This document shows, one piece after another, positions 1 to 64,000 of a stretch of DNA of 64,000 nt (position 1 is the first letter of the stretch; each line of letters opens with the position of its first letter). The translations under genes and the position numbers were made by a program. This DNA comes from an uncultured Gemmatimonadales bacterium (GTDB taxonomy: Bacteria > Gemmatimonadota > Gemmatimonadetes > Gemmatimonadales > GWC2-71-9). The notes below the pieces were generated by a model, which ran no database searches, was not told where the DNA came from, and saw nothing but the letters and a program-made list of their open reading frames with translations. The stretch spans positions 1,045,769-1,109,768 of the forward strand of contig CAWCMH010000001.1 of assembly GCA_963796635.1 (NCBI GenBank). Direction: 5' to 3'.

Positions 1-276
1 ACTCGACCGACCGCGCCAGCGCAAACGAGTTGGGCGGCACCACGCAGACATCCCCTTTGAACTCGACAAAGCTCTTGTCGTCGAAATGCTTCGGGTCGAC
101 GATGGCGGACAGCACGTTGGTGAAGATGCGGAACTCGTCTGCCACCCGCATGTCGTAGCCGTACGACGAGACGCCGTAGGAAATCGCGCCGGCCCGGACC
201 TGGCCGTCGACGAAGGGTTCGATCATGCCATGGTCGCGCACCATCGGCGGATCCAGCGATCGGATTTGATGGACAT
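1..276 (-). pseudogene. dcd: dCTP deaminase, 5' part (3' end lies off-window); one frameshift as sequenced
   Basis: Minus-strand ATG at 276 gives [11 protein letters not shown]. The frame changes near 245; restoring one base in cgccgatgg gives ..RRMVRDHG. It then reads [71 protein letters not shown], the conserved Dcd N-terminal region. Confidence 0.8.
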
Positions 277-416
277 GGGGGGCAAGATAAGCGAGCAGGC
301 GAGGCGCAAGGCGGGCGACGCGAGCCACCACGCGTGGCTGTCGAGTTCGTTGGTCGAGGCCGCGCGACCCCGATTCCCGACGGCGCCGCGTCGCACCATC
401 GGCCCTGCACGGTTTG

Positions 417-445
417 TTGAAATCGCCCCGGGGTTCCGGTACATT
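417..445 (+). promoter_or_regulatory. Candidate sigma70-type promoter of the nuo operon
   Basis: TTGAAA (417-422), 17 nt spacer, TACATT (440-445), 41 nt upstream of the nuoA ATG. By-eye match only. Confidence 0.35.
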
Positions 446-455
446 CCGGGCGGGT

Positions 456-471
456 TGTGAAATATTTCACG
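456..471 (+). promoter_or_regulatory. CRP/FNR-family-like palindromic operator between the putative -10 and nuoA
   Basis: TGTGA-aatatt-TCACG. The inner 14 bp GTGAAATATTTCAC (457-470) is a perfect palindrome and is AT-rich in a GC-rich context. Geometry matches TGTGA-N6-TCACA. Confidence 0.4.
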
Positions 472-485
472 AGGTCAGGAACACG

Positions 486-852
486 ATGCTGCAGCCTTAC
501 GTCCCGATCCTGATTCTGCTGGTGTTCGTGGTCGCCAACGCCGTGCTGATCGTCGGTGCCTCGACGCTGTTGTCGAGCTATCGGCCGACGGCCGTCAAGC
601 GGGCCGCGTATGAGTCGGGCATGCCGGTGCTGGGCGACGCGCGCGAACGATTTTCGGTCACATTCTACCTGGTCGCGATGCTGTTCATCGTCTTCGACAT
701 CGAGACGGTGTTCATGATCCCGTGGGCGGTCGCGTTTGCGCAGCTCAAGGCGATGAGCGGGGTGCTGCTGCTGGAGATGCTGACGTTCGTGCTGATTCTG
801 GGCGTCGGCTACATCTACATCTGGAAGCGGGGGGCGCTGGAATGGGATGTGA
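486..852 (+). pseudogene. nuoA: NADH-quinone oxidoreductase subunit A; stop is out of frame as sequenced (probable sequence error)
   Basis: ATG 486 after aggaa. MLQPYVPILILLVFVV..FYLVAMLFIVFDIETVFMIPWAV..YIWKRGALEW matches NuoA/ND3. There is no in-frame stop. Removing one g from ggg 844-846 gives ..EWM followed by TGA 850-852. Confidence 0.8.
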
Positions 853-1461
853 GTCCTCTGCCTGTCGCCGCGCCGGTCACGCACGAAACCCATCTCGCCC
901 AACTGGATCACGACGCGGCTCGACTTCCTGGCGAACTGGGGCCGGGCCAACTCGCTCTGGCCGATGCCGTTCGGCACCGCCTGCTGCGCCATCGAATACA
1001 TGGCCACCGCGGCCTCCCGGTTCGACATCGCGCGCTTCGGAATGGAGCGGCAGAGCTTCTCGCCTCGCCAGGCCGACGTGCTGATCTGCGCCGGCCGACT
1101 GCCGTTCAAGCTCGCGCCGGTGATCCGCCGGATCTGGGACCAGATGCCGCAGCCCAAGTGGTGCATCTCGATGGGCGCGTGCGCGTCGTCGGGCGGCATC
1201 TTCGACAACTACGCCATGGTGCAGGGGATCGACACCATCATCCCGGTCGACGTGTACGTGCCCGGCTGCCCGCCGCGGCCCGAGGGGTTGTTGTACGGCA
1301 TCATGCTGCTGCAGAAGAAGATCATGGGCGAGACGATGATCGATCCGTCGCTCCGGGTCGAACACCTGGTCGGTCCCGATGGGCTGTTTCGCCGCCCGGC
1401 GGACATCGACGAGGTGTCCGAGCCGTTCGGCAACTCCGTCTCGCAGACGCGGTCGTCGTGA
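849..1461 (+). pseudogene. nuoB: NADH-quinone oxidoreductase subunit B; one frameshift near the 5' end as sequenced
   Basis: GTG 849 sits in a GTGA start/stop overlap. It reads [17 protein letters not shown], then a +1 switch at ccc 898-900 leads into [67 protein letters not shown]. Confidence 0.85.
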
Positions 1462-1492
1462 TCTGCGGCGCGGCATTCCGGGATCGGCGCCG

Positions 1493-2135
1493 ATGAACGA
1501 GTCCAGAGTGGCCACGCCACTCGTCGGCGCCCGCGCCAGTGCCGCGGCGCTGCAAGCCCGCTTCCCGGCCGGTGTCCTCCGGATCCAGGAAATCGTGGGT
1601 CAGGTCATCGTCACCGTCGCGCCCGCGAAGGCGCATGCGATCTTCGCGTGGCTGCAGGACGATCCGGGCCAGCACTTCGACTACCTGACCGACGTCACAG
1701 CCGTGGAGTATCGCGATCCGGAGCTTCCGCTCGAGGTCGTCTACCAGCTGCGGTCACTGCGCACGCCATGTCGACCTCCGCGTCAAGATCCCGCTCGCGC
1801 CCGATGGGCCGCTGCAGGTGGACTCGGTGGTCGACCTGTGGCAGGGTGCCGACTGGCTGGAGCGCGAGGTGTGGGACATGTTCGGCGTGCGCTTCAAGGG
1901 GCATCCCGATCTCCGGCGGATCCTGATGTGGGAGGGGTACGCCGAGGGATTTCCGCTGCGGAAGTCGTTTCCGCTGCGCGGGCATTGGTCGCGGGCCGAG
2001 CAGACGCGGCAGGCCTTGCAGGCCAACCCGGAGGCCTACTACTCGCTCGAGGAACTGTCGATCGCCGACGCGTATCACGAGTTGCCGCAGGACGTGCGCG
2101 ACCGCCTGGCACAGGCCGGCGAGGTGCTGCCGTGA
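1493..2135 (+). pseudogene. nuoC: NADH-quinone oxidoreductase subunit C; one frameshift as sequenced
   Basis: ATG 1493. ..FDYLTDVTAVEYRDPELPLEVVYQLRSL, then a +1 switch at cc 1766-1767 into HVDLRVKIPL..VDSVVDLWQGADWLEREVWDMFGVRFKGHPDLRRILM. Confidence 0.85.
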
Positions 2136-3423
2136 CACCGCGCACGATCGACGTCGAATTCGCGGACGCCGACGCTCGACGCCAGCGGCCAGGTGCGCAC
2201 CGTGCCGCTCGGCGTGTCGCGCCGGCCCAGCGAGTCGGTCAACGACGATTTCGGCGCCGAGCACATGCTGGTCAACATCGGACCGCAGCATCCTGCCACG
2301 CACGGCGTGCTGCGGCTGGTGGTCGAGCTGGAGGGCGAATCGGTCAAGCGGGTGATCCCGCACATCGGCTACCTCCACTCCGGCTTCGAGAAGCTGGGTG
2401 AGTACCGCTTCTACAACCAGATCATTCCGCTCACCGATCGCACCGACTACCTGTCGCCGATGGCGAACAACATCGCGCTGGCGCTCGCGGTCGAGCAGCT
2501 GATGGGCCTCCAGATCACCGAGCGCTGCCGGCTGCTGCGGGTCATCGCCTGCGAAATGAGCCGGATCATCTCGCACCTGGTCTGGGCCGGCACCACCGGC
2601 ATCGACCTCGGGCGCGTACACGCCGTTCCTGTGGATGTTCGAGCAGCGGGAGCGGATCTACAACCTGCAGGAGGCGTGGACCGGGGCGCGGCTGACGACC
2701 TCCGTCGCGCGGGTCGGCGGCATGATGGCCGACGTGCCGGAGCATGGGAGGACGGGCCTGCGCGACTTCGTGCGGACCTTTCCCGGCGACGCTGACCGAA
2801 GTGGACACGATGTTCACCCGCAACGCGATCTGGTGCGGGCGCACCCAGGGTGTCGGCGCCATGAGCGCCGACGAGGCGATCAACTACTCGCTGTCCGGCC
2901 CGATGCTGCGCGCCAGCGGCGTCGACTACGACGTGCGCAAGGACCGGCCGTACCTGGGCTACGATGAGTTCGACTTCGACGTGCCCGATCGGCGAGCACG
3001 GCGACGTCTACGACCGGTACCGCGTGCGCATGGAGGAGATGTTCCAGTCGGCCCGCATCATCGAGCAGGCGCTCGACCGGCTCGAGCCAGGTCCGGTCAA
3101 CGTCGCCGATCCGCGGGTGATCGTTGCCGCCCAAGTCCCGGGCGATGAGCGACATGGAAGCGATGATCTACCACTTCAAGCAGGTGATGGAAGGCATCAA
3201 GGCGCCGGCCGGCGAGGTGTATTTCGGGGTCGAGAACCCCAAGGGCGAGCTGGGCTACTACTTCGTGTCCGACGGCACCGCCAAGCCGGTGCGCTGGCGC
3301 ATCCGTCCGCCCTCGTTCCTCAACCTGGCGGCGTTGCCCAGGCTGTGCGAAGGCGCGCTGCTGTCGGACGTGATCGCGATCAACGCGAGCGTGGACATCG
3401 TGATGGGAGAGATCGACCGGTGA
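2132..3423 (+). pseudogene. nuoD: NADH-quinone oxidoreductase subunit D; five frameshifts as sequenced
   Basis: GTG 2132 overlaps the nuoC stop (GTGA). Conserved blocks lie in successive frames: [24 protein letters not shown]; [16 protein letters not shown]; [15 protein letters not shown]; [18 protein letters not shown]; [27 protein letters not shown]. Frame switches fall near 2169-2170, 2610-2612, 2782-2784, 2984-2986 and 3123-3125. Confidence 0.85.
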
Positions 3424-3921
3424 CGACGCACGACACGGCGGCGTACGCAGCCGGTGTTCACCGGCGCAGTGCTGGCGCAACTGGAATCGCTGTATCCCCG
3501 GTATCCCGACAAGCGGTCGCTGCTGCTGCCGGCGCTCTGGCTGGTGCAGGAGGCGCGCGGCTGGATTGCCGATGGCGCCATCGCCGAGGTGGCCGACACG
3601 CTCGGGATTGACCGCCGCGTACGTGCGGGGCGTGGTGACCTTCTACACCATGTTCCATACCCACCCGGTGGGGCGGCATTTCATCCAGGTCTGCACCACG
3701 TCGCCGTGCGGCATCTGCGGCGCCGAGGAGGTGGCGCGCGCACTGGTGGCACACACCGGCTGCGGCGACCTCGGTGCCACGAGTCCCGACGGTCGCTTCA
3801 CCGTAATCGAGGTCGAATGCCTCGGCGCGTGCGGATTTGCCACGCCGATCCTGGTGGATGACGATTTCATCGAATCGGTGACGCCCGAGCGCGTGCCGGA
3901 CATCCTTGCGCGGTATGCCTG

Positions 3922-3922
<1 letters not shown>
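3420..3922 (+). pseudogene. nuoE: NADH-quinone oxidoreductase subunit E; two frameshifts as sequenced
   Basis: GTG 3420 (GTGA overlap). ..[29 protein letters not shown].., then ..TAAYVRGVVTFYTMFHTHPVGRHFIQVCTTSPCGICGAEE..ECLGACGFATPILV. Frame switches near 3451-3454 and at ggg 3604-3606. Confidence 0.85.
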
Positions 3923-5235
<1,313 letters not shown>

Positions 5236-5239
<4 letters not shown>

Positions 5240-6800
5240 GCGACGAGATGGTGGCGCTGACGATCGACGGCGTGCCCGGTCGAGGTGCCCAAGGGGACCA
5301 TGGTGATCGAGGCGGCCAAGCGCGCCGGCGTGCTGGTGCCGCACTACTGCTACCATCCGTCGCTGCCGTCGCCGGCCGTGTGCCGCATGTGCCTCGTCGA
5401 GATCGAGAAGGCGCCGAAACTGATGCCGGCGTGCGTCACCGCCGTCGGCCGCGGGTCAGGTGGTGCACGTGCACTCGGCCGCGGCACTTGAGGCGCGCAA
5501 GAGTGTGCTCGAATTCCTGCTGATCAATCATCCGCTCGACTGCCCGATCTGCGATCAGGCCGGCGAATGCGAGCTGCAGGACTTCACGTTCCAGGAGGGA
5601 CGCGCAGGCTCACGTTACGCGGAGTATGCCAAGCGCTACTCGCCGGTCGAGGACTTCGGTCCTGACATCCTGTACGTGCCCAACCGGTGCATCCTGTGCA
5701 CCCGCTGCGTCCGCTTCATGGACAGCGTCGCCGGGGACACCGTGCTCGACGTGTTCGATCGCGGCGATCGCGCCTACATCGGCATCGACGCCGATCATCG
5801 GCTCGATCATCCATGGGCGGGAAATGTGGTTGATCTCTGTCCGGTTGGATCGCTGCTCTCGAAGGATTTTCTGCACAAGGCGCGCGCCTGGGATCTCGAC
5901 AAGACCGCGTCGATCTGTCCGGGATGCACCCAGGGCTGCAACATGACGATCGACACCCGGGACAGCGCCGTGGTGCGGTTGCGGCCGCGCGCCAATCTCG
6001 AGGTCAACCGGCATTTCATGTGCGACGCCGGCCGGGCCGATTATCGCTGGATGAATCGCGGTGATCGCGTCGAGGCGCCGCTGGTTCGCGATGGCGAGCG
6101 CCTCCGCGCGGTGGACTGGGACGTCGCGCTCGACCGGCTGAGCACGCTGGTGCACGAGGCCGAGGGCAACATCGTCCTGCTGGCCGGTGGCCGTGCGTCG
6201 TGCGAGTCGCTGGGCTGGGTGATGCGGCTGATCGGTGCGCCGCGCGCCGCGGCGATGCAGGTGCCGACTGGTCCGGAGGCCCCGATCGGGACGATCCCCG
6301 GCTTGGCGCGGCGGGCCGAGCGCGCCGCGAACCTGATGGGCGCGCGACGGCTTGGCGTCGACACCGAGTGGACCACGGCCGTCGGTGCCCTGGCGCAGGC
6401 GGCGCTGGTGATTACGCTGGACGTGACACTCGACGATGCCGCCGCCGCGGCCGTCGAAGGCGTGGCGCATCACGCGCATCTCGGCACGGTGGTCGACGAG
6501 CGGTGGGCCACCGCCGACGCCGTGCTGCCGGTCACAACTATGGCCGAAGAGCAGGGCGTCTATGTCAACGTTGACCAGCGGGCGCAACGCTATCTGCCGG
6601 CGCGCCCGGCGCCCGGAATGGCGCGGCCAGCGTGGTGGGTCGCGTCGCAGGCGTGGGGACGCGATCGCACCGGCATCCGGCCGCCCGCGACCGCAGCCGA
6701 CGCATTTGCCGAGTTGGCAGCGTTCGATGGCCTCACGTATCGCGATCTCGGCCTGACGGGCCGTCGTCTCGCGACCGCGTCGACCGGGGCCGCGCGATGA
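5236..6800 (+). pseudogene. nuoG: NADH-quinone oxidoreductase subunit G (short form); two frameshifts in the first 230 nt as sequenced
   Basis: ATG 5236 (ATGA overlap). MSDEMVALTIDGVP / VEVPKGTMVIEAAKRAGVLVPHYCYHPSLPSPAVCRMCLVEI / QVVHVHS..INHPLDCPICDQAGECELQD..NRCILCTRCVRF. Frame switches at ccc 5275-5277 and ggg 5453-5455. Confidence 0.85.
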
Positions 6801-8038
6801 CGCCGCTGGACAAGGGTTTCGTGCTGCTGGTCATCATCAAGATCCTGGTCGTCTTCACCATGATGATGGTCGGCGCGGCACTCCTCACGCTGATGGAACG
6901 GAAGGTGGCCGGCTGGATGCAGAACCGGCCCGGACCCAACCGGGTCGGTCCGTCCGGCATTCTCCAGCCGGTCGCCGACGGGATCAAGAATTTCATCAAG
7001 GAAGAGACGCGGCCCGTCTCGGCCAACGAGTGGCTCTTCGTGCTCGCGCCTGCGCTGTCATTCGTACCGGCCGTCATGCTCATCGCCGTGATCCCGCTCG
7101 CCGCTCCGCTGCCGCTCAACTTCGATGTCAACCTGCCGCTGATCGGCCTCACGTCGTATCACGGGGCGCTGCCGATGTCGGTGGCCGAGCTGCCGATCGG
7201 CTTCGTCTTCATCCTGGCGTTCTCGTCGCTCGGCGTCTACGGCATCGCGCTGGCCGGGTGGTCATCCAACAGCAAGTACTCGTTGATCGGCGGGTTGCGG
7301 GCCAGCGCGCAGCTCATCTCGTACGAAGTCGCCATGGGGCTGTCGCTGATTCCGGTGCTGCTGCTGTCGGGCAACGTGTCGTTCGCCGAGATCGTGACGC
7401 GCCAGCAGCATGGTGTCTGGTTCATCCTGCCGCTGTTCCTGTCGTTCTTCGTCTTCCTGATCAGCGGATTTGCCGAGACCAATCGGCTGCCGTTCGACCT
7501 GCCGGAGGCCGAATCCGAGCTGGTGGCCGGGTATCATGCCGAGTACAGCGCGATGAAGTTCTCGCTGTTCATGATCGCCGAATACGTGCACATCGTCGTG
7601 GTTGCCGCGATGCTGGCGACGCTGTTCTTCGGTGGCTGGGATATTCCGTTCACGCACTGGGACGAGCAGGGCGGGCTGCTGCAGACGGTTGCGACGCACG
7701 CCATGTTCTTCGCCAAGACGTTCTTCTGGATCTTCTTCGTGATGTGGATCCGCTGGACCTTGCCGCGCTTCCGGTACGATCAGCTGATGGCACTGGGGTG
7801 GAAGATCCTGTTGCCGCTCTCGCTGGCGTACATCATGGTGGTCGCGGTGGCGATCGCGCTGGCCGATCGCTGGATCGGGGCGGGCCGGCCGGTCGCGGAA
7901 GGCCTGGCGTTGTTCGGGCTCAACATCGTGCTGGGATGGCTGGTGTTCTTCGTGCTCGACCGCGGACACGTCGTCCGCGGCGTGGCACCGCACGTCCGGG
8001 CGGCCGACGCGTTGCGGCCAGGGGAGGGAGCGGCCTGA
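6797..8038 (+). CDS. nuoH: NADH-quinone oxidoreductase subunit H
   Basis: ATG 6797 (ATGA overlap with the nuoG stop). ..LMERKVAGWMQNRPGPNRVGPSGILQPVADGIKNFIKEE..AETNRLPFDLPEAESELVAGYHAEYS. Confidence 0.9.
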   Translation: MTPLDKGFVLLVIIKILVVFTMMMVGAALLTLMERKVAGWMQNRPGPNRVGPSGILQPVADGIKNFIKEETRPVSANEWLFVLAPALSFVPAVMLIAVIPLAAPLPLNFDVNLPLIGLTSYHGALPMSVAELPIGFVFILAFSSLGVYGIALAGWSSNSKYSLIGGLRASAQLISYEVAMGLSLIPVLLLSGNVSFAEIVTRQQHGVWFILPLFLSFFVFLISGFAETNRLPFDLPEAESELVAGYHAEYSAMKFSLFMIAEYVHIVVVAAMLATLFFGGWDIPFTHWDEQGGLLQTVATHAMFFAKTFFWIFFVMWIRWTLPRFRYDQLMALGWKILLPLSLAYIMVVAVAIALADRWIGAGRPVAEGLALFGLNIVLGWLVFFVLDRGHVVRGVAPHVRAADALRPGEGAA

Positions 8039-8544
8039 TGGCGATCGGTGTCAAGGTGCTGCGCCGGCCGGAAACCGAAGTGTCGTACGTCCGCGCGACA
8101 CTCAAGGGCATGGCGCTGACGTTCCGGCACATGCTGCAACCGCGCGTGACGATGCAGTATCCCGAGGCGCGCAGCACCGACGACTGGCGCATCTCCACGC
8201 GGTGGCGTGGCACGCACCGGATGCTGACCGACGAGCAGGGGCGTTCCAAGTGCGTGGCGTGCGGGCTGTGTCCGCAGGTGTGTCCCGCCAACTGCATCAA
8301 GCTGGTCCCCGGCGAGGACGAAGAGGGCAACCGCTACCCGCTGATCTACGAAATCGACGAGTTCCGCTGCGTGTTCTGCGGCTACTGCCAGGAAGTCTGT
8401 CCGGAGGAAGCGATTCACGTCGGCGTGCACTACGAAAACTCGGAATATTCGCGGGACCGCTTCGTGTACGACCTCGAGCGGTTGTCGGCGCAGACCCATC
8501 CGGTGTCGACGTTGTGGGACCCCGCCGACCCGCGGGGCGAGTGA
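8038..8544 (+). CDS. nuoI: NADH-quinone oxidoreductase subunit I (2x[4Fe-4S] ferredoxin-type)
   Basis: ATG 8038. Two CxxCxxCxxxCP motifs: CVACGLCPQVCP and CVFCGYCQEVCP. Confidence 0.9.
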   Translation: MAIGVKVLRRPETEVSYVRATLKGMALTFRHMLQPRVTMQYPEARSTDDWRISTRWRGTHRMLTDEQGRSKCVACGLCPQVCPANCIKLVPGEDEEGNRYPLIYEIDEFRCVFCGYCQEVCPEEAIHVGVHYENSEYSRDRFVYDLERLSAQTHPVSTLWDPADPRGE

Positions 8545-8545
8545 C

Positions 8546-9109
8546 GTGACGGCGACCACGGTGGTGTTCTACCTGTTCGCGATCTGGGCGATCGTCTCGG
8601 CGCTGCTGTGCATCACCCGGGCCAGCGCCTTGTCCGCGGCGCTGTGGCTGGTGTCGTGCATGTTCGCGCTGGCGGTCCTGTTCGTCGTGCTGCAGGCGCA
8701 GTTCATTGCCGCGATCCAGGTGCTGGTCTATGCCGGCGCGGTCATGGTGCTGTTTCTCTTCGTCATCATGCTGCTGAATCTCGACGCCATGCCGCCGCTG
8801 GTGAAACGCTGGCCGGTGTGGGCTGTCGGCGTCGCGCTCGCCCTGCTGCTCGGCGCCACGTTGGTGTCGTTGCGCACGTACACCCCGGTCCGGCTCGCGC
8901 GCGAGATCTCGAGCCTTCCGGGCGTCCCCGATCCGCGGCTGGTCTTCGCCGAGGGCGGCGGGATGGCCGAGGCGGTGCGGCAGCAGGGCGCCGTCGGCAG
9001 CGTGGCGCAGCCGCTCTTCGTGGCCTATCTGGTGCCGTTCGAGATCACGTCGGTGCTGCTGCTGGTGGCCGTCATCGGGGCCGTGGTGCTGGCCAAGAAG
9101 AAACTCTGA
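8546..9109 (+). CDS. nuoJ: NADH-quinone oxidoreductase subunit J
   Basis: GTG 8546. 187 aa hydrophobic protein, ..[20 protein letters not shown]... Sits between nuoI and nuoK. Confidence 0.85.
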
Positions 9110-9405
9110 TGCTGATCGGTCCATCGCTCGCGGTGTCCGCGATCCTCTTCGTGCTCGGCGTCGCCGGCGTGCTGATCCGGCGCAACGCCATCGTGGTGTT
9201 CATGTGCGTCGAATTGATGCTCAACGCGGTCAATCTCACGTTCGTCGCGCTGGCGCAACTTCACGGTGTGAGCGGGCAGATCATGGTGTTCTTCGTGATG
9301 ACCGTCGCCGCGGCCGAAGCGACCGTGGGCCTGGCGATCATATTGGCCATCTTCCGACACACCCAGTCGGTTGACCTGACGCAGATCAATCTTCTCAAGG
9401 GCTGA
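9109..9405 (+). CDS. nuoK: NADH-quinone oxidoreductase subunit K
   Basis: ATG 9109. 98 aa, ..[29 protein letters not shown]. Confidence 0.9.
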
Positions 9406-9408
9406 GGC

Positions 9409-11382
9409 GTGATCCACCTGGTATGGCTGGCCGTAGCCCTGCCGTTGCTGGGCGCGATAATCAACGGGGCGCTTGCCATCCGCCGGCCCGCGGCAAAGCG
9501 GCTGGTGTCGCTCGTCGGCGTCGGCGTGCTTGCCGCCGCGTTCGTGGTGGCCGTGACCGTGTTCCAGGCGGTGCGGCAGGAACCGCCGCAGATCATCACC
9601 CACGTGCTGCTGTGGCACTGGATGCCGGTGACGCCGCGCCTGTCCATCGATTTCTCGCTGCAGGTCGATCATCTGTCGGTGATCATGATGTTGATCATCA
9701 CCGGCGTGGGCGGGCTGATCCACCTGTTTTCGGTCGGCTACATGTGGAGCGACCCGGGCTATGCCCGGTATTTCGCGTATCTGAACCTCTTTATCGCCTT
9801 CATGCTGGTTCTCGTGCTCGGCGCGTCGATGCCGGTCGCATTTGTGGGCTGGGAAGGCGTCGGGCTCTGTTCGTATCTGCTCGTCGGCTTCTGGTTCGAC
9901 ATTGACGCCAATGCCAACGCGGGCAAGAAGGCGTTCCTTGCCAATCGCGTGGGCGACTTCGGCGTGCTGATCGCCATGTTCATGTTGTGGTGGCACCTCG
10001 GCACGCTGGATTTCGCCGCGATCACGTTGCGGGCACCCGCCGTATTCCCGATCGGCAGCGGTGCCGTGGTGGCGATCGCCCTGTTCATCTTTCTCGGCTG
10101 CACCGGCAAGTCGGCGCAGATTCCGCTCTATGTCTGGTTGCCCGACGCCATGGCCGGCCCGACGCCGGTCTCGGCGCTGATCCACGCCGCCACGATGGTG
10201 ACGGCCGGCGTCTTTCTCATTGTCCGGATGTCGGCGGTGTTCGCGCTGGCCCCGGTGGCGCTGGAGGTGGTGGCGGTGATCGGCGCGGTGACCGCGTTCT
10301 TTGCCGCCAGCATCGGCTTGCGGCAGTATGACATCAAGAAGGTGCTGGCCTATTCGACCGTGTCCCAGCTCGGATACATGTTTCTCGGCGTCGGCACCGG
10401 GGCATTCGCCACCGGGATTTTCCATCTCATCACGCATGCCTTCTTCAAGGGGCTCCTGTTTCTGGGCGCCGGCAGCGTGATCCACGCGATGCATCACGCC
10501 CTGCATCACGCGCATTCCCACGCCGACGCGCAGGACATGCGCAACATGGGTGGGTTGCGGCGCCGGCTGCCGTGGACCTTTGCACTGATGCTCGTCGCGA
10601 CCCTCGCCATTGCGGGCGTGCCGCCGTTCGCCGGGTTCTTCTCGAAGGACGCCATCCTCGGTGCCGCGTTTGCACGCGGCGCGGACCAGCCGGTGTATCT
10701 CGTCTGCTGGGCGCTGGCCGTGGGCGCCGCGCTGATGACAGCGTACTACATGGCGCGCCTGATGGCGATGACATTCCTCGGACGGTTCCGCAGCGGGGCC
10801 GACGCCGAATCGCACCTGCACGAAGCGCCGTGGATCATGACCGGGCCGTTGCTCGTGCTCGGCGTGCTGAGTGCGATCGGCGGCCTGATCAACCTGCCTG
10901 CGTTCGCGGGCGGCACCTCGTGGCTGGACCGTTGGCTCGCACCGGTCACCGCGGTGGCGCGCATGTCGCTCCCTGCGGTGCACGAGGCCGAAGGCAGCAG
11001 CGCCATCGTGTTGATGGTGGTGGCCATCGCAGCCGCGGCGCTGGGGCTCTTCGGGGGATGGTACGCCACCAGCCGTGCCGACATCGTGACGCCGGATCGC
11101 GCGCCGCCCGAGCACGGGCTCGGCAAGCTGCTGTATCACAAGTTCTACGTCGATGAACTGTATCAGCACGTGTTCGTGCTGCCCCTGGTGTGGCTGTCGC
11201 GCCGGGTGTTGTGGCAGACGGTCGATGCGTTCCTGATCGACCGCATCGGCGTCGGCGGCACCGCACGCGTGGCCGAGGGGCTGGGCTGGCTCGGCTCGCG
11301 GCTCGAAAACGGCCAGGTCGCGTTCTATGTCGCGATGTTCGCCGCCGGCGCCGTGATCGTCCTGCGCACGCTGGTGAGGTAA
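9409..11382 (+). CDS. nuoL: NADH-quinone oxidoreductase subunit L
   Basis: GTG 9409. 657 aa, ..WEGVGLCSYLLVGFW..NRVGDFG..PLYVWLPDAMAGPTPVSALIHAATMVTAGVFL. Confidence 0.9.
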   Translation: MIHLVWLAVALPLLGAIINGALAIRRPAAKRLVSLVGVGVLAAAFVVAVTVFQAVRQEPPQIITHVLLWHWMPVTPRLSIDFSLQVDHLSVIMMLIITGVGGLIHLFSVGYMWSDPGYARYFAYLNLFIAFMLVLVLGASMPVAFVGWEGVGLCSYLLVGFWFDIDANANAGKKAFLANRVGDFGVLIAMFMLWWHLGTLDFAAITLRAPAVFPIGSGAVVAIALFIFLGCTGKSAQIPLYVWLPDAMAGPTPVSALIHAATMVTAGVFLIVRMSAVFALAPVALEVVAVIGAVTAFFAASIGLRQYDIKKVLAYSTVSQLGYMFLGVGTGAFATGIFHLITHAFFKGLLFLGAGSVIHAMHHALHHAHSHADAQDMRNMGGLRRRLPWTFALMLVATLAIAGVPPFAGFFSKDAILGAAFARGADQPVYLVCWALAVGAALMTAYYMARLMAMTFLGRFRSGADAESHLHEAPWIMTGPLLVLGVLSAIGGLINLPAFAGGTSWLDRWLAPVTAVARMSLPAVHEAEGSSAIVLMVVAIAAAALGLFGGWYATSRADIVTPDRAPPEHGLGKLLYHKFYVDELYQHVFVLPLVWLSRRVLWQTVDAFLIDRIGVGGTARVAEGLGWLGSRLENGQVAFYVAMFAAGAVIVLRTLVR

Positions 11383-11385
11383 CCG

Positions 11386-12936
11386 GTGGCGTCGCTGCTC
11401 GCGGCCATCGGGTACCAGCACTGGATCATCCATGTGCTGCTCGGTCTGCCCATGCTCGCCGTCCCGGTGATCCTGTTTGCCCCGGTCCGCGCCGCCCGGT
11501 TCATTGCGTTCGGCGTGGCGCTGACCGAGATGATCCTCGGCCTGGGCCTCTGGTGGGCCTTCGATCCGACGCGATCGGGCATGCAGTTCGTGACCGACAT
11601 CACCTGGATCGGCGGATTCGGCATCGGCTACCGCGTCGGCATCGACGGGTTGTCGCTGCTGATGGTGCTGCTGTCGGTCATCATGCTGCCCCTGGTGATC
11701 TGGGGCAGCTGGCGCAGCGTGGACCAGAAGCACCGTGGTTTCTACGCGCTGATCATGGCACTCAACACGGGCATGCTCGGCGTGTTCGTGGCCACCGATC
11801 TGTTCCTGTTCTACATGTTCTGGGAACTGCTGCTGATCCCGATGTACTTCATGATCGGCATCTGGGGCAGCGGGAATCGCATCTACGCGGCCACCAAGTT
11901 CGTGATCTACACGTTCGTCGGCTCGTTCATGATGCTGGTCGCGATGATCTGGATGGTGTCGGTCATCGGCCGGCACACCGGCGTGTATTCGTTCGCGTAC
12001 GACAACCTGCTGGCCAACGCGAACCTGCTGCGGCCGTGGGCCGGCTGGCTGTTCGCCGCGTTTGCGCTCGCCTTTGCCGTCAAGGTGCCGCTCTTCCCGT
12101 TCCACACCTGGCTGCCCGACGCGCACACCGAGGCTCCCACGGCCGGCTCGGTCGACCTGGCCGTGATCCTGCTCAAGATGGGCACCTACGGTTTCCTGCG
12201 GTTCGCCATCCCGTTCTTCCCGATGTTTGCGGTGTCACGCACGACCGGGATGGTGATGGCGACGCTGGCCGTGATCGGCATCGTGTATGCGGCGCTGGTG
12301 GCGATGGTCCAGCCCGACCTGAAGCGACTGGTGGCGTATTCGTCGGTCAGTCATCTGGGCTTCGTGATGCTCGGTATCTGGGGAAGCAGCGTCGAAAGTG
12401 TCCAGGGGGCGATTCTCGTCATGGTGTCGCACGGTCTGTCGACCGGGGCGCTGTTCTTCATGATCGGCATGCTGTACGAGCGGCGGCACACGCGCAAGAT
12501 TGCCGATTACGGCGGCCTGGCGCGCATCACGCCGTTGCTGGCGACCGCGTTCGTGATCACGGCATTCTCGTCGATCGGACTGCCAGGGCTGAACGGCTTC
12601 GTCGGCGAATTCCTCGTGCTGCTCGGGTCGTTCGGTCGCTATCCGTGGCTGGTCGGGGTAGCCGCGACGGTGGTGATCTTTTCGGCAGGATATCTGCTGT
12701 GGGCGACCCAGCGGGTGTTCTTCAACCGGCTCACCAATCCGCTCAACGAAGGGCTCAAGGATCTCAACCTGCGTGAACTGGCCGTGGTGGTGCCGCTGAT
12801 TGGCGCGATGATCTGGGTGGGTCTGTATCCGGGACCGCTGCTCAAACGGACCGAATTGGCCGCGCGTCACTACGTCGAGCTGATCCAGCCGGCGCTCCCG
12901 CCACCCGCGCTTCCCGATCCGGAGGTCGGGCGCTGA
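11386..12936 (+). CDS. nuoM: NADH-quinone oxidoreductase subunit M
   Basis: GTG 11386. 516 aa, ..FYMFWELLLIPMYFMIGIWGS..FPFHTWLPDAHTEAPTAGSV. Confidence 0.9.
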   Translation: MASLLAAIGYQHWIIHVLLGLPMLAVPVILFAPVRAARFIAFGVALTEMILGLGLWWAFDPTRSGMQFVTDITWIGGFGIGYRVGIDGLSLLMVLLSVIMLPLVIWGSWRSVDQKHRGFYALIMALNTGMLGVFVATDLFLFYMFWELLLIPMYFMIGIWGSGNRIYAATKFVIYTFVGSFMMLVAMIWMVSVIGRHTGVYSFAYDNLLANANLLRPWAGWLFAAFALAFAVKVPLFPFHTWLPDAHTEAPTAGSVDLAVILLKMGTYGFLRFAIPFFPMFAVSRTTGMVMATLAVIGIVYAALVAMVQPDLKRLVAYSSVSHLGFVMLGIWGSSVESVQGAILVMVSHGLSTGALFFMIGMLYERRHTRKIADYGGLARITPLLATAFVITAFSSIGLPGLNGFVGEFLVLLGSFGRYPWLVGVAATVVIFSAGYLLWATQRVFFNRLTNPLNEGLKDLNLRELAVVVPLIGAMIWVGLYPGPLLKRTELAARHYVELIQPALPPPALPDPEVGR

Positions 12937-14435
12937 TGTCGATCGATCTCGCGTCGCCGGGCGGCGCCACGCTGGCATTGCTGCCCGAACTGGTGCTGAC
13001 GTTCTGGGCGCTGGTCGTGCTGCTGTATGTGGCCTGGCGTCACAAGGACGGCTACAACATGCGCACCGCCGGCGCGTTGTCGATCGTGGGCTACGTCCTC
13101 GCCGTGGCGGCGACCGGCTGGCTCGCGTGGCGCGGTGCCCACGCCGAGGGGTTGTCGTTCATGATCGCGCTCGACGGCTTCCGGTTCGCCAGCGACGCGC
13201 TGCTGCTCTGGATTGCCGGCGCCGTGGTCCTGCTGTCGGTGCGCTGGCTGATCCGCCAGGGCATTCTTGCGCCGGAATATTACGTGCTGCTGATGCTGGC
13301 GACGGTCGGCATGATGTTGCTGGCGGGGGCCGCCGACCTGATCACGCTCTTCCTCGGGCTCGAGGTCATGTCGATCGCGGTCTATGTCCTGACGGGGTTC
13401 GATCGCAGTCGACGCGCGTCGGCCGAGGCCGCGTTGAAGTACTTCCTGATTGGCGCGTTCGCGTCGGGGTTCCTGCTCTACGGGATCGCGCTGACGTACG
13501 GCGCCACCGGCCAGTTCAACTTCGACCTCATCGGGGCGCAGTTCGCCGCGGTGCCGCCCGGGCTCATGGCGAAGCTCGGCATGGGGATGATCCTGATCGG
13601 CTTCGGGTTCAAGATCGCGAGCGTCCCGTTTCACGCCTGGGCGCCGGACGTCTACGAAGGCGCCCCGACGCCGATTACGGCGTTCATGGCGAGCGGCGTC
13701 AAGGCTGCCGCGTTCTTTGCGCTGGCCCGCGTGCTTGGCGAAGTCTTTCCGTCGATGGTCGATCTCTGGCGGCCGGTGATCTTTGGCCTGGCGGTGGTGA
13801 CCATTCTGGTCGGCAATCTCACCGCGCTGTCGCAGACGTCGATGAAGCGGATGCTGGCGTACAGCGCGATCGCCCATGCCGGGTATCTGCTGCTCGCCAT
13901 CTGGGCCCACTCCGACGACGGCACCGCCGCGGTGCTGGTATACCTGCTTGGGTATTCCGTGACGACGGTTGCCGCGTTCGGCATCCTCGCGTCGATCGAA
14001 CGGGCGGGCGCGCGCACCGTGCTGCTCACCGATCTCGAAGGGTTGTTTTCGGTGCGGCCGTTCGCGTCGCTCGGGCTGAGTGTGTGCATGCTGTCGTTGC
14101 TCGGGTTTCCGGGCACGTTCGGCTTCATCGGCAAATGGTACCTGATCTCGGCCGCGATGCGGCAGGGACAGATCATCCTGCCGGTGGTGGCGATGGTGGG
14201 CAGTGCGATCTCGATCGGGTATTATCTCCCCGTCGTGCTCGCGATGACGCTCAAGCCGACGCGTACGCGTCGGACGCATCAGACGATCACCTTCCCGCGA
14301 CCGGCGCGTCTCGCGATCGCGATCTGCGTCTTTGCCCTCCTGGTCCTCGGGGTGTGGCCCAACACCGTGCTCAACTTCGCAACGCAGAAGGCGGTGCAGT
14401 TGCAGCAGACCGCGCTGCCCATCGGGCCCCGATGA
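12936..14435 (+). CDS. nuoN: NADH-quinone oxidoreductase subunit N
   Basis: ATG 12936. 499 aa, ..LGLEVMSIAVYVL..ALKYFLIGAFASGFLLYG..VPFHAWAPDVYEGAPTP. Confidence 0.9.
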   Translation: MSIDLASPGGATLALLPELVLTFWALVVLLYVAWRHKDGYNMRTAGALSIVGYVLAVAATGWLAWRGAHAEGLSFMIALDGFRFASDALLLWIAGAVVLLSVRWLIRQGILAPEYYVLLMLATVGMMLLAGAADLITLFLGLEVMSIAVYVLTGFDRSRRASAEAALKYFLIGAFASGFLLYGIALTYGATGQFNFDLIGAQFAAVPPGLMAKLGMGMILIGFGFKIASVPFHAWAPDVYEGAPTPITAFMASGVKAAAFFALARVLGEVFPSMVDLWRPVIFGLAVVTILVGNLTALSQTSMKRMLAYSAIAHAGYLLLAIWAHSDDGTAAVLVYLLGYSVTTVAAFGILASIERAGARTVLLTDLEGLFSVRPFASLGLSVCMLSLLGFPGTFGFIGKWYLISAAMRQGQIILPVVAMVGSAISIGYYLPVVLAMTLKPTRTRRTHQTITFPRPARLAIAICVFALLVLGVWPNTVLNFATQKAVQLQQTALPIGPR

Positions 14436-14445
14436 CCGGCGGCCA

Positions 14446-15834
14446 GTGACCGTGCCCAGTCGGCCGAAGGTCCCCCGATCGGTCTTTCGCGAATACGACG
14501 TTCGCGGCCTGATCGGTGGCGAACTCACCAACGCGTTCGCGGCCGATCTGGGCTGCGCGTTCGGGACCGCTGCGGTCGCGCGACTGGGACAGATGCCTCG
14601 AATTGCCGTCGGACGTGACAACCGGCCGTCGAGCGCGGGGTTTGCGGCCGCGCTGCGCAACGGCATCGCGTCGACCGGTGCCGCGGTGATCGATGTGGGC
14701 GAAGTGCCGACGCCGGCGTTGTACTTCGCCGTGCGAGACCGCGGCTTCGAAGGCGGTGTGCAGGTCACCGGCTCGCACAACCCGGCGGAGTTCAACGGGT
14801 TCAAGTTCGTGCTCGCCGGCGAATCCCTGCACGGGTCCGCGATCGCGGCGCTGGCCGATCTGATGGAGTCCCAGCGCTTCCGGTCGGCCACCGGCGTCGT
14901 GCAGCGCGACGACACCGTGCTGGCGCGCTATCGGGCCGCGATCCTTGCGCGGCATCGGCTCGACCGCCCGGTCAAGGTCGTCGTCGATTGCGGCAACGGC
15001 GTCATGTCGCTGGTGGCGATCGACACCTTGCGCGAACTTGGTGCCGACGTGATTCCGCTTTTTGCCGACAGCGATGGGACGTTTCCCAATCATCATCCCG
15101 ATCCGACCGTCGAAGAGAATCTGCGCGACCTCCAGCGGGTCGTCCGCCAGACGGGTGCGGAACTGGGCATCGCGTTCGACGGCGATGGTGACCGGATCGG
15201 GGCGGTGGACGAATCCGGTCGCCTCGTCTGGGGAGATCAGTTGATGGTGCTGTATGGTCGCGACGCCGTGCGACGCTTCGGGCGTGATGTGCCCGTCATC
15301 TTCGACGTCAAGTGTTCCGACATCCTGCCGCGCGCGCTGGCGGCCGCGGGCGCACGGCCGATCATGTGGAAGACCGGTCATTCGTTGATCGAGCTCAAGA
15401 TGAAGGAGGAGCGCGCGCCGCTTGCGGGCGAAATGAGCGGGCACATCTTCTTCGGCGGTGACTGGTTCGGCTTCGATGATGCGCTCTTCGCAGCTGCCCG
15501 GCTGTTGCAGATCGTCGCCGCCACGCCCGGCGGCCTGGCGCCGCTGCTGGCCGACCTGCCCGAGACATTCACCACGCCCGAGCTGCGCGTCGACTGCCCC
15601 GACGATCGCAAGTTCGCCGTCATCGCCGACGCGGTGACCGACTTCGGTGCCCGGTATCCCGTCACCACGATTGATGGTGTGCGCATTACCTACTCCGACG
15701 GGTGGGGCCTGCTGCGCGCGTCGAACACGCAGCCGGTGCTGGTGCTGCGCTTCGAGGCGAACTCAGCCGCCGCGCGCGACGCGCATCGCGCCGAGGTCAT
15801 GGCGTGGCTGGCGGCGCGAGGCATCCGCGGCTGA
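14446..15834 (+). CDS. Phosphomannomutase/phosphoglucomutase (alpha-D-phosphohexomutase family)
   Basis: GTG 14446; the ORF opens at 14332, but that part overlaps nuoN. Active-site TGSHNPAEFNGFKF, metal loop FDGDGDRIGAVD, and ..GEMSGHIFF. Confidence 0.85.
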   Translation: MTVPSRPKVPRSVFREYDVRGLIGGELTNAFAADLGCAFGTAAVARLGQMPRIAVGRDNRPSSAGFAAALRNGIASTGAAVIDVGEVPTPALYFAVRDRGFEGGVQVTGSHNPAEFNGFKFVLAGESLHGSAIAALADLMESQRFRSATGVVQRDDTVLARYRAAILARHRLDRPVKVVVDCGNGVMSLVAIDTLRELGADVIPLFADSDGTFPNHHPDPTVEENLRDLQRVVRQTGAELGIAFDGDGDRIGAVDESGRLVWGDQLMVLYGRDAVRRFGRDVPVIFDVKCSDILPRALAAAGARPIMWKTGHSLIELKMKEERAPLAGEMSGHIFFGGDWFGFDDALFAAARLLQIVAATPGGLAPLLADLPETFTTPELRVDCPDDRKFAVIADAVTDFGARYPVTTIDGVRITYSDGWGLLRASNTQPVLVLRFEANSAAARDAHRAEVMAWLAARGIRG

Positions 15835-15838
15835 ACCG

Positions 15839-18250
15839 ATGACACCGCGATCGCGTCGGTGGCTCCTGGCCTTGGGCGTGATCGTCGTGGTGCTGTTCGT
15901 CGGGCGATGGACGGCGGGCTTCCTGGCAGAACGCTGGTGGGCGGCCACGATTTCTCCCGCCGCCAGCCGGTTCGTCAGCAACTGGCAACTGCTCGGCCTG
16001 CTGCTCGATGCCGTTGCGGTGCTCACGGCGTCGGTGTGGTTCGCGCTCCAGGCGCTCCTCGTGACCCGCTCGGTGGTGTCGGTGCAAGTGGCCCATCGAG
16101 TCGGCGACCTGCAACTGCGCGAGCTCGTGCCGACCAGACTGCTGGTCGGCATTGCCGTCGCGGCGGGTGTGTTGCTCGGGCTGATCGCCGGAACCGGCGC
16201 GCATGCTTGGCGCGAACCGATCGTGCTGGCGTGGCAAGGCGTTCGATACGGGGTCACCGATCCGCTGCTCGGCCGGGACCTCGGCGTGTACGTGGCCCAG
16301 TTGCCCGCGTGGGACCTGGCACACCGATTCGCGGCACTGCTCGCCGTGCTCGCGCTGGCGCTCTGCACCACGCTGTACACGGCGATTGGTGGCGTCCGCC
16401 GCGAACGACTGTCGGTCGCGTTGCACCCCGACGCGCAACGGCATCTCGGATCGCTGCTGTCGGTGGTCGCGTTGGTGATCGCCGCCGGCTACCTGCTTGC
16501 ACCGCTGCACATCGTGCTGCACGCCTCCGGCGCCGCGTCGCCAGCGGACGTCCAGTTGCGCATTCATCTCGCGCAATTCATGAGTGGAATCGCGTTCGCG
16601 ACCGCATTGCTCACGGCATGGTGGGCCTTTCGCGGCCACGATCTGCTGCTGGTCAGCACCTGGGCGGTGCTAGGCCTGGGCGCACTGGCCGAGGCAGTGA
16701 TAGTCCCGGCGACAGCGGGAGCGGCCGACACACCGCCGGCACGCATCGCGGCAGCGCGGCGTGTCGACGCCATCGCGTGGGGCATGCATTTCGCGCCCGA
16801 ACCGGCTGCCGCCGATACCGTGCCCGGCGTGACCGCGCTGTGGGACGGCGCGCTCTTCAGCCGGATCATCGGGTCGCGCGATGGGTTGCTGGAGGCAGCG
16901 ACACCCACCCGATTGCCGGTGGATGGTCGCGCCGTGCCGGTGTGGCTGGTGGCAGCACCGCCGGGTGACGATCCCGACCGACTCGACGTGCTGGCGATCC
17001 CGGATGGACTCTCTGCGCCAGACGGCGTGATCGCATCCTTGCGGCCTCCCGATTCGTCACGGTCGGCGCCGAACGCGTTCAGCAGCGTGACGCATCCGCG
17101 CAGCCGGCCGACGGCACCCTCGTGGATCAGTGCACCCGATGGCGTTGCTGCCGGCGGACCAATCCGGCGCTTGCTCCTCGCCTGGGCCCGACAGGCGCCG
17201 GGCATGTTGCAACGAGCCGCCGGCCCGGACGTTGACTGGCACCTCGATCCGGCGGAACGCGCCGACGCCGTGCTGCCGATGTTGTGGTGGACGGCGCCGG
17301 ACATTGCGCTCATCGACGCGCGTCCCACGTGGATCATCCAGGGCATGTCGGTCACGCCCGATTTCCCGTTGGCTACGCACGTCGTGTGGCAGGGCAACGA
17401 CGTTGCAGGCGTCGTGCCGGCCGTGATCGCGACGGTCGATGCGGCTACCGGCGCGGTCCGGTTCTTCGTCGACCCGGCGGCCGATTCGCTGGGCGTCGCG
17501 TGGGCCGGTGTCGCCGCGGCCGTGGTCGAACCGTCGCGGGACATGCCGGCGGCGGTTCGCGCGGCGCTGCTGTACGATGCCAGCTGGTTCGACGCGCAGA
17601 CTGCGGTGTTCAGCGGTCCGGCGTGGGCCGCGCCTGGTCGCGGTGCACAAGCCGCCGTGCCGCCGCTGAGTGCTCCGGTATGGACCGCCGATCAGCGGGC
17701 CGCCCGTCAGGCCGTGTTCGAGGATGCGACCGGCGGGGGCCTCGAGATCGTCACCGGCGATCGCGTGCACGGGATGCCGCAGCTTCGGCGTGATACCACC
17801 GCGCCGGGTGACGTCGTGAGCAGCGACCGCGTGCCATTGATGCAGTCGTGGTTGCACTCGCCGGTGCTCACCCATTTGCGCGATTCGGCCATCGCGGCCG
17901 GCGACACCGTGCTGACGGGTCCGATTCGATGGTTCAGCGGCAGCGCCGGACTGGCCGCGTGGCGCCCATGGTTTGCTCGCGCACCGCATGGCGGCACCGC
18001 TCTGATCTGGACCGCCACCGCACTCGATAACCGTCTCGGAGGTGCCCGCGAACCAGCCGATGCGTGGCACACGGTGACCACCGCCGCACCGGTCGCGGCC
18101 CCCGTGGCGCCCGCCGACGCCGCGGTCGTCGCGACAGCCCGCGCGTGGATGGAACGCGCCGATTCTGCGCTGCATCGCGGCGACATGACTGCATTTGGTC
18201 GTGCGTTCGAGGAATTGCGCCGCACGCTGGAGGGTACCCATGCGCCATGA
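15839..18250 (+). CDS. Large polytopic membrane protein, UPF0182-like
   Basis: ATG 15839. 803 aa. The N-terminal ~330 aa carries multiple TM helices and GVTDPLLGRDLGVYVAQLPAW (resembles the DP.F..D..FY.F.LP block of UPF0182). A large soluble C-terminal part follows. The family call is from memory only. Confidence 0.5.
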   Translation: MTPRSRRWLLALGVIVVVLFVGRWTAGFLAERWWAATISPAASRFVSNWQLLGLLLDAVAVLTASVWFALQALLVTRSVVSVQVAHRVGDLQLRELVPTRLLVGIAVAAGVLLGLIAGTGAHAWREPIVLAWQGVRYGVTDPLLGRDLGVYVAQLPAWDLAHRFAALLAVLALALCTTLYTAIGGVRRERLSVALHPDAQRHLGSLLSVVALVIAAGYLLAPLHIVLHASGAASPADVQLRIHLAQFMSGIAFATALLTAWWAFRGHDLLLVSTWAVLGLGALAEAVIVPATAGAADTPPARIAAARRVDAIAWGMHFAPEPAAADTVPGVTALWDGALFSRIIGSRDGLLEAATPTRLPVDGRAVPVWLVAAPPGDDPDRLDVLAIPDGLSAPDGVIASLRPPDSSRSAPNAFSSVTHPRSRPTAPSWISAPDGVAAGGPIRRLLLAWARQAPGMLQRAAGPDVDWHLDPAERADAVLPMLWWTAPDIALIDARPTWIIQGMSVTPDFPLATHVVWQGNDVAGVVPAVIATVDAATGAVRFFVDPAADSLGVAWAGVAAAVVEPSRDMPAAVRAALLYDASWFDAQTAVFSGPAWAAPGRGAQAAVPPLSAPVWTADQRAARQAVFEDATGGGLEIVTGDRVHGMPQLRRDTTAPGDVVSSDRVPLMQSWLHSPVLTHLRDSAIAAGDTVLTGPIRWFSGSAGLAAWRPWFARAPHGGTALIWTATALDNRLGGAREPADAWHTVTTAAPVAAPVAPADAAVVATARAWMERADSALHRGDMTAFGRAFEELRRTLEGTHAP

Positions 18251-18293
18251 TGTCACTACTTTGCCAACCGACTGACAACGGATGAGGTGAGCT

Positions 18294-19433
18294 GTGAATC
18301 TGCATGAGTACCAGGCCCGCGAGCTGCTGCAGGCCGCCGGCGTGCCGGTGTCGCCGGGCGATGTTGCATCGAGCGCCGCCGAGGTCGAGGCCATCGCCGC
18401 GCGGATCGGTGGGACCGTGGTGGTCAAGGCGCAGGTGCATGCCGGTGGGCGAGGCAAGGCGGGCGGGGTCAAGCTGGCGAAAACCCCGGCTGAAGCGAAG
18501 GCAGCCGCCACAGCGATACTGGGGATGACCATCAAGGGGCTGGTCGTGAGCAAGGTGCTCGTGGTCCCGGCCGCCGACATCGCCAGCGAGAGCTACGTCG
18601 GCCTGATCCTCGATCGCGCCACGCAGCTGCCGGTCTACATGGTATCGGCGGCGGGCGGCGTCGACATCGAGGAAGTGGCCGCCACAACGCCGGAGAAAAT
18701 CACCCGGCTGCCGATCGATCCGCGCTACGGCCTGATGACGCATCAGGCGTTGACGCTGGCGCTCGCCCTCTACACCGACTGGAAGCAGGTGCGGGCGGCC
18801 ATGAAGATCATGGCGCAGCTCTACCGCGCGTTCATGGACAACGGCTGCTCGCTCGCCGAGATCAATCCGCTCGTGACGACGCCCGCGGGCGACGTCATCG
18901 CGCTCGACGCCAAGATGGTCATTGACGACAACGAACTGGATCGCCGCCCCGACCTCGCTGCCATGCGCGACGACACGGCCGAGGCGCCCAGCGAAGTGGC
19001 GGCGCGCAAGGCCAACCTGACGTTCATCAAACTCGACGGCAACGTGGGCTGCGTCGTCAACGGGGCGGGACTCGCCATGGCGACGATGGACCTGGTCAAG
19101 TACTACGGGGGCGAGCCGGCCAACTTCCTCGACATCGGCGGCTCATCCAACCCCGAGAAGGTGGTCAATGCGTTGCGCATCATCACGGCGGATCCGCAGG
19201 TCAAGGTGATCCTGTTCAATATCTTCGGCGGCATCACCCGCACCGATGACGTCGCCAACGGCATCGTCACCGCCACGCGACAGCTCAAGGTCAACGTGCC
19301 GATCGTGATCCGGCTTACCGGGACCAACGAAGTCGAGGCCTTGCGCATCCTCGACGGCGCCGGCATGCCGGCGATGAACGACATGGATGCGGCCGTCTCG
19401 CGCGCCGTTGCGCTGGCAAAGGAGGCCGCGTGA
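18294..19433 (+). CDS. sucC: Succinyl-CoA synthetase beta subunit
   Basis: GTG 18294. [57 protein letters not shown]. Confidence 0.95.
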
Positions 19434-20302
19434 GCATCTGGATCAATCGCGACACCCGCTTGCTGGTGCAGGGCATCACCGGTCGCGACGGTTCGTTCCA
19501 CACGCGCCAGATGATGGAGTACGGCACCAACGTTGTGGCGGGAGTTACACCGGGCAAGGGTGGACAGACCTTCAATGACACCGTGCCGGTGTTCAACACG
19601 GTGGCCGAGGCGGTCGCCGCGACCGGTGCCAATTGCAGCGTGATCTATGTGCCACCGGCTGGCGCGGCCGGAGCGATCGAGGAGGCGGGTGACGCGGGGA
19701 TTCCGCTGGTGGTCTGCATCACCGAGGGTGTCCCGGTGCTCGACATGACCGTGGTAATGCCGTTCCTGCGCGATCGCGGCGTGCGATTGATCGGCCCGAA
19801 CTGCCCCGGCCTCATTTCGCCGGGCGAAGCCAAGGTGGGCATCATTCCCGGATCGATCTGCCGGCCGGGGCCGATCGGCCTGGTATCGCGTTCGGGTACG
19901 TTGACCTACGAGGTGGTCCATCATCTCAGTCACCATGGGCTGGGGCAAACCACCTGTGTCGGCATTGGCGGGGATCCGATTGTCGGCACCAATTTCATCG
20001 ATGTGCTGATGGCGTTCAACGGCGATCCGCGCACCGAAGCGATCGTGATGATCGGCGAGATCGGCGGAACCGCCGAACAGGAAGCTGCCGAATACATCAA
20101 GCAGTTCGTTACCAAGCCGGTGGTGGGATTCGTCGCCGGCCAGACCGCACCCAAGGGCCGGCGGATGGGCCACGCGGGCGCGATCATTTCCGGGTCGACC
20201 GGCACCGCCGAGGAGAAGTTCGCGGCCTTCGAGGCTGCCGGCATGGGTATCATGCGTCGACCGGCCGACGTGGTCGAACTGCTCAAGCAGCGACTGGGCT
20301 GA
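19430..20302 (+). CDS. sucD: Succinyl-CoA synthetase alpha subunit
   Basis: GTG 19430 (GTGA overlap). ..[48 protein letters not shown]. Confidence 0.95.
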
Positions 20303-20326
20303 CCGCCCTCAATTCACGGAGCATTC

Positions 20327-20770
20327 ATGGCGGGACGATTCACGTTCGCGATGATCAAGCCTGACGCCGTCGAGGGCGGCAAGGCGGGTCGGATTCTGGC
20401 GCACATCGAAGGGGCAGGGTACCAGATCCGTGCGATGCGCCTGGTGCGGCTCACCCGGGGTGAGGCCGAAGCGTTCTACGCGGTGCACCGCGGGCGGCCG
20501 TTCTACGACGAGCTGGTCGGATTCATGAGTTCGGGGCCCACCGTCGCGCTGGCCTTGGAGCGGGCCGATGCGGTCGCCGCATGGCGGTCGACCATCGGGG
20601 CCACCGACCCGGCCGAGGCCGCCGAAGGCACCGTCCGGCGGCTGTTTGCCGAATCCAAGGGCCGCAACGCGGTGCACGGCTCCGACAGCGACGAGAACGC
20701 CATCCGCGAGATCGCTTTCTTCTTTCCCGAGCGTGAGTTAGCCCTGCTGGGCGTCACCACGACGGGTTGA
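20327..20770 (+). CDS. ndk: Nucleoside-diphosphate kinase
   Basis: ATG 20327. ..FAMIKPDAV..RPFYDELVGFMSSGP..NAVHGSDS. Confidence 0.95.
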   Translation: MAGRFTFAMIKPDAVEGGKAGRILAHIEGAGYQIRAMRLVRLTRGEAEAFYAVHRGRPFYDELVGFMSSGPTVALALERADAVAAWRSTIGATDPAEAAEGTVRRLFAESKGRNAVHGSDSDENAIREIAFFFPERELALLGVTTTG

Positions 20771-20804
20771 CCGGAAGGCGCAGAATCGGGTAACTTCGAG
20801 GGCT

Positions 20805-21272
20805 ATGCTACGGTGGTTCCTGCGTGACCTGGAGCGCGGCCCGGTAAGCACCACCGGCCGGGTGGAAGGCCACGATCCGGTATGGGACGACGCGGACGTG
20901 CGGTTTTTGGCGCCGGTCTCGGTCGAGGGCGAGTTGCGGTCGACGACCGACGGGGCATATCGGTGGCGCGGCCACCTGCACGGCCGCATTGCGGGGGATT
21001 GCCGGCGGTGCCTCGCGCCGGTGTCGCTTGATATTGATGACGATGTCGACGTGGTTTTTTCCGGCGATCCGGAGCTGGAAGCGGATCCGGGTGTCTACCC
21101 GATCGACCCGGGCGCCGAGCTCATCGACGTGACGCCGGTGGTCCGTGAAGAGCTGTTGTTGCGGGTATCGGCGTTCCCGCTCTGTCGTCCCGAATGCAGG
21201 GGCTTGTGCGCCGGCTGCGGCGCTGATCTCAACGCTGGTCCGTGCGAGTGTACGGCCGGCTCGAACCACTGA
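20805..21272 (+). CDS. yceD: YceD/DUF177 family protein
   Basis: ATG 20805. 155 aa with a Cys cluster CRPECRGLCAGCGADLNAGPCEC near the C-terminus. Lies directly upstream of rpmF, as in many bacteria. Confidence 0.75.
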   Translation: MLRWFLRDLERGPVSTTGRVEGHDPVWDDADVRFLAPVSVEGELRSTTDGAYRWRGHLHGRIAGDCRRCLAPVSLDIDDDVDVVFSGDPELEADPGVYPIDPGAELIDVTPVVREELLLRVSAFPLCRPECRGLCAGCGADLNAGPCECTAGSNH

Positions 21273-21279
21273 GGCACCG

Positions 21280-21462
21280 ATGGCTGTCCCCAAGCGAAAA
21301 CTCTCCAAGTCGCGCAAGCGACTCCGCCGCGGCCATCATACCGCTCAGGGTATTCCGACGCAGGCGTGCCCGCGCTGCAGCGCGCCGCGGCTGCCGCATC
21401 GGGTGTGCCCGTCGTGCGGGTATTACGCGGGCAAGAAGCGCCTCGAGGTCGAGGACCACTAG
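21280..21462 (+). CDS. rpmF: 50S ribosomal protein L32
   Basis: ATG 21280. MAVPKRKLSKSRKRLRR..CPRCSAPRLPHRVCPSCGYY. Confidence 0.95.
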   Translation: MAVPKRKLSKSRKRLRRGHHTAQGIPTQACPRCSAPRLPHRVCPSCGYYAGKKRLEVEDH

Positions 21463-21465
21463 GCC

Positions 21466-22476
21466 GTGATCCGCGTCGCCCTCGACGCGATGGGTGGCGA
21501 CGGCGCGCCCGGAGCCGAAGTCGACGGCGCCGCGCTGGCGCTGCGCGAATTTCCCGACCTCGACCTCACCCTGGTCGGCCGCCCCGACGATATCCAGCCG
21601 TATCTCGATCGCTGCTCGGCGAGCGAGCGCGAGCGGTTGCATGTCGTCGCCGCACCCGACGTCATCGGCATGGACGAGAAACCGCTGGCCGCCGTGCGCC
21701 GCAAGCCGCGGTCGTCGATGGTGGTTGGCTTCCAGCTGCACCGCGAAGGCGCCGTCGACGCGTTTGTGTCGGCCGGCAACACCGGAGCCACCCTCGCCGC
21801 CGCCACGATCGTGCTCGGTCTCCACGACGGCGTCGATCGCGCCACGGTCGCGTCGCTGTTCCCGTCCCGCGATGGCGTGGTGCTGGTGGTCGATGCCGGT
21901 GCCAACGTCGACTGCACCTCCAAGGAACTCGTCAACTTCGCGCGCCTCGGCAGCATCTACATGCGCGATGTCATCGGGCGCGAGAGTCCGGCGGTCGGAC
22001 TGCTCAACGTCGGCGAGGAGGATGAGAAGGGCAACGCGGTGGTGCGCGAAACGCACCGCGCGCTCAAGCAGCAGCCGCGGATCCGGTACGTCGGCAATAT
22101 CGAAGGGCGCGACATCGTGGTGCCGCATCCGGGGCACGGCCAGGTCGACGTGGTGGTGTGCGACGGCTTCGTCGGCAACGCAGTGCTCAAGTTCTACGAG
22201 TCGGTGCGCCCGCTGGTGTCGGGCTTGATCGCCAAGGAGAATCCCGGGCTGCTCACCTCGCCGGAACTGCAGCCGCTCATGCAGTTCCTCGATTACACGC
22301 AGTACGGCGGTGCCCCGCTGCTCGGCGTACGCGGCGTCGCGATCGTGTGTCACGGAGCGTCGAATGCCAACGCGATCAAGAATGGCGTACGCAAGGCCGT
22401 CGAATCGGTGCGGGGCGGACTGAGCCGGCACATCGCGGCCGAGATGGCGTTGCACGAAACGGCCGCGGCGCGGTGA
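21466..22476 (+). CDS. plsX: Phosphate acyltransferase PlsX
   Basis: GTG 21466. ..VALDAMGGDGAP..FVSAGNTGA..GFVGNAVLK. Confidence 0.9.
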   Translation: MIRVALDAMGGDGAPGAEVDGAALALREFPDLDLTLVGRPDDIQPYLDRCSASERERLHVVAAPDVIGMDEKPLAAVRRKPRSSMVVGFQLHREGAVDAFVSAGNTGATLAAATIVLGLHDGVDRATVASLFPSRDGVVLVVDAGANVDCTSKELVNFARLGSIYMRDVIGRESPAVGLLNVGEEDEKGNAVVRETHRALKQQPRIRYVGNIEGRDIVVPHPGHGQVDVVVCDGFVGNAVLKFYESVRPLVSGLIAKENPGLLTSPELQPLMQFLDYTQYGGAPLLGVRGVAIVCHGASNANAIKNGVRKAVESVRGGLSRHIAAEMALHETAAAR

Positions 22477-23467
22477 CACCGGCGCCGGCCTCCTATATCG
22501 CCGGCCTCAGCGCGGCGGTGCCCGACGGGTTGCTGACCAACGCGGACCTGGAACGCACGCTCGACACGTCGAACGAGTGGATCGTCGAACGGACCGGCAT
22601 CCGCGAGCGACACATCGCTGCGCCGACCGAAACACTCACCAGCATTGCCGGCGTCGCCGCGCGCGACGCGATGGAGCGCGCCGGTGTGGCCGCCGACGAA
22701 CTCGACGGCATCGTGTTCGCGACGGTGACGCCGGACCATCGCCTGCCGTCGGCGGCGTGCGACCTGCAGGCGCAACTAGGGGCCTCCCGCGCGTGGGCGT
22801 TCGACCTGGCCGCGGCGTGTCCCGGCTGGCTCTATGCGCTGACCGTCGCCGACGGGCTGGTCCGCGCCGGCATGGGCGAGACGATCCTGGTGATCGGGGC
22901 GGAGAAGTTGTCATCGATCGTTGACTACGAAGACCGCTCGACGGCGATCCTGTTCGGCGACGGCGCCGGTGCTGCGGTCGTTCGGCGCGCCCGGGCGGAT
23001 GGGCGCGGCCTGCTCTCGGCGCATCTTGGCGCCGATGGCAACCTGGCGTCGCTGCTGCACATTCCGGCGGGAGGGTCGGCCGAACCGTTGACACCCGCGG
23101 TCCTGCACGACAAGCGTCACCTCGTCAAGATGGCTGGGCGCGAGGTGTTCAAGGCGGCGGTGCTGGCGATGAGCCGGGCCACCGACGAAGCGATCCAGCG
23201 TGCCGGGCTCGCGCCCGACGCGATCGACCTGCTGATTCCGCACCAGGCCAACCTCCGCATCATCGAGGCCACCGCCAAGCACGCCGGCATCTCGATGGAC
23301 AAGGTGATGGTCAACCTCGATCGCTACGGCAATACCAGCTCGGCGAGCATTCCCCTCGCGTTGCAGCAGGCTGAACGCGAGGGGCGCCTGCGAGCCCGGG
23401 CATGGTGGTCATGCTGGTGTCGTTCGGCGCGGGGTTCACCTGGGCGAGTATCGTCGTCCGATGGTGA
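22473..23467 (+). pseudogene. fabH: 3-oxoacyl-ACP synthase III; one frameshift 70 nt before the stop as sequenced
   Basis: GTG 22473 (GTGA overlap). ..ERTGIRERH.., AAACPGWLYAL (Cys), IPHQANLRII (His), YGNTSSASIP (Asn). The last ~23 codons (PGMVVMLVSFGAGFTWASIVVRW, TGA 23465-23467) sit in another frame. Adding one c to ccc 23395-23397 restores them. Confidence 0.85.
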
Positions 23468-24390
23468 CCATCCTGCTGTTTCCCGGGCAAGGGTCGCAGA
23501 AGGTCGGCATGACGCAGGATCTTGCCGACCGTTTTCCTGTGGTCCGCGAGCTGCTCCAACGCGTCGACGCCGGGTTGGGCACGCCGCTGACCAAGACCAT
23601 GTGGCATGGTCCGGAGGAGGAGTTGACACGGACCGACAACGCGCAGCCGGCCATCCTGGCGCATTCCGCCGCGGTGCTCGCGGTGCTGGGCACGCATCTG
23701 GGCCGCGTCGGCGCCGCGGCGGGGCATTCGCTGGGAGAATATTCCGCGTGGCTTGCCGCCGGCGCGATCGACGCGGTGGTGGCGGCGTCGCTGGTGCGGC
23801 GCCGCGGTGAACTGATGCTCGAAGCCGGACGCACCCGACCGGGCGCGATGGCGGCGGTGCTCGGCCTCGACACCACCGACGTCGAAGTCGCGTGCGCGCA
23901 AGCCGAGATCGACACGGAAGCCACCGTGGTCGCCGCGAATCTCAACGCGCCGGATCAGACAGTCATATCCGGAGATCCGCGTGCCGTGGCCCGCGCCGGC
24001 GAACTCTGCCAGACGGCGGGAGCCAGGCGAGTCCTGCCATTGAAGGTGAGCGGCGCCTTTCATTCGCCGCTGATGGCGCCGGCGGTGGCCGGGTTGCGCG
24101 AGGCGCTCAACAGTGCGCCGTTCGGTGCCGCGGAATTTCCGATCGTTGCCAACGCGACGGCCGACGTGGCGCAGTCACGCAACGATGCGGTCGCCCTGCT
24201 GGCGGCACAACTCACCGCCCCGGTTCGCTGGGTGCAATCGATGCGCCGCCTCGCCGACATGCACCCGGGCGCGCGCTGGCTCGAGATCGGGCCAGGAAAC
24301 GTGCTGACCGGGTTGCTCAAGCGCATCGTGCCCGACGCGCAGTGCACACCCCTCGGCACGGCGGCACAACTCGATGCGTGGCTGGCGTGA
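23461..24390 (+). CDS. fabD: Malonyl CoA-ACP transacylase
   Basis: ATG 23461. ..LFPGQGSQKVGM..GHSLGEYSA.. Confidence 0.9.
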   Translation: MVTILLFPGQGSQKVGMTQDLADRFPVVRELLQRVDAGLGTPLTKTMWHGPEEELTRTDNAQPAILAHSAAVLAVLGTHLGRVGAAAGHSLGEYSAWLAAGAIDAVVAASLVRRRGELMLEAGRTRPGAMAAVLGLDTTDVEVACAQAEIDTEATVVAANLNAPDQTVISGDPRAVARAGELCQTAGARRVLPLKVSGAFHSPLMAPAVAGLREALNSAPFGAAEFPIVANATADVAQSRNDAVALLAAQLTAPVRWVQSMRRLADMHPGARWLEIGPGNVLTGLLKRIVPDAQCTPLGTAAQLDAWLA

Positions 24391-25130
24391 GTCTCACCAT
24401 CGACCTGACCGGGCGGACGGCGTTCGTCACCGGCAGTACGCGCGGCATCGGGCGCAGTATCGCGGAACACCTGCTGGCGGCCGGCGCGCAGGTGGGCATC
24501 GCCGGCCGGCAGCGCGAAACGGCGGAGCGGGTCGCCGCGGAACTGGGAACCGGCGCGCGCGGATTCGGCGCCGATGTGACCGATGCCGGCGCGTTGCGGG
24601 CGGCCATCGGCGCATGCGAGCGTGAACTGGCCCCGATCGACATCCTGGTCAACAACGCGGGCGTCACGCGAGACAACCTGTTGATGCGGCTGAGTGACGA
24701 CGACTGGGACGCGGTGCTCGACGCCAACCTCAAGGCGGCGTTCGTCGCCACCCAGGCGGTGATCAAGGGCATGATGAAGCGCCGCGCTGGGCGCATCATC
24801 AACGTGACCAGCGTCGTCGGTCTCACCGGCAACAAGGGGCAGGCCAATTACGCCGCGAGCAAGGCCGGGCTGATCGGTTTCACGAAGTCGGTTGCCAAGG
24901 AGTATGCGGCGCGCGGGATACTGGCCAACTGCGTCGCCCCTGGCTTCATCGATACCGAGATGACCGCCGCCTTGCCCGAGGCCACGCGTGCCGCGTTATT
25001 GGAGGCGATTCCGCTGGGGCGTCTGGGCCGTCCCGCCGATGTGGCGGCGGCCGTGGTGTTTCTCGCGTCCGACCTGGCGGCGTATGTTACCGGACAGACG
25101 TTGGTGATTGACGGCGGCATGGTCGGCTGA
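24387..25130 (+). CDS. fabG: 3-oxoacyl-ACP reductase
   Basis: GTG 24387 (GTGA overlap). [15 protein letters not shown] and YAASKAG (YxxxK); SDR family in fab operon context. Confidence 0.9.
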
Positions 25131-25168
25131 ACCGACTTCATCTTTCAACACTGCAATCGAGGCAACCG

Positions 25169-25408
25169 ATGAGCGACGTGGAGGAGAAGGTCAAGGACAT
25201 CATTGTCGAGGAGCTGGGGATTGAACGCGAAAAGCTCACCCCCGAGGCGTCCTTCATGGAGGATCTGGGCGCCGACTCGCTCGACACCGTCGAACTGGTC
25301 ATGGCGTTCGAGAAGGAATTCGACATCGACATCCCCGATGAGGAGGCCGAAAAGCTGCGCACCGTCGGCGACGCACTGAAGTATCTCCACGAGAAACTCG
25401 GGAAGTAA
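25169..25408 (+). CDS. acpP: Acyl carrier protein
   Basis: ATG 25169. 79 aa, ..[19 protein letters not shown]. Confidence 0.95.
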
Positions 25409-25412
25409 CCTG

Positions 25413-26651
25413 ATGCGCCGGGTGGTGGTCACGGGACTCGGCCTGGTGACGCCGGTGGGCCTCACCGTCGAGGAGAGCTGGGCCAATCTCCTGGCGGGGC
25501 GATCCGGCGCCGCCGGGATCACCAAGTACGACCCGGAGCGTTGGGCGGTGCGGTTCGCGTGTGAGGTCAAGGGGTTCGACCCCGCACCGTATCTCGACAA
25601 GAAGGAAGCGCGCCGGTACGACCTGTTCGCCCAGTACGGCATCGCGGCCGCGCATCAGGCGATGGTGCAGGCGGGATTGCACGAAGGCGTCGCCGTGCCG
25701 GCCCGCGCTGGGGCGATTCTGGGCTCGGGCATCGGCGGCATGATGACCTTCCAGGAAAACTGCGAGGCGTTCCTGCAGAAGGGCCCCGACCGGGTGTCGC
25801 CCTTCTTCGTGCCGATGTTCATTCCCGACATCGCCGCGGGCCTGGTGTCGATTCGCTACAAGCTGCAAGGGCCGAACTTCGCGACGGTGTCGGCCTGTTC
25901 GTCCGGCGCGCACGCGATCGGGACGTCGTGGCAGCTGATCCGGGCCGGCCTGGCCGACATCATGCTGACGGGCGGCTGCGAGGCGGCGATTACCGGACTC
26001 AGCATCGCCGCGTTCGCGAACATGAAGGCCTTGTCGACTCGCAACGACGCACCGGAGCTGGCCTCGCGTCCGTTTGATCTTGCACGCGATGGTTTCGTGC
26101 TCGCGGACGGCGCGGGGATGATGGTGCTGGAGGAGCTGGACCATGCCCGCGCGCGCGGCGCGACGATCCTGGGCGAGATCGTGGGGTACGGGGCGTCCGC
26201 CGATGCCTTTCATATCACGCAGCCGCCGCCGGACGGGCACGGCGCCATCGGCGCCATGCACGCATGCCTTGCGTCGGGCGACATCGCACTCGACGAGGTC
26301 GACTACATCAACGCGCACGGGACGTCCACGCCGCAGGGCGACATCGCCGAGACCAACGCGGTGAAGGCGGTGTTCGGCGCCCGCGCGTACGAACTGATGT
26401 TCGCGTCAACCAAGTCGATGACCGGACACGCCCTCGGCGCGGCCGGCGCGATCGAGGCGGTGATCTCGCTGCTGGTGGCGTCGCGCGGACAGGTTCCGCC
26501 GACGATCAATCAGGTGACACCCGATCCGGATTGTGATCTCGACAGTGTCCCCAACACGATGCGCGAGGCGCGCGTGCGCGTCGCGCTGTCGAATTCGTTC
26601 GGCTTCGGCGGCCACAATGCGACGCTGGCGGTGCGGGGCGGATCAGCGTAA
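25413..26651 (+). CDS. fabF: 3-oxoacyl-ACP synthase II
   Basis: ATG 25413. ATVSACSSGAHAIG (Cys), NAHGTSTPQGD (His), GHALGAAG, NSFGFGGHNA. Confidence 0.9.
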   Translation: MRRVVVTGLGLVTPVGLTVEESWANLLAGRSGAAGITKYDPERWAVRFACEVKGFDPAPYLDKKEARRYDLFAQYGIAAAHQAMVQAGLHEGVAVPARAGAILGSGIGGMMTFQENCEAFLQKGPDRVSPFFVPMFIPDIAAGLVSIRYKLQGPNFATVSACSSGAHAIGTSWQLIRAGLADIMLTGGCEAAITGLSIAAFANMKALSTRNDAPELASRPFDLARDGFVLADGAGMMVLEELDHARARGATILGEIVGYGASADAFHITQPPPDGHGAIGAMHACLASGDIALDEVDYINAHGTSTPQGDIAETNAVKAVFGARAYELMFASTKSMTGHALGAAGAIEAVISLLVASRGQVPPTINQVTPDPDCDLDSVPNTMREARVRVALSNSFGFGGHNATLAVRGGSA

Positions 26652-26761
26652 GCCGCTTCACCCCGACTCATCGTCGACCGGTCGCGTGGATGGACGCCCC
26701 GCATGAATCCGCCGCGGAGGCACAGCTCACCATCGTACCCGACATTGACGTGCCGCAACGC

Positions 26762-26789
26762 TTGACCCAACGCGTCATGACGATACACT
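26762..26789 (+). promoter_or_regulatory. Candidate sigma70-type promoter for the lipoprotein/OMP genes
   Basis: TTGACC (26762-26767), 16 nt spacer, TACACT (26784-26789), 54 nt upstream of ATG 26843. By-eye match only. Confidence 0.3.
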
Positions 26790-26842
26790 ACAGCGCCGAG
26801 CCGATCCGCTCGGTCCTCTCCCGCCGGACCGGTATCGTGACG

Positions 26843-28960
26843 ATGTTGCATCGAGCCAGACGGTATCCCTCGGGATGGTTGGTGCTGGCTGCGGCCATCG
26901 CGGTTGGCTCGTGCAAGAGTGGCCAGGGTTCGGACACACCGGTCCTGCTCGGCATCAACATCACGGGCGCGGGCACCGGCACCGGCACGGTCACTTCAGC
27001 AGCCGCGGGCATTTCCTGCACCATCGACAACGGTGTCGCGACCGGATCGTGTTACACCCAGCTCCGTCGAGGCACCGCCATCACGCTCACCGCCACGGCC
27101 GCCGGCACCGATCAATTCGCGGAGTGGACCGGCGGTTGCAGCGGAACGACGCCTACCTGCCAGTTGAAGCTCACCGCGACGACCAACGTCCAGGCCACGT
27201 TCAGCGGAATGCCCACCGCCCTGACCGTGGCGTTGTCCGGGACCGGCACGGGGGGCGTCACCAGCGCACCGTCGGGGATTTCCTGCACGCGCGACGCGGG
27301 AACGACCGCGGGAAGCTGCGTCGCCTCGTTCAGCGCCGGCACCAGTGTCACGCTGACGGCGGCGCCAGGCGGGCAGAGTCTGTTCGGGACGTGGATGGGC
27401 GACTGCAGCGGGTCGACGGCGAACTGCACGGTCGTGATGTCCACACCGCGATCGGTCTCGGCGACAATGCTTCTCGCGCGGACGATCACCGTTGCGGGTG
27501 GCGGCGCCGGAGGCGGGACCGTCAGCAGCGCGCCCCCCGGCATCAACTGCACCGTCGCGGCGGGCACCGCCGCGGGACAATGTGCTGCGACATTCGGTGA
27601 CGGCACGATGGTGCAATTGACGGCAACGCCGGATGCGACATCGGCGTTCGGCAGTTGGAGCGGTGCGTGCAGTGGGAGTACCAACCCGTGTGACCTGACC
27701 GTTGCTGCGACAGGCGGAGTGCAGGCGACATTCGTTCCGCTGCGCACCTTGACGGTGAGCGGCGCGGGCCTCGGCGCCGGCACCGTGACGAGCGTGCCGG
27801 CGGGGATCAACTGCTCGATCGGCGCCGGCGCGGCGAGCGGCACGTGCATCAAGACCTTCCCCGACGCGACCAGCGTGACGCTTGGCGCGACGCCGGGCGC
27901 CGGTTCCGGGTTTACCGGTTGGAGCGGCGACTGTACCGGAGCCAGTTGCGTACTCGCGCTGACGGCGAATCGCAACGCGGTCGCGTCGTTCAATGGCGCG
28001 TCGAGCGCAGCGACGACCACCGTAACGCTCAGCGCCGCGTCGATCGTCGCCGGCGACTCGTCGACCGTCACGATCACGGTCAAGGATGCCAGCGGCAATC
28101 CGGTACAGGGCGCCAGCGTCGTGCTGAGCGTGGCAAGCGGTAGCCCCGCCGTCATCACACAGCCGGTGGGTACGACAGCGGCGAACGGCGTGATCAGCGG
28201 CAGGGTCACGGCCACCGTGGCGGGGGTGCGAACCATCGCGGCGACCATCGACGGAACTGTCACCGCCGCGGAACGTCCGACGCTCACCGTCACGGCTGCG
28301 GCGGCGCACAGCATCGCCCAGAGCGGCGGGTTTGTCACGACCGGGGCGCGGTTCGGTCAGAACGTGCCGTCGCTGCCCGCAGTGATTGTGACCGATGCGT
28401 ACGGCAACCCCATTGCCGGCGCATCGGTCATCTTCACGCTGACCAAGGGGCACGGCACGATCGGCGCGGGCGCGAGCAGCGGAACCACCCTGGCCGTGCC
28501 CACCACCAGCACCGGCGTCGCCGCGTTATCGCTCTGGTCACTTGCGTCGGTGACCTCGGTCGGGAATTACGACAAGGACATCGATGTCCACAACACGGTC
28601 ACCGCCGACGTGACCGGCCTGATCGGCAGTCCGATCGAGTTCACCACCGCGGTCACGGTTTCGTACGCGACGGATGTCCAGGCAATCTGGAACTACGGCA
28701 TCCCCGCCATCGCCGCATGCACCGCGTCCGGCTGTCACGCCAGCGGCGGCAGCGCCCCGGTGCTGGCCGGCGCGTCGCGCGCTAACCTGAACGGCGTCTA
28801 CATCACGCCGGGCGACTCGATCAACTTCAGCAATTCGGCCAACCGCCTTCTGTACCGGCTCATCAACGGCGCACCCGTGATGCCGTCGGGTCATCCACTG
28901 CCGCCGAACGTCGTCGGTATCGTCAAGGCCTACATCACCCAGGGCGCTCCGAGCAACTGA
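26843..28960 (+). CDS. Lipoprotein: 4 tandem Cys-containing InlB-B-repeat-like domains, 2 Big_1-like Ig domains, and a C-terminal PSCyt1-like domain
   Basis: ATG 26843. Signal plus lipobox LAAAIAVGSC. Four ~85-90 aa repeats follow the pattern G.G.VTS.P.GI.C......G.C......GT.VTLTA.P...S.F..W.G.CSG....C.. Next come TVTITVKDASGNPVQGASVVLSV and AVIVTDAYGNPIAGASVIFTL (Big_1-like). The C-terminus reads VQAIWNYGIPAIAACTASGCHASGG..ITPGDS..MPSGHPLPPNVVGIVKAYITQGAP. Confidence 0.7.
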   Translation: MLHRARRYPSGWLVLAAAIAVGSCKSGQGSDTPVLLGINITGAGTGTGTVTSAAAGISCTIDNGVATGSCYTQLRRGTAITLTATAAGTDQFAEWTGGCSGTTPTCQLKLTATTNVQATFSGMPTALTVALSGTGTGGVTSAPSGISCTRDAGTTAGSCVASFSAGTSVTLTAAPGGQSLFGTWMGDCSGSTANCTVVMSTPRSVSATMLLARTITVAGGGAGGGTVSSAPPGINCTVAAGTAAGQCAATFGDGTMVQLTATPDATSAFGSWSGACSGSTNPCDLTVAATGGVQATFVPLRTLTVSGAGLGAGTVTSVPAGINCSIGAGAASGTCIKTFPDATSVTLGATPGAGSGFTGWSGDCTGASCVLALTANRNAVASFNGASSAATTTVTLSAASIVAGDSSTVTITVKDASGNPVQGASVVLSVASGSPAVITQPVGTTAANGVISGRVTATVAGVRTIAATIDGTVTAAERPTLTVTAAAAHSIAQSGGFVTTGARFGQNVPSLPAVIVTDAYGNPIAGASVIFTLTKGHGTIGAGASSGTTLAVPTTSTGVAALSLWSLASVTSVGNYDKDIDVHNTVTADVTGLIGSPIEFTTAVTVSYATDVQAIWNYGIPAIAACTASGCHASGGSAPVLAGASRANLNGVYITPGDSINFSNSANRLLYRLINGAPVMPSGHPLPPNVVGIVKAYITQGAPSN
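26945..27997 (+). repeat. Four tandem in-frame coding repeats (~255-270 nt each) inside the lipoprotein gene
   Basis: Protein-level repeats begin LLGINITGAGTGTGTVTS.., TALTVALSGTGTGGVTS.., TITVAGGGAGGGTVSS.. and TLTVSGAGLGAGTVTS... Cysteine spacing is conserved across all four. Confidence 0.8.
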
Positions 28961-28985
28961 CGGAGGCCCGCACCCCGGAGAAGTC

Positions 28986-30281
28986 GTGCTCAAACGGATT
29001 GTGGGATTCCTGCTGCTTGCGACCCTGGCGACGGCACCGCTCGCCGCCCAGACCATGCGGGAACGGGTGATCGGCCTGTTCAAGTTCGGCTCCGGATGCG
29101 ATGACCCGGTCTGCCTCAGCGTTGGCAACGCGCACAAGGAGCACTTCAATCCGGCCGCGCGCACCGGCCAGGCCAACCTGATCGACTTCATCTCGGACGC
29201 GATCGGCACCAGTGCGTCGAACGTTCCGATCAGCGCGGCGTCGAGCGGGGCGCTCTGGGGCACCTCGGCCGCCGGTCTGTTCGTCCGCACACCGACGTCG
29301 GCCGGGCCGATCTTTGCCGAGCGCGCGCAGACGATCGGCAAGGGGCACGTGCTGCTCGGCACCAACGTGAGTGATTACAGCTTCACGTCGCTCCGGGGTG
29401 TGCCGCTCAGTGGGCTGCAATTCAACTTCACCCACCAGCTGACCGGTCCCAAGCCGCTCGGCCTCAACGCCGATTACGAGAACGACATCATCGAGGTGAC
29501 AACGCAGATGTCGGTCAACCTCGTCGAAGCCACCGCCTTCGTCACGTACGGGGTGACGCGGAACATCGATGTCAGTGTCGCCGCGCCGATCGTCCGGACG
29601 TCGATCGACGGAAGCAGTGTGGCGCAGGTGATGCCGTTCACCAACCCGACGCCGCATTACTTCGGGCCGGCCGACGACCCGCAACTGCGGGCGTACGCGA
29701 GCGCGAACGGGTCCGCCACGGGGATCGGTGACGTCGCCGTGCGGGCCAAGGCGCTGGTGGCCTCGCGGGGCGCGGAGTCTTTCGCGGTGTTGGCGGACGT
29801 GCGCCTGCCCACTGGTAACGCGGACAACTTTCTTGGCGCCGGCAATGCGTCCTATCGCGTGCAGGGCATCGGCTCGGCGCGTTATGGCAGCTTCTCGCCG
29901 CATGCAAACCTGGGATACTGGGTGCGGCCGGGCGGGGTGCTCAATGACGCCGTGCTCGTGACGGTCGGATTCGATCAGCTGCTCGGCGGCCGTGTGACCT
30001 TCGCGAGCGACATGTTGACGGAGTGGCAGGTCGGCGCCAGCAAACTGATCCAGCCCGATCCAGTGATCCTGTCGACGCCGATCGGATCCTACGTCAGCGA
30101 GCGCGTGATTGCGCCCAGCAATATTCCACTCGGCCGCGACAACGAAGCCCTCGCTTCGATGGGGTTCAAGCTGTCGACGGCTCGCGGGATCACCGCGATC
30201 ACGAATGTGCTGATTCCCGTCGTGCACGGCGGACTACAGCCCAACATTGCCTGGACGCTGGGAGTGGAATACAGCTTCTGA
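28986..30281 (+). CDS. Outer-membrane beta-barrel protein (family unknown)
   Basis: GTG 28986. Signal peptide MLKRIVGFLLLATLATAPLAAQT. Alternating-hydrophobic strands run throughout, and the C-terminal ..IAWTLGVEYSF ends in an aromatic residue, as is typical of OMPs. Confidence 0.65.
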   Translation: MLKRIVGFLLLATLATAPLAAQTMRERVIGLFKFGSGCDDPVCLSVGNAHKEHFNPAARTGQANLIDFISDAIGTSASNVPISAASSGALWGTSAAGLFVRTPTSAGPIFAERAQTIGKGHVLLGTNVSDYSFTSLRGVPLSGLQFNFTHQLTGPKPLGLNADYENDIIEVTTQMSVNLVEATAFVTYGVTRNIDVSVAAPIVRTSIDGSSVAQVMPFTNPTPHYFGPADDPQLRAYASANGSATGIGDVAVRAKALVASRGAESFAVLADVRLPTGNADNFLGAGNASYRVQGIGSARYGSFSPHANLGYWVRPGGVLNDAVLVTVGFDQLLGGRVTFASDMLTEWQVGASKLIQPDPVILSTPIGSYVSERVIAPSNIPLGRDNEALASMGFKLSTARGITAITNVLIPVVHGGLQPNIAWTLGVEYSF

Positions 30282-30292
30282 TGCCGGAAATC

Positions 30293-32452
30293 TCAGTGGG
30301 TGGCCCGCTGCTCCAGCGCGTCGATGTGCCACCCCGCCGGGTCGTGCAACAACGCGGCCCGGAAGGCGATCTGGCTCGATGGACTGTTGCCGCCACGCTG
30401 AGTCAGCACCAAGGCTAGCGTGAACGTCGCGGTCGCGCTGCCGCCCCCGGGTGACGACGTGATGGTGATGTCACCCACCTGCCGCACGCCGAGCGATTCG
30501 ACACCGTCGTGCCCGACCAGGTTGAATTGCGATTGCCATTCGCTGGCGCGGTCACCCGTGAGTCCAGGGTAGATAGCGCGCATCTGGTCGACGCTGCGCG
30601 CGCGGATCGCCGCGATGTACGACACCACCGTTGCGCGAACTTCGGCGCTGATCTGCGCCGGCGATGGGGGCGGTGGCGCGAGCGGGGGCACGACGATCGG
30701 CGACAGTTGGGTCGCCACCGGTTGACTGGACGTGAGTGCGGGAGCGGGTGGCGGGCTCGCCGCCGTGGTCGTTCCGCCCGGGATGGGCTGCGGGATGGAC
30801 TGTGGCCGCGACGCCGTGTCGCGCGCCGCGGAATCCGCGGCGCGTTTGCGGGTCGCACTGCGCGCACGCATCGATGAGTCGACCGTGGCGTGCGTCGCGG
30901 ACTTGAGCGGTCCATTCGCCGTCGAGCTGGCTGCAGCGGGCGGGAGCGCGGGAGGAGCGACCGGGACCGGGGCGTGGCTGGAGCCGGTGTCGCGGTGGGC
31001 CGCCGTATCTGGCGCCAGCGCGGCAGGACGTGCGGGCGCACGCTGGTGCATGACCACCCAGCCGATCGCGCCGGCCAGGAGCACGCCGGCGACGCTGGCC
31101 GGAACCGCCCATCGCGGGGTTCGCCGGCCCGCCCCGGCAGGAAGTACCGTCATCGGGAGCGATGCGAGCACCCCTTCGCACATCGCGGTGATATTGACCC
31201 GGCCGGGGGCGCGGGCCGTCACCATGCCGTTGGCGGTGACCGCGGCGACGGTGTCGTCGCTGGAGCTCCACGACACCGACCGTCCTGCCAGCGTGGCACC
31301 GGCGTCACTCCGCACCATGCTGGACAATGCGAAACGATCCCCCGCGGCGATGACATCCGGGGCACCGCTGATGCTCAGTTGCCCGACGCGCGGCCCTCCG
31401 AGTGGAAGCGGACTCACCGGCGCGCGAATTGCCGCCGCCTGGCGCGTCGACGGATCGGGCACGGCCAATCGGCCGAGCACGGCGCGCACCGGATCGCCTT
31501 CACCGATGGGCTGCGCCCCCAGCGCATCGAGTGCATCGCGCATGCTGTCGTATCGGTGGGCCGGATCCTTCGCAAGCATCTGCAGCACTGCCGCCTCGAG
31601 CGCGGGCGGACAATCGTCGCGCCGGGCGAGGATCGGTGGCGGCGGCGTCATCGTGTGCGCCTGCATCACGGCAAACGAGTTGCCGGTGAACGGCACGCTG
31701 CCGGTCAGGAGCTGGTACGCGACAATGCCGAGCGAATACAGGTCGGATGACCACGTCAGCGCGCTGCCGACGCATTGCTCCGGGCTCATGTACGCCGGGG
31801 TACCCACCATCGTCCCGGTCTGCGTAACGCCATCCGATTCGATCAACTTCGCGATGCCGAAGTCGGTGACGATGGCATTGCCGTCAGCGTCCATCAGGAT
31901 GTTCGCGGGCTTGATGTCCCGGTGAATCACGCCGCGCCGATGCGCGTAGGCCAAACCGCTGCCGACATGAAACAGGATCGCCCGGATCGCGTCGATCGGC
32001 ACCGTGCCGTGCGCGGCGAGTATGCCTTCGAGCGATCGTCCTTCGATGAACTTCATCACCAGGAAGTGGAGGTCTTCGATCTGTCGCACGCCGTGGACAG
32101 TGATGATGTTGGGGTGACTGAGATTCGCCACCGTCACGGCTTCCTGGCGAAACCGGTCGACCATGCCCGGGCCGAGGAAGAGCCCCGGGGCCATCACCTT
32201 GATGGCGACCAGCCGGTTCAGGGCGATCTCGTGGGCCAGGTAGACCGCGGCCATCCCGCCGCGGCCCAGTTCGCGCGTGACCTCGAATTCGCCAAGGGTC
32301 GCCGCCTTGAGCTGCGACACGATGCTCGCCCACGGCGACTCGTCGATGCCGCCGACCGCCACGGGCTGGCCGCACGACGAACAAAAGCGCTCGTCGGCAT
32401 GCAGCGGTGTCTGACAATGCGAACAGGCGGGCGGAGTGGTCGTCTCGGGCAC
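30293..32452 (-). CDS. Hanks-type Ser/Thr protein kinase: zinc ribbon, kinase, Big_2-like domain, TM, Pro-rich linker, NTF2-like C-terminal domain
   Basis: CSHCQTPLHADERFCSSCG; GRGGMAAVYLA..VAIKVM; HRDIKPANIL; DFGIAK; GTPAYMSPE. Then ..SSSDDTVAAVTANGMVTARAPGRVNITA and TM WAVPASVAGVLLAGAIGWVV. The start is uncertain: GTG 32452 was chosen, an in-frame ATG at 32590 would overlap the divergent gene, and the ORF itself runs to 32746. Confidence 0.85.
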   Translation of the reverse strand: MPETTTPPACSHCQTPLHADERFCSSCGQPVAVGGIDESPWASIVSQLKAATLGEFEVTRELGRGGMAAVYLAHEIALNRLVAIKVMAPGLFLGPGMVDRFRQEAVTVANLSHPNIITVHGVRQIEDLHFLVMKFIEGRSLEGILAAHGTVPIDAIRAILFHVGSGLAYAHRRGVIHRDIKPANILMDADGNAIVTDFGIAKLIESDGVTQTGTMVGTPAYMSPEQCVGSALTWSSDLYSLGIVAYQLLTGSVPFTGNSFAVMQAHTMTPPPPILARRDDCPPALEAAVLQMLAKDPAHRYDSMRDALDALGAQPIGEGDPVRAVLGRLAVPDPSTRQAAAIRAPVSPLPLGGPRVGQLSISGAPDVIAAGDRFALSSMVRSDAGATLAGRSVSWSSSDDTVAAVTANGMVTARAPGRVNITAMCEGVLASLPMTVLPAGAGRRTPRWAVPASVAGVLLAGAIGWVVMHQRAPARPAALAPDTAAHRDTGSSHAPVPVAPPALPPAAASSTANGPLKSATHATVDSSMRARSATRKRAADSAARDTASRPQSIPQPIPGGTTTAASPPPAPALTSSQPVATQLSPIVVPPLAPPPPSPAQISAEVRATVVSYIAAIRARSVDQMRAIYPGLTGDRASEWQSQFNLVGHDGVESLGVRQVGDITITSSPGGGSATATFTLALVLTQRGGNSPSSQIAFRAALLHDPAGWHIDALEQRATH

Positions 32453-32486
32453 GATGTCGCGGGGAAGAGGCAGCCGGATAGACGGC

Positions 32487-32511
32487 GTGTAACGTGAGGT
32501 GTAACTTGAGG
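32487..32511. promoter_or_regulatory. Adjacent tandem direct repeat GTGTAAC(G/T)TGAG x2 in the divergent kinase / Sel1-protein intergenic region
   Basis: gtgtaacgtgagg (32487-32499) is immediately followed by gtgtaacttgagg (32499-32511). It is relatively AT-rich within a GC-rich 112-bp divergent spacer. Confidence 0.4.
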
Positions 32512-32564
32512 ATGCCCAGGTAAATCCGCAAGCAATTTCGTGGCTCGACTCCCGGAGGTTTCCG

Positions 32565-34286
32565 ATGCTGCGTGACAACGGCACCGCCATGCTGAATGTG
32601 GTGCCCAACCCGGCGGTGTCGGCTGACGAAGCGTTTCTCCGCGCCGTGCAGCAGGCGGCGGCGGCCGACTTTACGGTCCTCGGCGAGATCGGACGCGGCC
32701 CGGACGGCGTCATCATGTATCTGGCCCGCGACACCCAGAGCAACATGCTCGTCGCGCTGCGGCTGCAGCGCGAGGGCCATCAGGCCAACGAGTTCACCCT
32801 CGAGCTCGCTCGGCAGCTTGACAACTCGATGCCGGCTCCCGAGAGCAAGTGCTTCAAATGCAGCCACGCCATCCGCGGCTGGGCGCGCTTCTGCAGCTAC
32901 TGCGGTGCCGACCTTTCCGGGGCGGCCGCATCCGGCACCGCGGGCGAAAGCGACGCGATGCTCGCCGCGGTCAAGGAGGCCGTGGCCGGTGATTACGAGG
33001 TCCTGGGGCAGATGTCGCGCAGTGAAGGCGGCGGGGCCGTGTATTTCGCTCGCGACCGGCACACCAAGCGGATCGTGGCGCTCCGGCTGCAGCGCGATGG
33101 CGAGGGCGAGGAATTTTCCGTTGGACTGACCTCTGCGCTGAAGCCGCTGGCGGCGTCGCTCGGCGTGAAGCCGGTGGCGACGCAGTTGCTGTCATCGGTA
33201 GGCGCGCCGCCGCCAGTCGCACCACCGGTCAGCCCGCCGGCCCTGAGCGCGCCGCCTCCCATTCCCGGCCCACCACCTGTGCCACCACCCCGGCCGGCGC
33301 GGCGTGGCATCGGCACGATGACGCGCCGTTCGAAGCTGTTGGTGGCAGTGGGCGTGGGCGCGCTCCTGATCTTGATCATCGTGATCGCGACGTTGCCATC
33401 ATCGGGCGCACCCGCTGCATTGGCTGCGGCGCCCGTCGATTCGACGCCCGCCGCACCACCGCCATCCGCGCCGGCGGAGACGCCGCCTCCGCCACCGAGC
33501 GCGGCTGAGGCACCGGCCGTCGCGACACCGGCGCCGGTCGCCGCCGTGCCACGCGTCGCCACGGTGCTCGTCCATGGACTCCCCGCCGATGCGAGCGTGA
33601 GTGTGGACGGAGAACCCCACAGCGGACGCCGCGTCGTGCTGCGCCCGGGGGTGCATCTGTTCGCGGTGCGAGTGGTCGGATATCTGCCCCGGGAGGACAC
33701 GCTCGAGCTGCGCCCGGGCGAGACACGCGAGTGGTCGCCGACGCTCAGCGCCGATCCGTCGCGAATCGTGGCGCATGCTGCGCCGCCACCACCGCCCGCA
33801 GCTCACACCGACGCCGCGGCGCGCACCACCGCGAACGCCGCCGCGTGTGATCAGGACGTCAACAGCAAGATGTGGACACAGGCGGCCGAGGTATGCACCG
33901 CCGCTGCCGTGAACGGCAATGCCGGGGCGCAACGCAACCTCGCGTCGCTGTACGACCACGGGCATGGCGTGCACGGCAGTGACGACGATGCCGCGCGCTG
34001 GTACAGCAAGGCGGCCAGCGGCGGCGATCGCGAAGCGATGTACCAGGTCGCCATGGAGTACGAGCACGGCCACGGCGTCAAGAAGGACGAGTCAAGTGCG
34101 GCGCAGTGGTACGCCCGCGCCGCCGATGCGGGGCATCCGTTGGCACAGTACGCCCTCGGCGAGGCCTACGAGAAGGGTCATCTCGGGCTGCACAAGGACA
34201 AGGCGAAGGCGCTGGAGTGGTACCGCAAGGCTGCCGCGCAGGGCAACAAGGACGCGGCAGACAAGGTTCACGACTTGTCCCGGTAG
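32565..34286 (+). CDS. Module copy A, gene 1: cytoplasmic 2x degenerate kinase-N-lobe-like segments flanking a zinc ribbon, then TM, then periplasmic PEGA and 4 Sel1 repeats
   Basis: ATG 32565 after ggagg. DFTVLGEIGRGPDGVIMYLARDTQSNMLVALRLQREG and DYEVLGQMSRSEGGGAVYFARDRHTKRIVALRLQRDG flank KCFKCSHAIRGWARFCSYCG. TM is LLVAVGVGALLILIIVIATL; PEGA-like is VLVHGLPADASVSVDGE..GVHLFAVRVVGY. Sel1 repeats include AQRNLASLYDHGHGV, AMYQVAMEYEHGHGVKKD and AQYALGEAYEKGHLG. Confidence 0.7.
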   Translation: MLRDNGTAMLNVVPNPAVSADEAFLRAVQQAAAADFTVLGEIGRGPDGVIMYLARDTQSNMLVALRLQREGHQANEFTLELARQLDNSMPAPESKCFKCSHAIRGWARFCSYCGADLSGAAASGTAGESDAMLAAVKEAVAGDYEVLGQMSRSEGGGAVYFARDRHTKRIVALRLQRDGEGEEFSVGLTSALKPLAASLGVKPVATQLLSSVGAPPPVAPPVSPPALSAPPPIPGPPPVPPPRPARRGIGTMTRRSKLLVAVGVGALLILIIVIATLPSSGAPAALAAAPVDSTPAAPPPSAPAETPPPPPSAAEAPAVATPAPVAAVPRVATVLVHGLPADASVSVDGEPHSGRRVVLRPGVHLFAVRVVGYLPREDTLELRPGETREWSPTLSADPSRIVAHAAPPPPPAAHTDAAARTTANAAACDQDVNSKMWTQAAEVCTAAAVNGNAGAQRNLASLYDHGHGVHGSDDDAARWYSKAASGGDREAMYQVAMEYEHGHGVKKDESSAAQWYARAADAGHPLAQYALGEAYEKGHLGLHKDKAKALEWYRKAAAQGNKDAADKVHDLSR

Positions 34287-34300
34287 CGGCCGGCAGCGCG

Positions 34301-35401
34301 ATGCCTTCCTATCTCGTCGAACTCACCACGCCGAACGGGCCGGAGCGCATCCCGTTCACGATCGACCATGACCGCCCGCTCGGTCCGCAGATCACCCAGA
34401 TCATCGAAGAGCTCCGGCAGCGCAACATCGTGCTGCAGGGCGGCCGTGACGACGAACTCGGCGTGTACTGGATGGGCCGGGACCTCGACATGCTACAGGT
34501 CCCGGCGGCGCTCGGCATTAACCCGGGGCGCCCGATCGAACTCCGCATGCGCGTTCGCACCGCGCCCAGGGTCGAAGACACCTCGCTTCCGTGGGGCGTC
34601 AGCGCCGCTGCGATCCTCGGTTACCTCGCCGGGGCGGTTGCGTGGGTGATGATCACGATGCTCTGGATTCCGGGCCGTGTCACGACTGCGTACAACCATC
34701 TGGACCAGGTCACCATGGCACTGGTCGGAGCGGTGGTCGGTGCGTTCACGCTCGGAGGCGCCGCCCTTCGTTCGCGGGGCGTGGTAGCGCTGGGCCTGGT
34801 TGCGGGGGCGTTGCTGGGCGGTCTTGGATCGGGCCTTGGCGCGACCGCGGCGCTGCAAATCGTTGGCGGGACGTCGGTCCGGGGATTCGTCATCGCTCGC
34901 GCGCTCGGATGGGCGCTGGCCGCCGGCACGTGCGCGGTACTCCTGGCGTGCTATCAACTACCGATCACGCTGCGGCGCGTGCTCGAGAGCGCGGTGATCG
35001 GCCTGATCGGCGGCGCGACGAGTGGCGTCATCTTCGCGTTGCCCGGTCCCTCCGATATTTGGCAGGGTGTCGCATGCGCCGTGTTTGGCGTCGCGGTCGG
35101 CGTCGCGGTGGCAGGCCCGTCGCTCTGGGGTGCAGTCGCAGTGGTCGAGCAGCAGCCAGTCGGTCGTCTGGTGCCGGGCATGCTGGGGCTTCGGGAGTGG
35201 GCGATACACGACGACGCATCAATCGACGTCGACGCCGTCACACTCGGGTGTCAAGCGCGTCGCGTCGCCGTGTATCCGCCGCCCGAGGGCGCCTCGTTGG
35301 ATGGGCGCGAACTCCGGCAACCGGCGTTCGTCGACCACACCGCCGTCATTGACGTCTCGGGTCGCTGCTACCACGTGCGACGGCTGTCGAGGGAACCGTG
35401 A
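34301..35401 (+). CDS. Module copy A, gene 2: soluble N-terminal domain (beta-grasp-like?), polytopic Gly/Ala-rich TM region, FHA-like C-terminal domain
   Basis: ATG 34301. MPSYLVELTTPNGPERIPFTIDHDRPLGPQITQIIEELRQ..PIELRMRV, then about 6-7 hydrophobic helices, then ..LREWAIHDDASIDVDAVTLGCQARRVAVYPPPEGASLDGRELRQPAFVDHTAVIDVSGRCYHVRRL. Paralog of 57516-58343. Confidence 0.55.
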   Translation: MPSYLVELTTPNGPERIPFTIDHDRPLGPQITQIIEELRQRNIVLQGGRDDELGVYWMGRDLDMLQVPAALGINPGRPIELRMRVRTAPRVEDTSLPWGVSAAAILGYLAGAVAWVMITMLWIPGRVTTAYNHLDQVTMALVGAVVGAFTLGGAALRSRGVVALGLVAGALLGGLGSGLGATAALQIVGGTSVRGFVIARALGWALAAGTCAVLLACYQLPITLRRVLESAVIGLIGGATSGVIFALPGPSDIWQGVACAVFGVAVGVAVAGPSLWGAVAVVEQQPVGRLVPGMLGLREWAIHDDASIDVDAVTLGCQARRVAVYPPPEGASLDGRELRQPAFVDHTAVIDVSGRCYHVRRLSREP

Positions 35402-36750
35402 GCCGGGCAGGCCTGCTGCTGTGCGCAACGTTGATGGCGGCGCGGGCGGCAGCGCAAGGGCCAGACAGCGCCGTGCCGCTGCGCCTGGTTCGCTGCGCGG
35501 CCAAAGCCGATGTGCCGTGTCTCGAGGCGCGCGTTCCGCTCGATGCGCCCAGCCTCGCGCTAATCGCCAAGCTCGATTCAACCACCGAGGCGCACGCGTG
35601 GGTCGGCGACCTGGCAGGCCGCATGCTGGTAGGCCCCGCGGTTGCGACGGCGCGCAGTGTGGTGCCGCCATTGCGCCTCCTGATCCTGCTCGATCGCAGC
35701 GGCAGCATGATCGGCGAGGGGATCGCCTACACCCGCAGCACACTACGCGAGTTTGTCGAAGGCCTCGACAGCGCCAGCGTACGCGTGGCCGTTGCGGGCT
35801 TCGAGAGTCATGCCGTTGCCGACGGGATTGCGGCGGCCGAGTTCGTCACGCCCCACGCGGCGGCCGAGGCGCTGGCGGCGTTGCCCAAACCGGATCCGCG
35901 CGCCAACACCGCGTTGTACAGCGCCCTCGTGGACGGCAGCACCCGGGTGGCGCATGCGACGGCGCAGGCGCCCGGGACGCAGGGCGCGATTCTGCTGGTC
36001 ACCGACGGTCGCAACGATGTCGGCCACGCCGGCGACGATCCTGGACTGCTGACCGGCGCCGCCGGTCTCACGGCGGCCGTGCAGGCAGCCGCCACGGCGC
36101 ATCAACGGGTGTGGATCATGGGCGTGGGCGCCGATGTCGCCGCCGACACGCTCGCGCTGCTGGTCGGCGATCACGGCAGCGCCACCGTCGCGAGCCTCAA
36201 TCCCAACGTGATGGCCGAGCGCCTGCAACAGGTGTCGCGCGAGTTGCGCGGCGCGCGCGACCTGCTGTTCGGGATGCCGACCGGTGGCGAAGTGACGCTG
36301 GCGCGGACCGCATGGCGCGGGAGCGCGGCGGTGTGGGTCGGCAATCACGCGGTCCTGAGCCGCACGTTGACATGGCGGCCGCCGTTGTTCGCGCTGCCCG
36401 CGTATCGTGGCGTCGCGAATGCCGCCGAGCTGACGCCCGCGTTGAGTGCGGCATTGACGGCGGGCCCCGGCACCAACGTCCGGCTGTTGTTCGCGTTGTT
36501 TCTCGGGCTGGTCGGGGCGGCATTGTGGATCCTGGTGCCGCGACTGCTCTGGATCCGGGCTGCGGCGCCGATTGCGCCGGAGATTGCGTCGGCACCGCGG
36601 GTTGCGCCGACCCCGGCCGCACCAGAGGCTGCGCCCGCTCCGGCGGCCGACTCCGCGGGCGGGCTCCGCACCGATGTCACCGAAGTGGCACCGCGCACCG
36701 CCGCCGATGTGACCAACCAGACTGCCCGCCGAACCGCGCCGGCTCGCTAG
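35398..36750 (+). CDS. Module copy A, gene 3: secreted von Willebrand A domain protein with an intact MIDAS, a C-terminal TM and a short conserved cytoplasmic tail
   Basis: GTG 35398 (GTGA overlap). Signal peptide LLLCATLMAARAAAQG. MIDAS LLILLDRSGSMIGEG, NTALYSAL, ILLVTDGRND. TM is LLFALFLGLVGAALWILV and the tail ends ..DVTNQTARRTAPAR. Paralog of 58343-59671. Confidence 0.75.
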   Translation: MSRAGLLLCATLMAARAAAQGPDSAVPLRLVRCAAKADVPCLEARVPLDAPSLALIAKLDSTTEAHAWVGDLAGRMLVGPAVATARSVVPPLRLLILLDRSGSMIGEGIAYTRSTLREFVEGLDSASVRVAVAGFESHAVADGIAAAEFVTPHAAAEALAALPKPDPRANTALYSALVDGSTRVAHATAQAPGTQGAILLVTDGRNDVGHAGDDPGLLTGAAGLTAAVQAAATAHQRVWIMGVGADVAADTLALLVGDHGSATVASLNPNVMAERLQQVSRELRGARDLLFGMPTGGEVTLARTAWRGSAAVWVGNHAVLSRTLTWRPPLFALPAYRGVANAAELTPALSAALTAGPGTNVRLLFALFLGLVGAALWILVPRLLWIRAAAPIAPEIASAPRVAPTPAAPEAAPAPAADSAGGLRTDVTEVAPRTAADVTNQTARRTAPAR

Positions 36751-37073
36751 CCTTTCTTCCACTCGCGCGCGTCGCGATCGGGAAAACTGATCCGGCAGTT
36801 GCCCGGGTCAATGCCTTCGACGCGTACCTTGCCCAGGTTGTCGAGCAGTCCGCCGATGATGCTTCCGTCGGGCAATGTCAATTCGAAGCGCTCGTTCGGC
36901 AGCGGCTGGCCATCGGGCGTTTTCAGTTGAATACCGATCCAGTCCTGCCGGGTCGGATCGGCGGTGACCACGGGCGACGGACCCGGTGGTGTGCTGGTTG
37001 CCGGCGTGGTGCCCGCGGGTTGACACGGCGTGCAACCGCCCATGGCGTCGGCCTGATCGCTCGACACGTTCAT
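36747..37073 (-). CDS. Hypothetical 108-aa protein translationally coupled to the DUF4123 gene (Pro/Thr-rich linker plus small beta domain)
   Basis: The ATG at 37073 overlaps the DUF4123 stop (ATGA). MNVSSDQADAMGGCTPC..PPGPSPVV..WIGIQLKTPDGQPLPNERFELTLPDGSIIGGLLDNLGKVRVEGIDPGNCRISFPD. The stop shares the CTAG at 36747-36750 with the convergent vWA gene. Confidence 0.5.
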   Translation of the reverse strand: MNVSSDQADAMGGCTPCQPAGTTPATSTPPGPSPVVTADPTRQDWIGIQLKTPDGQPLPNERFELTLPDGSIIGGLLDNLGKVRVEGIDPGNCRISFPDRDAREWKKG

Positions 37074-37624
37074 CGGACCGCCTTGCGATACCGGACGCGC
37101 GGTGCGGGTCCGCCTGCGGTCCCAAAATGCGCCGGGCGCGCCAGTCGTACGCCGTACGTCGCGGCGTCGACCCAACCGATTGCGTCGGCGGGACCGAAGA
37201 TGTCGGCGAGTTGCGGTGCGTCGCAGGTCGTCAGGAACTTTGCCATCACGCGCGGATCGTAGAACCGGAAATACCACGGCTCGCCGGTGGGGCCATCGAC
37301 CAGCAGGAAGCGTCGCAGGTGCGTGCGCAGCGCGGCGATGCCGACATTCGTGACGATGAAGATGCCCCACGGTTCGGTCCACATCGCCTGCGTAAGCCAG
37401 TCGACCAGCGCGGCATCGGCCCGGGCCAGATACGGCGCGACGGCCCACAACCGCTCCTGGGACTCGCCCTGATACAAGGGCAGCGCGTCGTCCCCGAGCT
37501 CCCGAACCTTGGCCGGCACACGCGGCTCGTCGCACGCGTCGAGCACGACATGAAGTTCGCCGCGTTCGGCGTGCGCGCGGATCGCGGCGACGCCGGTGTC
37601 CTCGTAGCGAATCAGGTCGGGCAT
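37070..37624 (-). CDS. DUF4123-family T6SS effector adaptor/chaperone (Tap/Tec-like)
   Basis: ATG at 37624. ..LHVVLDACDEPRV..LPLYQGESQERLWAVAPYLARAD..PWGIFIVTNVGIAALRTHLRRFLLVDGPTGEPWYFRFYDPRVMAKFL matches the DUF4123 pattern (aPyLv..., HLR..l.v....g....fRfyDPRvl). Confidence 0.8.
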   Translation of the reverse strand: MPDLIRYEDTGVAAIRAHAERGELHVVLDACDEPRVPAKVRELGDDALPLYQGESQERLWAVAPYLARADAALVDWLTQAMWTEPWGIFIVTNVGIAALRTHLRRFLLVDGPTGEPWYFRFYDPRVMAKFLTTCDAPQLADIFGPADAIGWVDAATYGVRLARPAHFGTAGGPAPRVRYRKAVR

Positions 37625-37700
37625 GGAACTAATCTCCGCAGCGGGGGGAGCCAATGCAACAGGTCTGGACAGCCCTTCGTCCGGGGGCGAGATTCGGATC

Positions 37701-38099
37701 ATGTTTGCTCCCATCGCGCGCGTCGGCGACATGCACATCTGCCCGATGCAGACCCCGGCCGTGGTGCCGATTCCCCACGTCGGTGGCCCGGTACTGCCGC
37801 CCGGCGCGCCGACCGTCATGGCCGGGGGTTTCCCCGTCGCCGTCGTCGGCGGCATGGCCGTGTGCGTGGGACCACCTGACGTGCTGGTCGTGGGGGCGTT
37901 CACCGTGCTCGCCGAAGGACGTCCGGTGGTGCGTGCCATGGATACGACGGCCCACGGCGGCATGGTGCCGGCGGGTTTCCCGACCGTGATGGTGGGCGAC
38001 TCTGGCGGCGCGGGCAGTCCGCAAGGGGCCACGATGAGCGCCGCGAAGGCGGGCGGATCGGCATTCACTCGCGCCGATTGCGACACGGCAGGGACGTGA
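37701..38099 (+). CDS. PAAR-domain spike-tip protein
   Basis: ATG 37701; the ORF opens at 37623, but the PAAR core starts here. MFAPIARVGDMHICP..HVGGPVLPPGAPTVMAGGFPVAVVGGMAVCVGPPDVLVVGAFTVLAEGRPVVRAMDTTAHGGMV..PTVMVG. Confidence 0.8.
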   Translation: MFAPIARVGDMHICPMQTPAVVPIPHVGGPVLPPGAPTVMAGGFPVAVVGGMAVCVGPPDVLVVGAFTVLAEGRPVVRAMDTTAHGGMVPAGFPTVMVGDSGGAGSPQGATMSAAKAGGSAFTRADCDTAGT

Positions 38100-38148
38100 C
38101 GCAACGGGGCGTGCGTCACGAAGGGACCGCCGGCGCCGCGCCGCCACC

Positions 38149-39486
38149 ATGACAACCCCCGTTCGCGCCGCACCCGCCACCGGCGATGGCTACAACACGT
38201 TGCGCGACCCACTGACCCCGCTCGCGTGCTGGCGCATGGACGACATCAATTTCACGTTCGGTACGTCGTTCATCACGGCCGGTGCGAAGGCTGGTTTTGC
38301 CCATCTCGCCCTGGTCCGTCGCGATCACGCCGGCGCGCTGCTGGCCCTCTTCGGTCACGCCGATCCGGTCGGCCAGGACGACCCGAACAAGGAGCTGAGC
38401 GGTCGGCGCGCGATCTCGGTGTTCGCCACGTTGACGCGCAACACCGCGCTGTGGGAATCGCTGTACAGTCACGGCGCCGGCAGCGATACCTGGACCGACG
38501 CCAACCTCGATGCCATGCACATCGTCCTCGGCCGCTCACCCGCCGCGCCGGACACGTACGCCACGCCGGCGGCACGCGCCGAATTGTTCCGCGCGTACAT
38601 GGGCCTGCTCTGTCGCGACATCGATGATGTGCCCTACCAGCTCGATGCGGCCGCCGATTTCCTGGGCAAGGGCGGCGATGCCGGTCTGCGTGGTGCCTGT
38701 CAGGGGTGCAGCGAATTCAACCCGGTGCTGATCTTTTCAAAAGCTGAAGCGTCCGCGTACGACGCCGATCACGACACCACGGCGCGCGACACCGACAACG
38801 CTCCCAATCGCCGGGTCGTGGGGTTGCTGTTTCCGGCCACGACGGTGATCGACCTGGCTCGCTGGCCGTGCCCGGCGCCCAAGACCGGCGCGGCAAGCTG
38901 CCGCAAGCGGTTCTGGTCGGACGCGGCCACGCGGCGCGCGCACCAGGACCATCGGCGCACGTTTGCGACCGATCGCGACACCTACGCGTGCCGGTTCTAC
39001 GAGCGCCTGCTGACCAGCCTGCCGTGCAACGCCCACGGACCCCTTGTGGTGACACGACTGATGCTGCAGCGGTATCCGGGCGTCGTCACCGGCGGCGACG
39101 CGCCGGGGATCGCGGACATTCCGTATGTGGTCAACATTGTCGGCGTCGCGGAACGGAGCGGCAAGACTGCCGCCGATGGTGGTGTCACGCTCATGATGGA
39201 ACCGGACGCCACCGCCATCGTCACCGTGTTCGATTCGGTTTTTCATGTCACGGCGCCGCCGGCGCTCGACGCGCTGGGCACCGTGCGCGGCGCACAGCGT
39301 CGGCTCGACCTCCTCGGGTATGAGCCGGATGATCCGGACGGCACGGTCGACCCGGCCACCGACCGCGCCATCCTGCAGTATCAGTCCGATCAGGGACTGG
39401 ATCCCGACGGCGACCAGCCGATCGACACAACCGGCAAGCCCTCGGACGCGCTGAGCCAACGGCTGCAGCACGATACGGGCGTCTGA
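38149..39486 (+). CDS. Protein with an N-terminal OmpA_C-like domain, a Cys-rich middle and a C-terminal PG_binding_1-like domain; no signal peptide seen
   Basis: ATG 38149. INFTFGTSFITAGAKAGFAHLALV..LLALFGHADPVGQDDPNKELSGRRAISVFATL (OmpA-C pattern GhtD..G....N..LS..RA). The C-terminus reads VRGAQRRLDLLGYEPDDPDGTVDPATDRAILQYQSDQGLDPDGD. Confidence 0.6.
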   Translation: MTTPVRAAPATGDGYNTLRDPLTPLACWRMDDINFTFGTSFITAGAKAGFAHLALVRRDHAGALLALFGHADPVGQDDPNKELSGRRAISVFATLTRNTALWESLYSHGAGSDTWTDANLDAMHIVLGRSPAAPDTYATPAARAELFRAYMGLLCRDIDDVPYQLDAAADFLGKGGDAGLRGACQGCSEFNPVLIFSKAEASAYDADHDTTARDTDNAPNRRVVGLLFPATTVIDLARWPCPAPKTGAASCRKRFWSDAATRRAHQDHRRTFATDRDTYACRFYERLLTSLPCNAHGPLVVTRLMLQRYPGVVTGGDAPGIADIPYVVNIVGVAERSGKTAADGGVTLMMEPDATAIVTVFDSVFHVTAPPALDALGTVRGAQRRLDLLGYEPDDPDGTVDPATDRAILQYQSDQGLDPDGDQPIDTTGKPSDALSQRLQHDTGV

Positions 39487-39489
39487 CGC

Positions 39490-40638
39490 GTGCTCGAAGT
39501 CGCCGGGTTCGGTGCCAAGCGGATCGTGCTCGCGCGCTTCTTTCGCGCGGTGTCCGGTGATCCCGTCAACGACGCGCCCGACGTCGACGAACGCGGCTAT
39601 GCCGCGCCATATCGGGGACCAATCGTCGCCGTCGCGGCAGGCCGGACCGTGCGGGTCGCGCTCGCACGCATCAATCTCGAAGACGCGACGCCGTTGTTCG
39701 TGCAATCGAGTGACACGTCCGTCGTGACCGTCGCCGATCCGGCCGCGGGGCGACTGCCCGCCGCACACCGGGCGGAGATCAGCATCACAGGCGTCGATGG
39801 CGGGACCGATCATCGGGAGGCGAAGGTCGAGCTCCACATCGGCACGCCCAGTGGCCCGCTCATCCACACGCTGCACGTGCTGGTGCTCAAGCCACTGGTA
39901 GTGAGGATGACGCCACATCAGGTCACGATTGCGAGCGCCACGACCGCGGGCACGACACCAGTCGCCGACGTCGCCGCGATCATGGCGAAGGTGGCTGACA
40001 TCTGGGTGCACGCGGGGGTGACCATCACGGTGCTGCCGATCCAGGCGCATACCGTCGTGCTTCACACCGCCAATGTGTTGAACGACCACCCGCTGCCGGG
40101 GGAGGTGGGGACCATCGTCGCCAACCAGTGGCCCGGTGGCGCAACCAACTGGATCCCCGCCACGATCAACGCGTACTTCGTCAACCAGATCGGCACCGGC
40201 AATACGTTGGGGTACGGGTTCAGCCGGCAGTCGTTCAGCCGGTTCGGACTGCCGAATCCGGGTATCATCCTCGGCGATCGCACCGCCTCGACGACGCGCA
40301 GCGGACTGATTCATTACGCCAACGATCTCGCGCACGAGGTGGGACACTTCTTCACGTTATGGCACGCCGGGGGCAAGGAACCGCCCAACGAACGCGAGGA
40401 CACCTGGTCGCGGCGGATGTTGATGCACAACTTCAACGGCATGCGCGGCCACGACCCGTGGCCGGCCGCCATGTCGGACGGACAATTGTTCGCCCAGCGT
40501 CCGCGTTTCAACGACGCGGGCTACGGGACGCTGCGCCGCGGCTGCATGATCACGAACCGTCATCTCGTGCAGTTCAGCGGTGACGGCGAGTGCCTGGCGG
40601 CACGGGCGGCGATTCTCTCGGCAGCAGGGCCATATTGA
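39490..40638 (+). CDS. Zinc metalloprotease-like protein (HExxHxxxxxH, metzincin-type); candidate T6SS effector
   Basis: GTG 39490. No signal peptide. Big_2-like SSDTSVVTVADPAAG..EISITGVDGG. Catalytic-site-like LAHEVGHFFTLWHAGG. Confidence 0.6.
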   Translation: MLEVAGFGAKRIVLARFFRAVSGDPVNDAPDVDERGYAAPYRGPIVAVAAGRTVRVALARINLEDATPLFVQSSDTSVVTVADPAAGRLPAAHRAEISITGVDGGTDHREAKVELHIGTPSGPLIHTLHVLVLKPLVVRMTPHQVTIASATTAGTTPVADVAAIMAKVADIWVHAGVTITVLPIQAHTVVLHTANVLNDHPLPGEVGTIVANQWPGGATNWIPATINAYFVNQIGTGNTLGYGFSRQSFSRFGLPNPGIILGDRTASTTRSGLIHYANDLAHEVGHFFTLWHAGGKEPPNEREDTWSRRMLMHNFNGMRGHDPWPAAMSDGQLFAQRPRFNDAGYGTLRRGCMITNRHLVQFSGDGECLAARAAILSAAGPY

Positions 40639-40671
40639 TGGCGGCATGCCGGGAAGGCAGAGGAGGAGGTC

Positions 40672-41535
40672 ATGCCCATCGGGACCTGGTGGGGCGGATT
40701 ACTGTGCATCGTGCTCGCGGGTGGGGCCGCTGCGCAGGCGGCGCCCGCCCGCCCGCCGCGAGCGCACATGGCTGACTTGATCGCGCAGGTACGAGCCGCC
40801 GATCCGATGTCGGTGATCACGGCGCGCGCCGACGGCCCCGGCGCGGCCGCCGACCTGGTGCCGTTGACGCACGATGCCGATCCGCAGGTACGCGAAATCG
40901 CACTCCTGTGTCTCGCCGAAACGGGCGGGCCACCGGCCGTACCGGCCTTCCTCGCAAGCCTGGGCGACGGCGAGCCGGTCGTCCGGGCGACCGCGCTGCG
41001 CGGCCTGACCCGCCGGGCTGCGGCGGGGGATGTCCCCGCGATGCTCGCGGCGCTTCGTCGGGTCGAGGACCCCGGGACGCGCGCCGACCTGGTGCTACAG
41101 GTCGCCCGCCTGGGCACCCCGGCCGATCGTCCGGCGCTGGCGGATCGGTGTGCCGGCTGGCACGACGCGGAATCGACCACGGCGTGCGTCACCGCGCTGG
41201 CTTGGCTGGGCGACGACGCCGCCCGCCGCGATTTCACGAATCGGTTGATCGCGTCGCGCGATCGAACCCGTGCGCGCTATCTCGAGTATGCCGGGCAGAT
41301 TCACGCAGCGTGGCTGCTCCCGGCGCTGGCCGCCGTGCTCGCCGACACCGAGCCGGTGCGCTGGATCGGCGTCGACGGTGGACCACCGCCCGAGACACTG
41401 CGCGCGTGCGACGTCGCGGTGAATCTCATCGCGTCGATTACCGGCCATCGCTTCCGTTTTCCGGTCGCACCGGACCGCAACTACTCTGCGGCGGAAATCG
41501 CCGAAGTCCGCACCTTCGTCGCGGGCGCCCACTGA
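40672..41535 (+). CDS. Secreted HEAT-repeat protein; candidate cognate immunity/partner of the metalloprotease
   Basis: ATG 40672 after ggaggagg. Signal peptide WWGGLLCIVLAGGAAAQA. HEAT_2-like repeats DPQVREIALLCLAETGGPPAVPAFLASLGDGEPVVRATALRGL. Confidence 0.55.
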   Translation: MPIGTWWGGLLCIVLAGGAAAQAAPARPPRAHMADLIAQVRAADPMSVITARADGPGAAADLVPLTHDADPQVREIALLCLAETGGPPAVPAFLASLGDGEPVVRATALRGLTRRAAAGDVPAMLAALRRVEDPGTRADLVLQVARLGTPADRPALADRCAGWHDAESTTACVTALAWLGDDAARRDFTNRLIASRDRTRARYLEYAGQIHAAWLLPALAAVLADTEPVRWIGVDGGPPPETLRACDVAVNLIASITGHRFRFPVAPDRNYSAAEIAEVRTFVAGAH

Positions 41536-42167
41536 TGCCGCGCTATGTCGTCGTGCAAGGGGACTATCTCGCGACGATCGCGCAGGCGTTCGGCTTCGCC
41601 GATTACCGCACCATCTGGAATGATCCCGGCAATCAGGGCTTGCGCGCGCAGGGACGCACGCCCGACCTGCTGTACCCGGGCGACGCGCTCACAATTCCCG
41701 ATCGGTCGGCGGGCCAGGCGACCGGCGCCACCGGTCGGATGCACCAGTTCACCGCGCCCGCTCCCGGCCCGGTCAAGTTGCGGCTTGCGCTCCGCACCGC
41801 CGATGACCGCCCGCTCACCGGGCTTGCGTGCACGATCGCCGCCACCAACGTCCCGGCCGTGCAGCGGACCACTGATGGCAACGGTCACATCGAGTACGAC
41901 ATGGCCCCCGACGTTGACCGGCTGTACGTCGTGGCGACGGGGCACCAATGGGATATCGGTGTCGGGCACCTTGATCCGGTGAGCGAAGTCTCGGGGTGGC
42001 GCGAGCGCTTGAACAATCTGGGATATCAGGCAGGAGAATCGTCCGATCCGGATGCACTGGAGCTGCGGTCTGCCGTCGAGGAATTCCAGTGCGATCACGG
42101 GCTGCGAGTCGACGGCATCGCCGGGCCCGCCACGCAAAAGAAGCTCACCGAGGTGTACGGATGTTAG
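41535..42167 (+). CDS. LysM plus PG_binding_1 domain protein, no signal peptide
   Basis: ATG 41535 (TGATG overlap). N-terminal YVVVQGDYLATIAQAFGFADYRTIWNDPGN..LYPGDALTIP (LysM). C-terminal GWRERLNNLGYQAG..LRSAVEEFQCDHGLRVDGIAGPATQKKL. Confidence 0.7.
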   Translation: MPRYVVVQGDYLATIAQAFGFADYRTIWNDPGNQGLRAQGRTPDLLYPGDALTIPDRSAGQATGATGRMHQFTAPAPGPVKLRLALRTADDRPLTGLACTIAATNVPAVQRTTDGNGHIEYDMAPDVDRLYVVATGHQWDIGVGHLDPVSEVSGWRERLNNLGYQAGESSDPDALELRSAVEEFQCDHGLRVDGIAGPATQKKLTEVYGC

Positions 42168-42188
42168 CGGCGGCAAACGACCTGCCCG

Positions 42189-42217
42189 TTGACCGGTCAG
42201 CGGGGTAGCCGTAGACT
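42189..42217 (+). promoter_or_regulatory. Candidate sigma70-type promoter of the T6SS core operon
   Basis: TTGACC (42189-42194), 17 nt spacer, TAGACT (42212-42217). The -35 element is embedded in the perfect 10-bp palindrome TGACCGGTCA (42190-42199). About 140 nt upstream of the tssB ATG. Confidence 0.35.
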
Positions 42218-42230
42218 CCACCCGATCCAC

Positions 42231-42307
42231 GACGCGATGCGGACCCGATGTACCCCCCGGTGGCGACGCGATGCGCCTGACGCGCGCCGGCCGGGCGACG
42301 CGATACG
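42231..42307 (+). repeat. Three direct repeats GACGCGAT(G/A)CG spaced 34 and 32 bp apart in the tssB leader
   Basis: gacgcgatgcg at 42231-42241 and 42265-42275; gacgcgatacg at 42297-42307. Copies 2 and 3 extend to ggcgacgcgat(g/a)cgcc. Confidence 0.6.
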
Positions 42308-42360
42308 CCGCCGCGGGCATTCCTGTGTACCTGTGGTGCGACCCGTAAGGAGACTTCGAG

Positions 42361-42831
42361 ATGCCAGTCGTCAAGGTGACCCGCGCCGGCGTGCGTGCCG
42401 CGCCCCGCGAGGTGCCGACCGAGACCACCACCACCATCCTGCCGATGACCTTCGACCGCGTGGGGGAGGAATGTCAGGAGGATGAGGACCCGACCAAGGT
42501 CTCCTCGCTGGGCGAGGCGTTCGAGAAGTTTGCCCCCAAGCTCGACTTCAAGACGAATGTCGGCGAGGAAGGGACGGAGTTCGTCGCCGAACTCGACTTC
42601 CGGAGCCTCAAGGATTTCGATCCCAAGCAGATCCGGTCGCGCGCGCCGGGCAAGCGCAACGACATCGCCGACCTGCAGAGTCAGATCGATCTCCTCCACC
42701 GGATGCGCGAACGCTTCACCCTGCTGGCGGTGAAGAAGGCCTGGGAGAACGAAACGCAGCGCCAGGAGATCATCGGGGCGCTCGGCGAGTTGCAGGCCCA
42801 GCTCAAGCAGATTGCCGGAGGTGCGGCGTGA
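42361..42831 (+). CDS. tssB: T6SS contractile sheath small subunit TssB (VipA-like)
   Basis: ATG 42361 after taaggagac. 156 aa. ..AFEKFAPKLDFKTNV..FVAELDFRSLKDFDPKQI..LQSQIDLLHRMRERF resembles the TssB core. GTGA overlap into tssC. Confidence 0.75.
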   Translation: MPVVKVTRAGVRAAPREVPTETTTTILPMTFDRVGEECQEDEDPTKVSSLGEAFEKFAPKLDFKTNVGEEGTEFVAELDFRSLKDFDPKQIRSRAPGKRNDIADLQSQIDLLHRMRERFTLLAVKKAWENETQRQEIIGALGELQAQLKQIAGGAA

Positions 42832-44174
42832 GCGACAAGGTCATGGTCAAGTCGACCCAGGACATCATCGGGACGCGCACGGCCGCGAAGGCGATCGAGG
42901 AAATCTTCAACGTCATCCATCCGGCGCCGCCCAAGACGGCATTGCGCGACATCTTCACCGCCGAAAGCGCGTCGCAGTTCCAGGACCGCATTGCCAACTT
43001 CGCGGCATTGCTGTCCGCCACCGACAGTTACGCGCAGGCGCTCAAGAAACTGGACGACGCCATTGCGGCCGCCGAGAAGACGCGCGACGCGGTGTTGTCG
43101 CAGCTGTACGAGAAGATCCGTCCGATCGAGCGCAGCTATCGGCAGCTGCAGCTGTTCTTCGAGAATGCGGAGGTGCGCGACGGCGTGCAGCGCCCGCCGG
43201 TCGAGTTCTTCATCTTCAACGCCGACACCAAGGCGATCACCAAGGACACCGATTCGGCGACCATTGTCGCGCTCGATGAATTCGTCCAGGGGCGCAACGA
43301 TTCGTTCAACTTCCGCCAGTTCATCTGCAACCTGGTGGTGCCAGGCTACGTGCCGGACAACGTCCGCAAGCGCCTGGAAGACATGGCCAACCAGTGGGGC
43401 ATGCTGCTGATCGGGGACCTCAAGGACGAGAAGAACTTCCGCTCCTTGAGCGACCAGTTCCGCACCGATGGCGGCGCGTACGAATTCCTCAAGCGGCCCG
43501 AGGACAAGGCCGCGGCGGATGTCGTCGTCGCCGGCTTCGTCAAGCTGCGCGACAAGCACTGGTTCGAGCAGGCGGACGGCGACAGCGACGACGCCGACCT
43601 CTACGGTCCGGCGTCGATGCTCTTTGCCGGATCGCTGGCGCGCACCGACCGGACCACCGGCGGGGGCATCGCGCAGGGACCGGTGGGCATGATCTTCGGC
43701 AAGATCCGCGGCGTCGACAAGTCGCGCATCGAGCCGCGCATCTCGCAGATGGAGCACCTGTCGATGGAACGGCAGATCGTGACCATCATCCGCAACGAGG
43801 ACAACGATCTCTGCTTCGTCGGGTCACGGTCCCAGGCCGAAGATCCCAAGGGTGTGCTCAAGTTCTTCACGTCGTATCGCGTGTTGCGGTACCTCGAACG
43901 GCGCATCGCGGTCTACCTCCGCCGCGTCGCGGAACAGCGCCTGACCCGCGACCTGGTCAAGGACCAGGTGCGCAATCCGATCGAGGACTTCCTCGAAGAC
44001 GAGAAGAAGAAGGGCACCATCTACAACTATTCCCTCGACGTCGACATGGACGAGGACAAGTTCGCGATGGGGGTGCTCGATATCGGGCTCGAGGTCCTGC
44101 CGGTGGGCCCGGCCGAGACGTTCAACCTGAAGATCGACACGCCGAACTTCTCCAAGGCGAAGACCGAAGGATGA
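42828..44174 (+). CDS. tssC: T6SS contractile sheath large subunit TssC (VipB-like), short form (448 aa)
   Basis: GTG 42828. Position directly after tssB. The size and C-terminal region (..CFVGSRSQAEDPKGVLKFFTSYRVLRYLERRIAVYLRR..) are consistent with TssC. Family call by eye. Confidence 0.7.
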   Translation: MSDKVMVKSTQDIIGTRTAAKAIEEIFNVIHPAPPKTALRDIFTAESASQFQDRIANFAALLSATDSYAQALKKLDDAIAAAEKTRDAVLSQLYEKIRPIERSYRQLQLFFENAEVRDGVQRPPVEFFIFNADTKAITKDTDSATIVALDEFVQGRNDSFNFRQFICNLVVPGYVPDNVRKRLEDMANQWGMLLIGDLKDEKNFRSLSDQFRTDGGAYEFLKRPEDKAAADVVVAGFVKLRDKHWFEQADGDSDDADLYGPASMLFAGSLARTDRTTGGGIAQGPVGMIFGKIRGVDKSRIEPRISQMEHLSMERQIVTIIRNEDNDLCFVGSRSQAEDPKGVLKFFTSYRVLRYLERRIAVYLRRVAEQRLTRDLVKDQVRNPIEDFLEDEKKKGTIYNYSLDVDMDEDKFAMGVLDIGLEVLPVGPAETFNLKIDTPNFSKAKTEG

Positions 44175-44491
44175 CTGACGCGCCGGATGACCCGCCGCCG
44201 GATCTGCGATTCACCGAGCACGCGCGCCGGGACGTGAAGGTCGAGCGCGACCTCTCGGCGCCAGGGCACCTGGCGCGCGGCGATCACACCAACATGTCGC
44301 GGCTCAAGTTCACCGCGCGGGCGCGCCCGGCCAACCCGGGCGAGCGGGATCCGGAGTTCGTGGCACGCGAAGCGGCGTCAGAGGGGTCCGAGCCGCCGGT
44401 GACCCCCGCGGCACCGGAGCCGGAGCTGCCGCCCGTCGCGGAGGCCGCGCCCGGGTTGCTCGCTCGTCTGGGACGGCTGTTCGGCCAATAG
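44171..44491 (+). CDS. Hypothetical 106-aa Pro/Glu/Arg-rich, probably disordered protein between tssC and hcp
   Basis: ATG 44171 (ATGA overlap with the tssC stop). MTDAPDDPPPDLRFTEHARRDVKVERD..EPELPPVAEAAPGLLARLGRLFGQ. No recognisable domain. Confidence 0.45.
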   Translation: MTDAPDDPPPDLRFTEHARRDVKVERDLSAPGHLARGDHTNMSRLKFTARARPANPGERDPEFVAREAASEGSEPPVTPAAPEPELPPVAEAAPGLLARLGRLFGQ

Positions 44492-44524
44492 CGGCACGGC
44501 GATTTCACCCACCAAGGAGGCGAG

Positions 44525-45004
44525 ATGGCAGGGGCTACGTACAAGCGCGTGATGCTGGAGGTTGACAGCGTCAAGTGCTACCCGATGGAAGTGAAGTATG
44601 CGCTCAGCCGCCAGGCGAACAACGTCGGCCGTCGTGTCGGCGAGTCGCTGGCGGGCCGGGCGTATGTCTGGGTCGACGCGGCGCATGTCGACAACCTGTC
44701 ACAGGCGGATCAGGGCGAGCTGTGGAAGATGTCCACGGAAAGCAAGGACCCGCTGCACAAGGTGTCGATCACGTACTACCTCGATGACAGCGACAAGGTG
44801 CTTGCCAACATCGAGTTCATGGGGTGGGTGTCGGTCTTTCAGTTCAGCAACCCGAAGGTCTCGCTACCGCCGAGCGGCGGAGGACAGATGGGTGCCGTAT
44901 CCGCAACCACCACGGCGTCGGCGAGCTTCACGAACCTGCTCTACCTCGAACTGGCCGTCGTGCTGGACGAGACGAACGTCTCCAAGCACAAGTTCACGAA
45001 GTAG
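44525..45004 (+). CDS. hcp: Hcp/TssD-like inner tube protein (divergent)
   Basis: ATG 44525 after the strong SD aaggagg. 159 aa, beta-rich. Lies between the sheath and baseplate genes. Assigned mainly on size and position. Confidence 0.55.
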   Translation: MAGATYKRVMLEVDSVKCYPMEVKYALSRQANNVGRRVGESLAGRAYVWVDAAHVDNLSQADQGELWKMSTESKDPLHKVSITYYLDDSDKVLANIEFMGWVSVFQFSNPKVSLPPSGGGQMGAVSATTTASASFTNLLYLELAVVLDETNVSKHKFTK

Positions 45005-45013
45005 CCGGTCGCG

Positions 45014-45376
45014 ATGGACGGGCGCGCGCTGGCATTGCCGCTACGCATCACGCCCGACGGCCAGTTTGCGCGCGAAGACCCGGCCGAGGCGCTGCTGCGG
45101 CTGATTCAGGCCATGGTGGCCACCGGCACGGGCCACTGGCCGCACGCACCCTGGTTCGGGTTGCACGAGCGCTTCCTCGGTGTCAACGCCGACATCGAGG
45201 ACCACGTCGCGCTCGCCGACGCGCTCAACGAGGCGCTCGCCCATCTTGGCGTCGACTGGGCCCGGGTGCACCGGGTCCGCAGCGTGCGTGGGGCGGCGTA
45301 TGGCGAGCGGCGCTTCGACGTGACGCTGCACGTGGGCGACGAGCGCCGTCCGGTGTCGGCGGGTGTGACCACGTGA
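45014..45376 (+). CDS. tssE: TssE-like baseplate wedge protein (gp25/GPW fold)
   Basis: ATG 45014. 120 aa. ..EALLRLIQAMVATGTGHWPHAPWFGLHERF.. resembles the gp25 block (i..iL.T..GER...P.fG). Lies between hcp and vgrG. Confidence 0.55.
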   Translation: MDGRALALPLRITPDGQFAREDPAEALLRLIQAMVATGTGHWPHAPWFGLHERFLGVNADIEDHVALADALNEALAHLGVDWARVHRVRSVRGAAYGERRFDVTLHVGDERRPVSAGVTT

Positions 45377-45404
45377 CACCGGCCACTGCGACCAGGAGCG
45401 TGCC

Positions 45405-47318
45405 GTGAGCGTGTCGATCGTCGCGAGTCTGGGGGCCGGACATCGTACGCTCCAGAACCGGGAAATCCAGCATCTCGAGGTCAGCTCACGCCTCGGCGAG
45501 CCGCATCACTGCCTGATCCGTTTCGACCTCGACACCAGTTCCGGCGATTGCCTGCAGGACTTCCAGGGCGACCTCGCGGTCAATCTCGCCGACACCGAAT
45601 CGGGCGAGCAGGTCGCGCTGTTCAAGGGGATCATGACCGGCGGGACGCAGGATCACCAGCTCGACGGCGGATCGCGCTTCGAAATCCACGCCGACAGCCC
45701 GCTGCTGCTCGCCATGAGTCATCACGAATCCGCCACCAAATTTTCCACGCCATGGGACGTGGCCGCGTCCTCGTTGGGGCTCTCGGTGATCGGGGCACCG
45801 CGGTACAAGGTCCCGGTCGGCGGGTACGCGATGTTCGGCCAGACGCGGCTCGAGTTCGTGCAACGCATGGCCGATGACGCGGGGTTCTTCGTGATCGAGC
45901 GCGATGGCGCCGTGCAGTTGCGCTCCGAGTTCGACGATGCGGCGCGCTGCACCCTGACCTGGGGCGTCGATCTGCTCGCGCTCCGCGCGGAAAGCAGCCT
46001 GCGCAATCACCGCTTCCGCGGCGGCGTCTACGAGGAGAAGGCGAAAGCGGATTACCGGTTCCGCGACCAACGGCGCGATCCCGTCACCACGGGCGCCCTC
46101 AAGCTCACCACCGCCGTCAAGAACGCCGCGCCATCATTCGGCGACGCCACCGATGCCAACGTGGTGATGTCCGATTCGCGGGCCACCACGCGCGACGTGT
46201 TCCGCGACGCGCTGCTGCGCGAGAGTGAGCGCGCCCTCGGGGCCGCGGTGCTGGTGGCCGGCGAGTCGCGCAACATTCACGTGGCTCTCGGCAGCACGGT
46301 GCAGGTCGACGACGGTGCTTCCGCCAAGCTGACCGGATCCACCGGCGTGTTCGGGATCATCGAACTCCGCCACGTGTGGGATTCGGCCGAGTACCGGAAC
46401 GCGTTCACCGGGTCGCCGTGGAAGAATTTCAGCAACGCCATCCGCCCGCCGCTCGTTCCGGTACCCGGGCCGTTCCTCGCCGAGGCGCTGCAGACCGACC
46501 CCGCGGTCGTCGCCAAGGGCTTTCTCCACGTGCGGTTGGCTCACATGGACCGCGACGGCGAAAGTTTCCAGTTCGCGCGGCTGGTCGCGCCGTTCGGCGG
46601 CAATGGTCGCGGCGTCGTGTTCGTGCCCGAGCCCGGGGACGAAGTGCTGGTCGACTTTCTCCAGGGCGACCCCGAACACGCGATCGTGGTCGGCAGCCTG
46701 TGGAACGGCAAGGATGTGTGTCCCGGCCAGGAGCCAAAGCAGATCGTCACGAAGAGCGGCAACGTCCTGGCGCTGCACGACGACGGCTGGATCGAGCTGT
46801 ACACCCCCAAGGGGAAGTGCATGCTGCAGATGAGCAGCACGTCGAGCGGTACGCCGCGCGTGACGTTGCATTCCGAGGGCGACCTGGTGCTCGAGGCCAA
46901 GGGACAGATCCAGCTGCGTGGGGCGTCCTTGCACGAAGCCATCGGCGGCGGCGTCAAGCGGGACATCACCGGTGACGAAGTGGTCAAGATCGGTGGGTCG
47001 ATGACGCACGAAGCCACCGGACTGATGAAGCACAAGGGCGGCACCGGGTCGATCGTCGACGGGGCCGGGTCGACCGTGGCGCTGTCGGCTGACTCCGCCC
47101 GCATGACATCGCCGATGAGCGTGGTCGAGGGGACCGCCGCAGCGATCGTCTCGGCGGCCATGGTCGAGCTCAATCCTCCCGCGGTCCCGCCCGCGGTACC
47201 GGTCGTGGAGATTCCCGCCCAGGTACCCGACGCACTCGCCACCACGTGGAAGGAGCGGGGCGTACCGCCGGAGACGCCGCTGTTCGACACCGGCCAGGAT
47301 TCCGGGCCGGGCGCCTAG
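45405..47318 (+). CDS. vgrG: VgrG/TssI spike protein
   Basis: GTG 45405 after aggag. 637 aa. gp5 OB-fold block FARLVAPFGGNGRGVVFVPEPGDEVLVDFLQGDPEHAIVVGSLWNG. The N-terminal gp27-like part includes FVQRMADDAGFFVIERDG. A Gly-rich beta-helical tail follows. Confidence 0.85.
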   Translation: MSVSIVASLGAGHRTLQNREIQHLEVSSRLGEPHHCLIRFDLDTSSGDCLQDFQGDLAVNLADTESGEQVALFKGIMTGGTQDHQLDGGSRFEIHADSPLLLAMSHHESATKFSTPWDVAASSLGLSVIGAPRYKVPVGGYAMFGQTRLEFVQRMADDAGFFVIERDGAVQLRSEFDDAARCTLTWGVDLLALRAESSLRNHRFRGGVYEEKAKADYRFRDQRRDPVTTGALKLTTAVKNAAPSFGDATDANVVMSDSRATTRDVFRDALLRESERALGAAVLVAGESRNIHVALGSTVQVDDGASAKLTGSTGVFGIIELRHVWDSAEYRNAFTGSPWKNFSNAIRPPLVPVPGPFLAEALQTDPAVVAKGFLHVRLAHMDRDGESFQFARLVAPFGGNGRGVVFVPEPGDEVLVDFLQGDPEHAIVVGSLWNGKDVCPGQEPKQIVTKSGNVLALHDDGWIELYTPKGKCMLQMSSTSSGTPRVTLHSEGDLVLEAKGQIQLRGASLHEAIGGGVKRDITGDEVVKIGGSMTHEATGLMKHKGGTGSIVDGAGSTVALSADSARMTSPMSVVEGTAAAIVSAAMVELNPPAVPPAVPVVEIPAQVPDALATTWKERGVPPETPLFDTGQDSGPGA

Positions 47319-47321
47319 CAC

Positions 47322-49034
47322 GTGAACTCGACCACGTCGGTCCTCGGAGCGGCGGCGCGCGACGCCGGCGAAATCGCCGCGGAGCTGCGCCGGGAGTTCG
47401 ACGTCGCGCTGCAGCAGCGTTACGGCGCGCAGGCCCAGCCCGATCCCGTGCTGACCACGCTCTTCCACGCCTTCGCCACGCAGATCGGACGGCTGTACCG
47501 CGAGGCGGAGTATGCCTTTCCGCTGGGCGTGCTGGAAGACCTGCTCGCCGGACTGGGCATGCCGCCGCGGCTTGCCTCGCCGGCACAGAGCATCGTCGCT
47601 TTCACCGGCATCACCCAGCGCGAACGCCTGCCTCTTGAAACCGAATTGATCGGCATGGCGCCATCGGGCGAGCGGTTTGCATTCGTCCCCGACGTGTCGA
47701 TCGAACTTGCGGCAACGGAACTCCGCTTCGCGGCCGTCTACGAGGCGGGCCGCCTGACGTCGCTGTCCGGCGCGAGACCGGTGCCGGGGGGCGCCTTCGC
47801 GACGCCATCGACGGCCGCGCTGCCGCTCGGCAACGCGCCACCAGCCCTCTATCTCGCGTTTGATCCGCCGGATGGCGCGCACCTCAGCGGCCTCGGATTG
47901 ATGATCGAAACGCTGCCGCTCGGCGGCCCGCTGGCCCACGCCCTGGCGCGCAGCCCATGGCACATTCTCGATCCGTCCGGAGCCGCCGCCGAACGAGGCA
48001 CGCTGCGGGCGCGCCCGGGCGCGGGGGGGACGCGACGGCTGGGTTGGCTCGACGAAGCAACCGGGCCGGACGCAGAGCCGGATCGCACCATCGCGGTCGC
48101 CGACGCCGGACCGTACGGCGACCAGGTCTTTGTCTTTCCGCCCATTCCGGCGGCCTGCGCATGGCGCAGCCCGGTCCCGGCCGCCATCACCAGTGCGTTG
48201 CCGGCCCTGCTGCTGCCGGAACAGGCGAAAGGGCTCGCCAAGCCATTGGTTTGGGTGCACGTGCCGCTGGCGCCGGGCTTGACCGCCGTGGCGAGCGCAG
48301 TGCAGCGACTGGCGGTCAATGCGGTCACGGTCTCCAACATGGAAATCGTGGCGGAACAGGTGCCGTTCGATCGCATGGGCAGCGTGGTCACGCTCGAGCC
48401 GGAAGGGAAGCGCGGCCGGTTTCTGATGGGCGTGCTGGGTATCTCGGGTGAACACGGCATGGCATACGCGCCCGACGCGGCGCTCGACGTGCCGCTCGAC
48501 GGCGGACGGTGGCGCTATCGCGACGGCCGACTCGACCTCCGGCCGGCAGTCGGACCGACCGGAAGACTCGACACCTATGCGATGATCCGTCTGCTGTACT
48601 GCGACGGTGCCAGCGCCAACGGCATTGCGCCCGGTGCGATCAAGCAGATCGGACTGCCGCTCACGAACGTGACGGCGCACGTCGCGAACCTCGTGCCGAC
48701 GCGCGCCGGCGCAGCGCCGCCCGAATACGCACCCGCGAAGCTCCGCTTCGCCGAACTGGTGCGCACGCGCGAGCGCGTGGTGACGGCCGCTGATGCCGAG
48801 ATCGCCACGCGAGTGTTCGAGCCGCGGATCCGCGAGATCGCGGTGACGCCGATCACGTCCATGAATTCCGGGGTGTCACAACACGGACAGCGCGTGACCG
48901 CCACGATTCGTCGCAGTGAATTTGCCGATGCCGATGCCGAAGCCCCGCGGCTGGAATCGGAGCTGACGCGACACCTGCAGCAACGTGCCGTGCTGGGCTT
49001 CGAGGTCGTGGTGACGGTGGTCGTCGGTGACTGA
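47322..49034 (+). CDS. tssF: TssF-like baseplate protein
   Basis: GTG 47322. 570 aa. ..DPVLTTLFHAFATQIGRLYREAEYAFPLGVLEDLLAGLGMPPRLASPAQSIVAF resembles the TssF N-terminal block. Order is vgrG-tssF-tssG. Confidence 0.6.
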   Translation: MNSTTSVLGAAARDAGEIAAELRREFDVALQQRYGAQAQPDPVLTTLFHAFATQIGRLYREAEYAFPLGVLEDLLAGLGMPPRLASPAQSIVAFTGITQRERLPLETELIGMAPSGERFAFVPDVSIELAATELRFAAVYEAGRLTSLSGARPVPGGAFATPSTAALPLGNAPPALYLAFDPPDGAHLSGLGLMIETLPLGGPLAHALARSPWHILDPSGAAAERGTLRARPGAGGTRRLGWLDEATGPDAEPDRTIAVADAGPYGDQVFVFPPIPAACAWRSPVPAAITSALPALLLPEQAKGLAKPLVWVHVPLAPGLTAVASAVQRLAVNAVTVSNMEIVAEQVPFDRMGSVVTLEPEGKRGRFLMGVLGISGEHGMAYAPDAALDVPLDGGRWRYRDGRLDLRPAVGPTGRLDTYAMIRLLYCDGASANGIAPGAIKQIGLPLTNVTAHVANLVPTRAGAAPPEYAPAKLRFAELVRTRERVVTAADAEIATRVFEPRIREIAVTPITSMNSGVSQHGQRVTATIRRSEFADADAEAPRLESELTRHLQQRAVLGFEVVVTVVVGD

Positions 49035-49947
49035 CGCCGTGCGGATCATGCCGGATCTTGCGGGCATTCGGCGGAGCGTGCGTCACCGCGTCGATTCCGC
49101 ACTGCTCACGCTCCTGCGCATGGGCACCGATTTCAGTCGCATCGTGCTCGAAAGTGCCGGTGCCGGCGAGTCGCCCGGCGCCGTCGTCGCACAGAGTCCG
49201 GAGCCGGGCGTCGAGCTGACGCCGGCAACGCGCATCGTACTCCGCATCGGCGGCGGCGGTGCGATGGACCTGATGCCGTTTCCGTTGCGGGACGAGAGCG
49301 ACACCGAGCTGCGTGGCGACCGATTCTTCGCCTTGTTCGACAATCCGGCCCTCAAGCTTGGCTTCTACCTGCGGCACGGCGGCGGCTACCTCGCGCTCCA
49401 CCCCGACGAGCCGCTCACGGCGCGCCGTTGGCTGGAAGATCTCTTTGCCATCCCGTCGACACCCTGGCAGCAGGCGCGGTGGCACGCCGTGGCCCGGCTG
49501 GTGCCGCGCCTGCATGCGCTCGGCGGCACCGAAGCGGCCGTGCGCGTGGCGATGGGCGCCGTGTTTGCCTTGCCAGTCGAACGGGTCGTGGTGACCCGCG
49601 ACGTCGTGCCGTTCGATCAGGGTGACGTCGTCCGACTCGGCGCACACGGCGGACGCCTCGGATTTGATGCGGTGCTGGGACGCGGCGTCGTTGGCGTTGC
49701 ACGGGTGACCGTGACGTTCGGGCCGCTGTCGCTGGCGCAGTGGCGCGAGGCGTCGACGGATGCGGCCACCGCCGAGCGGCGTGCGCTCTATCCGCTCATC
49801 CTCCCGGCGCACGTGGCGCGCCACGTCGACGAGCGCTGGCGCGTGGGTCACGCCTCGGCGGGCACGCGGCTGGGCAACGCCGCTCGACCGGCACTTCTGG
49901 GCGTGAATGCATATCTTGCGAGTACCCCTCCGAGGAAGGTTGCATGA
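49027..49947 (+). CDS. tssG: TssG-like baseplate protein with an unusual PASTA-like N-terminal segment
   Basis: GTG 49027 overlaps tssF by 8 nt. 306 aa. The C-terminal half (..RLGAHGGRLGFDAVLGRGVVGVARVTVTFGPLSLAQW..LILPAHVARHVDERW..RLGNAARPALLGVNAYL) fits TssG. Confidence 0.55.
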   Translation: MTDAVRIMPDLAGIRRSVRHRVDSALLTLLRMGTDFSRIVLESAGAGESPGAVVAQSPEPGVELTPATRIVLRIGGGGAMDLMPFPLRDESDTELRGDRFFALFDNPALKLGFYLRHGGGYLALHPDEPLTARRWLEDLFAIPSTPWQQARWHAVARLVPRLHALGGTEAAVRVAMGAVFALPVERVVVTRDVVPFDQGDVVRLGAHGGRLGFDAVLGRGVVGVARVTVTFGPLSLAQWREASTDAATAERRALYPLILPAHVARHVDERWRVGHASAGTRLGNAARPALLGVNAYLASTPPRKVA

Positions 49948-51560
49948 GCAGCAGCGATGATGGCCTGACGTCCGTCAACTGGGTCTCCGGCATGCTGCTC
50001 ACCCCGGAGCATTTCCGGATCCAGGATCGGTACGTTGAGGCCTCCGTCGAGTGGCTGCTCAAGTACTGCATCCCGGCCACCGGCCTGGTGGGCGCGGGCG
50101 TGCGACTGGACGCATCGGCCCGCGGTCTCGTGGCGCATGATCCCCGATTCGACGTGCACGACGATGGTCAGACGGTGAGCGTCACGGTGCTGCAGGCGCG
50201 CGGCGTGACCGGCGCCGGATATCCGATCGACGTCGCACCGGCGGCGCAATTGCGCGGCGAAACGGCGCGCAGCGAACTGGCGGGTGCCAAGGAAGTGTTC
50301 GTGCACGTGGTGTATACCGGCGTTCGACGCGAGGATCCCGCCTCGGTTGGCGCCGACGGGGCAAATCCGACGATGGCCGCGCGCAGTCGCGCCGGATACG
50401 AAATCCGGTTCGGCGTCCCGGCGGACATGCTGCCGCAGGCGCTGATCGTCGGCCGCCTCAAGCGGGCGAGTGACTCGCTCGCGTTCGAACGCGACGCGCA
50501 GTTCATCCCCGCCTGTGCCACGATGATGGCGCACAGCGAGCTCTACGCGGGCTGGTCGAAACTGCAGAGTGAACTCGGGTTGCTCGGCGGCACGTTCGGC
50601 GAGCTGCACCGGGCAGTGGCCCGGTACGCCGAGCAGGTGGCGCTCCGCGGCGTTGACGCGCGTCCCGATCTCGATGTGCTGGCCTTTGCGGAGCGCACGG
50701 TGCTGGGGCTCGATCATTGCGCCTCCGAGACCGCCGACGCGACCATCGACCCACGCCGCTTCTTCGAACAGGTCGACCAGCTGGGACGCCGGGTGGCGCT
50801 GGCGCTCGACCTGAGCAGTTCGACCCAGTCGTACTTCCAGACGCTCGCGGGCGCCGATGCGAGTTACGGCGAGTTGCTGGAGGCCGAGCGCGGCATCCTG
50901 GCGGCCCGCCGGGAACTCGCGGCCCGCGACGACCTGCGTCAATCGCTGGCGCGCGCCGGCGAGACGCTGCAGCGCATCCGCCGCGTCGCCGAAGCGCTGG
51001 AAGGCAAGTACATCGACTATCGCATCAATCATTCGCTCGACGCCATCAAGTTCCTCCTCGATCGGCAGGGCGACCAGTTCTATGTCGCCGTCGCCACGCC
51101 GGGACGGCCGCAGCGCGATGGAGATCTGCTCACCTTCGTGTTCAATCAGCTGGCCCTGACGGGACGCCACGAGTACCGTCTCGCGCTGCTCGGGGATCCC
51201 CAAGGGGTGTCCGGGTGGCAGGTCGGCGACGAGGTGCAGGTCGATCTGCGCATCAATGCCGATGGCGCGCCCGGCCGCCCGATGTCGCGCGCCGTGGTGT
51301 GCGAGATTCCCGGGCAACGCAATTTCGGCATCAATTTCGAAACGCCGCCGGATGTGGCCACCATCGCCGGCATCAACGTGCAGGTGCATCCCGCGCATCG
51401 CATTCGAGGCGCGATTCTGTTTCAACGGCGGCTCGGCCTCGTCGCAAACGCCGCGGTCGCGGCACCACCGCCTGTTGCGACGCCTCCGTCGGTCGGTCCG
51501 TCCGCGCCGCCGCCAGCCCCGGTAATGCCCAAGATCGTCATTCGAAAGCCACGTGCCTGA
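49944..51560 (+). CDS. tssK: TssK-like baseplate protein with a long Pro-rich C-terminal extension
   Basis: ATG 49944 (ATGA overlap). The N-terminal VNWVSGMLLTPEHFRIQDRYVE matches the TssK signature (W.eGm.L.PqHFQq.DRy). 538 aa. Confidence 0.65.
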   Translation: MSSSDDGLTSVNWVSGMLLTPEHFRIQDRYVEASVEWLLKYCIPATGLVGAGVRLDASARGLVAHDPRFDVHDDGQTVSVTVLQARGVTGAGYPIDVAPAAQLRGETARSELAGAKEVFVHVVYTGVRREDPASVGADGANPTMAARSRAGYEIRFGVPADMLPQALIVGRLKRASDSLAFERDAQFIPACATMMAHSELYAGWSKLQSELGLLGGTFGELHRAVARYAEQVALRGVDARPDLDVLAFAERTVLGLDHCASETADATIDPRRFFEQVDQLGRRVALALDLSSSTQSYFQTLAGADASYGELLEAERGILAARRELAARDDLRQSLARAGETLQRIRRVAEALEGKYIDYRINHSLDAIKFLLDRQGDQFYVAVATPGRPQRDGDLLTFVFNQLALTGRHEYRLALLGDPQGVSGWQVGDEVQVDLRINADGAPGRPMSRAVVCEIPGQRNFGINFETPPDVATIAGINVQVHPAHRIRGAILFQRRLGLVANAAVAAPPPVATPPSVGPSAPPPAPVMPKIVIRKPRA

Positions 51561-51584
51561 GCCGCTGAGCCTGCGAGGTGCAGC

Positions 51585-54281
51585 ATGGACCTGAATCGGT
51601 TGTCGATGGACCTTACCGGCGCCATCGAAGAGGCCCGCCGGGTTGCCGCGCGTTCGGGCGCAGCATACATCCGGCCCAGGCACCTGATGCTTGCGCTGCT
51701 GGCCGACAATGGCGCGCTTACCGTCGTCGCGGGGCGGCTGGGATTGGATGCCGCGATGGCCCGCCGGTTTGTCGACGGGGTCACCGACAGCGACAACGAA
51801 GGCAAGCTGGTGCCCGGGCAGCAACCGATCGCCAGTCGCGCGTTGCGCGATCTGCTTGACCGGGCCACCGCGCTTGCCGACAAGCGCGGCGTCCGCATCG
51901 TCGGCCCGATCGACATTGCCCTCGCCGCAACGCAATCGCCCGGACTGCCGGTGGGCGGTGCGCTGGTCGACGCCGGCTGGTCACCCGACCGCCTCGACAC
52001 CGCGGTGGAGAGTCCGGTCGCGAACCAGCCAGCACCGGCGGCGGCCGACAACACCGACACTCCGGATGCGCCGCAGGGCAGCCAGCTGGCGCGATTCTGC
52101 CGGGATCTCACCCAGGCGGCGCGCGATGGCAAACTTGCGCCGGTGATCGGGCGGGACGTCGAGCTTCGCAGCGTACTGCAGACGCTGCTGCGCCGATCGA
52201 AGAACAATCCCGTGCTGGTCGGTGACCCCGGCACCGGCAAGACGGCCGTCGTGGAGGCGCTCGCGCAGCGGATCGTGGCGGGTGACGTCCCCGCCTCGCT
52301 GCGCAATTGCCGCGTGATGGCGCTGGACCTGACGGGCCTCGTCGCGGGCGCCAAGTATCGGGGTGAATTCGAGGAGCGCATCAAGGCCGTCGTCGACGAA
52401 GTGCGGGCCGCCGAGGACGTGATCCTGTTTCTCGATGAGCTGCATACGCTTGTCGGCGCGGGCGGCAACGCCGGCGGCATGGATGCCGCCAACATTCTCA
52501 AGCCGCCGTTGGCGCGCGGCGAATTGCGCTGCATCGGCGCCACCACGCATGACGAGTACCGCGAGTCGATCGAGAAGGACGGTGCGCTCGCCCGTCGCTT
52601 CGAGAAGGTCATTGTCGATGAACCTGACGACGAAACGGTCCTGGCGATGTTGCGGGGCGTGAAGTCGAAGTTCGAGGCGCACCATGGCGTGCGCATCACC
52701 GAAGACGCGCTGCAAGCCACCGTGAAACTTGCGCGGCGCCACCTGCGCGACCGCTTCTTCCCGGACAAGGCGTTCGACGTGCTTGACGAGGCCGCCGCGC
52801 GCCTGCGCATGCAGCACGAATCGAAACCCGACCGGATCGACGAACTGGAACGCACCCTGGTCCGGCTCGAAGGGCGCCGCGCGGCGCTCGAACTCGGCGG
52901 GAAGAAGTCGGGCGACATCGCCGCCATCGACAAGGACATTGCCACGCATCGCGCCGAGCTCGCCGGACTGCTCGATCGCTGGAATGCGGAGCGCGAAGTA
53001 TCCAGCGGCCTGCAGCAGACCCGCGCCGCCCTGGAAGCCAAGCAGCAGGAACTCGCCGCCGCCGAATCGGCGGGTGATGTGGCGCGCGTGGCCGGCTTGC
53101 GGCACGTCGAGATCGAGGGTTTGCTGCGCCAGGAAGCGCAATTGTCGTCGCGACTCGAGGAACTCGCGACCCAGGGGCTGCTGATTCCGCAGGAGGTCGG
53201 TCCGACCGATATCGCCGACGTGGTGGCGCGGCGCGCGCGCATTCCGTTGTCGCGCATGATGGAGAGCGAACGGGAGCGCCTGCTCAAGCTCGAAGCGCGC
53301 CTTGCCGAACGCGTGATCGGTCAGGCGGAGGCGGTCGAAACCCTGGCCGAAGCGGCACGACGCATGCGCGCCGACCTGCGCAAGAAGCGCAAGCCGGCCT
53401 CATTCCTGTTCGTCGGTCCCACCGGCGTGGGCAAGACCGAACTCGCCAAGGCCCTCGCGGGCGCGCTGTTCGACGACGACAGCGCGCTGATCCGGATCGA
53501 CATGGCGGAGTACAAGGATTCCGGATCGGTGTCGGGGCTGATCGGGTCGCGACCGGGGCTGGTCGGGTCAGAGCAGGGCGGCTTCCTCACGGAACAGGTG
53601 CGCCGGTCTCCCAACTCGATCGTACTGTTCGATGAAATCGAGAAGGCCCATCCCGAAGTGATCGACATCCTGCTCGGCGTGCTCGACGAAGGCCGTCTCA
53701 CCGACGCCAAGGGCCGCTTCTGCGACTTCACCAACACGATCATCCTGCTGACCTCCAATCTCGGCGTGAAGGAGGCGGTCGCCGCCACCGACGACCTGGC
53801 GCAGCGCAAGGAGATCATCATGAAGGTGGTGCAGAGCACGCTGCGGCCCGAGTTGTTCAACCGGTTGAGCGGCGTCATCCCGTTCAACGCACTCGACGTG
53901 CCAACGCTGCGCGAGATCGTGCGCATCAACCTGCGGGGCGTGGCGGCGCAGGTGGCTGAGCAGCATCAGGCCACGCTCGAGGCCGATGAGGACGCGGTGG
54001 CGTTGCTGGCCGAGCAGGCCTACGATCCCGCGTACGGTGCGCGCCCGGTCGAGCGAACCATCGATCGCATGGTGCTGTCGGATCTGTCGCGGCTGATCAT
54101 CGGGGGCGAGGTGCAGCCCGATGCGCTGGTGCTGCTCACGCCCGAGAATGACACCATCGCCATTCTCGTCGGCGACGAGGCGGAGGTGCGCGCTGCGGCG
54201 AACGACATTCGCGCGGCGCGTCCGGCCCCCACGCCGCCGCCAGTCGGCGACGCCACGCAGCCCGCGAGCGCTTCCGCGTGA
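51585..54281 (+). CDS. clpV: ClpV/TssH AAA+ ATPase (ClpB family)
   Basis: ATG 51585. 898 aa. Clp_N-like N-domain; Walker A GDPGTGKT and GPTGVGKT; Walker B ILFLDELH and [12 protein letters not shown]; a coiled-coil middle region. Located at the end of the T6SS core. Confidence 0.8.
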
Positions 54282-55198
54282 AAGCCGTGTGCCTGCTGGT
54301 CTGGGTGTGCGGCGCGTCGGTCGCCATCGGCGCACCCGCGGCGGCACAGGACGTGGTCCAGAGCCAGACCGAGAAGGACGCCCTGCTCCACTTCTGCCAG
54401 CAGACTGACCTCACCGCGCCGGCGACGGTCGAAGGCGCCAAGGACCGCAGCGACTGCTGGAAGCGGATGCAGCTGGAAGGGATGTCCGATCCGGTGGTCG
54501 ATGCAAAGTACCAGGCTGCGGTGTCGGCCTACGACGCGGCTGTCGCCGCCGATTCCGTGCGCCACAGTCGCGATTCGAGCACGACCGCGATCGACGCGCG
54601 CATGAAGGCGGTCGAGAATTCCATCCGGGCGCGCAACCTCGACGATGCCGACAACTCGGTCAACGACATTCTTGCGATTCAACCCCAGAATCAGCGTGCA
54701 CTCGCCTTTCGCGACCGCATCGCCGCGCTCAAGCGGGCTCGCCAGCTGAAGATCACGCTGTTCGCGATTGGCGCCGCGGTGCTGGTGCTCGCCGCCGGCC
54801 TTGGCGTCTTCGCCAAGAAACTGGCCGAGCGGCACGGTGCCACCGTCGCACAACGAAAAGTCGACGCCGCCAATCGCAAGGCGATGGTCAAGGTCGTCGA
54901 TGGAATCGGTCGCGGAAAGTTCTACCCCATCGAAAATGCCGTCTTTCGCATCGGGGCGGCGGCTTCCGACAAGGTCGATGAACGCAATGACCTCGTGCTC
55001 AGCGACTCGGCCGGCGCCATCTCGCGTTTTCACTGCTCGATCGTGCGCCGCGACGGACGGTTCTACCTGATCGATTCCTCGCTCAACGGCACCGAGCTCA
55101 ACGAGGACCTACTCGACCGTGGCGAGGATCATCGCCTGACCGACGGCGACGAGTTCACCCTGGCCAGCGTCACGCGCCTCAAGTTTCTGGTGATGTAG
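54278..55198 (+). CDS. Module copy A: signal peptide, periplasmic domain, TM and cytoplasmic FHA domain
   Basis: GTG 54278 (GTGA overlap with the clpV stop). [23 protein letters not shown]. Periplasmic [85 protein letters not shown]. Paralog of 59668-60621. Confidence 0.75.
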
Positions 55199-56360
55199 CG
55201 CGCTGCTCCGCATCGAGCGAGACGGTAAAGCGGTCGTGCCGTCCGCCGAACCGGTCAATGTGGAGATGGAGTCCGGTACTGAGTCGGTCGAGCAGTCCGG
55301 CGCGAATCGCCGAGCGGATCTGGTCCTGCAGCACCGCATCCTGCGAAAAATCCTTGACGCGAATGCCGCGTGCGCGACACTGCTCCGTGATGAAGTGCAC
55401 CTGCTCGGGCGGCAGGTCACGAGTCCGCAGGTCGAGTGCGCCACCCGGACCATACAAGGCGACATGTTCCGCATGATCGCGACCGGACACGACAATCGCG
55501 GTGCCGAACTGCGCCTCGAACGCCGAATCGACCTGCGCAAACGCCGCGGCAAACTGCGCCACCGTCAAGGTCGCCGTCCGCAGCTGGTCGGGCGTCAACG
55601 TGCTGGCCTTCCCGGAGTAAGCCTTCGGCACCGTCAGCCGCCGGTCACGATAGATCGCGGCGATCGACGCCTCCAGCGCTTCGATACGCGGCTTGACCTG
55701 GGGGTGGTTGCGCAGATCGCTCAGCGCCAGCGTGTTTACACCGCGAGCGAATTCCTGTCCCGCAACATCGCCAAGCCCGAGTTCGAGCAGCGTGCTGCCG
55801 CGTTCGATGTGATCGTAGGCCACCACCAGCAGGCTGTCGAATCGGTCAGCCTGTTCGTCGGTCATCACACCAGAAGCACGATCGGCGCGCCGCAAGGCGA
55901 ACCAGATCGCGCCTCCCGCCGCCGCAAGCAGGACAACCACCAGCACGGTGGCGATGATGGCACCCCACGGCCAGCGCCCGCTGCCATCCCCCCGATCCCG
56001 GTGTCGGCGACGACGTTTCGGACGTGGCGCGGGGGCAGCCGGCACCGGAGCCGGCTCGGGTCGCGCGACACCGCTGCGAAAACAGTATCGATATCCGGGC
56101 GCGATCTCGATGATGGCGTCATCGGGCAGGCGGACCGTTCCCGCGAGCGGCCGCCCGTTGACGGACGCGGGTCCGTTGCCACCCACGATCCACCAGCCGT
56201 CTTCCCGTTCCATCAGCCCCGCGTGATGGGCTGCGACGCCGGGAACGAAGAGTTGAATGGCGCAATCGGCGGCGCTGCCGATCCACAGCGGCGCACCGCC
56301 GTGCAGCGCCAGCGGGGTACCGCGGGTCGGTGGCACGGGCTCGAGCGATGGCGTCGCCAT
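55179..56360 (-). CDS. Module copy A: N-terminal FHA domain, TM, and a periplasmic domain with a possible LAS/M15-peptidase-like motif set
   Basis: ATG at 56360. PLWIGSAADCAIQL..AAHHAGLMEREDGWWIV..VNGRPL (FHA). TM WGAIIATVLVVVLLAAAGGAIWF. The C-terminal IVVSGRDHAEHVALYGPGGALDL..GLHLHIDR weakly resembles SxHxxGxAxD...HxH. Paralog of 61152-62420. Confidence 0.65.
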   Translation of the reverse strand: MATPSLEPVPPTRGTPLALHGGAPLWIGSAADCAIQLFVPGVAAHHAGLMEREDGWWIVGGNGPASVNGRPLAGTVRLPDDAIIEIAPGYRYCFRSGVARPEPAPVPAAPAPRPKRRRRHRDRGDGSGRWPWGAIIATVLVVVLLAAAGGAIWFALRRADRASGVMTDEQADRFDSLLVVAYDHIERGSTLLELGLGDVAGQEFARGVNTLALSDLRNHPQVKPRIEALEASIAAIYRDRRLTVPKAYSGKASTLTPDQLRTATLTVAQFAAAFAQVDSAFEAQFGTAIVVSGRDHAEHVALYGPGGALDLRTRDLPPEQVHFITEQCRARGIRVKDFSQDAVLQDQIRSAIRAGLLDRLSTGLHLHIDRFGGRHDRFTVSLDAEQRATSPET

Positions 56361-56463
56361 CGGAGGATATTAAGCGGCGTGGACCGAAACTGCCGGGTCG
56401 GATTGGCGACAGATTCCCCGGCGGCGTAGGTTTGAGCGCGCCGCCCGACGCAGGGAGCAGGAG

Positions 56464-57519
56464 TTGACCGACCCAATCCACCGTGACGACGTCCCTCCCA
56501 CGCTCATCCAGACCAGCCCGGTCGTCGCAGCGTCCAGCGGTCGCCGGGCGGTGATCGGCGGCGGCCTGGTCGTCGTAGCCGCGTTGCTGCTGGCGTTGGT
56601 GCCGGCTGACAACAAGGCGCCGATCGGCGCAGTCGCGGTGCCGGTGCATCAGGCCGTCGCGCAGGGGCCCGACACATCGTCGACACCGGTCGTGCCCCCG
56701 CCGCTCGCGGCGCCCGCGGCCGCCGTGGCGCCACCACCGCCGCCCCCGGCTCCGCCGGTGAATCAGGCACCGCCGGCGAAGGCGGCCCAGGCTCGTGCGA
56801 TCATTCTTGCCGACGTGTCTCCGGCGCACGCCCGATTCACGATCGACAACCGCCCATTCCGCACCGGTCGCGTTGCAGTGATTCCGGGCCGGCACGTGCT
56901 GGCGGCGTCGGCTCCCGGGTTTGTCACCCAGAGCGACACGCTGCGAATCAGTGCCGGCGACACCCTGCGATGGAAGCCGCAGCTCGCCCGGGAAATCGCC
57001 GCCGCGCCGCCGACGGAGCGCACGCCCCCGCCTGCGGTTACGCCGCCGGCGCGATCCCCGGCCCGGACCGAGTCCGATTGTCAGTCCAGCGTCGACCGGA
57101 GTGACTGGGATGTCGCGTTCGCGGCGTGCAGCCGCGCGGCCGCCGCCGGAAGCATCCCGGCCCGCCGCAATCTCGGCGCCCTGTACCAGCACGGGCACGG
57201 CGTTCGCCACAACGACGACTCCGCCGTGGCATGGTACCAGCTCGCCGCGCAGGCGAATGATGCCGAAGCCATGTACGAGCTGGGCGACGCCTACGAACAC
57301 GGGCACGGCGTGAAGAAGGATCCGTCTGCCGCACTCGAGTGGTACGGTCGGGCCGCCAACCGTGGCAGCGCCGCAGCGCAGTACACGCTCGGCCAGGTGT
57401 ACGAGAAAGGACATCTCGGCGTCGCGAAGGATCGTGCGCAGGCGCTGGCGTGGTACCGCAAGGCCGCAGCGCAACACTACAAGGACGCGGACGACCGCGT
57501 GCACGATTTGTCCAAATGA
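56464..57519 (+). CDS. Module copy B, gene 1: TM, periplasmic PEGA and 4 Sel1 repeats (lacks the N-terminal kinase-lobe/zinc-ribbon region of copy A)
   Basis: TTG 56464 after ggagcaggag (start uncertain). TM AVIGGGLVVVAALLLALV. PEGA-like IILADVSPAHARFTIDNRP..GRHVLAASAPGF. Sel1 repeats ARRNLGALYQHGHGV, AMYELGDAYEHGHGVKKD and AQYTLGQVYEKGHLG. Confidence 0.7.
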   Translation: MTDPIHRDDVPPTLIQTSPVVAASSGRRAVIGGGLVVVAALLLALVPADNKAPIGAVAVPVHQAVAQGPDTSSTPVVPPPLAAPAAAVAPPPPPPAPPVNQAPPAKAAQARAIILADVSPAHARFTIDNRPFRTGRVAVIPGRHVLAASAPGFVTQSDTLRISAGDTLRWKPQLAREIAAAPPTERTPPPAVTPPARSPARTESDCQSSVDRSDWDVAFAACSRAAAAGSIPARRNLGALYQHGHGVRHNDDSAVAWYQLAAQANDAEAMYELGDAYEHGHGVKKDPSAALEWYGRAANRGSAAAQYTLGQVYEKGHLGVAKDRAQALAWYRKAAAQHYKDADDRVHDLSK

Positions 57520-58343
57520 GAGCGGAGTCATCCCGTTGGATACCAAGCGGCATCACGGCTGCTGCCACGATCGGCGCCGCCGCGGGTGCCGTCGCGTGGT
57601 TCCTCGCGTCGGGTTGGTCCCAGGTCGTGAGCGGGTACATCCGTCTGGACCAGTTGACGATGATGACGCTCGGCGCGGTGGCAGGGGCGACGGCACTCGG
57701 CGGCGAGGCGTTACGCCGTCGAGAACCGATCGGGACGGCGCTGATCGCCGGGCTGATCGCCGGCGGCGTCCCGGCGCTCATCGTGGCGAGCGTCTTCGCG
57801 TCGTTCTCGGCGCTCGGCGGCACGGGTTTCCTGGTGCAGCGGGTGGTCGGATGGTGCTGCGTCGTCACGGCGACGGCGGTGGCGCTCGCGGCCGCCCGGC
57901 CGATGGCAATTCGGTCGCACCTCTCGGAAACTGCCGGCGTCGCCGCCCTGGGTGGGGCGATGTGCGGCCTCATCGTGCTGCTTCCCGGCGCCGTCGAGTT
58001 CTGGCTCGCGATCGCATTCACGGCCGCTGGTGCGACCATCGGGATTGCCGTCTGCGGTCCGGCACTGTGGCGTGCCGTGGCGATCGTCGAGCACGCGCCT
58101 CCGCGCAACAGCATCCCGCGACTGCTCGCATTGCGCGAGTGGTCGCTTGCTCCAGGCGACGTGGTCGCGCTGAGCACGGCACAGCTCAGCTGCGCAAACG
58201 GGCGGGTTGCCCTGTACCCGCCTGCCGGCGGCGCGACCGTCAACGGCATCCTGAAGACGGGCGGGATCTACCTGCGCACGTCGTCGCTCATCGCCGTGGG
58301 CGGTCAACGATACCTGGTGCAGTTGCGAATGGAGCAGACGTGA
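57516..58343 (+). CDS. Module copy B, gene 2: polytopic Gly/Ala-rich membrane protein with an FHA-like C-terminal domain
   Basis: ATG 57516 (ATGA overlap). About 6-7 hydrophobic helices, then ..LREWSLAPGDVVALSTAQLSCANGRVALYPPAGGATVNGILKTGGIYLRTSSLIAVGGQRYLVQLRM. Confidence 0.55.
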   Translation: MRAESSRWIPSGITAAATIGAAAGAVAWFLASGWSQVVSGYIRLDQLTMMTLGAVAGATALGGEALRRREPIGTALIAGLIAGGVPALIVASVFASFSALGGTGFLVQRVVGWCCVVTATAVALAAARPMAIRSHLSETAGVAALGGAMCGLIVLLPGAVEFWLAIAFTAAGATIGIAVCGPALWRAVAIVEHAPPRNSIPRLLALREWSLAPGDVVALSTAQLSCANGRVALYPPAGGATVNGILKTGGIYLRTSSLIAVGGQRYLVQLRMEQT

Positions 58344-59671
58344 TGCGGCCGGTGGTGCTCGGGCTCGCCGTGGCTGGCGCGGCCATCATCGCACCGGCTT
58401 CGCGACGACCGGTGCCGGTACGACTGGTGCGCTGTGCGCCGCACCGCGACGTACCATGTCTGCAAGCGGCCGTCGAGTTGAGTCCGGCGGATCGCGTGCG
58501 ATTGGCGATTGCCGACCCCGCTGCCGAGCAGGGACAGTGGACCGGTACGCTCGGGTCGACGCGGTTGATCGGACCGACGGTACGTCCCGTGTCTGGCGCA
58601 GCGTCGGACGCGCGCATCCTTCTCGTGATCGATCGATCGCCACAACTCAGCGGCGCGGGTATCGCATTCACCCGGATCGCCCTCAAGGCGTTCGTGCAAT
58701 CCCTTGATACCGCGGCGACGAGGTTCGTGCTGGCCGCCGTCGACAGCGCCGGCGGCGCCGACGGCGTGACGACCGGTGCGCTGATGTCTGCGCGGCAAAC
58801 GCTGGCGGCGCTGGACACCCTGTCCGAGCCGGACACCCGCACGCGAGGGGACCTGCTGGCGGCGTTGCGCGCGGTCGCGTCGCGTACGCAAGAGCTTGAC
58901 GCCGCGCCCGGCGCGGCGCCGGCCGTGGCCGTGATCATCACCGCGGGCATCCCACCCGCAAGCAAGCCGGCGCCGCCCAGGCCGCGGCATGGGCGACACA
59001 CGGTGCCGTCGCCCGCTCCGGTCACGATGAACCAGGACTCAGCGGCGGCGGCCGCGGTGGCAGCGTTATCGGCCGCGAGGTCGCGCGTCTGGGTCATCCA
59101 ACTCGATACTGCCGCCGCCATTCCCGAGCTGCCAGCGGCGTCCGGCCAAGTCGTCGTGCGCCGAATCCCGCTGGACCCGAATGTGCTGGCACACGCCCTC
59201 GCCCGCGTGCGGCGCGAATTGATCGCTCGCCGGGTGCTGGTGTTCGGTGTGCCGGCCGAAAACGTTTCGGCGCTCGCTCGGGGGGTGTTGGCGGGCGTCG
59301 CCGTTCACGCCGATTCTGCTTTGTCGCCGCTCCGCATCTCGCTGATGTGGCGCCCGCCGGTCTTCGCGCTGCCGGCGTACCAGGGTGTGGCAGACACGGC
59401 AATGCTGTCGTCCGAGATGCGCGAGGCCTTGCTGCCCGGCGACGCCGGAGAAGGGAACACCACCTTGATCGCCCTGTTCCTGGCCGTCGCGCTATCGGCC
59501 GCATGGTTGCTCGTCCCGCGAGTCGCCTGGGCGCGACCGCTGGTGGCACCGGTGGTCGCCGCTCGCAACGTGTCGACGACACGGCTGGCGGCGCTGGCCC
59601 GGGAGGCGGAACCGCGCAGTCCCGACGACATCACGCACCAGACCGCGCGACGCACCGCGCTGCAACGATGA
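58343..59671 (+). CDS. Module copy B, gene 3: secreted vWA-like protein with a degenerate MIDAS, a C-terminal TM and a conserved tail
   Basis: ATG 58343 (TGATG overlap). SP VLGLAVAGAAIIAPA. VPVRLVRCAPHRDVPCLQAAV aligns with copy A. ILLVIDRSPQLSGAG replaces DxSxS and VIITAGIPP replaces TDG. TM LIALFLAVALSAAWLLV. The tail ends ..DDITHQTARRTALQR. Confidence 0.7.
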   Translation: MRPVVLGLAVAGAAIIAPASRRPVPVRLVRCAPHRDVPCLQAAVELSPADRVRLAIADPAAEQGQWTGTLGSTRLIGPTVRPVSGAASDARILLVIDRSPQLSGAGIAFTRIALKAFVQSLDTAATRFVLAAVDSAGGADGVTTGALMSARQTLAALDTLSEPDTRTRGDLLAALRAVASRTQELDAAPGAAPAVAVIITAGIPPASKPAPPRPRHGRHTVPSPAPVTMNQDSAAAAAVAALSAARSRVWVIQLDTAAAIPELPAASGQVVVRRIPLDPNVLAHALARVRRELIARRVLVFGVPAENVSALARGVLAGVAVHADSALSPLRISLMWRPPVFALPAYQGVADTAMLSSEMREALLPGDAGEGNTTLIALFLAVALSAAWLLVPRVAWARPLVAPVVAARNVSTTRLAALAREAEPRSPDDITHQTARRTALQR

Positions 59672-60621
59672 GCCAGGCGATGGGGACGTGGCGTGCCGCC
59701 GCGGTGCTGGTCGGGACGATCGCCGCGTTGCGATCCACGCCGTTGGTGGCGCAAACCCCGGCGGGTCAGGGAACCCAGGCCGTGCACGAACAGGAAACGG
59801 CGACGCTGCTGCACTTCTGCGAACAACTCGATCAAACCTCCGAGCACACGGTGCAGGGCGTCCGCGACCGCACGGATTGCTGGAAGCGGATGCAACTCGA
59901 AGGGATGGACGATTCGACCGTCGATGCCCGGTACCGCGCGGCGGTGGCCGACTATGACGCGGCGGTCCGCTCGGACTCGGCGCGCCAGGCCGGCGATTCC
60001 GCGTCTGCCAGCATCGACACCCGACTCGCGGCGGCGCAGCGCGATGTGACGGCGCACCAGTATGCCGACGCCGCGCGCATCGTCGCGAGCGTGCTGGCGG
60101 CAGACCCCGCCAATCAGCGGGCGCTGGCGGCGCGGGATCGCATCGCTGCGCTCGCGCGCGCGCAGCGCTATCGGCGGACGCTGCTCGCGCTGGGGGCCGC
60201 GGTCCTGGTGCTGGCGCTGGTGTTTGGCGCGCTGGCCCCGTGGCTGGCGCGGCGCCACGGCCGCGAGCTGCAGCGGCGCACGGCCGACGCCTCGAAACAG
60301 CAGGCCGTCGTCGAGATCGTCGACGGCGTGGGCCGCGGCAAGCTCTACACCATCGACGGACCGATTTTCCGGATCGGATCGGCCGAATCCGACAAGCCGG
60401 AGGAGAAGAATCATCTCGTGCTCAGCGACGGTGACGCGTTCATCTCCCGCTATCACTGCGCCATTGTCCGCAAGGAAGGCAAGTTCTTCCTGATCGATTC
60501 CTCGCTCAACGGCACCTACGTCGACGACGAACTGCTCGAGCGCGGGGAACATCGGTTGCTGGACGACGGCTCCGAGTTTTCGCTCGCCGGAATGGCCCGC
60601 CTGAAATTCCTGATGATGTGA
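59668..60621 (+). CDS. Module copy B: signal peptide, periplasmic domain, TM and cytoplasmic FHA domain
   Basis: ATG 59668 (ATGA overlap). [85 protein letters not shown]. Confidence 0.75.
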   Translation: MSQAMGTWRAAAVLVGTIAALRSTPLVAQTPAGQGTQAVHEQETATLLHFCEQLDQTSEHTVQGVRDRTDCWKRMQLEGMDDSTVDARYRAAVADYDAAVRSDSARQAGDSASASIDTRLAAAQRDVTAHQYADAARIVASVLAADPANQRALAARDRIAALARAQRYRRTLLALGAAVLVLALVFGALAPWLARRHGRELQRRTADASKQQAVVEIVDGVGRGKLYTIDGPIFRIGSAESDKPEEKNHLVLSDGDAFISRYHCAIVRKEGKFFLIDSSLNGTYVDDELLERGEHRLLDDGSEFSLAGMARLKFLMM

Positions 60622-61280
60622 TCGACGAGCCGTCGTCGCTGATCGTGTTCGGGCTCGACCGGGATGGGCGTCCGTGCGTCTTCAAGCAGCTGCGCCCGGA
60701 ACTCGCCGCGCGCGAGGACCTGGCGCTGCGCCTCGCCAATGAACGCGATGTGCTCACGCGGCTTCGCGGCGTCGGCGGCGTGATCGCGTTGCGTGAAGTG
60801 CGCGAGTCACCGCTGGTGCTGGTGCTGGAGCGCGCCGATACGTCGCTCGACGCGTGGCTCGTCAAGCATCCCGACGCCGTGCGGGAGCGACGGAAGATCG
60901 CGTACGATCTGTTGCGCGCCGTGGCAAACATCCATGCGCGCGGCGTGATTCATCGCGACATCAAGCCGTCGAACATCCTGCTCGTGGACGGTGACGTGCG
61001 TCTGGCGGACTTCGGTGTGGCGGCGCAGGGTGAGCCGCCGCGCGCCGTGCCACCGGGATGGGAAGAGGATTCCGTGGGGACGCCGCCGTGGGCGGCACCG
61101 GAGCTGCACCATCGGGCCGATCTGCACACTTCGCCCGCCGCGGACGTCTATTCAGCCGCGCTCGTCGTCGGCGAACTCGTTGGCCCCGACCAGCTGCCGG
61201 CGGAATTCGCGCGAGCCCGAGCGCGCGACCCGGAGCAACGACCGGCGATCGAGAGACTTCTCGCCACGTTGCCGCGGTAG
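60618..61280 (+). CDS. Compact soluble Hanks-type Ser/Thr kinase (220 aa) without a canonical Gly-rich loop
   Basis: GTG 60618 (GTGA overlap). VFKQL (beta3 Lys), ERDVLTRL (alphaC Glu), HRDIKPSNILL, LADFGVA, GTPPWAAPE. FGLDRDGRP stands in place of GxGxxG. Confidence 0.75.
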   Translation: MIDEPSSLIVFGLDRDGRPCVFKQLRPELAAREDLALRLANERDVLTRLRGVGGVIALREVRESPLVLVLERADTSLDAWLVKHPDAVRERRKIAYDLLRAVANIHARGVIHRDIKPSNILLVDGDVRLADFGVAAQGEPPRAVPPGWEEDSVGTPPWAAPELHHRADLHTSPAADVYSAALVVGELVGPDQLPAEFARARARDPEQRPAIERLLATLPR

Positions 61281-62420
61281 CGCGACGGTGGTCCAGCGAT
61301 CGCGTCGATTCGCAAAGCGATCGATGTGCAGGTGTAACCCCGTGCCCGCCTCGAACAGCAGGCCGGCGTGGACGGCGGCATTGATTTCCCGCCGCAGCAC
61401 CGTGTCCTGCGAAAAGTCCTTGATGCGGATGTGCCGGGCGTGACACTGGTTGATCACGAACGCGATTTCGGTCGGATTCATTGCCTTGGCCGAGAGGTCC
61501 ATCGCGCCGCCCTTGCCGTACAAGGCCACATGTTCGGCGTGGTCGCGGCCGGTCACGATGATGTCGTGCCCGAACCTGTCGCGGAATGTCGCGGCCATGA
61601 TCGCGAACTGCGCCGCGAACTGCTGCACCGTCAGTGACGCGGTCTTGAGTTGTTCCGGCGTCAGTGGTGACGTGGCGTTGGCATAATTCCCGGGGACCGC
61701 GAGGCTCCGCTCCCGATAGATCGCCGCGACCGACGCCTGCAACGCGACGATCCGAGGTTTCACTTGAGGGTGATTGCGCAAGTCGCTCAGCGCCAGCGTG
61801 TTGACGGCCTTGGCGAATTCGTCGGCGGCGCCGTCGCCGAGGCCGAGTTCGAGCAGCGTCCCGCCGCGCTCGACGTGGTCATCCGCCACGATCAGGAGCG
61901 AGTCCAGCTCGGCCGCCTGTCGATCCGTGAGCACGCCGGGACCGGGACCGGTGCGGAACAGCGCATACCAGGTCACGTATCCGGCACCGCCCAGCAACCC
62001 GATCGCGACCAGGATGGTCCCGAGGGCGCTCCACGAGAACCGGCGTGGCGGTTTGGGGAGCTGGCGATAGCGGCGCTTGCGGGGGCGCGCGAGCATCGAC
62101 GCCGCGGATTCCATCCGTCGCGTGCGGCGTTCGCCGGTGACGAATTCGTATTCATGGCCCGGGGCGATGGCGAGCACGTCGCGGTCGCGCAGGCGCCGAG
62201 GCTCGATCACCGCCTCGCCGTTGAGACGGATCCAGGCATGGCCCGGGAGGATCCACCAGTCGGCTTCGCGGCGCTGGAGCACGGCATGCCGCGCGCCGAC
62301 GCCGGGAATGTCCACGCGCATGTCGCTTCCGGGCTCGGCGCCGATCACGGTCTCGGAGCCGATCAAGGCAACCGGCTCGCCCGGTTCCGGCCGGATCGGA
62401 ATCAGCGAGGGCGTCGGCAC
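61152..62420 (-). CDS. Module copy B: N-terminal FHA domain, TM, and a periplasmic domain with a possible LAS/M15-like motif set
   Basis: ATG at 62420. ETVIGAEPGSDMRV..GARHAVLQRREADWWIL..LNGEAV (FHA). TM ALGTILVAIGLLGGAGYVTWYAL. ..IIVTGRDHAEHVALYGKGGAMDL..GLHLHIDR. The 3' 129 nt overlap the convergent kinase gene. Confidence 0.65.
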   Translation of the reverse strand: MPTPSLIPIRPEPGEPVALIGSETVIGAEPGSDMRVDIPGVGARHAVLQRREADWWILPGHAWIRLNGEAVIEPRRLRDRDVLAIAPGHEYEFVTGERRTRRMESAASMLARPRKRRYRQLPKPPRRFSWSALGTILVAIGLLGGAGYVTWYALFRTGPGPGVLTDRQAAELDSLLIVADDHVERGGTLLELGLGDGAADEFAKAVNTLALSDLRNHPQVKPRIVALQASVAAIYRERSLAVPGNYANATSPLTPEQLKTASLTVQQFAAQFAIMAATFRDRFGHDIIVTGRDHAEHVALYGKGGAMDLSAKAMNPTEIAFVINQCHARHIRIKDFSQDTVLRREINAAVHAGLLFEAGTGLHLHIDRFANRRDRWTTVALPRQRGEKSLDRRSLLRVARSGSREFRRQLVGANEFADDERG

Positions 62421-62464
62421 AGCGATCCCTGATGGAGAAGCGGCGGCGGTGCGGCTAGATTTTC

Positions 62465-63688
62465 ATGATGGCACATGTCCCGGACCCCGGTGCCGGCCTG
62501 CCGCTCGACGTCGGCCGAATTCGTGATCGTGCGCTGCATCCGATTGCCGCCAAGGTGGACCGCGGCGAGCGCCTGTCGCCTGACGACGGTCTGGCGCTCT
62601 ACGCCACCAGCGACCTGATCGGGCTCGGCACCCTGGCCGATTTCGCCAATCAGCGGCGCAACGGCGCGCGGGTCTTCTTCTCCGCGAATCAGCACATCAA
62701 CCCCACAAACGTGTGCATTCTTCGAAACACCTGCACCTTCTGTTCGTTCGCCCGCATGCCGCGCGAGGATGGACATTACACGCGCTCGCTCGAGGAAGTG
62801 TACCACGAGGCCGCCCAAGCGGTGGGCTCGCCGACCCGCGAGTTCCACATCGTCGGCGGCCTGCATCCCAAGCTGCGGCTGAGCTACTACACCGACATGA
62901 TCCGCGGCCTGAAGCAGCGGCACCCGGACGTCCACGTCAAGGCACTGACCGCGGTCGAGATCGCGCACCTCGCCCGGATCGAGAAGCTGAGCATTCGCGA
63001 GACGCTGCTGGCGCTCAAGGATGCCGGGCTGACGTCGCTGCCCGGCGGCGGAGCGGAGGTGTTCTCCACCGCGGTCCGGGCCACGATCGCGGAGCGCAAG
63101 CTGACCGGCCGCGAATGGATCGCGGTGCATCGGGAGGCCCACGCCCTCGGCATTCCGACCAACTGCACCATGCTGTACGGCCACGTCGAAACCGCGCAGG
63201 ACCGGATCGAACATCTTGGCATGTTGCGGGATCTGCAGGATGACACCGGTGGTTTTCTGACGTATATCCCGCTGGCATATCACACCGAGCACAACGAGCT
63301 GGGCGAACAGCTCGGCCGTGTCGGTACGGCCACGACCGGCTACGAGGATCTCAAGAACATTGCCATCGGCCGCTTGTACCTCGATTCGATTCCGCACGTC
63401 AAGACGCACTGGCCCATGGTGACGCCGTTCATGTCGCAGGTCGCGCTGGCGTTCGGGTGCGACGACGTCGAAGGGACGGTGGTGTACGAGCGGGTGTATC
63501 ACGAAGCCGGGGCCCGGACGCAGATGCACATGCCGTATGAAGGGTTGGTTGCCATGATCCGGGATGCCGGTCGGCGACCGGTCGAACGCAACTCGCTGTA
63601 TCAATCGGTCCGCGACGACTTCACGGACCTCGACATTCCGCACGGCGGGGACGTGCGCGCGAGGACGCCGGCGGTGCACGCGGCATGA
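62465..63688 (+). CDS. Radical SAM menaquinone biosynthesis enzyme of the MqnE/MqnC family (futalosine pathway)
   Basis: ATG 62465. ..NQHINPTNVCILRNTCTFCSFAR (Cys cluster), ..EFHIVGGLHP..LPGGGAEVF..CTMLYGHVET..GGFLTYIPLAYH... Directly followed by mqnA. I cannot separate MqnE from MqnC by eye. Confidence 0.7.
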   Translation: MMAHVPDPGAGLPLDVGRIRDRALHPIAAKVDRGERLSPDDGLALYATSDLIGLGTLADFANQRRNGARVFFSANQHINPTNVCILRNTCTFCSFARMPREDGHYTRSLEEVYHEAAQAVGSPTREFHIVGGLHPKLRLSYYTDMIRGLKQRHPDVHVKALTAVEIAHLARIEKLSIRETLLALKDAGLTSLPGGGAEVFSTAVRATIAERKLTGREWIAVHREAHALGIPTNCTMLYGHVETAQDRIEHLGMLRDLQDDTGGFLTYIPLAYHTEHNELGEQLGRVGTATTGYEDLKNIAIGRLYLDSIPHVKTHWPMVTPFMSQVALAFGCDDVEGTVVYERVYHEAGARTQMHMPYEGLVAMIRDAGRRPVERNSLYQSVRDDFTDLDIPHGGDVRARTPAVHAA

Positions 63689-64000
63689 GGCTGGGGCGAA
63701 TTCCCTGGATCAACGCCGCGCCGGTATATGCCGGCATGGATCGGGGCGTCGTGCCTGCGCCGGCCACGGTGATCTCGGCCACGGCCGCCGAGCTCAACGA
63801 CCTGCTTGCCGCCGGCGAGCTGGATTTGAGCGCCGTGTCCGCCGTCGAATACGCCCGCAACGCGGCGGCGTATCACCTGCTTCCCGATCTGGCCATTTCA
63901 TGCGACGGCCCGGTGCACAGTGTGGCGCTGTTCAGCCGCCGTCCGGTGACCGATCTCGACGGCGCCACGGTGCTCCGAACCGCCTCGTCGCGCACATCGC
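63685..64000 (+). CDS. mqnA: Chorismate dehydratase MqnA, 5' part (continues off-window)
   Basis: ATG 63685 (ATGA overlap). MRLGRIPWINAAPVYAGM..ELNDLLAAGELDLSAVSAVEYARNAAAYHLLPDLAISCDGPVHSVALFS matches the MqnA N-terminal pattern. Confidence 0.75.
   Translation, partial: MRLGRIPWINAAPVYAGMDRGVVPAPATVISATAAELNDLLAAGELDLSAVSAVEYARNAAAYHLLPDLAISCDGPVHSVALFSRRPVTDLDGATVLRTASSRTS

Follow-up and report, generated by a model that had tools for sequence, protein, structure and literature searches.

The two vWA proteins encoded in this window (the whole 64,000-nucleotide stretch that was analysed) end in a tail built around a single invariant threonine, which is a plausible candidate site for phosphorylation and FHA docking. 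In our preferred reading, to which we assign a probability of about 0.4, the tail would serve as a short linear motif on the cytoplasmic side, tying a periplasmic vWA protein, via phospho-Thr, to T6SS-controlling kinase/FHA machinery. The first-pass annotation had claimed that both paralogs finish in the same short tail, and translation of the 3' ends of the two genes bears this out: positions 36706-36750 encode DVTNQTARRTAPAR and positions 59627-59671 encode DITHQTARRTALQR, each up to the stop codon. The observation is real, and even stronger than it was first put. The two genes are as follows.

35398..36750, plus strand: vWA1, 450 residues (ORF; Pfam VWA E 1e-8; AF2 model)
about 58367..59671, plus strand: vWA2, paralog of vWA1 (BLASTP)

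The two proteins are 35% identical (E 1e-54, BLASTP). vWA1 comprises a signal peptide, an N-terminal domain with a Cys pair, a vWA domain with an intact MIDAS, a β-sandwich, one TM helix and the cytoplasmic tail. In vWA2 the MIDAS is degenerate (DRSPQ; T171 and D203 are lost), and a Pfam scan returned no VWA match for this protein. The TM helix, the linker and the tail elements map to the following positions.

36478..36561, plus strand: vWA1 TM helix, residues 361-388 (AF2), with conserved P381, R382 and W385
36562..36657, plus strand: vWA1 Pro/Ala-rich linker, unconserved (mean pairwise identity 0.23) and predicted to be disordered
36658..36681, plus strand: GLR(R/T)DV(T) sub-motif, vWA1 residues 421-428 (alignment; mean identity 0.46)
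36682..36714, plus strand: universal core E429-x-x-P432-R433-x5-T439 of vWA1, EVAPRTAADVT (alignment, n = 63)
36712-36714, plus strand: codon of the invariant Thr, vWA1 T439
36715..36747, plus strand: clade-specific vWA1 extension NQTARRTAPAR (family-wide identity 0.24)
59603..59635, plus strand: vWA2 core EAEPRSPDDIT, with the Thr codon (T423) at 59633-59635
59636..59668, plus strand: vWA2 extension HQTARRTALQR

A short Thr-containing element is indeed conserved beyond an unconserved linker, as had been suggested (mean identity in vWA1 is 0.67 for the core vs 0.23 for the flanking linker), but it is longer than proposed and starts upstream of the segment first marked out. The core begins eight residues before 36706; within 36706-36750 only D-V-T belongs to it, as its last three residues, and the remainder is the clade-specific extension. 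Our alignment of 63 homologs, reaching down to ∼32% identity, contains seven fully invariant columns, three of which lie in the tail (P432, R433 and T439), and E429 is conserved at 95%. The family-wide motif is E-x-x-P-R-x5-T, with the consensus V-x-E-A-P-P-R-[KR]-P-x-[DE]-[VI]-T, and it is kept in >120 homologs of different lineages; 182 representatives of the family score with E below 1e-30. Alignment of orthologs, which the first-pass annotation had proposed as a check, thus finds the tail conserved, with full invariance confined to these three residues, QTARRTA being clade-specific: it is kept in the vWA2 clade and in the nearest vWA1 orthologs (P0002-P0009). Likewise, the first of the three tail threonines is universally conserved, and the other two are not. 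In the vWA2 clade the last 20 residues are 82% identical, compared with 44% over the whole protein (tails displayed for P0044-47, P0060, P0076, P0080, P0085, P0103, P0107 and P0113). The strict motif is restricted to the two vWA tails among 29 proteins of the island. These data support strong purifying selection on the tail.

The invariant position is Thr in 63/63 aligned homologs and in 128/128 motif copies, and never Ser. FHA domains are specific for Thr only (PMC6509490), and the strictly Thr acceptor fits this specificity. The residue at -2 is acidic in 108/118 motif copies and the residue at -1 is V or I in 104/118. The M. tuberculosis STPK substrate motif is said to be acidic upstream and hydrophobic at +3/+5, which we do not use as evidence here. 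The +3 position differs by clade (T/S, F/M/L, V or E); this variation may count against phospho-docking, and it could reflect either co-evolution with the reader domain or no FHA reading at all. The invariant P-R pair sits at -7/-6 and the Glu at -10 relative to the Thr. FHA domains usually read a pThr peptide from about -3 to +3, and the position of the P-R pair outside this footprint is a further point against our preferred reading.

Could the two tails resemble each other for non-functional reasons, be it chance, a recent gene conversion event or a constraint on the DNA itself, imposed by an overlapping gene or a terminator? At its stop codon vWA1 shares 4 nt with a convergent ORF, and the vWA2 stop codon overlaps the start codon of the next gene, but these overlaps reach only the last 1-4 nt. 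When the vWA1/vWA2 pairwise alignment was scanned in 14-residue sliding windows, only three islands showed at least 9/14 identities: the Cys-pair motif near the N-terminus, WRPPxFALPAYxGVA next to the membrane and, with 10/14, the C-terminal tail. Over the 53 columns preceding the tail there are 12 identities. The last 22 codons specify 13 identical residues, 8 of them with different codons, which indicates that identity is held at the protein level and does not stem from a DNA repeat or recent gene conversion. We therefore rejected DNA-level conservation of the tail. A non-functional resemblance is also at odds with the retention of the motif across lineages; it is already contradicted by the ortholog alignment, and we give it next to no weight.

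We next consider where the tail resides. The AF2 model of vWA1, built on a 48-sequence alignment (mean pLDDT 86.7), has an N-terminal hydrophobic helix (residues 3-18), a confident ectodomain and the TM helix, followed by a disordered linker (395-423, pLDDT <50) and a more confident tail (431-440, pLDDT 79). From the signal peptide, the single TM helix, the invariant Cys pair of the ectodomain and this model, the vWA ectodomain is predicted to be periplasmic and the tail cytoplasmic, in the same compartment as the kinases and the FHA domains, which stand before or after a TM helix on the predicted cytoplasmic side. A C-terminal sorting signal of the LPXTG, PEP-CTERM or GlyGly-CTERM type was rejected, because such a signature is expected immediately before a C-terminal TM helix and a short basic tail, and here 40-50 residues separate the helix from the conserved motif that follows it. 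The model places a short helix over residues 435-446, not an extended peptide, and this prediction speaks against reading of the tail by an FHA domain. Foldseek matches of the model include ITIH1, ArnB (8s05) and 4fx5, ArnB being among the best structural matches (E 3.3e-11, 357 columns).

The vWA genes lie in or beside an unusual T6SS cluster (the Gemmatimonadota island, so assigned from the names of homologs). Both Hanks kinases listed by the first-pass annotation were recovered with Pfam, and the two FHA-like tails that it had noted proved to be C-terminal FHA remnants of two multipass membrane proteins.

30293..32452, minus strand: kinase1, with a Zn-ribbon, a Hanks kinase domain, a Big_2 domain and one TM helix (Pfam Pkinase E 2.7e-48)
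60618..61280, plus strand: kinase2, a 220-residue Hanks kinase (Pfam Pkinase E 1.2e-27)
34301..35401, plus strand: membrane-a, with a ∼95-residue N-terminal domain, a multipass region and a C-terminal FHA remnant
57516..58343, plus strand: membrane-b, a membrane-a paralog without the N-terminal domain, with a C-terminal FHA remnant

A Hanks-type Ser/Thr kinase is thus encoded together with T6SS genes. membrane-a overlaps the vWA1 start by 4 nt; a gene of the vWA family is always preceded by such an overlapping multipass membrane gene, and natural membrane+vWA fusion proteins exist. A locus search with a 10-sequence alignment yielded four loci that are genuine orthologs (L010-L013) besides 21 with unrelated vWA proteins, and our gene-context census covers 11 loci. 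The order kinase1-Sel1-membrane-vWA1 is kept in L001 and L010-L012, where kinase1 is 70-77% identical, and kinase1-vWA1 synteny spans genera. The order vWA2-TM-FHA-kinase2-FHA is kept in L005, which has a kinase2 ortholog; in L003 and L005 the vWA homolog is flanked by TM-FHA, kinase2 and FHA-TM-X (for the FHA proteins, see below). Overall, a Hanks kinase is syntenic with the vWA gene in L001, L003, L005 and L010-L012. In L003, L004, L006 and L008 the membrane+vWA pair is found directly upstream of tssB-tssC.

These neighbors raise the question of whether the tail concerns the kinases alone, as a docking or substrate motif that is no FHA ligand. It would then recruit or regulate kinase2 (or kinase1) in a split PpkA-like receptor kinase, or its phosphorylation would alter the vWA protein itself (stability, oligomerization). 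PpkA is a single polypeptide that unites a kinase with a periplasmic vWA domain (PMC3224232), and here the two are separate syntenic genes. kinase2 retains the Lys, HRD and DFG elements but lacks the Gly-rich loop (its Pkinase match begins at profile position 23), and it has no TM helix in the window; for both reasons it is likely to depend on a partner. Docking would also be consistent with the invariance of residues distant from the Thr. The activation loop of kinase1 reads ESDGVTQTGT, and the tail resembles it (DGVTQTGT vs DVTNQTARRT), while the kinase2 activation segment EPPR...VGT echoes EAPPR...DVT of the tail. These likenesses favor a kinase-directed motif, but the activation-loop likeness is short and may be due to chance in a Pro/Arg/Ala-rich proteome, PPR being present in eight other island proteins. 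In addition, kinase1 and kinase2 are not mutual orthologs, yet the motif is common to both tails, and a purely kinase-directed motif would leave the conservation of several adjoining membrane-tethered FHA domains unexplained. We regard this reading as rather improbable.

At least four clear FHA domains had been claimed for the locus, and four Pfam FHA domains were found.

54152..55198, plus strand: TM-FHA-a (gene 54278..55198), directly after ClpV (Pfam FHA E ∼4e-14)
59668..60621, plus strand: TM-FHA-b (Pfam FHA E 3.9e-14)
55179..56360, minus strand: FHA-TM-X-a (Pfam FHA, ORF listed at 55182-56369)
61152..62420, minus strand: FHA-TM-X-b (Pfam FHA)

TM-FHA-a and TM-FHA-b are 54% identical, FHA-TM-X-a and FHA-TM-X-b 51%. 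TM-FHA-b consists of a signal peptide, a periplasmic helical domain, a TM helix and a cytoplasmic TagH-like FHA domain, and its initiation ATG and the stop codon of vWA2 overlap (ATGA). The best NCBIfam match of TM-FHA is TIGR03354 VI_FHA, with a domain-level E of 2.9e-11 that stays below the full-length cut-off; a TagH/Fha-type FHA protein is thus present in the cluster, as judged by Pfam FHA and by TIGR03354 at the domain level. FHA-TM-X-b has a degenerate N-terminal FHA domain (IGA ... GVGARHA), a TM helix and a periplasmic domain. The FHA-TM-X periplasmic domain returned no PDB sequence match and no Pfam family, and a peptidase M15/YcbK-like reading of it, which was an impression only, was dropped.

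None of these domains combines the canonical Arg (G-R) and Ser (S-x-x-H) of pThr-binding FHA domains. The G-R Arg is absent from all FHA domains of the locus and of related loci, and most lack the Ser too. The TM-FHA family has G-[S/A] in 104/104 sequences where pThr-binding FHA domains show G-R, but it keeps S-R-x-H and S-L-N-G-T at >90%, so that TM-FHA retains 4/5 canonical FHA residues. The Arg assignment is based on the 104-sequence family alignment and on a by-eye comparison with GarA; in an alignment of a 4-sequence TM-FHA profile to GarA and Rad53 the G-R region fell outside the aligned part, and a single-sequence phmmer search of the TM-FHA domain against the PDB returned spurious MORN matches only. 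The N-terminal FHA domains of FHA-TM-X have neither Arg nor Ser (V-A-x-R-H-A). The membrane-a homologs of L006 and L007 carry true Pfam FHA domains, which also lack the Ser (V-A-x-R-H-A), and in the FHA remnants of the Gemmatimonadota membrane proteins the pThr-binding loops are deleted. The missing Arg, the missing Ser of FHA-TM-X and of the L006/L007 membrane partners, and the deleted loops all count against phospho-docking. By analogy, so does the A. tumefaciens Fha protein, in which R30 and S46 are needed for binding pT14 of TssL (PMC3953482).

These pockets bring up a serious rival, namely phospho-independent docking, in which E-x-x-P-R-x5-T would bind a cytoplasmic partner as a plain linear motif or short helix and act as a structural handle of a membrane-associated complex. 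Its partner could be one of the degenerate FHA-like domains, a cytoplasmic portion of the multipass protein or a baseplate subunit such as TssK. The FHA domains of the locus, which lack the pThr Arg and mostly the Ser, resemble phospho-independent folds of the YscD type, and many of them also match PF16697. The motif is long, a distance of six to seven residues separating the invariant P-R from the Thr, and is locally ordered in the AF2 model. The placement of the membrane+vWA pair next to tssB-tssC, like that of a structural component, and the natural membrane+vWA fusions point the same way. So does a Pfam scan of the island ORFs, which returned no TssJLM match and no PP2C or other phosphatase. 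No PP2C was among the Pfam matches of L001-L008, and TssL, TssM, PppA and TagQRST were not detected in the island. The lack of a phosphatase match in the island in itself counts against our preferred reading. A Thr that is not replaced by Ser, Ala or Val in any of the motif copies would nevertheless be unusual for a purely steric contact, Hanks kinases are syntenic with both paralogs, and the four canonical residues kept in TM-FHA indicate strong selection. Docking without phosphorylation is possible in our view, if somewhat doubtful.

Phospho-Thr docking, by comparison, is favored by the conservation of the motif, its invariant Thr, the acidic and V/I context and the differing codons. The synteny with kinases and TM-FHA, the stop-start overlap of vWA2 and TM-FHA-b and a TagH-like FHA domain with conserved residues argue in the same direction, and the TssL-pT14/Fha, ArnB/ArnA and PpkA precedents may do so by analogy. 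The restriction of the strict motif to the vWA tails, the likeness of the tail to the kinase1 activation loop and the acidic-x-Thr pattern in the tails of distant family members are further points in its favor. The first-pass annotation had cast the tail as a kinase substrate that recruits FHA partners, which is supported in part: the invariant Thr, the predicted cytoplasmic topology and the kinase/FHA synteny agree with that proposal, and the missing pocket Arg, the mostly missing Ser and the lack of PP2C matches weigh against it. We envision that the vWA/β-sandwich ectodomain would reside in the periplasm, paired with the multipass protein of the overlapping upstream gene, and that the ∼35-residue disordered linker would hold the consensus motif just beneath the inner membrane. 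A Hanks kinase of the locus would phosphorylate the invariant Thr, kinase1 being the candidate for vWA1 and kinase2 for vWA2. The TagH-like FHA domain of TM-FHA, tethered to the membrane, would then read the pThr together with the clade-specific residues downstream (QTARRTA here), and this reading may license T6SS assembly, in the way that Fha is recruited by TssL pT14 in Agrobacterium.

The A. tumefaciens T6SS, in which TssL pT14 (DLPpTVVEI) binds Fha (PMC3953482), is comparable to our system in that a T6SS-associated protein of the inner membrane has one critical Thr in a short stretch on the cytoplasmic side, and in that the cluster encodes both a Hanks kinase and an FHA protein of the TagH type. 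The TssL site is also similar to the D-x-T-V-[VFY] tails of distant vWA-family members. In contrast, the motif is located here at the very C-terminal end of a bitopic vWA protein, whereas the TssL motif is N-terminal; TssL, TssM and PppA went undetected in the island; the FHA protein is membrane-anchored and has no Arg equivalent to R30; and phosphorylation of the tail is what we infer. In S. acidocaldarius, phosphorylation of the C-terminus of ArnB, a vWA plus β-sandwich protein, precedes its binding by the FHA domain of ArnA; the C-terminal Thr phosphosites include IDT*VEQT*R and ET*T*RR (PMC6509490, PMC12852372). Foldseek (8s05) finds the same vWA plus β-sandwich architecture in vWA1. ArnB is cytoplasmic, however, with its phosphosites in a folded four-helix bundle, whereas the vWA domain of vWA1 follows a signal peptide and is predicted to be periplasmic, and in place of the bundle there is a TM helix, after which the Thr lies in a short tail beyond a disordered stretch. 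The system described here is bacterial and T6SS-linked, and no Zn-finger-FHA protein of the type of the ArnA partner was found among the island ORFs with Pfam.

In the P. aeruginosa H1-T6SS, the transmembrane Hanks kinase PpkA has a vWA sensor domain on its periplasmic side (PMC3224232). It shares with the present locus the combination of such a sensor with Hanks-kinase signaling in a T6SS cluster, but here vWA and kinase are on separate polypeptides and the order of parts is reversed in the vWA protein (ectodomain first, tail last). The TerY-P triad is a comparable vWA/kinase/FHA-type module. Deinococcus DRA0331-0334 forms a vWA-STPK-FHA-PP2C operon (bioRxiv 10.64898/2026.01.23.701218). Both modules couple vWA, Hanks kinase and FHA protein as gene neighbors, as does the locus studied here, but they carry PP2C and have no T6SS link, and no conserved C-terminal Thr tail is described for them in the text consulted.

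The T6SS type in question is represented in Gemmatimonadota, Longimicrobia and Acidobacteriota and has a TssC that matches PF17541; it gave no TssJLM or TssNOP matches, and no described T6SS subtype with these components was found in the literature searched. A more far-reaching proposal, which we consider unlikely, is that the multipass membrane protein, the vWA-TM-tail protein, TM-FHA and FHA-TM-X would make up the envelope complex of an undescribed T6SS subtype, with the tail as a cytoplasmic handle for Hanks-kinase licensing of baseplate docking and a non-canonical FHA pocket, recognizing pThr without the Arg, as the reader. If the Thr is phosphorylated and read by TM-FHA, this would be a third, independent arrangement for the control of T6SS by threonine phosphorylation, after Fha1 and TssL-pT14. 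It would join a periplasmic vWA sensor and a kinase, as separate proteins, through a ∼20-residue cytoplasmic motif, and would allow pThr recognition to be studied in FHA domains without the canonical Arg. If the contact is phospho-independent, the motif would still mark a key contact of the complex. Either way, a single invariant residue in a ∼60-residue tail is a defined experimental target, and the motif offers an entry to a T6SS type of soil phyla without a recognizable TssJLM/TssNOP membrane complex.

Two further features of the tails were observed. The GLR(R/T)DV(T) sub-motif is found in vWA1-type and Longimicrobia-type tails, is missing from the vWA2 clade and is seen together with the N-terminal domain in the membrane partner. 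Distant family members have other tails, again with an acidic-x-Thr-[VI]-[FYV] pattern (DDETIYIPP, GDATVFIPP, PGEHTIVRP), and these resemble the TssL phosphorylation site.

The paralogous vWA proteins vWA1 and vWA2 share 35% sequence identity, and their pairwise alignment contains only three islands with at least 9 identities per 14 residues: an N-terminal Cys-pair motif, a juxtamembrane WRPPxFALPAYxGVA segment and the C-terminal tail, the last preceded by columns with 12/53 identities. Translation of 36706-36750 and 59627-59671 returns the tails reported in the first-pass annotation, DVTNQTARRTAPAR and DITHQTARRTALQR, each ending at the stop codon. Neither chance nor a constraint at the DNA level is a realistic source of this likeness: the last 22 codons specify 13 identical residues, 8 of them through different codons, which places the selection on the protein rather than on the DNA, and the tail core is conserved across the homologs.

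35398-36750: vWA1, with a Pfam VWA match
about 58367-59671: vWA2, paralog of vWA1
36682-36714 (vWA1) and 59603-59635 (vWA2): universal element E-x-x-P-R-x5-T

We searched 5.8 billion proteins and retrieved 73 homologs, 63 of which (identity down to about 32%) were aligned. Seven columns are fully invariant in this alignment and eleven in a 48-sequence subset; P432, R433 and T439 (vWA1 numbering) are invariant in both, and Glu-429 is conserved at 95%. The mean pairwise identity is 0.67 in the core (residues 429-439), 0.23 in the linker and 0.24 beyond T439, and the highest-identity windows of the family (up to 0.75) map to the MIDAS region. The universal element is thus E-x-x-P-R-x5-T, with the consensus V-x-E-A-P-P-R-[KR]-P-x-[DE]-[VI]-T (n = 118 copies). 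Thr is found in 128/128 copies fitting a looser form of the motif, leaving out 12 non-Thr matches that we attribute to chance in the Pro-rich tails of distant homologs. The tail had been described in both paralogs as D(V/I)T(N/H)QTARRTA; the first of its three threonines is invariant, the other two are not. The QTARRTA part is clade-specific: the closest orthologs of vWA1 keep it, and elsewhere x-E-[FML]-P-A... or A-K-V-S-R-P stands in its place. Among vWA2 orthologs identity reaches 82% over the last 20 residues, compared with 44% overall. A profile search of 1.84 billion representatives returned 182 proteins with E below 1e-30; more distant family members carry other tails, again with acidic-x-Thr-[VI]-[FYV] (e.g. 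DDETIYIPP, GDATVFIPP, PGEHTIVRP).

In the AF2 model of vWA1 (pLDDT 86.7), a signal-like helix precedes an ectodomain modelled with confidence; a single TM helix (361-388) follows, then a disordered linker (395-423) and finally a tail where confidence rises locally (pLDDT 79; helix 435-446). The ectodomain matches vWA plus β-sandwich proteins, among them ITIH1, 4fx5 and ArnB of the ArnAB complex (8s05, E 3e-11). The model, the signal peptide and the pair of invariant Cys residues jointly predict a periplasmic vWA domain and a cytoplasmic tail. In the vWA2 clade the MIDAS is degenerate (DRSPQ or DRGxx vs DxSGS at vWA1 99-103; Thr-171 and Asp-203 are lost), and Pfam does not detect the vWA domain of vWA2 (58367-59671), yet the cytoplasmic tail is more strongly conserved in this clade than in vWA1.

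The window contains housekeeping genes to about 26.6 kb and a T6SS island beyond (TssB, TssC (PF17541), VgrG, TssG, TssK, ClpV, PAAR, DUF4123). The signaling genes form paralogous pairs, except that the two Hanks kinases are neither paralogs nor orthologs of each other.

30293-36750 and 54278-62420: duplicated signaling set, with two Sel1 proteins and two kinases
Module A: kinase1, Sel1-a, multipass protein membrane-a, vWA1, TM-FHA-a (TM helix and cytoplasmic TagH-like FHA), FHA-TM-X-a (N-terminal FHA, TM, periplasmic domain)
Module B: Sel1-b, membrane-b, vWA2, TM-FHA-b, kinase2, FHA-TM-X-b
35200-35398 and 58150-58340 (window), 9051-10004 (L006), 2-439 (L007): C-terminal domain of the membrane partner

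Between modules, identities are 35% (vWA), 37% (membrane), 54% (TM-FHA) and 51% (FHA-TM-X). The membrane-partner gene precedes the vWA gene in every related locus retaining upstream sequence; our tblastn census recovers it in all of these but L006, where alignment places it (L008 starts at the vWA gene, and the short contig L007 lay outside the census). Wherever we checked the gene calls (window, L001-L007), the two genes abut or share a few nucleotides, and natural fusions of the two proteins occur. Synteny of vWA1 with kinase1 (70-77% identical) extends to L001 and L010-L012, a vWA homolog is flanked by TM-FHA, kinase2 and FHA-TM-X in L003 and L005, and the TM-FHA-b start overlaps the vWA2 stop codon (ATGA). 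The membrane-vWA pair lies directly upstream of tssB-tssC in L003, L004, L006 and L008 (Longimicrobia, Acidobacteriota and other loci). Because of this position, the PF17541-type TssC and the lack of Pfam matches to TssJ/L/M, TssN/O/P and PP2C in the island (27000-62420), the pair may belong to the core of an undescribed T6SS subtype. In L005 (1-11335, set against window 25380-63688), fabF and mqnC directly flank module B (Sel1, membrane, vWA2-like, TM-FHA, kinase, FHA), with no T6SS genes, whereas in the window a roughly 30-kb T6SS island including module A separates fabF from module B. The difference points to insertion or loss, and module B can therefore be encoded apart from T6SS structural genes.

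A GLRRDV sub-motif upstream of the tail core (36658-36681) co-occurs with a ∼95-residue N-terminal domain of the membrane partner (34301-34590): both are present in module A, L001, L003, L004, L010-L013 and four fusion proteins, and both are missing from module B, L005 and L006. Such co-occurrence hints at an additional, distinct contact, with few independent evolutionary events behind it.

Our preferred reading, to which we assign a probability of about 0.4, is that the tail is a pThr-FHA docking motif, in which the Thr would act as phospho-acceptor and be read by a membrane-tethered FHA domain. The invariant Thr, with an acidic residue at -2 and an aliphatic one at -1, the flexible sub-membrane tether and the adjoining Hanks kinases and FHA domains fit this reading. 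There is precedent: in A. tumefaciens, Fha is recruited by TssL pT14 (DLPpTVVEI; PMC3953482), and the ArnA FHA domain binds the ArnB C terminus once this has been phosphorylated (PMC6509490, PMC12852372). PpkA carries a periplasmic vWA domain (PMC3224232), so that the window's system looks like a PpkA divided into a vWA sensor and kinases on other polypeptides. That an FHA domain can read a pThr on a membrane T6SS component is already known; the searchable literature returned no description of this carrier, the motif, the split vWA/kinase arrangement or arginine-less FHA domains.

The pockets of the FHA domains count against pThr docking. In the TM-FHA family, S-R-Y-H-C and S-S-L-N-G-T are kept, and G-[S/A], never G-R, is found in 104/104 sequences. 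In the FHA-TM-X proteins the corresponding stretches are I-G-A and V-[GA]-A-[RH]-H-A, so that both the pThr-binding Arg and Ser are missing. In distant lineages the membrane partner ends in a genuine FHA domain by Pfam (24.8 bits in L006; 24.9 bits in L007, where the fragment upstream of the vWA gene ends in this domain), and these also read V-G-S and V-A-x-R-H-A; Gemmatimonadota and Longimicrobia partners have lost about 33 residues, and with them the S-R-x-H and N-G loops. Arg-30 and Ser-46 are necessary for binding by A. tumefaciens Fha (PMC3953482). The missing PP2C match, the distance of the invariant P-R from the Thr and the variable +3 residue likewise argue against pThr docking. The earlier proposal of a kinase substrate recruiting FHA partners is accordingly backed by the invariant Thr and the conserved kinases and FHA domains beside it, and weakened by pockets without Arg. 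A docking motif working without phosphorylation is a somewhat less likely account of the tail, and a kinase-docking or substrate role with no FHA reading appears improbable; part of the probability is given to none of these readings.

The FHA-TM-X periplasmic domains (C-terminal halves, 61152-62420 (-) and 55179-56360 (-)) are well conserved, with 51% identity between paralogs, occur also in L003 and L005, and have no sequence match in Pfam, NCBIfam or PDB.

Among the kinases, the Gly-rich loop and β1-β2 are missing from kinase2 (60618-61280) and from its orthologs. The cytoplasmic N terminus of Sel1-a (32565-33250) holds two copies of a kinase N-lobe β1-β3 fragment, with a Zn-ribbon ahead of the second. 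Both copies are homologous to the N terminus of kinase1 (E 9e-9 and 5e-4) and have Arg in place of the catalytic Lys; a role as decoy or as complementing fragment is conceivable. The kinase1 activation loop ESDGVTQTGT (31800-31860) resembles the tail segment AADVTNQTARRT, and the kinase2 activation segment GEPPRAVPPGWEEDSVGT (61020-61080) echoes EAPPR...DVT of the tail; both stretches are short and the likeness may be due to chance.

36747-37535 (-), 37070-37600 (-), 37623-38099 (+), 39487-40638 (+): genes near vWA1

A small ORF converges on vWA1, overlapping its stop codon by 4 nt; DUF4123 and a divergent PAAR gene come next. The protein encoded at 39487-40638 (+) contains an HExxH motif (LAHEVGHF), has no family match and could be an effector.

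Follow-up and report, generated by a model that had tools for sequence, protein, structure and literature searches.

A conserved putative promoter and a variable leader with young direct repeats precede the T6SS sheath genes of a Gemmatimonadales bacterium

Introduction

In model bacteria, control of T6SS clusters is often exerted at the first sheath gene. The sci1 promoter of EAEC carries Fur boxes that overlap Dam GATC sites (PMC3145626), and in Vibrio cholerae the Qrr sRNAs pair with the vca0107 (vipA/tssB) mRNA (PMC10335731). In an uncultured Gemmatimonadales bacterium, the gap in front of tssB contains a promoter-like element, a palindrome, and three direct repeats, and the original prediction for this DNA took the repeats to be an operator array for a repressor or activator, or else an RNA-level element. 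Here, we ask whether the gap upstream of tssB is such a regulatory array or a promoter followed by a leader that varies with little constraint. We examined the gap within the whole stretch of DNA available to us (64,000 nt; referred to as the window), which has a high GC content of about 65 to 70%, and we compared it with tssB loci from related genomes.

Results

The gap separates two blocks of T6SS genes (Table 1). The gene on its 5' side, whose start we set by aligning the orthologue from the related locus L049, closes the preceding T6SS-associated block, and its start overlaps the stop codon of a HEAT-repeat gene. On the 3' side, the product of tssB has 304 homologues, several of which carry the name "contractile sheath small subunit" or ImpB in NCBI and JGI annotations, and one member of the protein cluster (P0122) is identical to the TssB of the window. 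Almost all of these homologues come from Gemmatimonadales, Gemmatimonadaceae, and Longimicrobium MAGs, and their N terminus, MPVVKVTRAG, is invariant. The start of tssC overlaps the stop of tssB, and tssC is followed by small ORFs, a VgrG-like gene (45405 to 47318), a TssG-like gene, ClpV, FHA-domain proteins, and a Ser/Thr kinase. We read the sheath operon as tssB-tssC-(hcp-like)-vgrG and onward. Housekeeping genes (sucCD, ndk, yceD, plsX, fabH, and fabF) lie upstream of the T6SS block.

The T6SS cluster as a whole (window positions 35398 to 61280) is of a divergent type. Its TssC matches PF17541 and not the usual VipB models, and several core genes have no Pfam match. The cluster also includes two Ser/Thr kinases, at least three FHA-domain proteins, Sel1-repeat proteins, and VWA, DUF4123, and PAAR genes. 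Members of this TssB family occur in Gemmatimonadota, and relatives with ∼52% identity are present in Acidobacteriota MAGs (L040 to L044).

Table 1. Coordinates of features in and around the gap upstream of tssB (window positions)
Feature	Position	Strand	Remarks
LysM-like N terminus and PG_binding_1 C terminus gene	41535..42167	+	210 aa; Pfam PG_binding_1, E = 9.7e-11
Intergenic gap	42168-42360		193 nt, between the upstream TAG (42165-42167) and the tssB ATG (42361)
Near-palindrome CCCGTTGACCGGTCAGCGGG	42185..42204	.	Perfect core TGACCGGTCA at 42190-42199; overlaps the -35
-35 hexamer TTGACC	42189..42194	+	Identical in 12/12 orthologous loci and L175
-10 hexamer TAGACT	42212..42217	+	Inside the conserved CGTAGACTCCA block
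Predicted transcription start	42224..42225	+	Usual distance of ~7 nt after the -10
Repeat copy 1, CGACGCGATGCG	42230..42241	+	Weaker look-alike GACCCGATG next to it, 42242-42250
Repeat copy 2, GGCGACGCGATGCGCC	42262..42277	+	In ~17-21 nt that are extra relative to L049 and L175
Repeat copy 3, GGCGACGCGATACGCC	42294..42309	+
Conserved 3' end of the leader with the Shine-Dalgarno sequence	42316..42360	+	Almost unchanged in L049 and L175
tssB, T6SS sheath small subunit	42361..42831	+	156 aa; Pfam T6SS_VipA 21.7 bits, under the 24-bit cut-off
tssC, sheath large subunit	42828..44174	+	448 aa; Pfam PF17541 TssC, E = 2.8e-18

Orthologous tssB loci for comparison were taken from GTDB genomes and from contigs encoding the closest TssB proteins. 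For the promoter, we compared 13 loci: 12 from the subclade, with TssB proteins that were 86 to 100% identical, and L175. Nucleotide identity to the window was ∼80% for L049, 68 to 78% for L051, and 85% for L175. One further locus, L174, comes from an independent assembly of the same species (Logan assembly ERR11594399) and shares 99.955% identity with the window across 11 kb. Its leader was 100% identical to that of the window, repeats included, indicating that the repeats are not an assembly artifact.

A consensus scan of positions 41000 to 43500 found TTGACC-17-TAGACT as the sole sigma-70-like match, with 0.2 matches expected from shuffled sequences. The two hexamers are separated by 17 nt, match the consensus at 9 of 12 positions, and lie exactly where the original prediction had put them. 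In all 12 subclade loci, the last TTGAC[CG]-N16-18-TAnnnT before tssB has TTGACC, a spacer of exactly 17 nt, and a -10 element of the form TA(G/A/T)(A/G/C)CT; the pattern TTGACC-17-TAnnCT is kept in these 12 loci and in L175. The -10 element of the related loci is usually embedded in a CGTAGACT block, and the promoter of L175 is arranged in the same way. Because flanking identity is only ∼68 to 85%, the hexamers and their spacing stand out as a footprint. We therefore read positions 42189 to 42217 as a predicted sigma-70-type promoter, a call that this comparative footprint strongly supports.

Compared with the sigma-70/sigma-A canon (TTGACA-17-TATAAT), the -35 element agrees at five of six positions and the -10 element at four of six, including the critical A2 and T6, and the 17-nt spacer is optimal. 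The element further resembles the canon in being conserved over orthologous loci and in having a similar counterpart before a housekeeping operon in the same window, but it differs in that the -10 hexamer of this clade, TAGACT, is GC-richer than TATAAT. Only two other TTGACN-16..18-TAnnnT sites occur in the 64 kb, and one of them is directly 5' of yceD-plsX-fabH. This site, TTGACC-18-TAACTT at window positions 20767 to 20796, lies between ndk (20327 to 20770) and yceD (20805 to 21272), ahead of plsX-fabH, and is likely a housekeeping promoter of the same type as that of tssB. A promoter-like site in this position fits a housekeeping sigma factor, which we infer to act at the tssB promoter as well.

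L175 becomes homologous to the window at 42188, a single base ahead of the -35 element, and the gene content upstream of that point differs. This edge suggests that promoter and tssB move together as one unit. The sequence before the promoter in L175 (positions 1 to 310) resembles the PAAR-gene region of the window (37869 to 37999; 75% identity), and L175 is without the four genes that separate PAAR from tssB in the window (OmpA/PG-binding, a 382-aa protein, HEAT, and LysM/PG-binding). This four-gene stretch appears to be an accessory block that was inserted or deleted at the promoter boundary.

Five of the related loci (L001, L002, L006, L007, and L053) are arranged differently upstream. Their upstream gene is divergent, with back-to-back promoters ∼20 to 60 nt upstream of the tssB -35 element, and GGTCAAC sits 14 to 18 nt upstream of GTTGACC as the -35 of an opposite-strand TTGACC-16-TAGCTT promoter. 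In the window, the upstream gene is co-directional, and there is no second, mirror-image promoter.

The perfect palindrome TGACCGGTCA that had been reported over the -35 element was found at the positions given for it, and the core extends to CCCGTTGACCG/CGGTCAGCGGG with 91% complementarity. Such a palindrome could be bound as an operator by a dimeric repressor in competition with RNA polymerase. It is perfect over 10 bp and has one mismatch over 20 bp, and all 10 core positions are retained in L049/L050 although the overall identity of that lineage is ∼80%. L049/L050, the closest sister lineage, is also the only one to keep the core, which is broken in L175 (TTGACCGTTC) and in L051 and absent from L001 to L007; the palindrome is thus not a conserved operator. 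Moreover, one of its halves is the conserved -35 hexamer itself, and the half in the spacer, GGTCA, reads GTTCC in L175 and CGTCC in L051 and is unrelated in L001 to L007 (GCCAA, GCCCC, and others). The inverted GGTCAAC found nearby in relatives is explained by the opposite-strand promoter described above. We consider the palindrome mostly coincidental; a repressor operator at this position, which would be clade specific, is improbable.

With a start near 42224, the predicted 5' untranslated region (UTR) is ∼136 nt long. From locus to locus among the 12, 68 to 188 nt separate the -10 element from the ATG. The leader hardly differs among the window, L049, and L175 over its first ∼10 nt and its last ∼45 nt (GTGCGACCCGTAAGGAGACTTCGAG), but its middle gave no alignment of the window with L049, L175, or L051. 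The near-consensus Shine-Dalgarno sequence of the original prediction, AGGAG at 42348 to 42352, is present and conserved; its distance from the ATG is 8 nt and not 7, which is a trivial difference. Most related loci have GGAG or GAGGAG. A TAA at 42346 to 42348, in frame with tssB, overlaps the Shine-Dalgarno sequence.

Upstream of tssB in the window, its frame stays open over ∼45 codons, and only this TAA closes it. At L053 (L053:3001-3558, P0003), the JGI annotation describes a 185-aa "ImpB" whose start is placed 29 codons upstream, in the leader. The conserved MPVVKV start and the Shine-Dalgarno sequence show that this protein is in fact 156 aa long and its start codon misannotated. We also noted that the leader segment TGACGCGCGCCGGC (42278 to 42291) recurs with 13 of 14 matches at 42377 to 42390, in the first tssB codons, and that positions 42305 to 42317 are 92% complementary to 42380 to 42392 (tssB codons 7 to 11). 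Because the DNA is GC-rich and the leader folds with no excess stability, we treated both as chance.

The three repeat copies reported for the leader are real: GACGCGATGCG occurs at 42231 and 42265 and GACGCGATACG at 42297, with spacings of 34 and 32 nt. As 12-mers (CGACGCGATRCG), the copies begin at 42230, 42264, and 42296 and match at 12/12, 12/12, and 11/12 positions, and copies 2 and 3 agree at 15 of 16 positions as GGCGACGCGATRCGCC (at 42262 and 42294). The 32- to 34-nt units are alike only in this 12- to 16-nt core. Their placement within the transcribed leader, at about +7 to +85, holds if transcription starts ∼7 nt after the -10 element, as predicted. The claim that they sit on the same face of the DNA holds in part: the spacings were given correctly, but they amount to 3.24 and 3.05 helical turns, so that the shared face is approximate only.

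Of 300 order-3 Markov simulations of 64 kb, 4 (∼1%) produced a triple in which 11 or more of the 12 columns were identical, and apart from the repeats the window has no exact 9-mer triple within 120 nt. The repeats are therefore unlikely to be pure chance in the window (roughly 1%). It is important to note that a rate of ∼1% per 64-kb window corresponds to about one such triple expected by chance per 5-Mb genome. Beyond the leader, the motif showed no sign of a regulon in the window. Exact 11-mer matches in the 64 kb were limited to the three leader copies, and the matches with one mismatch (13 others) or with up to three mismatches to the 16-mer (14 others) were at the level of shuffled sequence. 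No enrichment of the motif was seen in the remainder of the 64 kb or in its other T6SS intergenic regions, so the wider search suggested along with the operator idea, over the 64 kb covered, returned degenerate copies at chance frequency.

We also looked for a source of the repeats. A blastn-short search of the leader against the window and 53 related loci revealed no donor copy and no dispersed family. A tandem array or an origin by tandem duplication was considered and set aside; TRF reported nothing at a score of 30 or above, and the spacers are unrelated. A scan of metagenomes for two motif copies 14 to 30 nt apart gave at least 120 matches. Those that we read were all unrelated tandem repeats or coding D-A-M-R repeats, with no tssB leader among them, and the scan is uninformative about a regulon.

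The repeats were absent from the leaders of the three nearest lineages (L049/L050, L175, and L051) and from those of L052, L053, and L001 to L007, and none of 53 related loci had the motif in the leader. No direct repeats of their own were found in ten related leaders. This absence from all 13 related leaders indicates that the repeats are recent and confined to one species. Partial resemblances were found at two of the three positions. Where the window has copy 1, L175 has AGACGAGATCCG (9/12 matches) and L049 has AGACGAGCTCCG (8/12), and near copy 3, L175 has TCGACGCACCACGCC, which is similar at ∼11 of 15 positions.

A different sequence recurs in other leaders of the comparison. Some 60 to 70 nt after the -10 element, L003, L004, L005, and L052 have a common block, GGAC(G/A)NC(C/T)GATGC(G/A/C)C. 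One form of it, GGACGTCCGATGCGCC (L003 and L005), partly resembles the window repeat, with CGATGCGCC identical. We examined this block as a candidate conserved leader element (CGATGC / GGAC-N5-GATGC) and did not retain it; its enrichment was marginal (P of about 0.03), post hoc, and drawn from loci that are not phylogenetically independent.

The leader was also analyzed as RNA. Its minimum free energy (-58.8 kcal/mol) was a little less favorable than in dinucleotide shuffles (z = +1.0), and folding z scores for 12 related leaders ranged from -1.8 to +1.5. Folding of the leader RNA, which had been suggested as a check, thus gave no stability above that of shuffled sequences. RNAalifold on four leaders, which are few and poorly alignable, found no compensatory pairs and a positive covariation term. 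Rfam returned no matches for the whole window at the gathering threshold and none at E of ≤1 for positions 42100 to 42500. The AUG of copy 2 (42271) opens a reading frame that runs to the TAA overlapping the Shine-Dalgarno sequence. We rejected an upstream ORF or leader peptide as a candidate; although open in the window, the frame encodes a peptide that L049 and L051 do not conserve.

Discussion

On balance, we think that the interval upstream of tssB probably consists of a sigma-70-type promoter, a long and mostly unconstrained 5' UTR, and a strong Shine-Dalgarno sequence, with the repeats as a young product of sequence turnover that has no demonstrated role. RNA polymerase carrying the housekeeping sigma factor would recognize TTGACC-17-TAGACT and begin transcription near 42224, producing a leader of ∼136 nt. 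The conserved last ∼45 nt, with AGGAG, would then drive the translation of tssB, and the middle of the leader would be unconstrained and turn over rapidly by insertions and deletions. The GACGCGATRCG copies lie within this variable middle and are recent and confined to this species: copies 1 and 3 at positions where sister lineages already resemble the motif and copy 2 in an insertion of ∼20 nt. They are probably a by-product of local turnover in GC-rich DNA, for example by short duplication or template switching, rather than a regulatory device that has been conserved. From their being recent and unconserved, we infer that the repeats are non-functional.

Several observations do not sit easily with a by-product. 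Copies that match at 12/12, 12/12, and 11/12 positions and are set between unrelated spacers are unlike the outcome of simple tandem duplication, and a comparable triple arises in only ∼1% of simulated 64-kb sequences. Copies 1 and 3 appear to have moved toward the motif, which selection for a binding site or homogenization among copies could explain, and since the nearest relatives are only ∼80 to 85% identical, absence from them is compatible with a young, species-specific function. Because the form of the repeats fits a newly selected binding-site array or short-tract homogenization as well, we hold our preferred reading with no more than moderate confidence. That the GACGCGATRCG sites are a newly evolved array for a species-specific operator or RNA-protein interaction, sharpened from look-alikes by point changes and completed by the 20-nt insertion, seems to us rather unlikely. 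As DNA operators of a species-specific transcription factor, the sites would be centered near +13, +47, and +79, where a bound and possibly oligomerizing repressor could block elongation or escape from the open complex, or where an activator could bind. The repeats are indeed non-random, their spacing of 32 to 34 bp is close to three helical turns, copy 1 overlaps the initially transcribed region immediately after a well-supported promoter, and copies 1 and 3 look sharpened toward a common motif relative to L175 and L049. Against this, none of the 13 related leaders keeps the repeats or has alternative ones, motif copies in the 64 kb do not exceed chance, the phasing is loose (34 bp being 3.24 turns), and Pfam searches identified no DNA-binding or helix-turn-helix domain among the T6SS cluster genes tested. 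We regard this version as unlikely.

An action of the repeats in the mRNA, as sites for an RNA-binding protein or sRNA, as part of a structured leader, or through upstream AUGs that modulate tssB translation, strikes us as very doubtful. The repeats do lie inside the predicted 5' UTR, copies 1 and 2 contain AUG, the frame opened by copy 2 stops at the Shine-Dalgarno sequence of tssB, and T6SS leaders are sRNA targets elsewhere, as with Qrr on vca0107 (PMC10335731). Yet the leader folds no better than shuffled sequence, as do its relatives, RNAalifold and Rfam gave neither compensatory pairs nor a family at E of ≤1, the peptide of the upstream frame is unconserved in L049 and L051, and copy 3 has AUA. 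The original proposal of an operator array or RNA element is unsupported on several counts: the repeats are missing in relatives, the motif occurs at chance level in the rest of the window, and there is no fold better than shuffles, covariation, or Rfam match and no Pfam DNA-binding protein among the cluster genes tested.

The likeness of this locus to EAEC sci1 and V. cholerae vca0107 is one of position only, that is, a cis region and a long leader before the first sheath gene, with repeated sites in or just after the promoter. The sites in those two systems follow the consensus of a known regulator and were tested experimentally, whereas the motif of the window matches no identifiable regulator and is unconserved. 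Operator arrays and iterons share with the window three near-identical direct repeats of 12 to 16 nt with unrelated spacers and a roughly constant spacing. The window repeats differ from them in being unconserved, in having no cognate binding protein nearby and no further copies in the 64 kb, and in their spacing of 32 to 34 bp, which is atypical of known iteron or response-regulator arrays.

The PpkA/Fha pathway provides post-translational control of T6SS. The Ser/Thr kinases and FHA-domain proteins in the cluster point to control of this kind, which is the more likely mode of T6SS regulation here.

If the repeats were a newly evolved regulatory array, the T6SS sheath operon of this species would be under a regulator that is absent from its sister species, and a cis-regulatory gain would have been caught in the act. 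The repeats matter only in the case of such a recent gain, and no finding here argues for one. For our preferred reading, in which a promoter is followed by a variable leader, the T6SS sheath operons of this group carry long leaders that can vary freely. To our knowledge, neither the sigma factor nor the transcription start site has been determined experimentally for the T6SS of any member of the Gemmatimonadota, and we know of almost no experimental promoter data for the phylum. The gain from this locus is modest: a comparatively validated, predicted promoter consensus, TTGACC-17-TAGACT, and a putative operon start for the T6SS sheath genes of the Gemmatimonadota.
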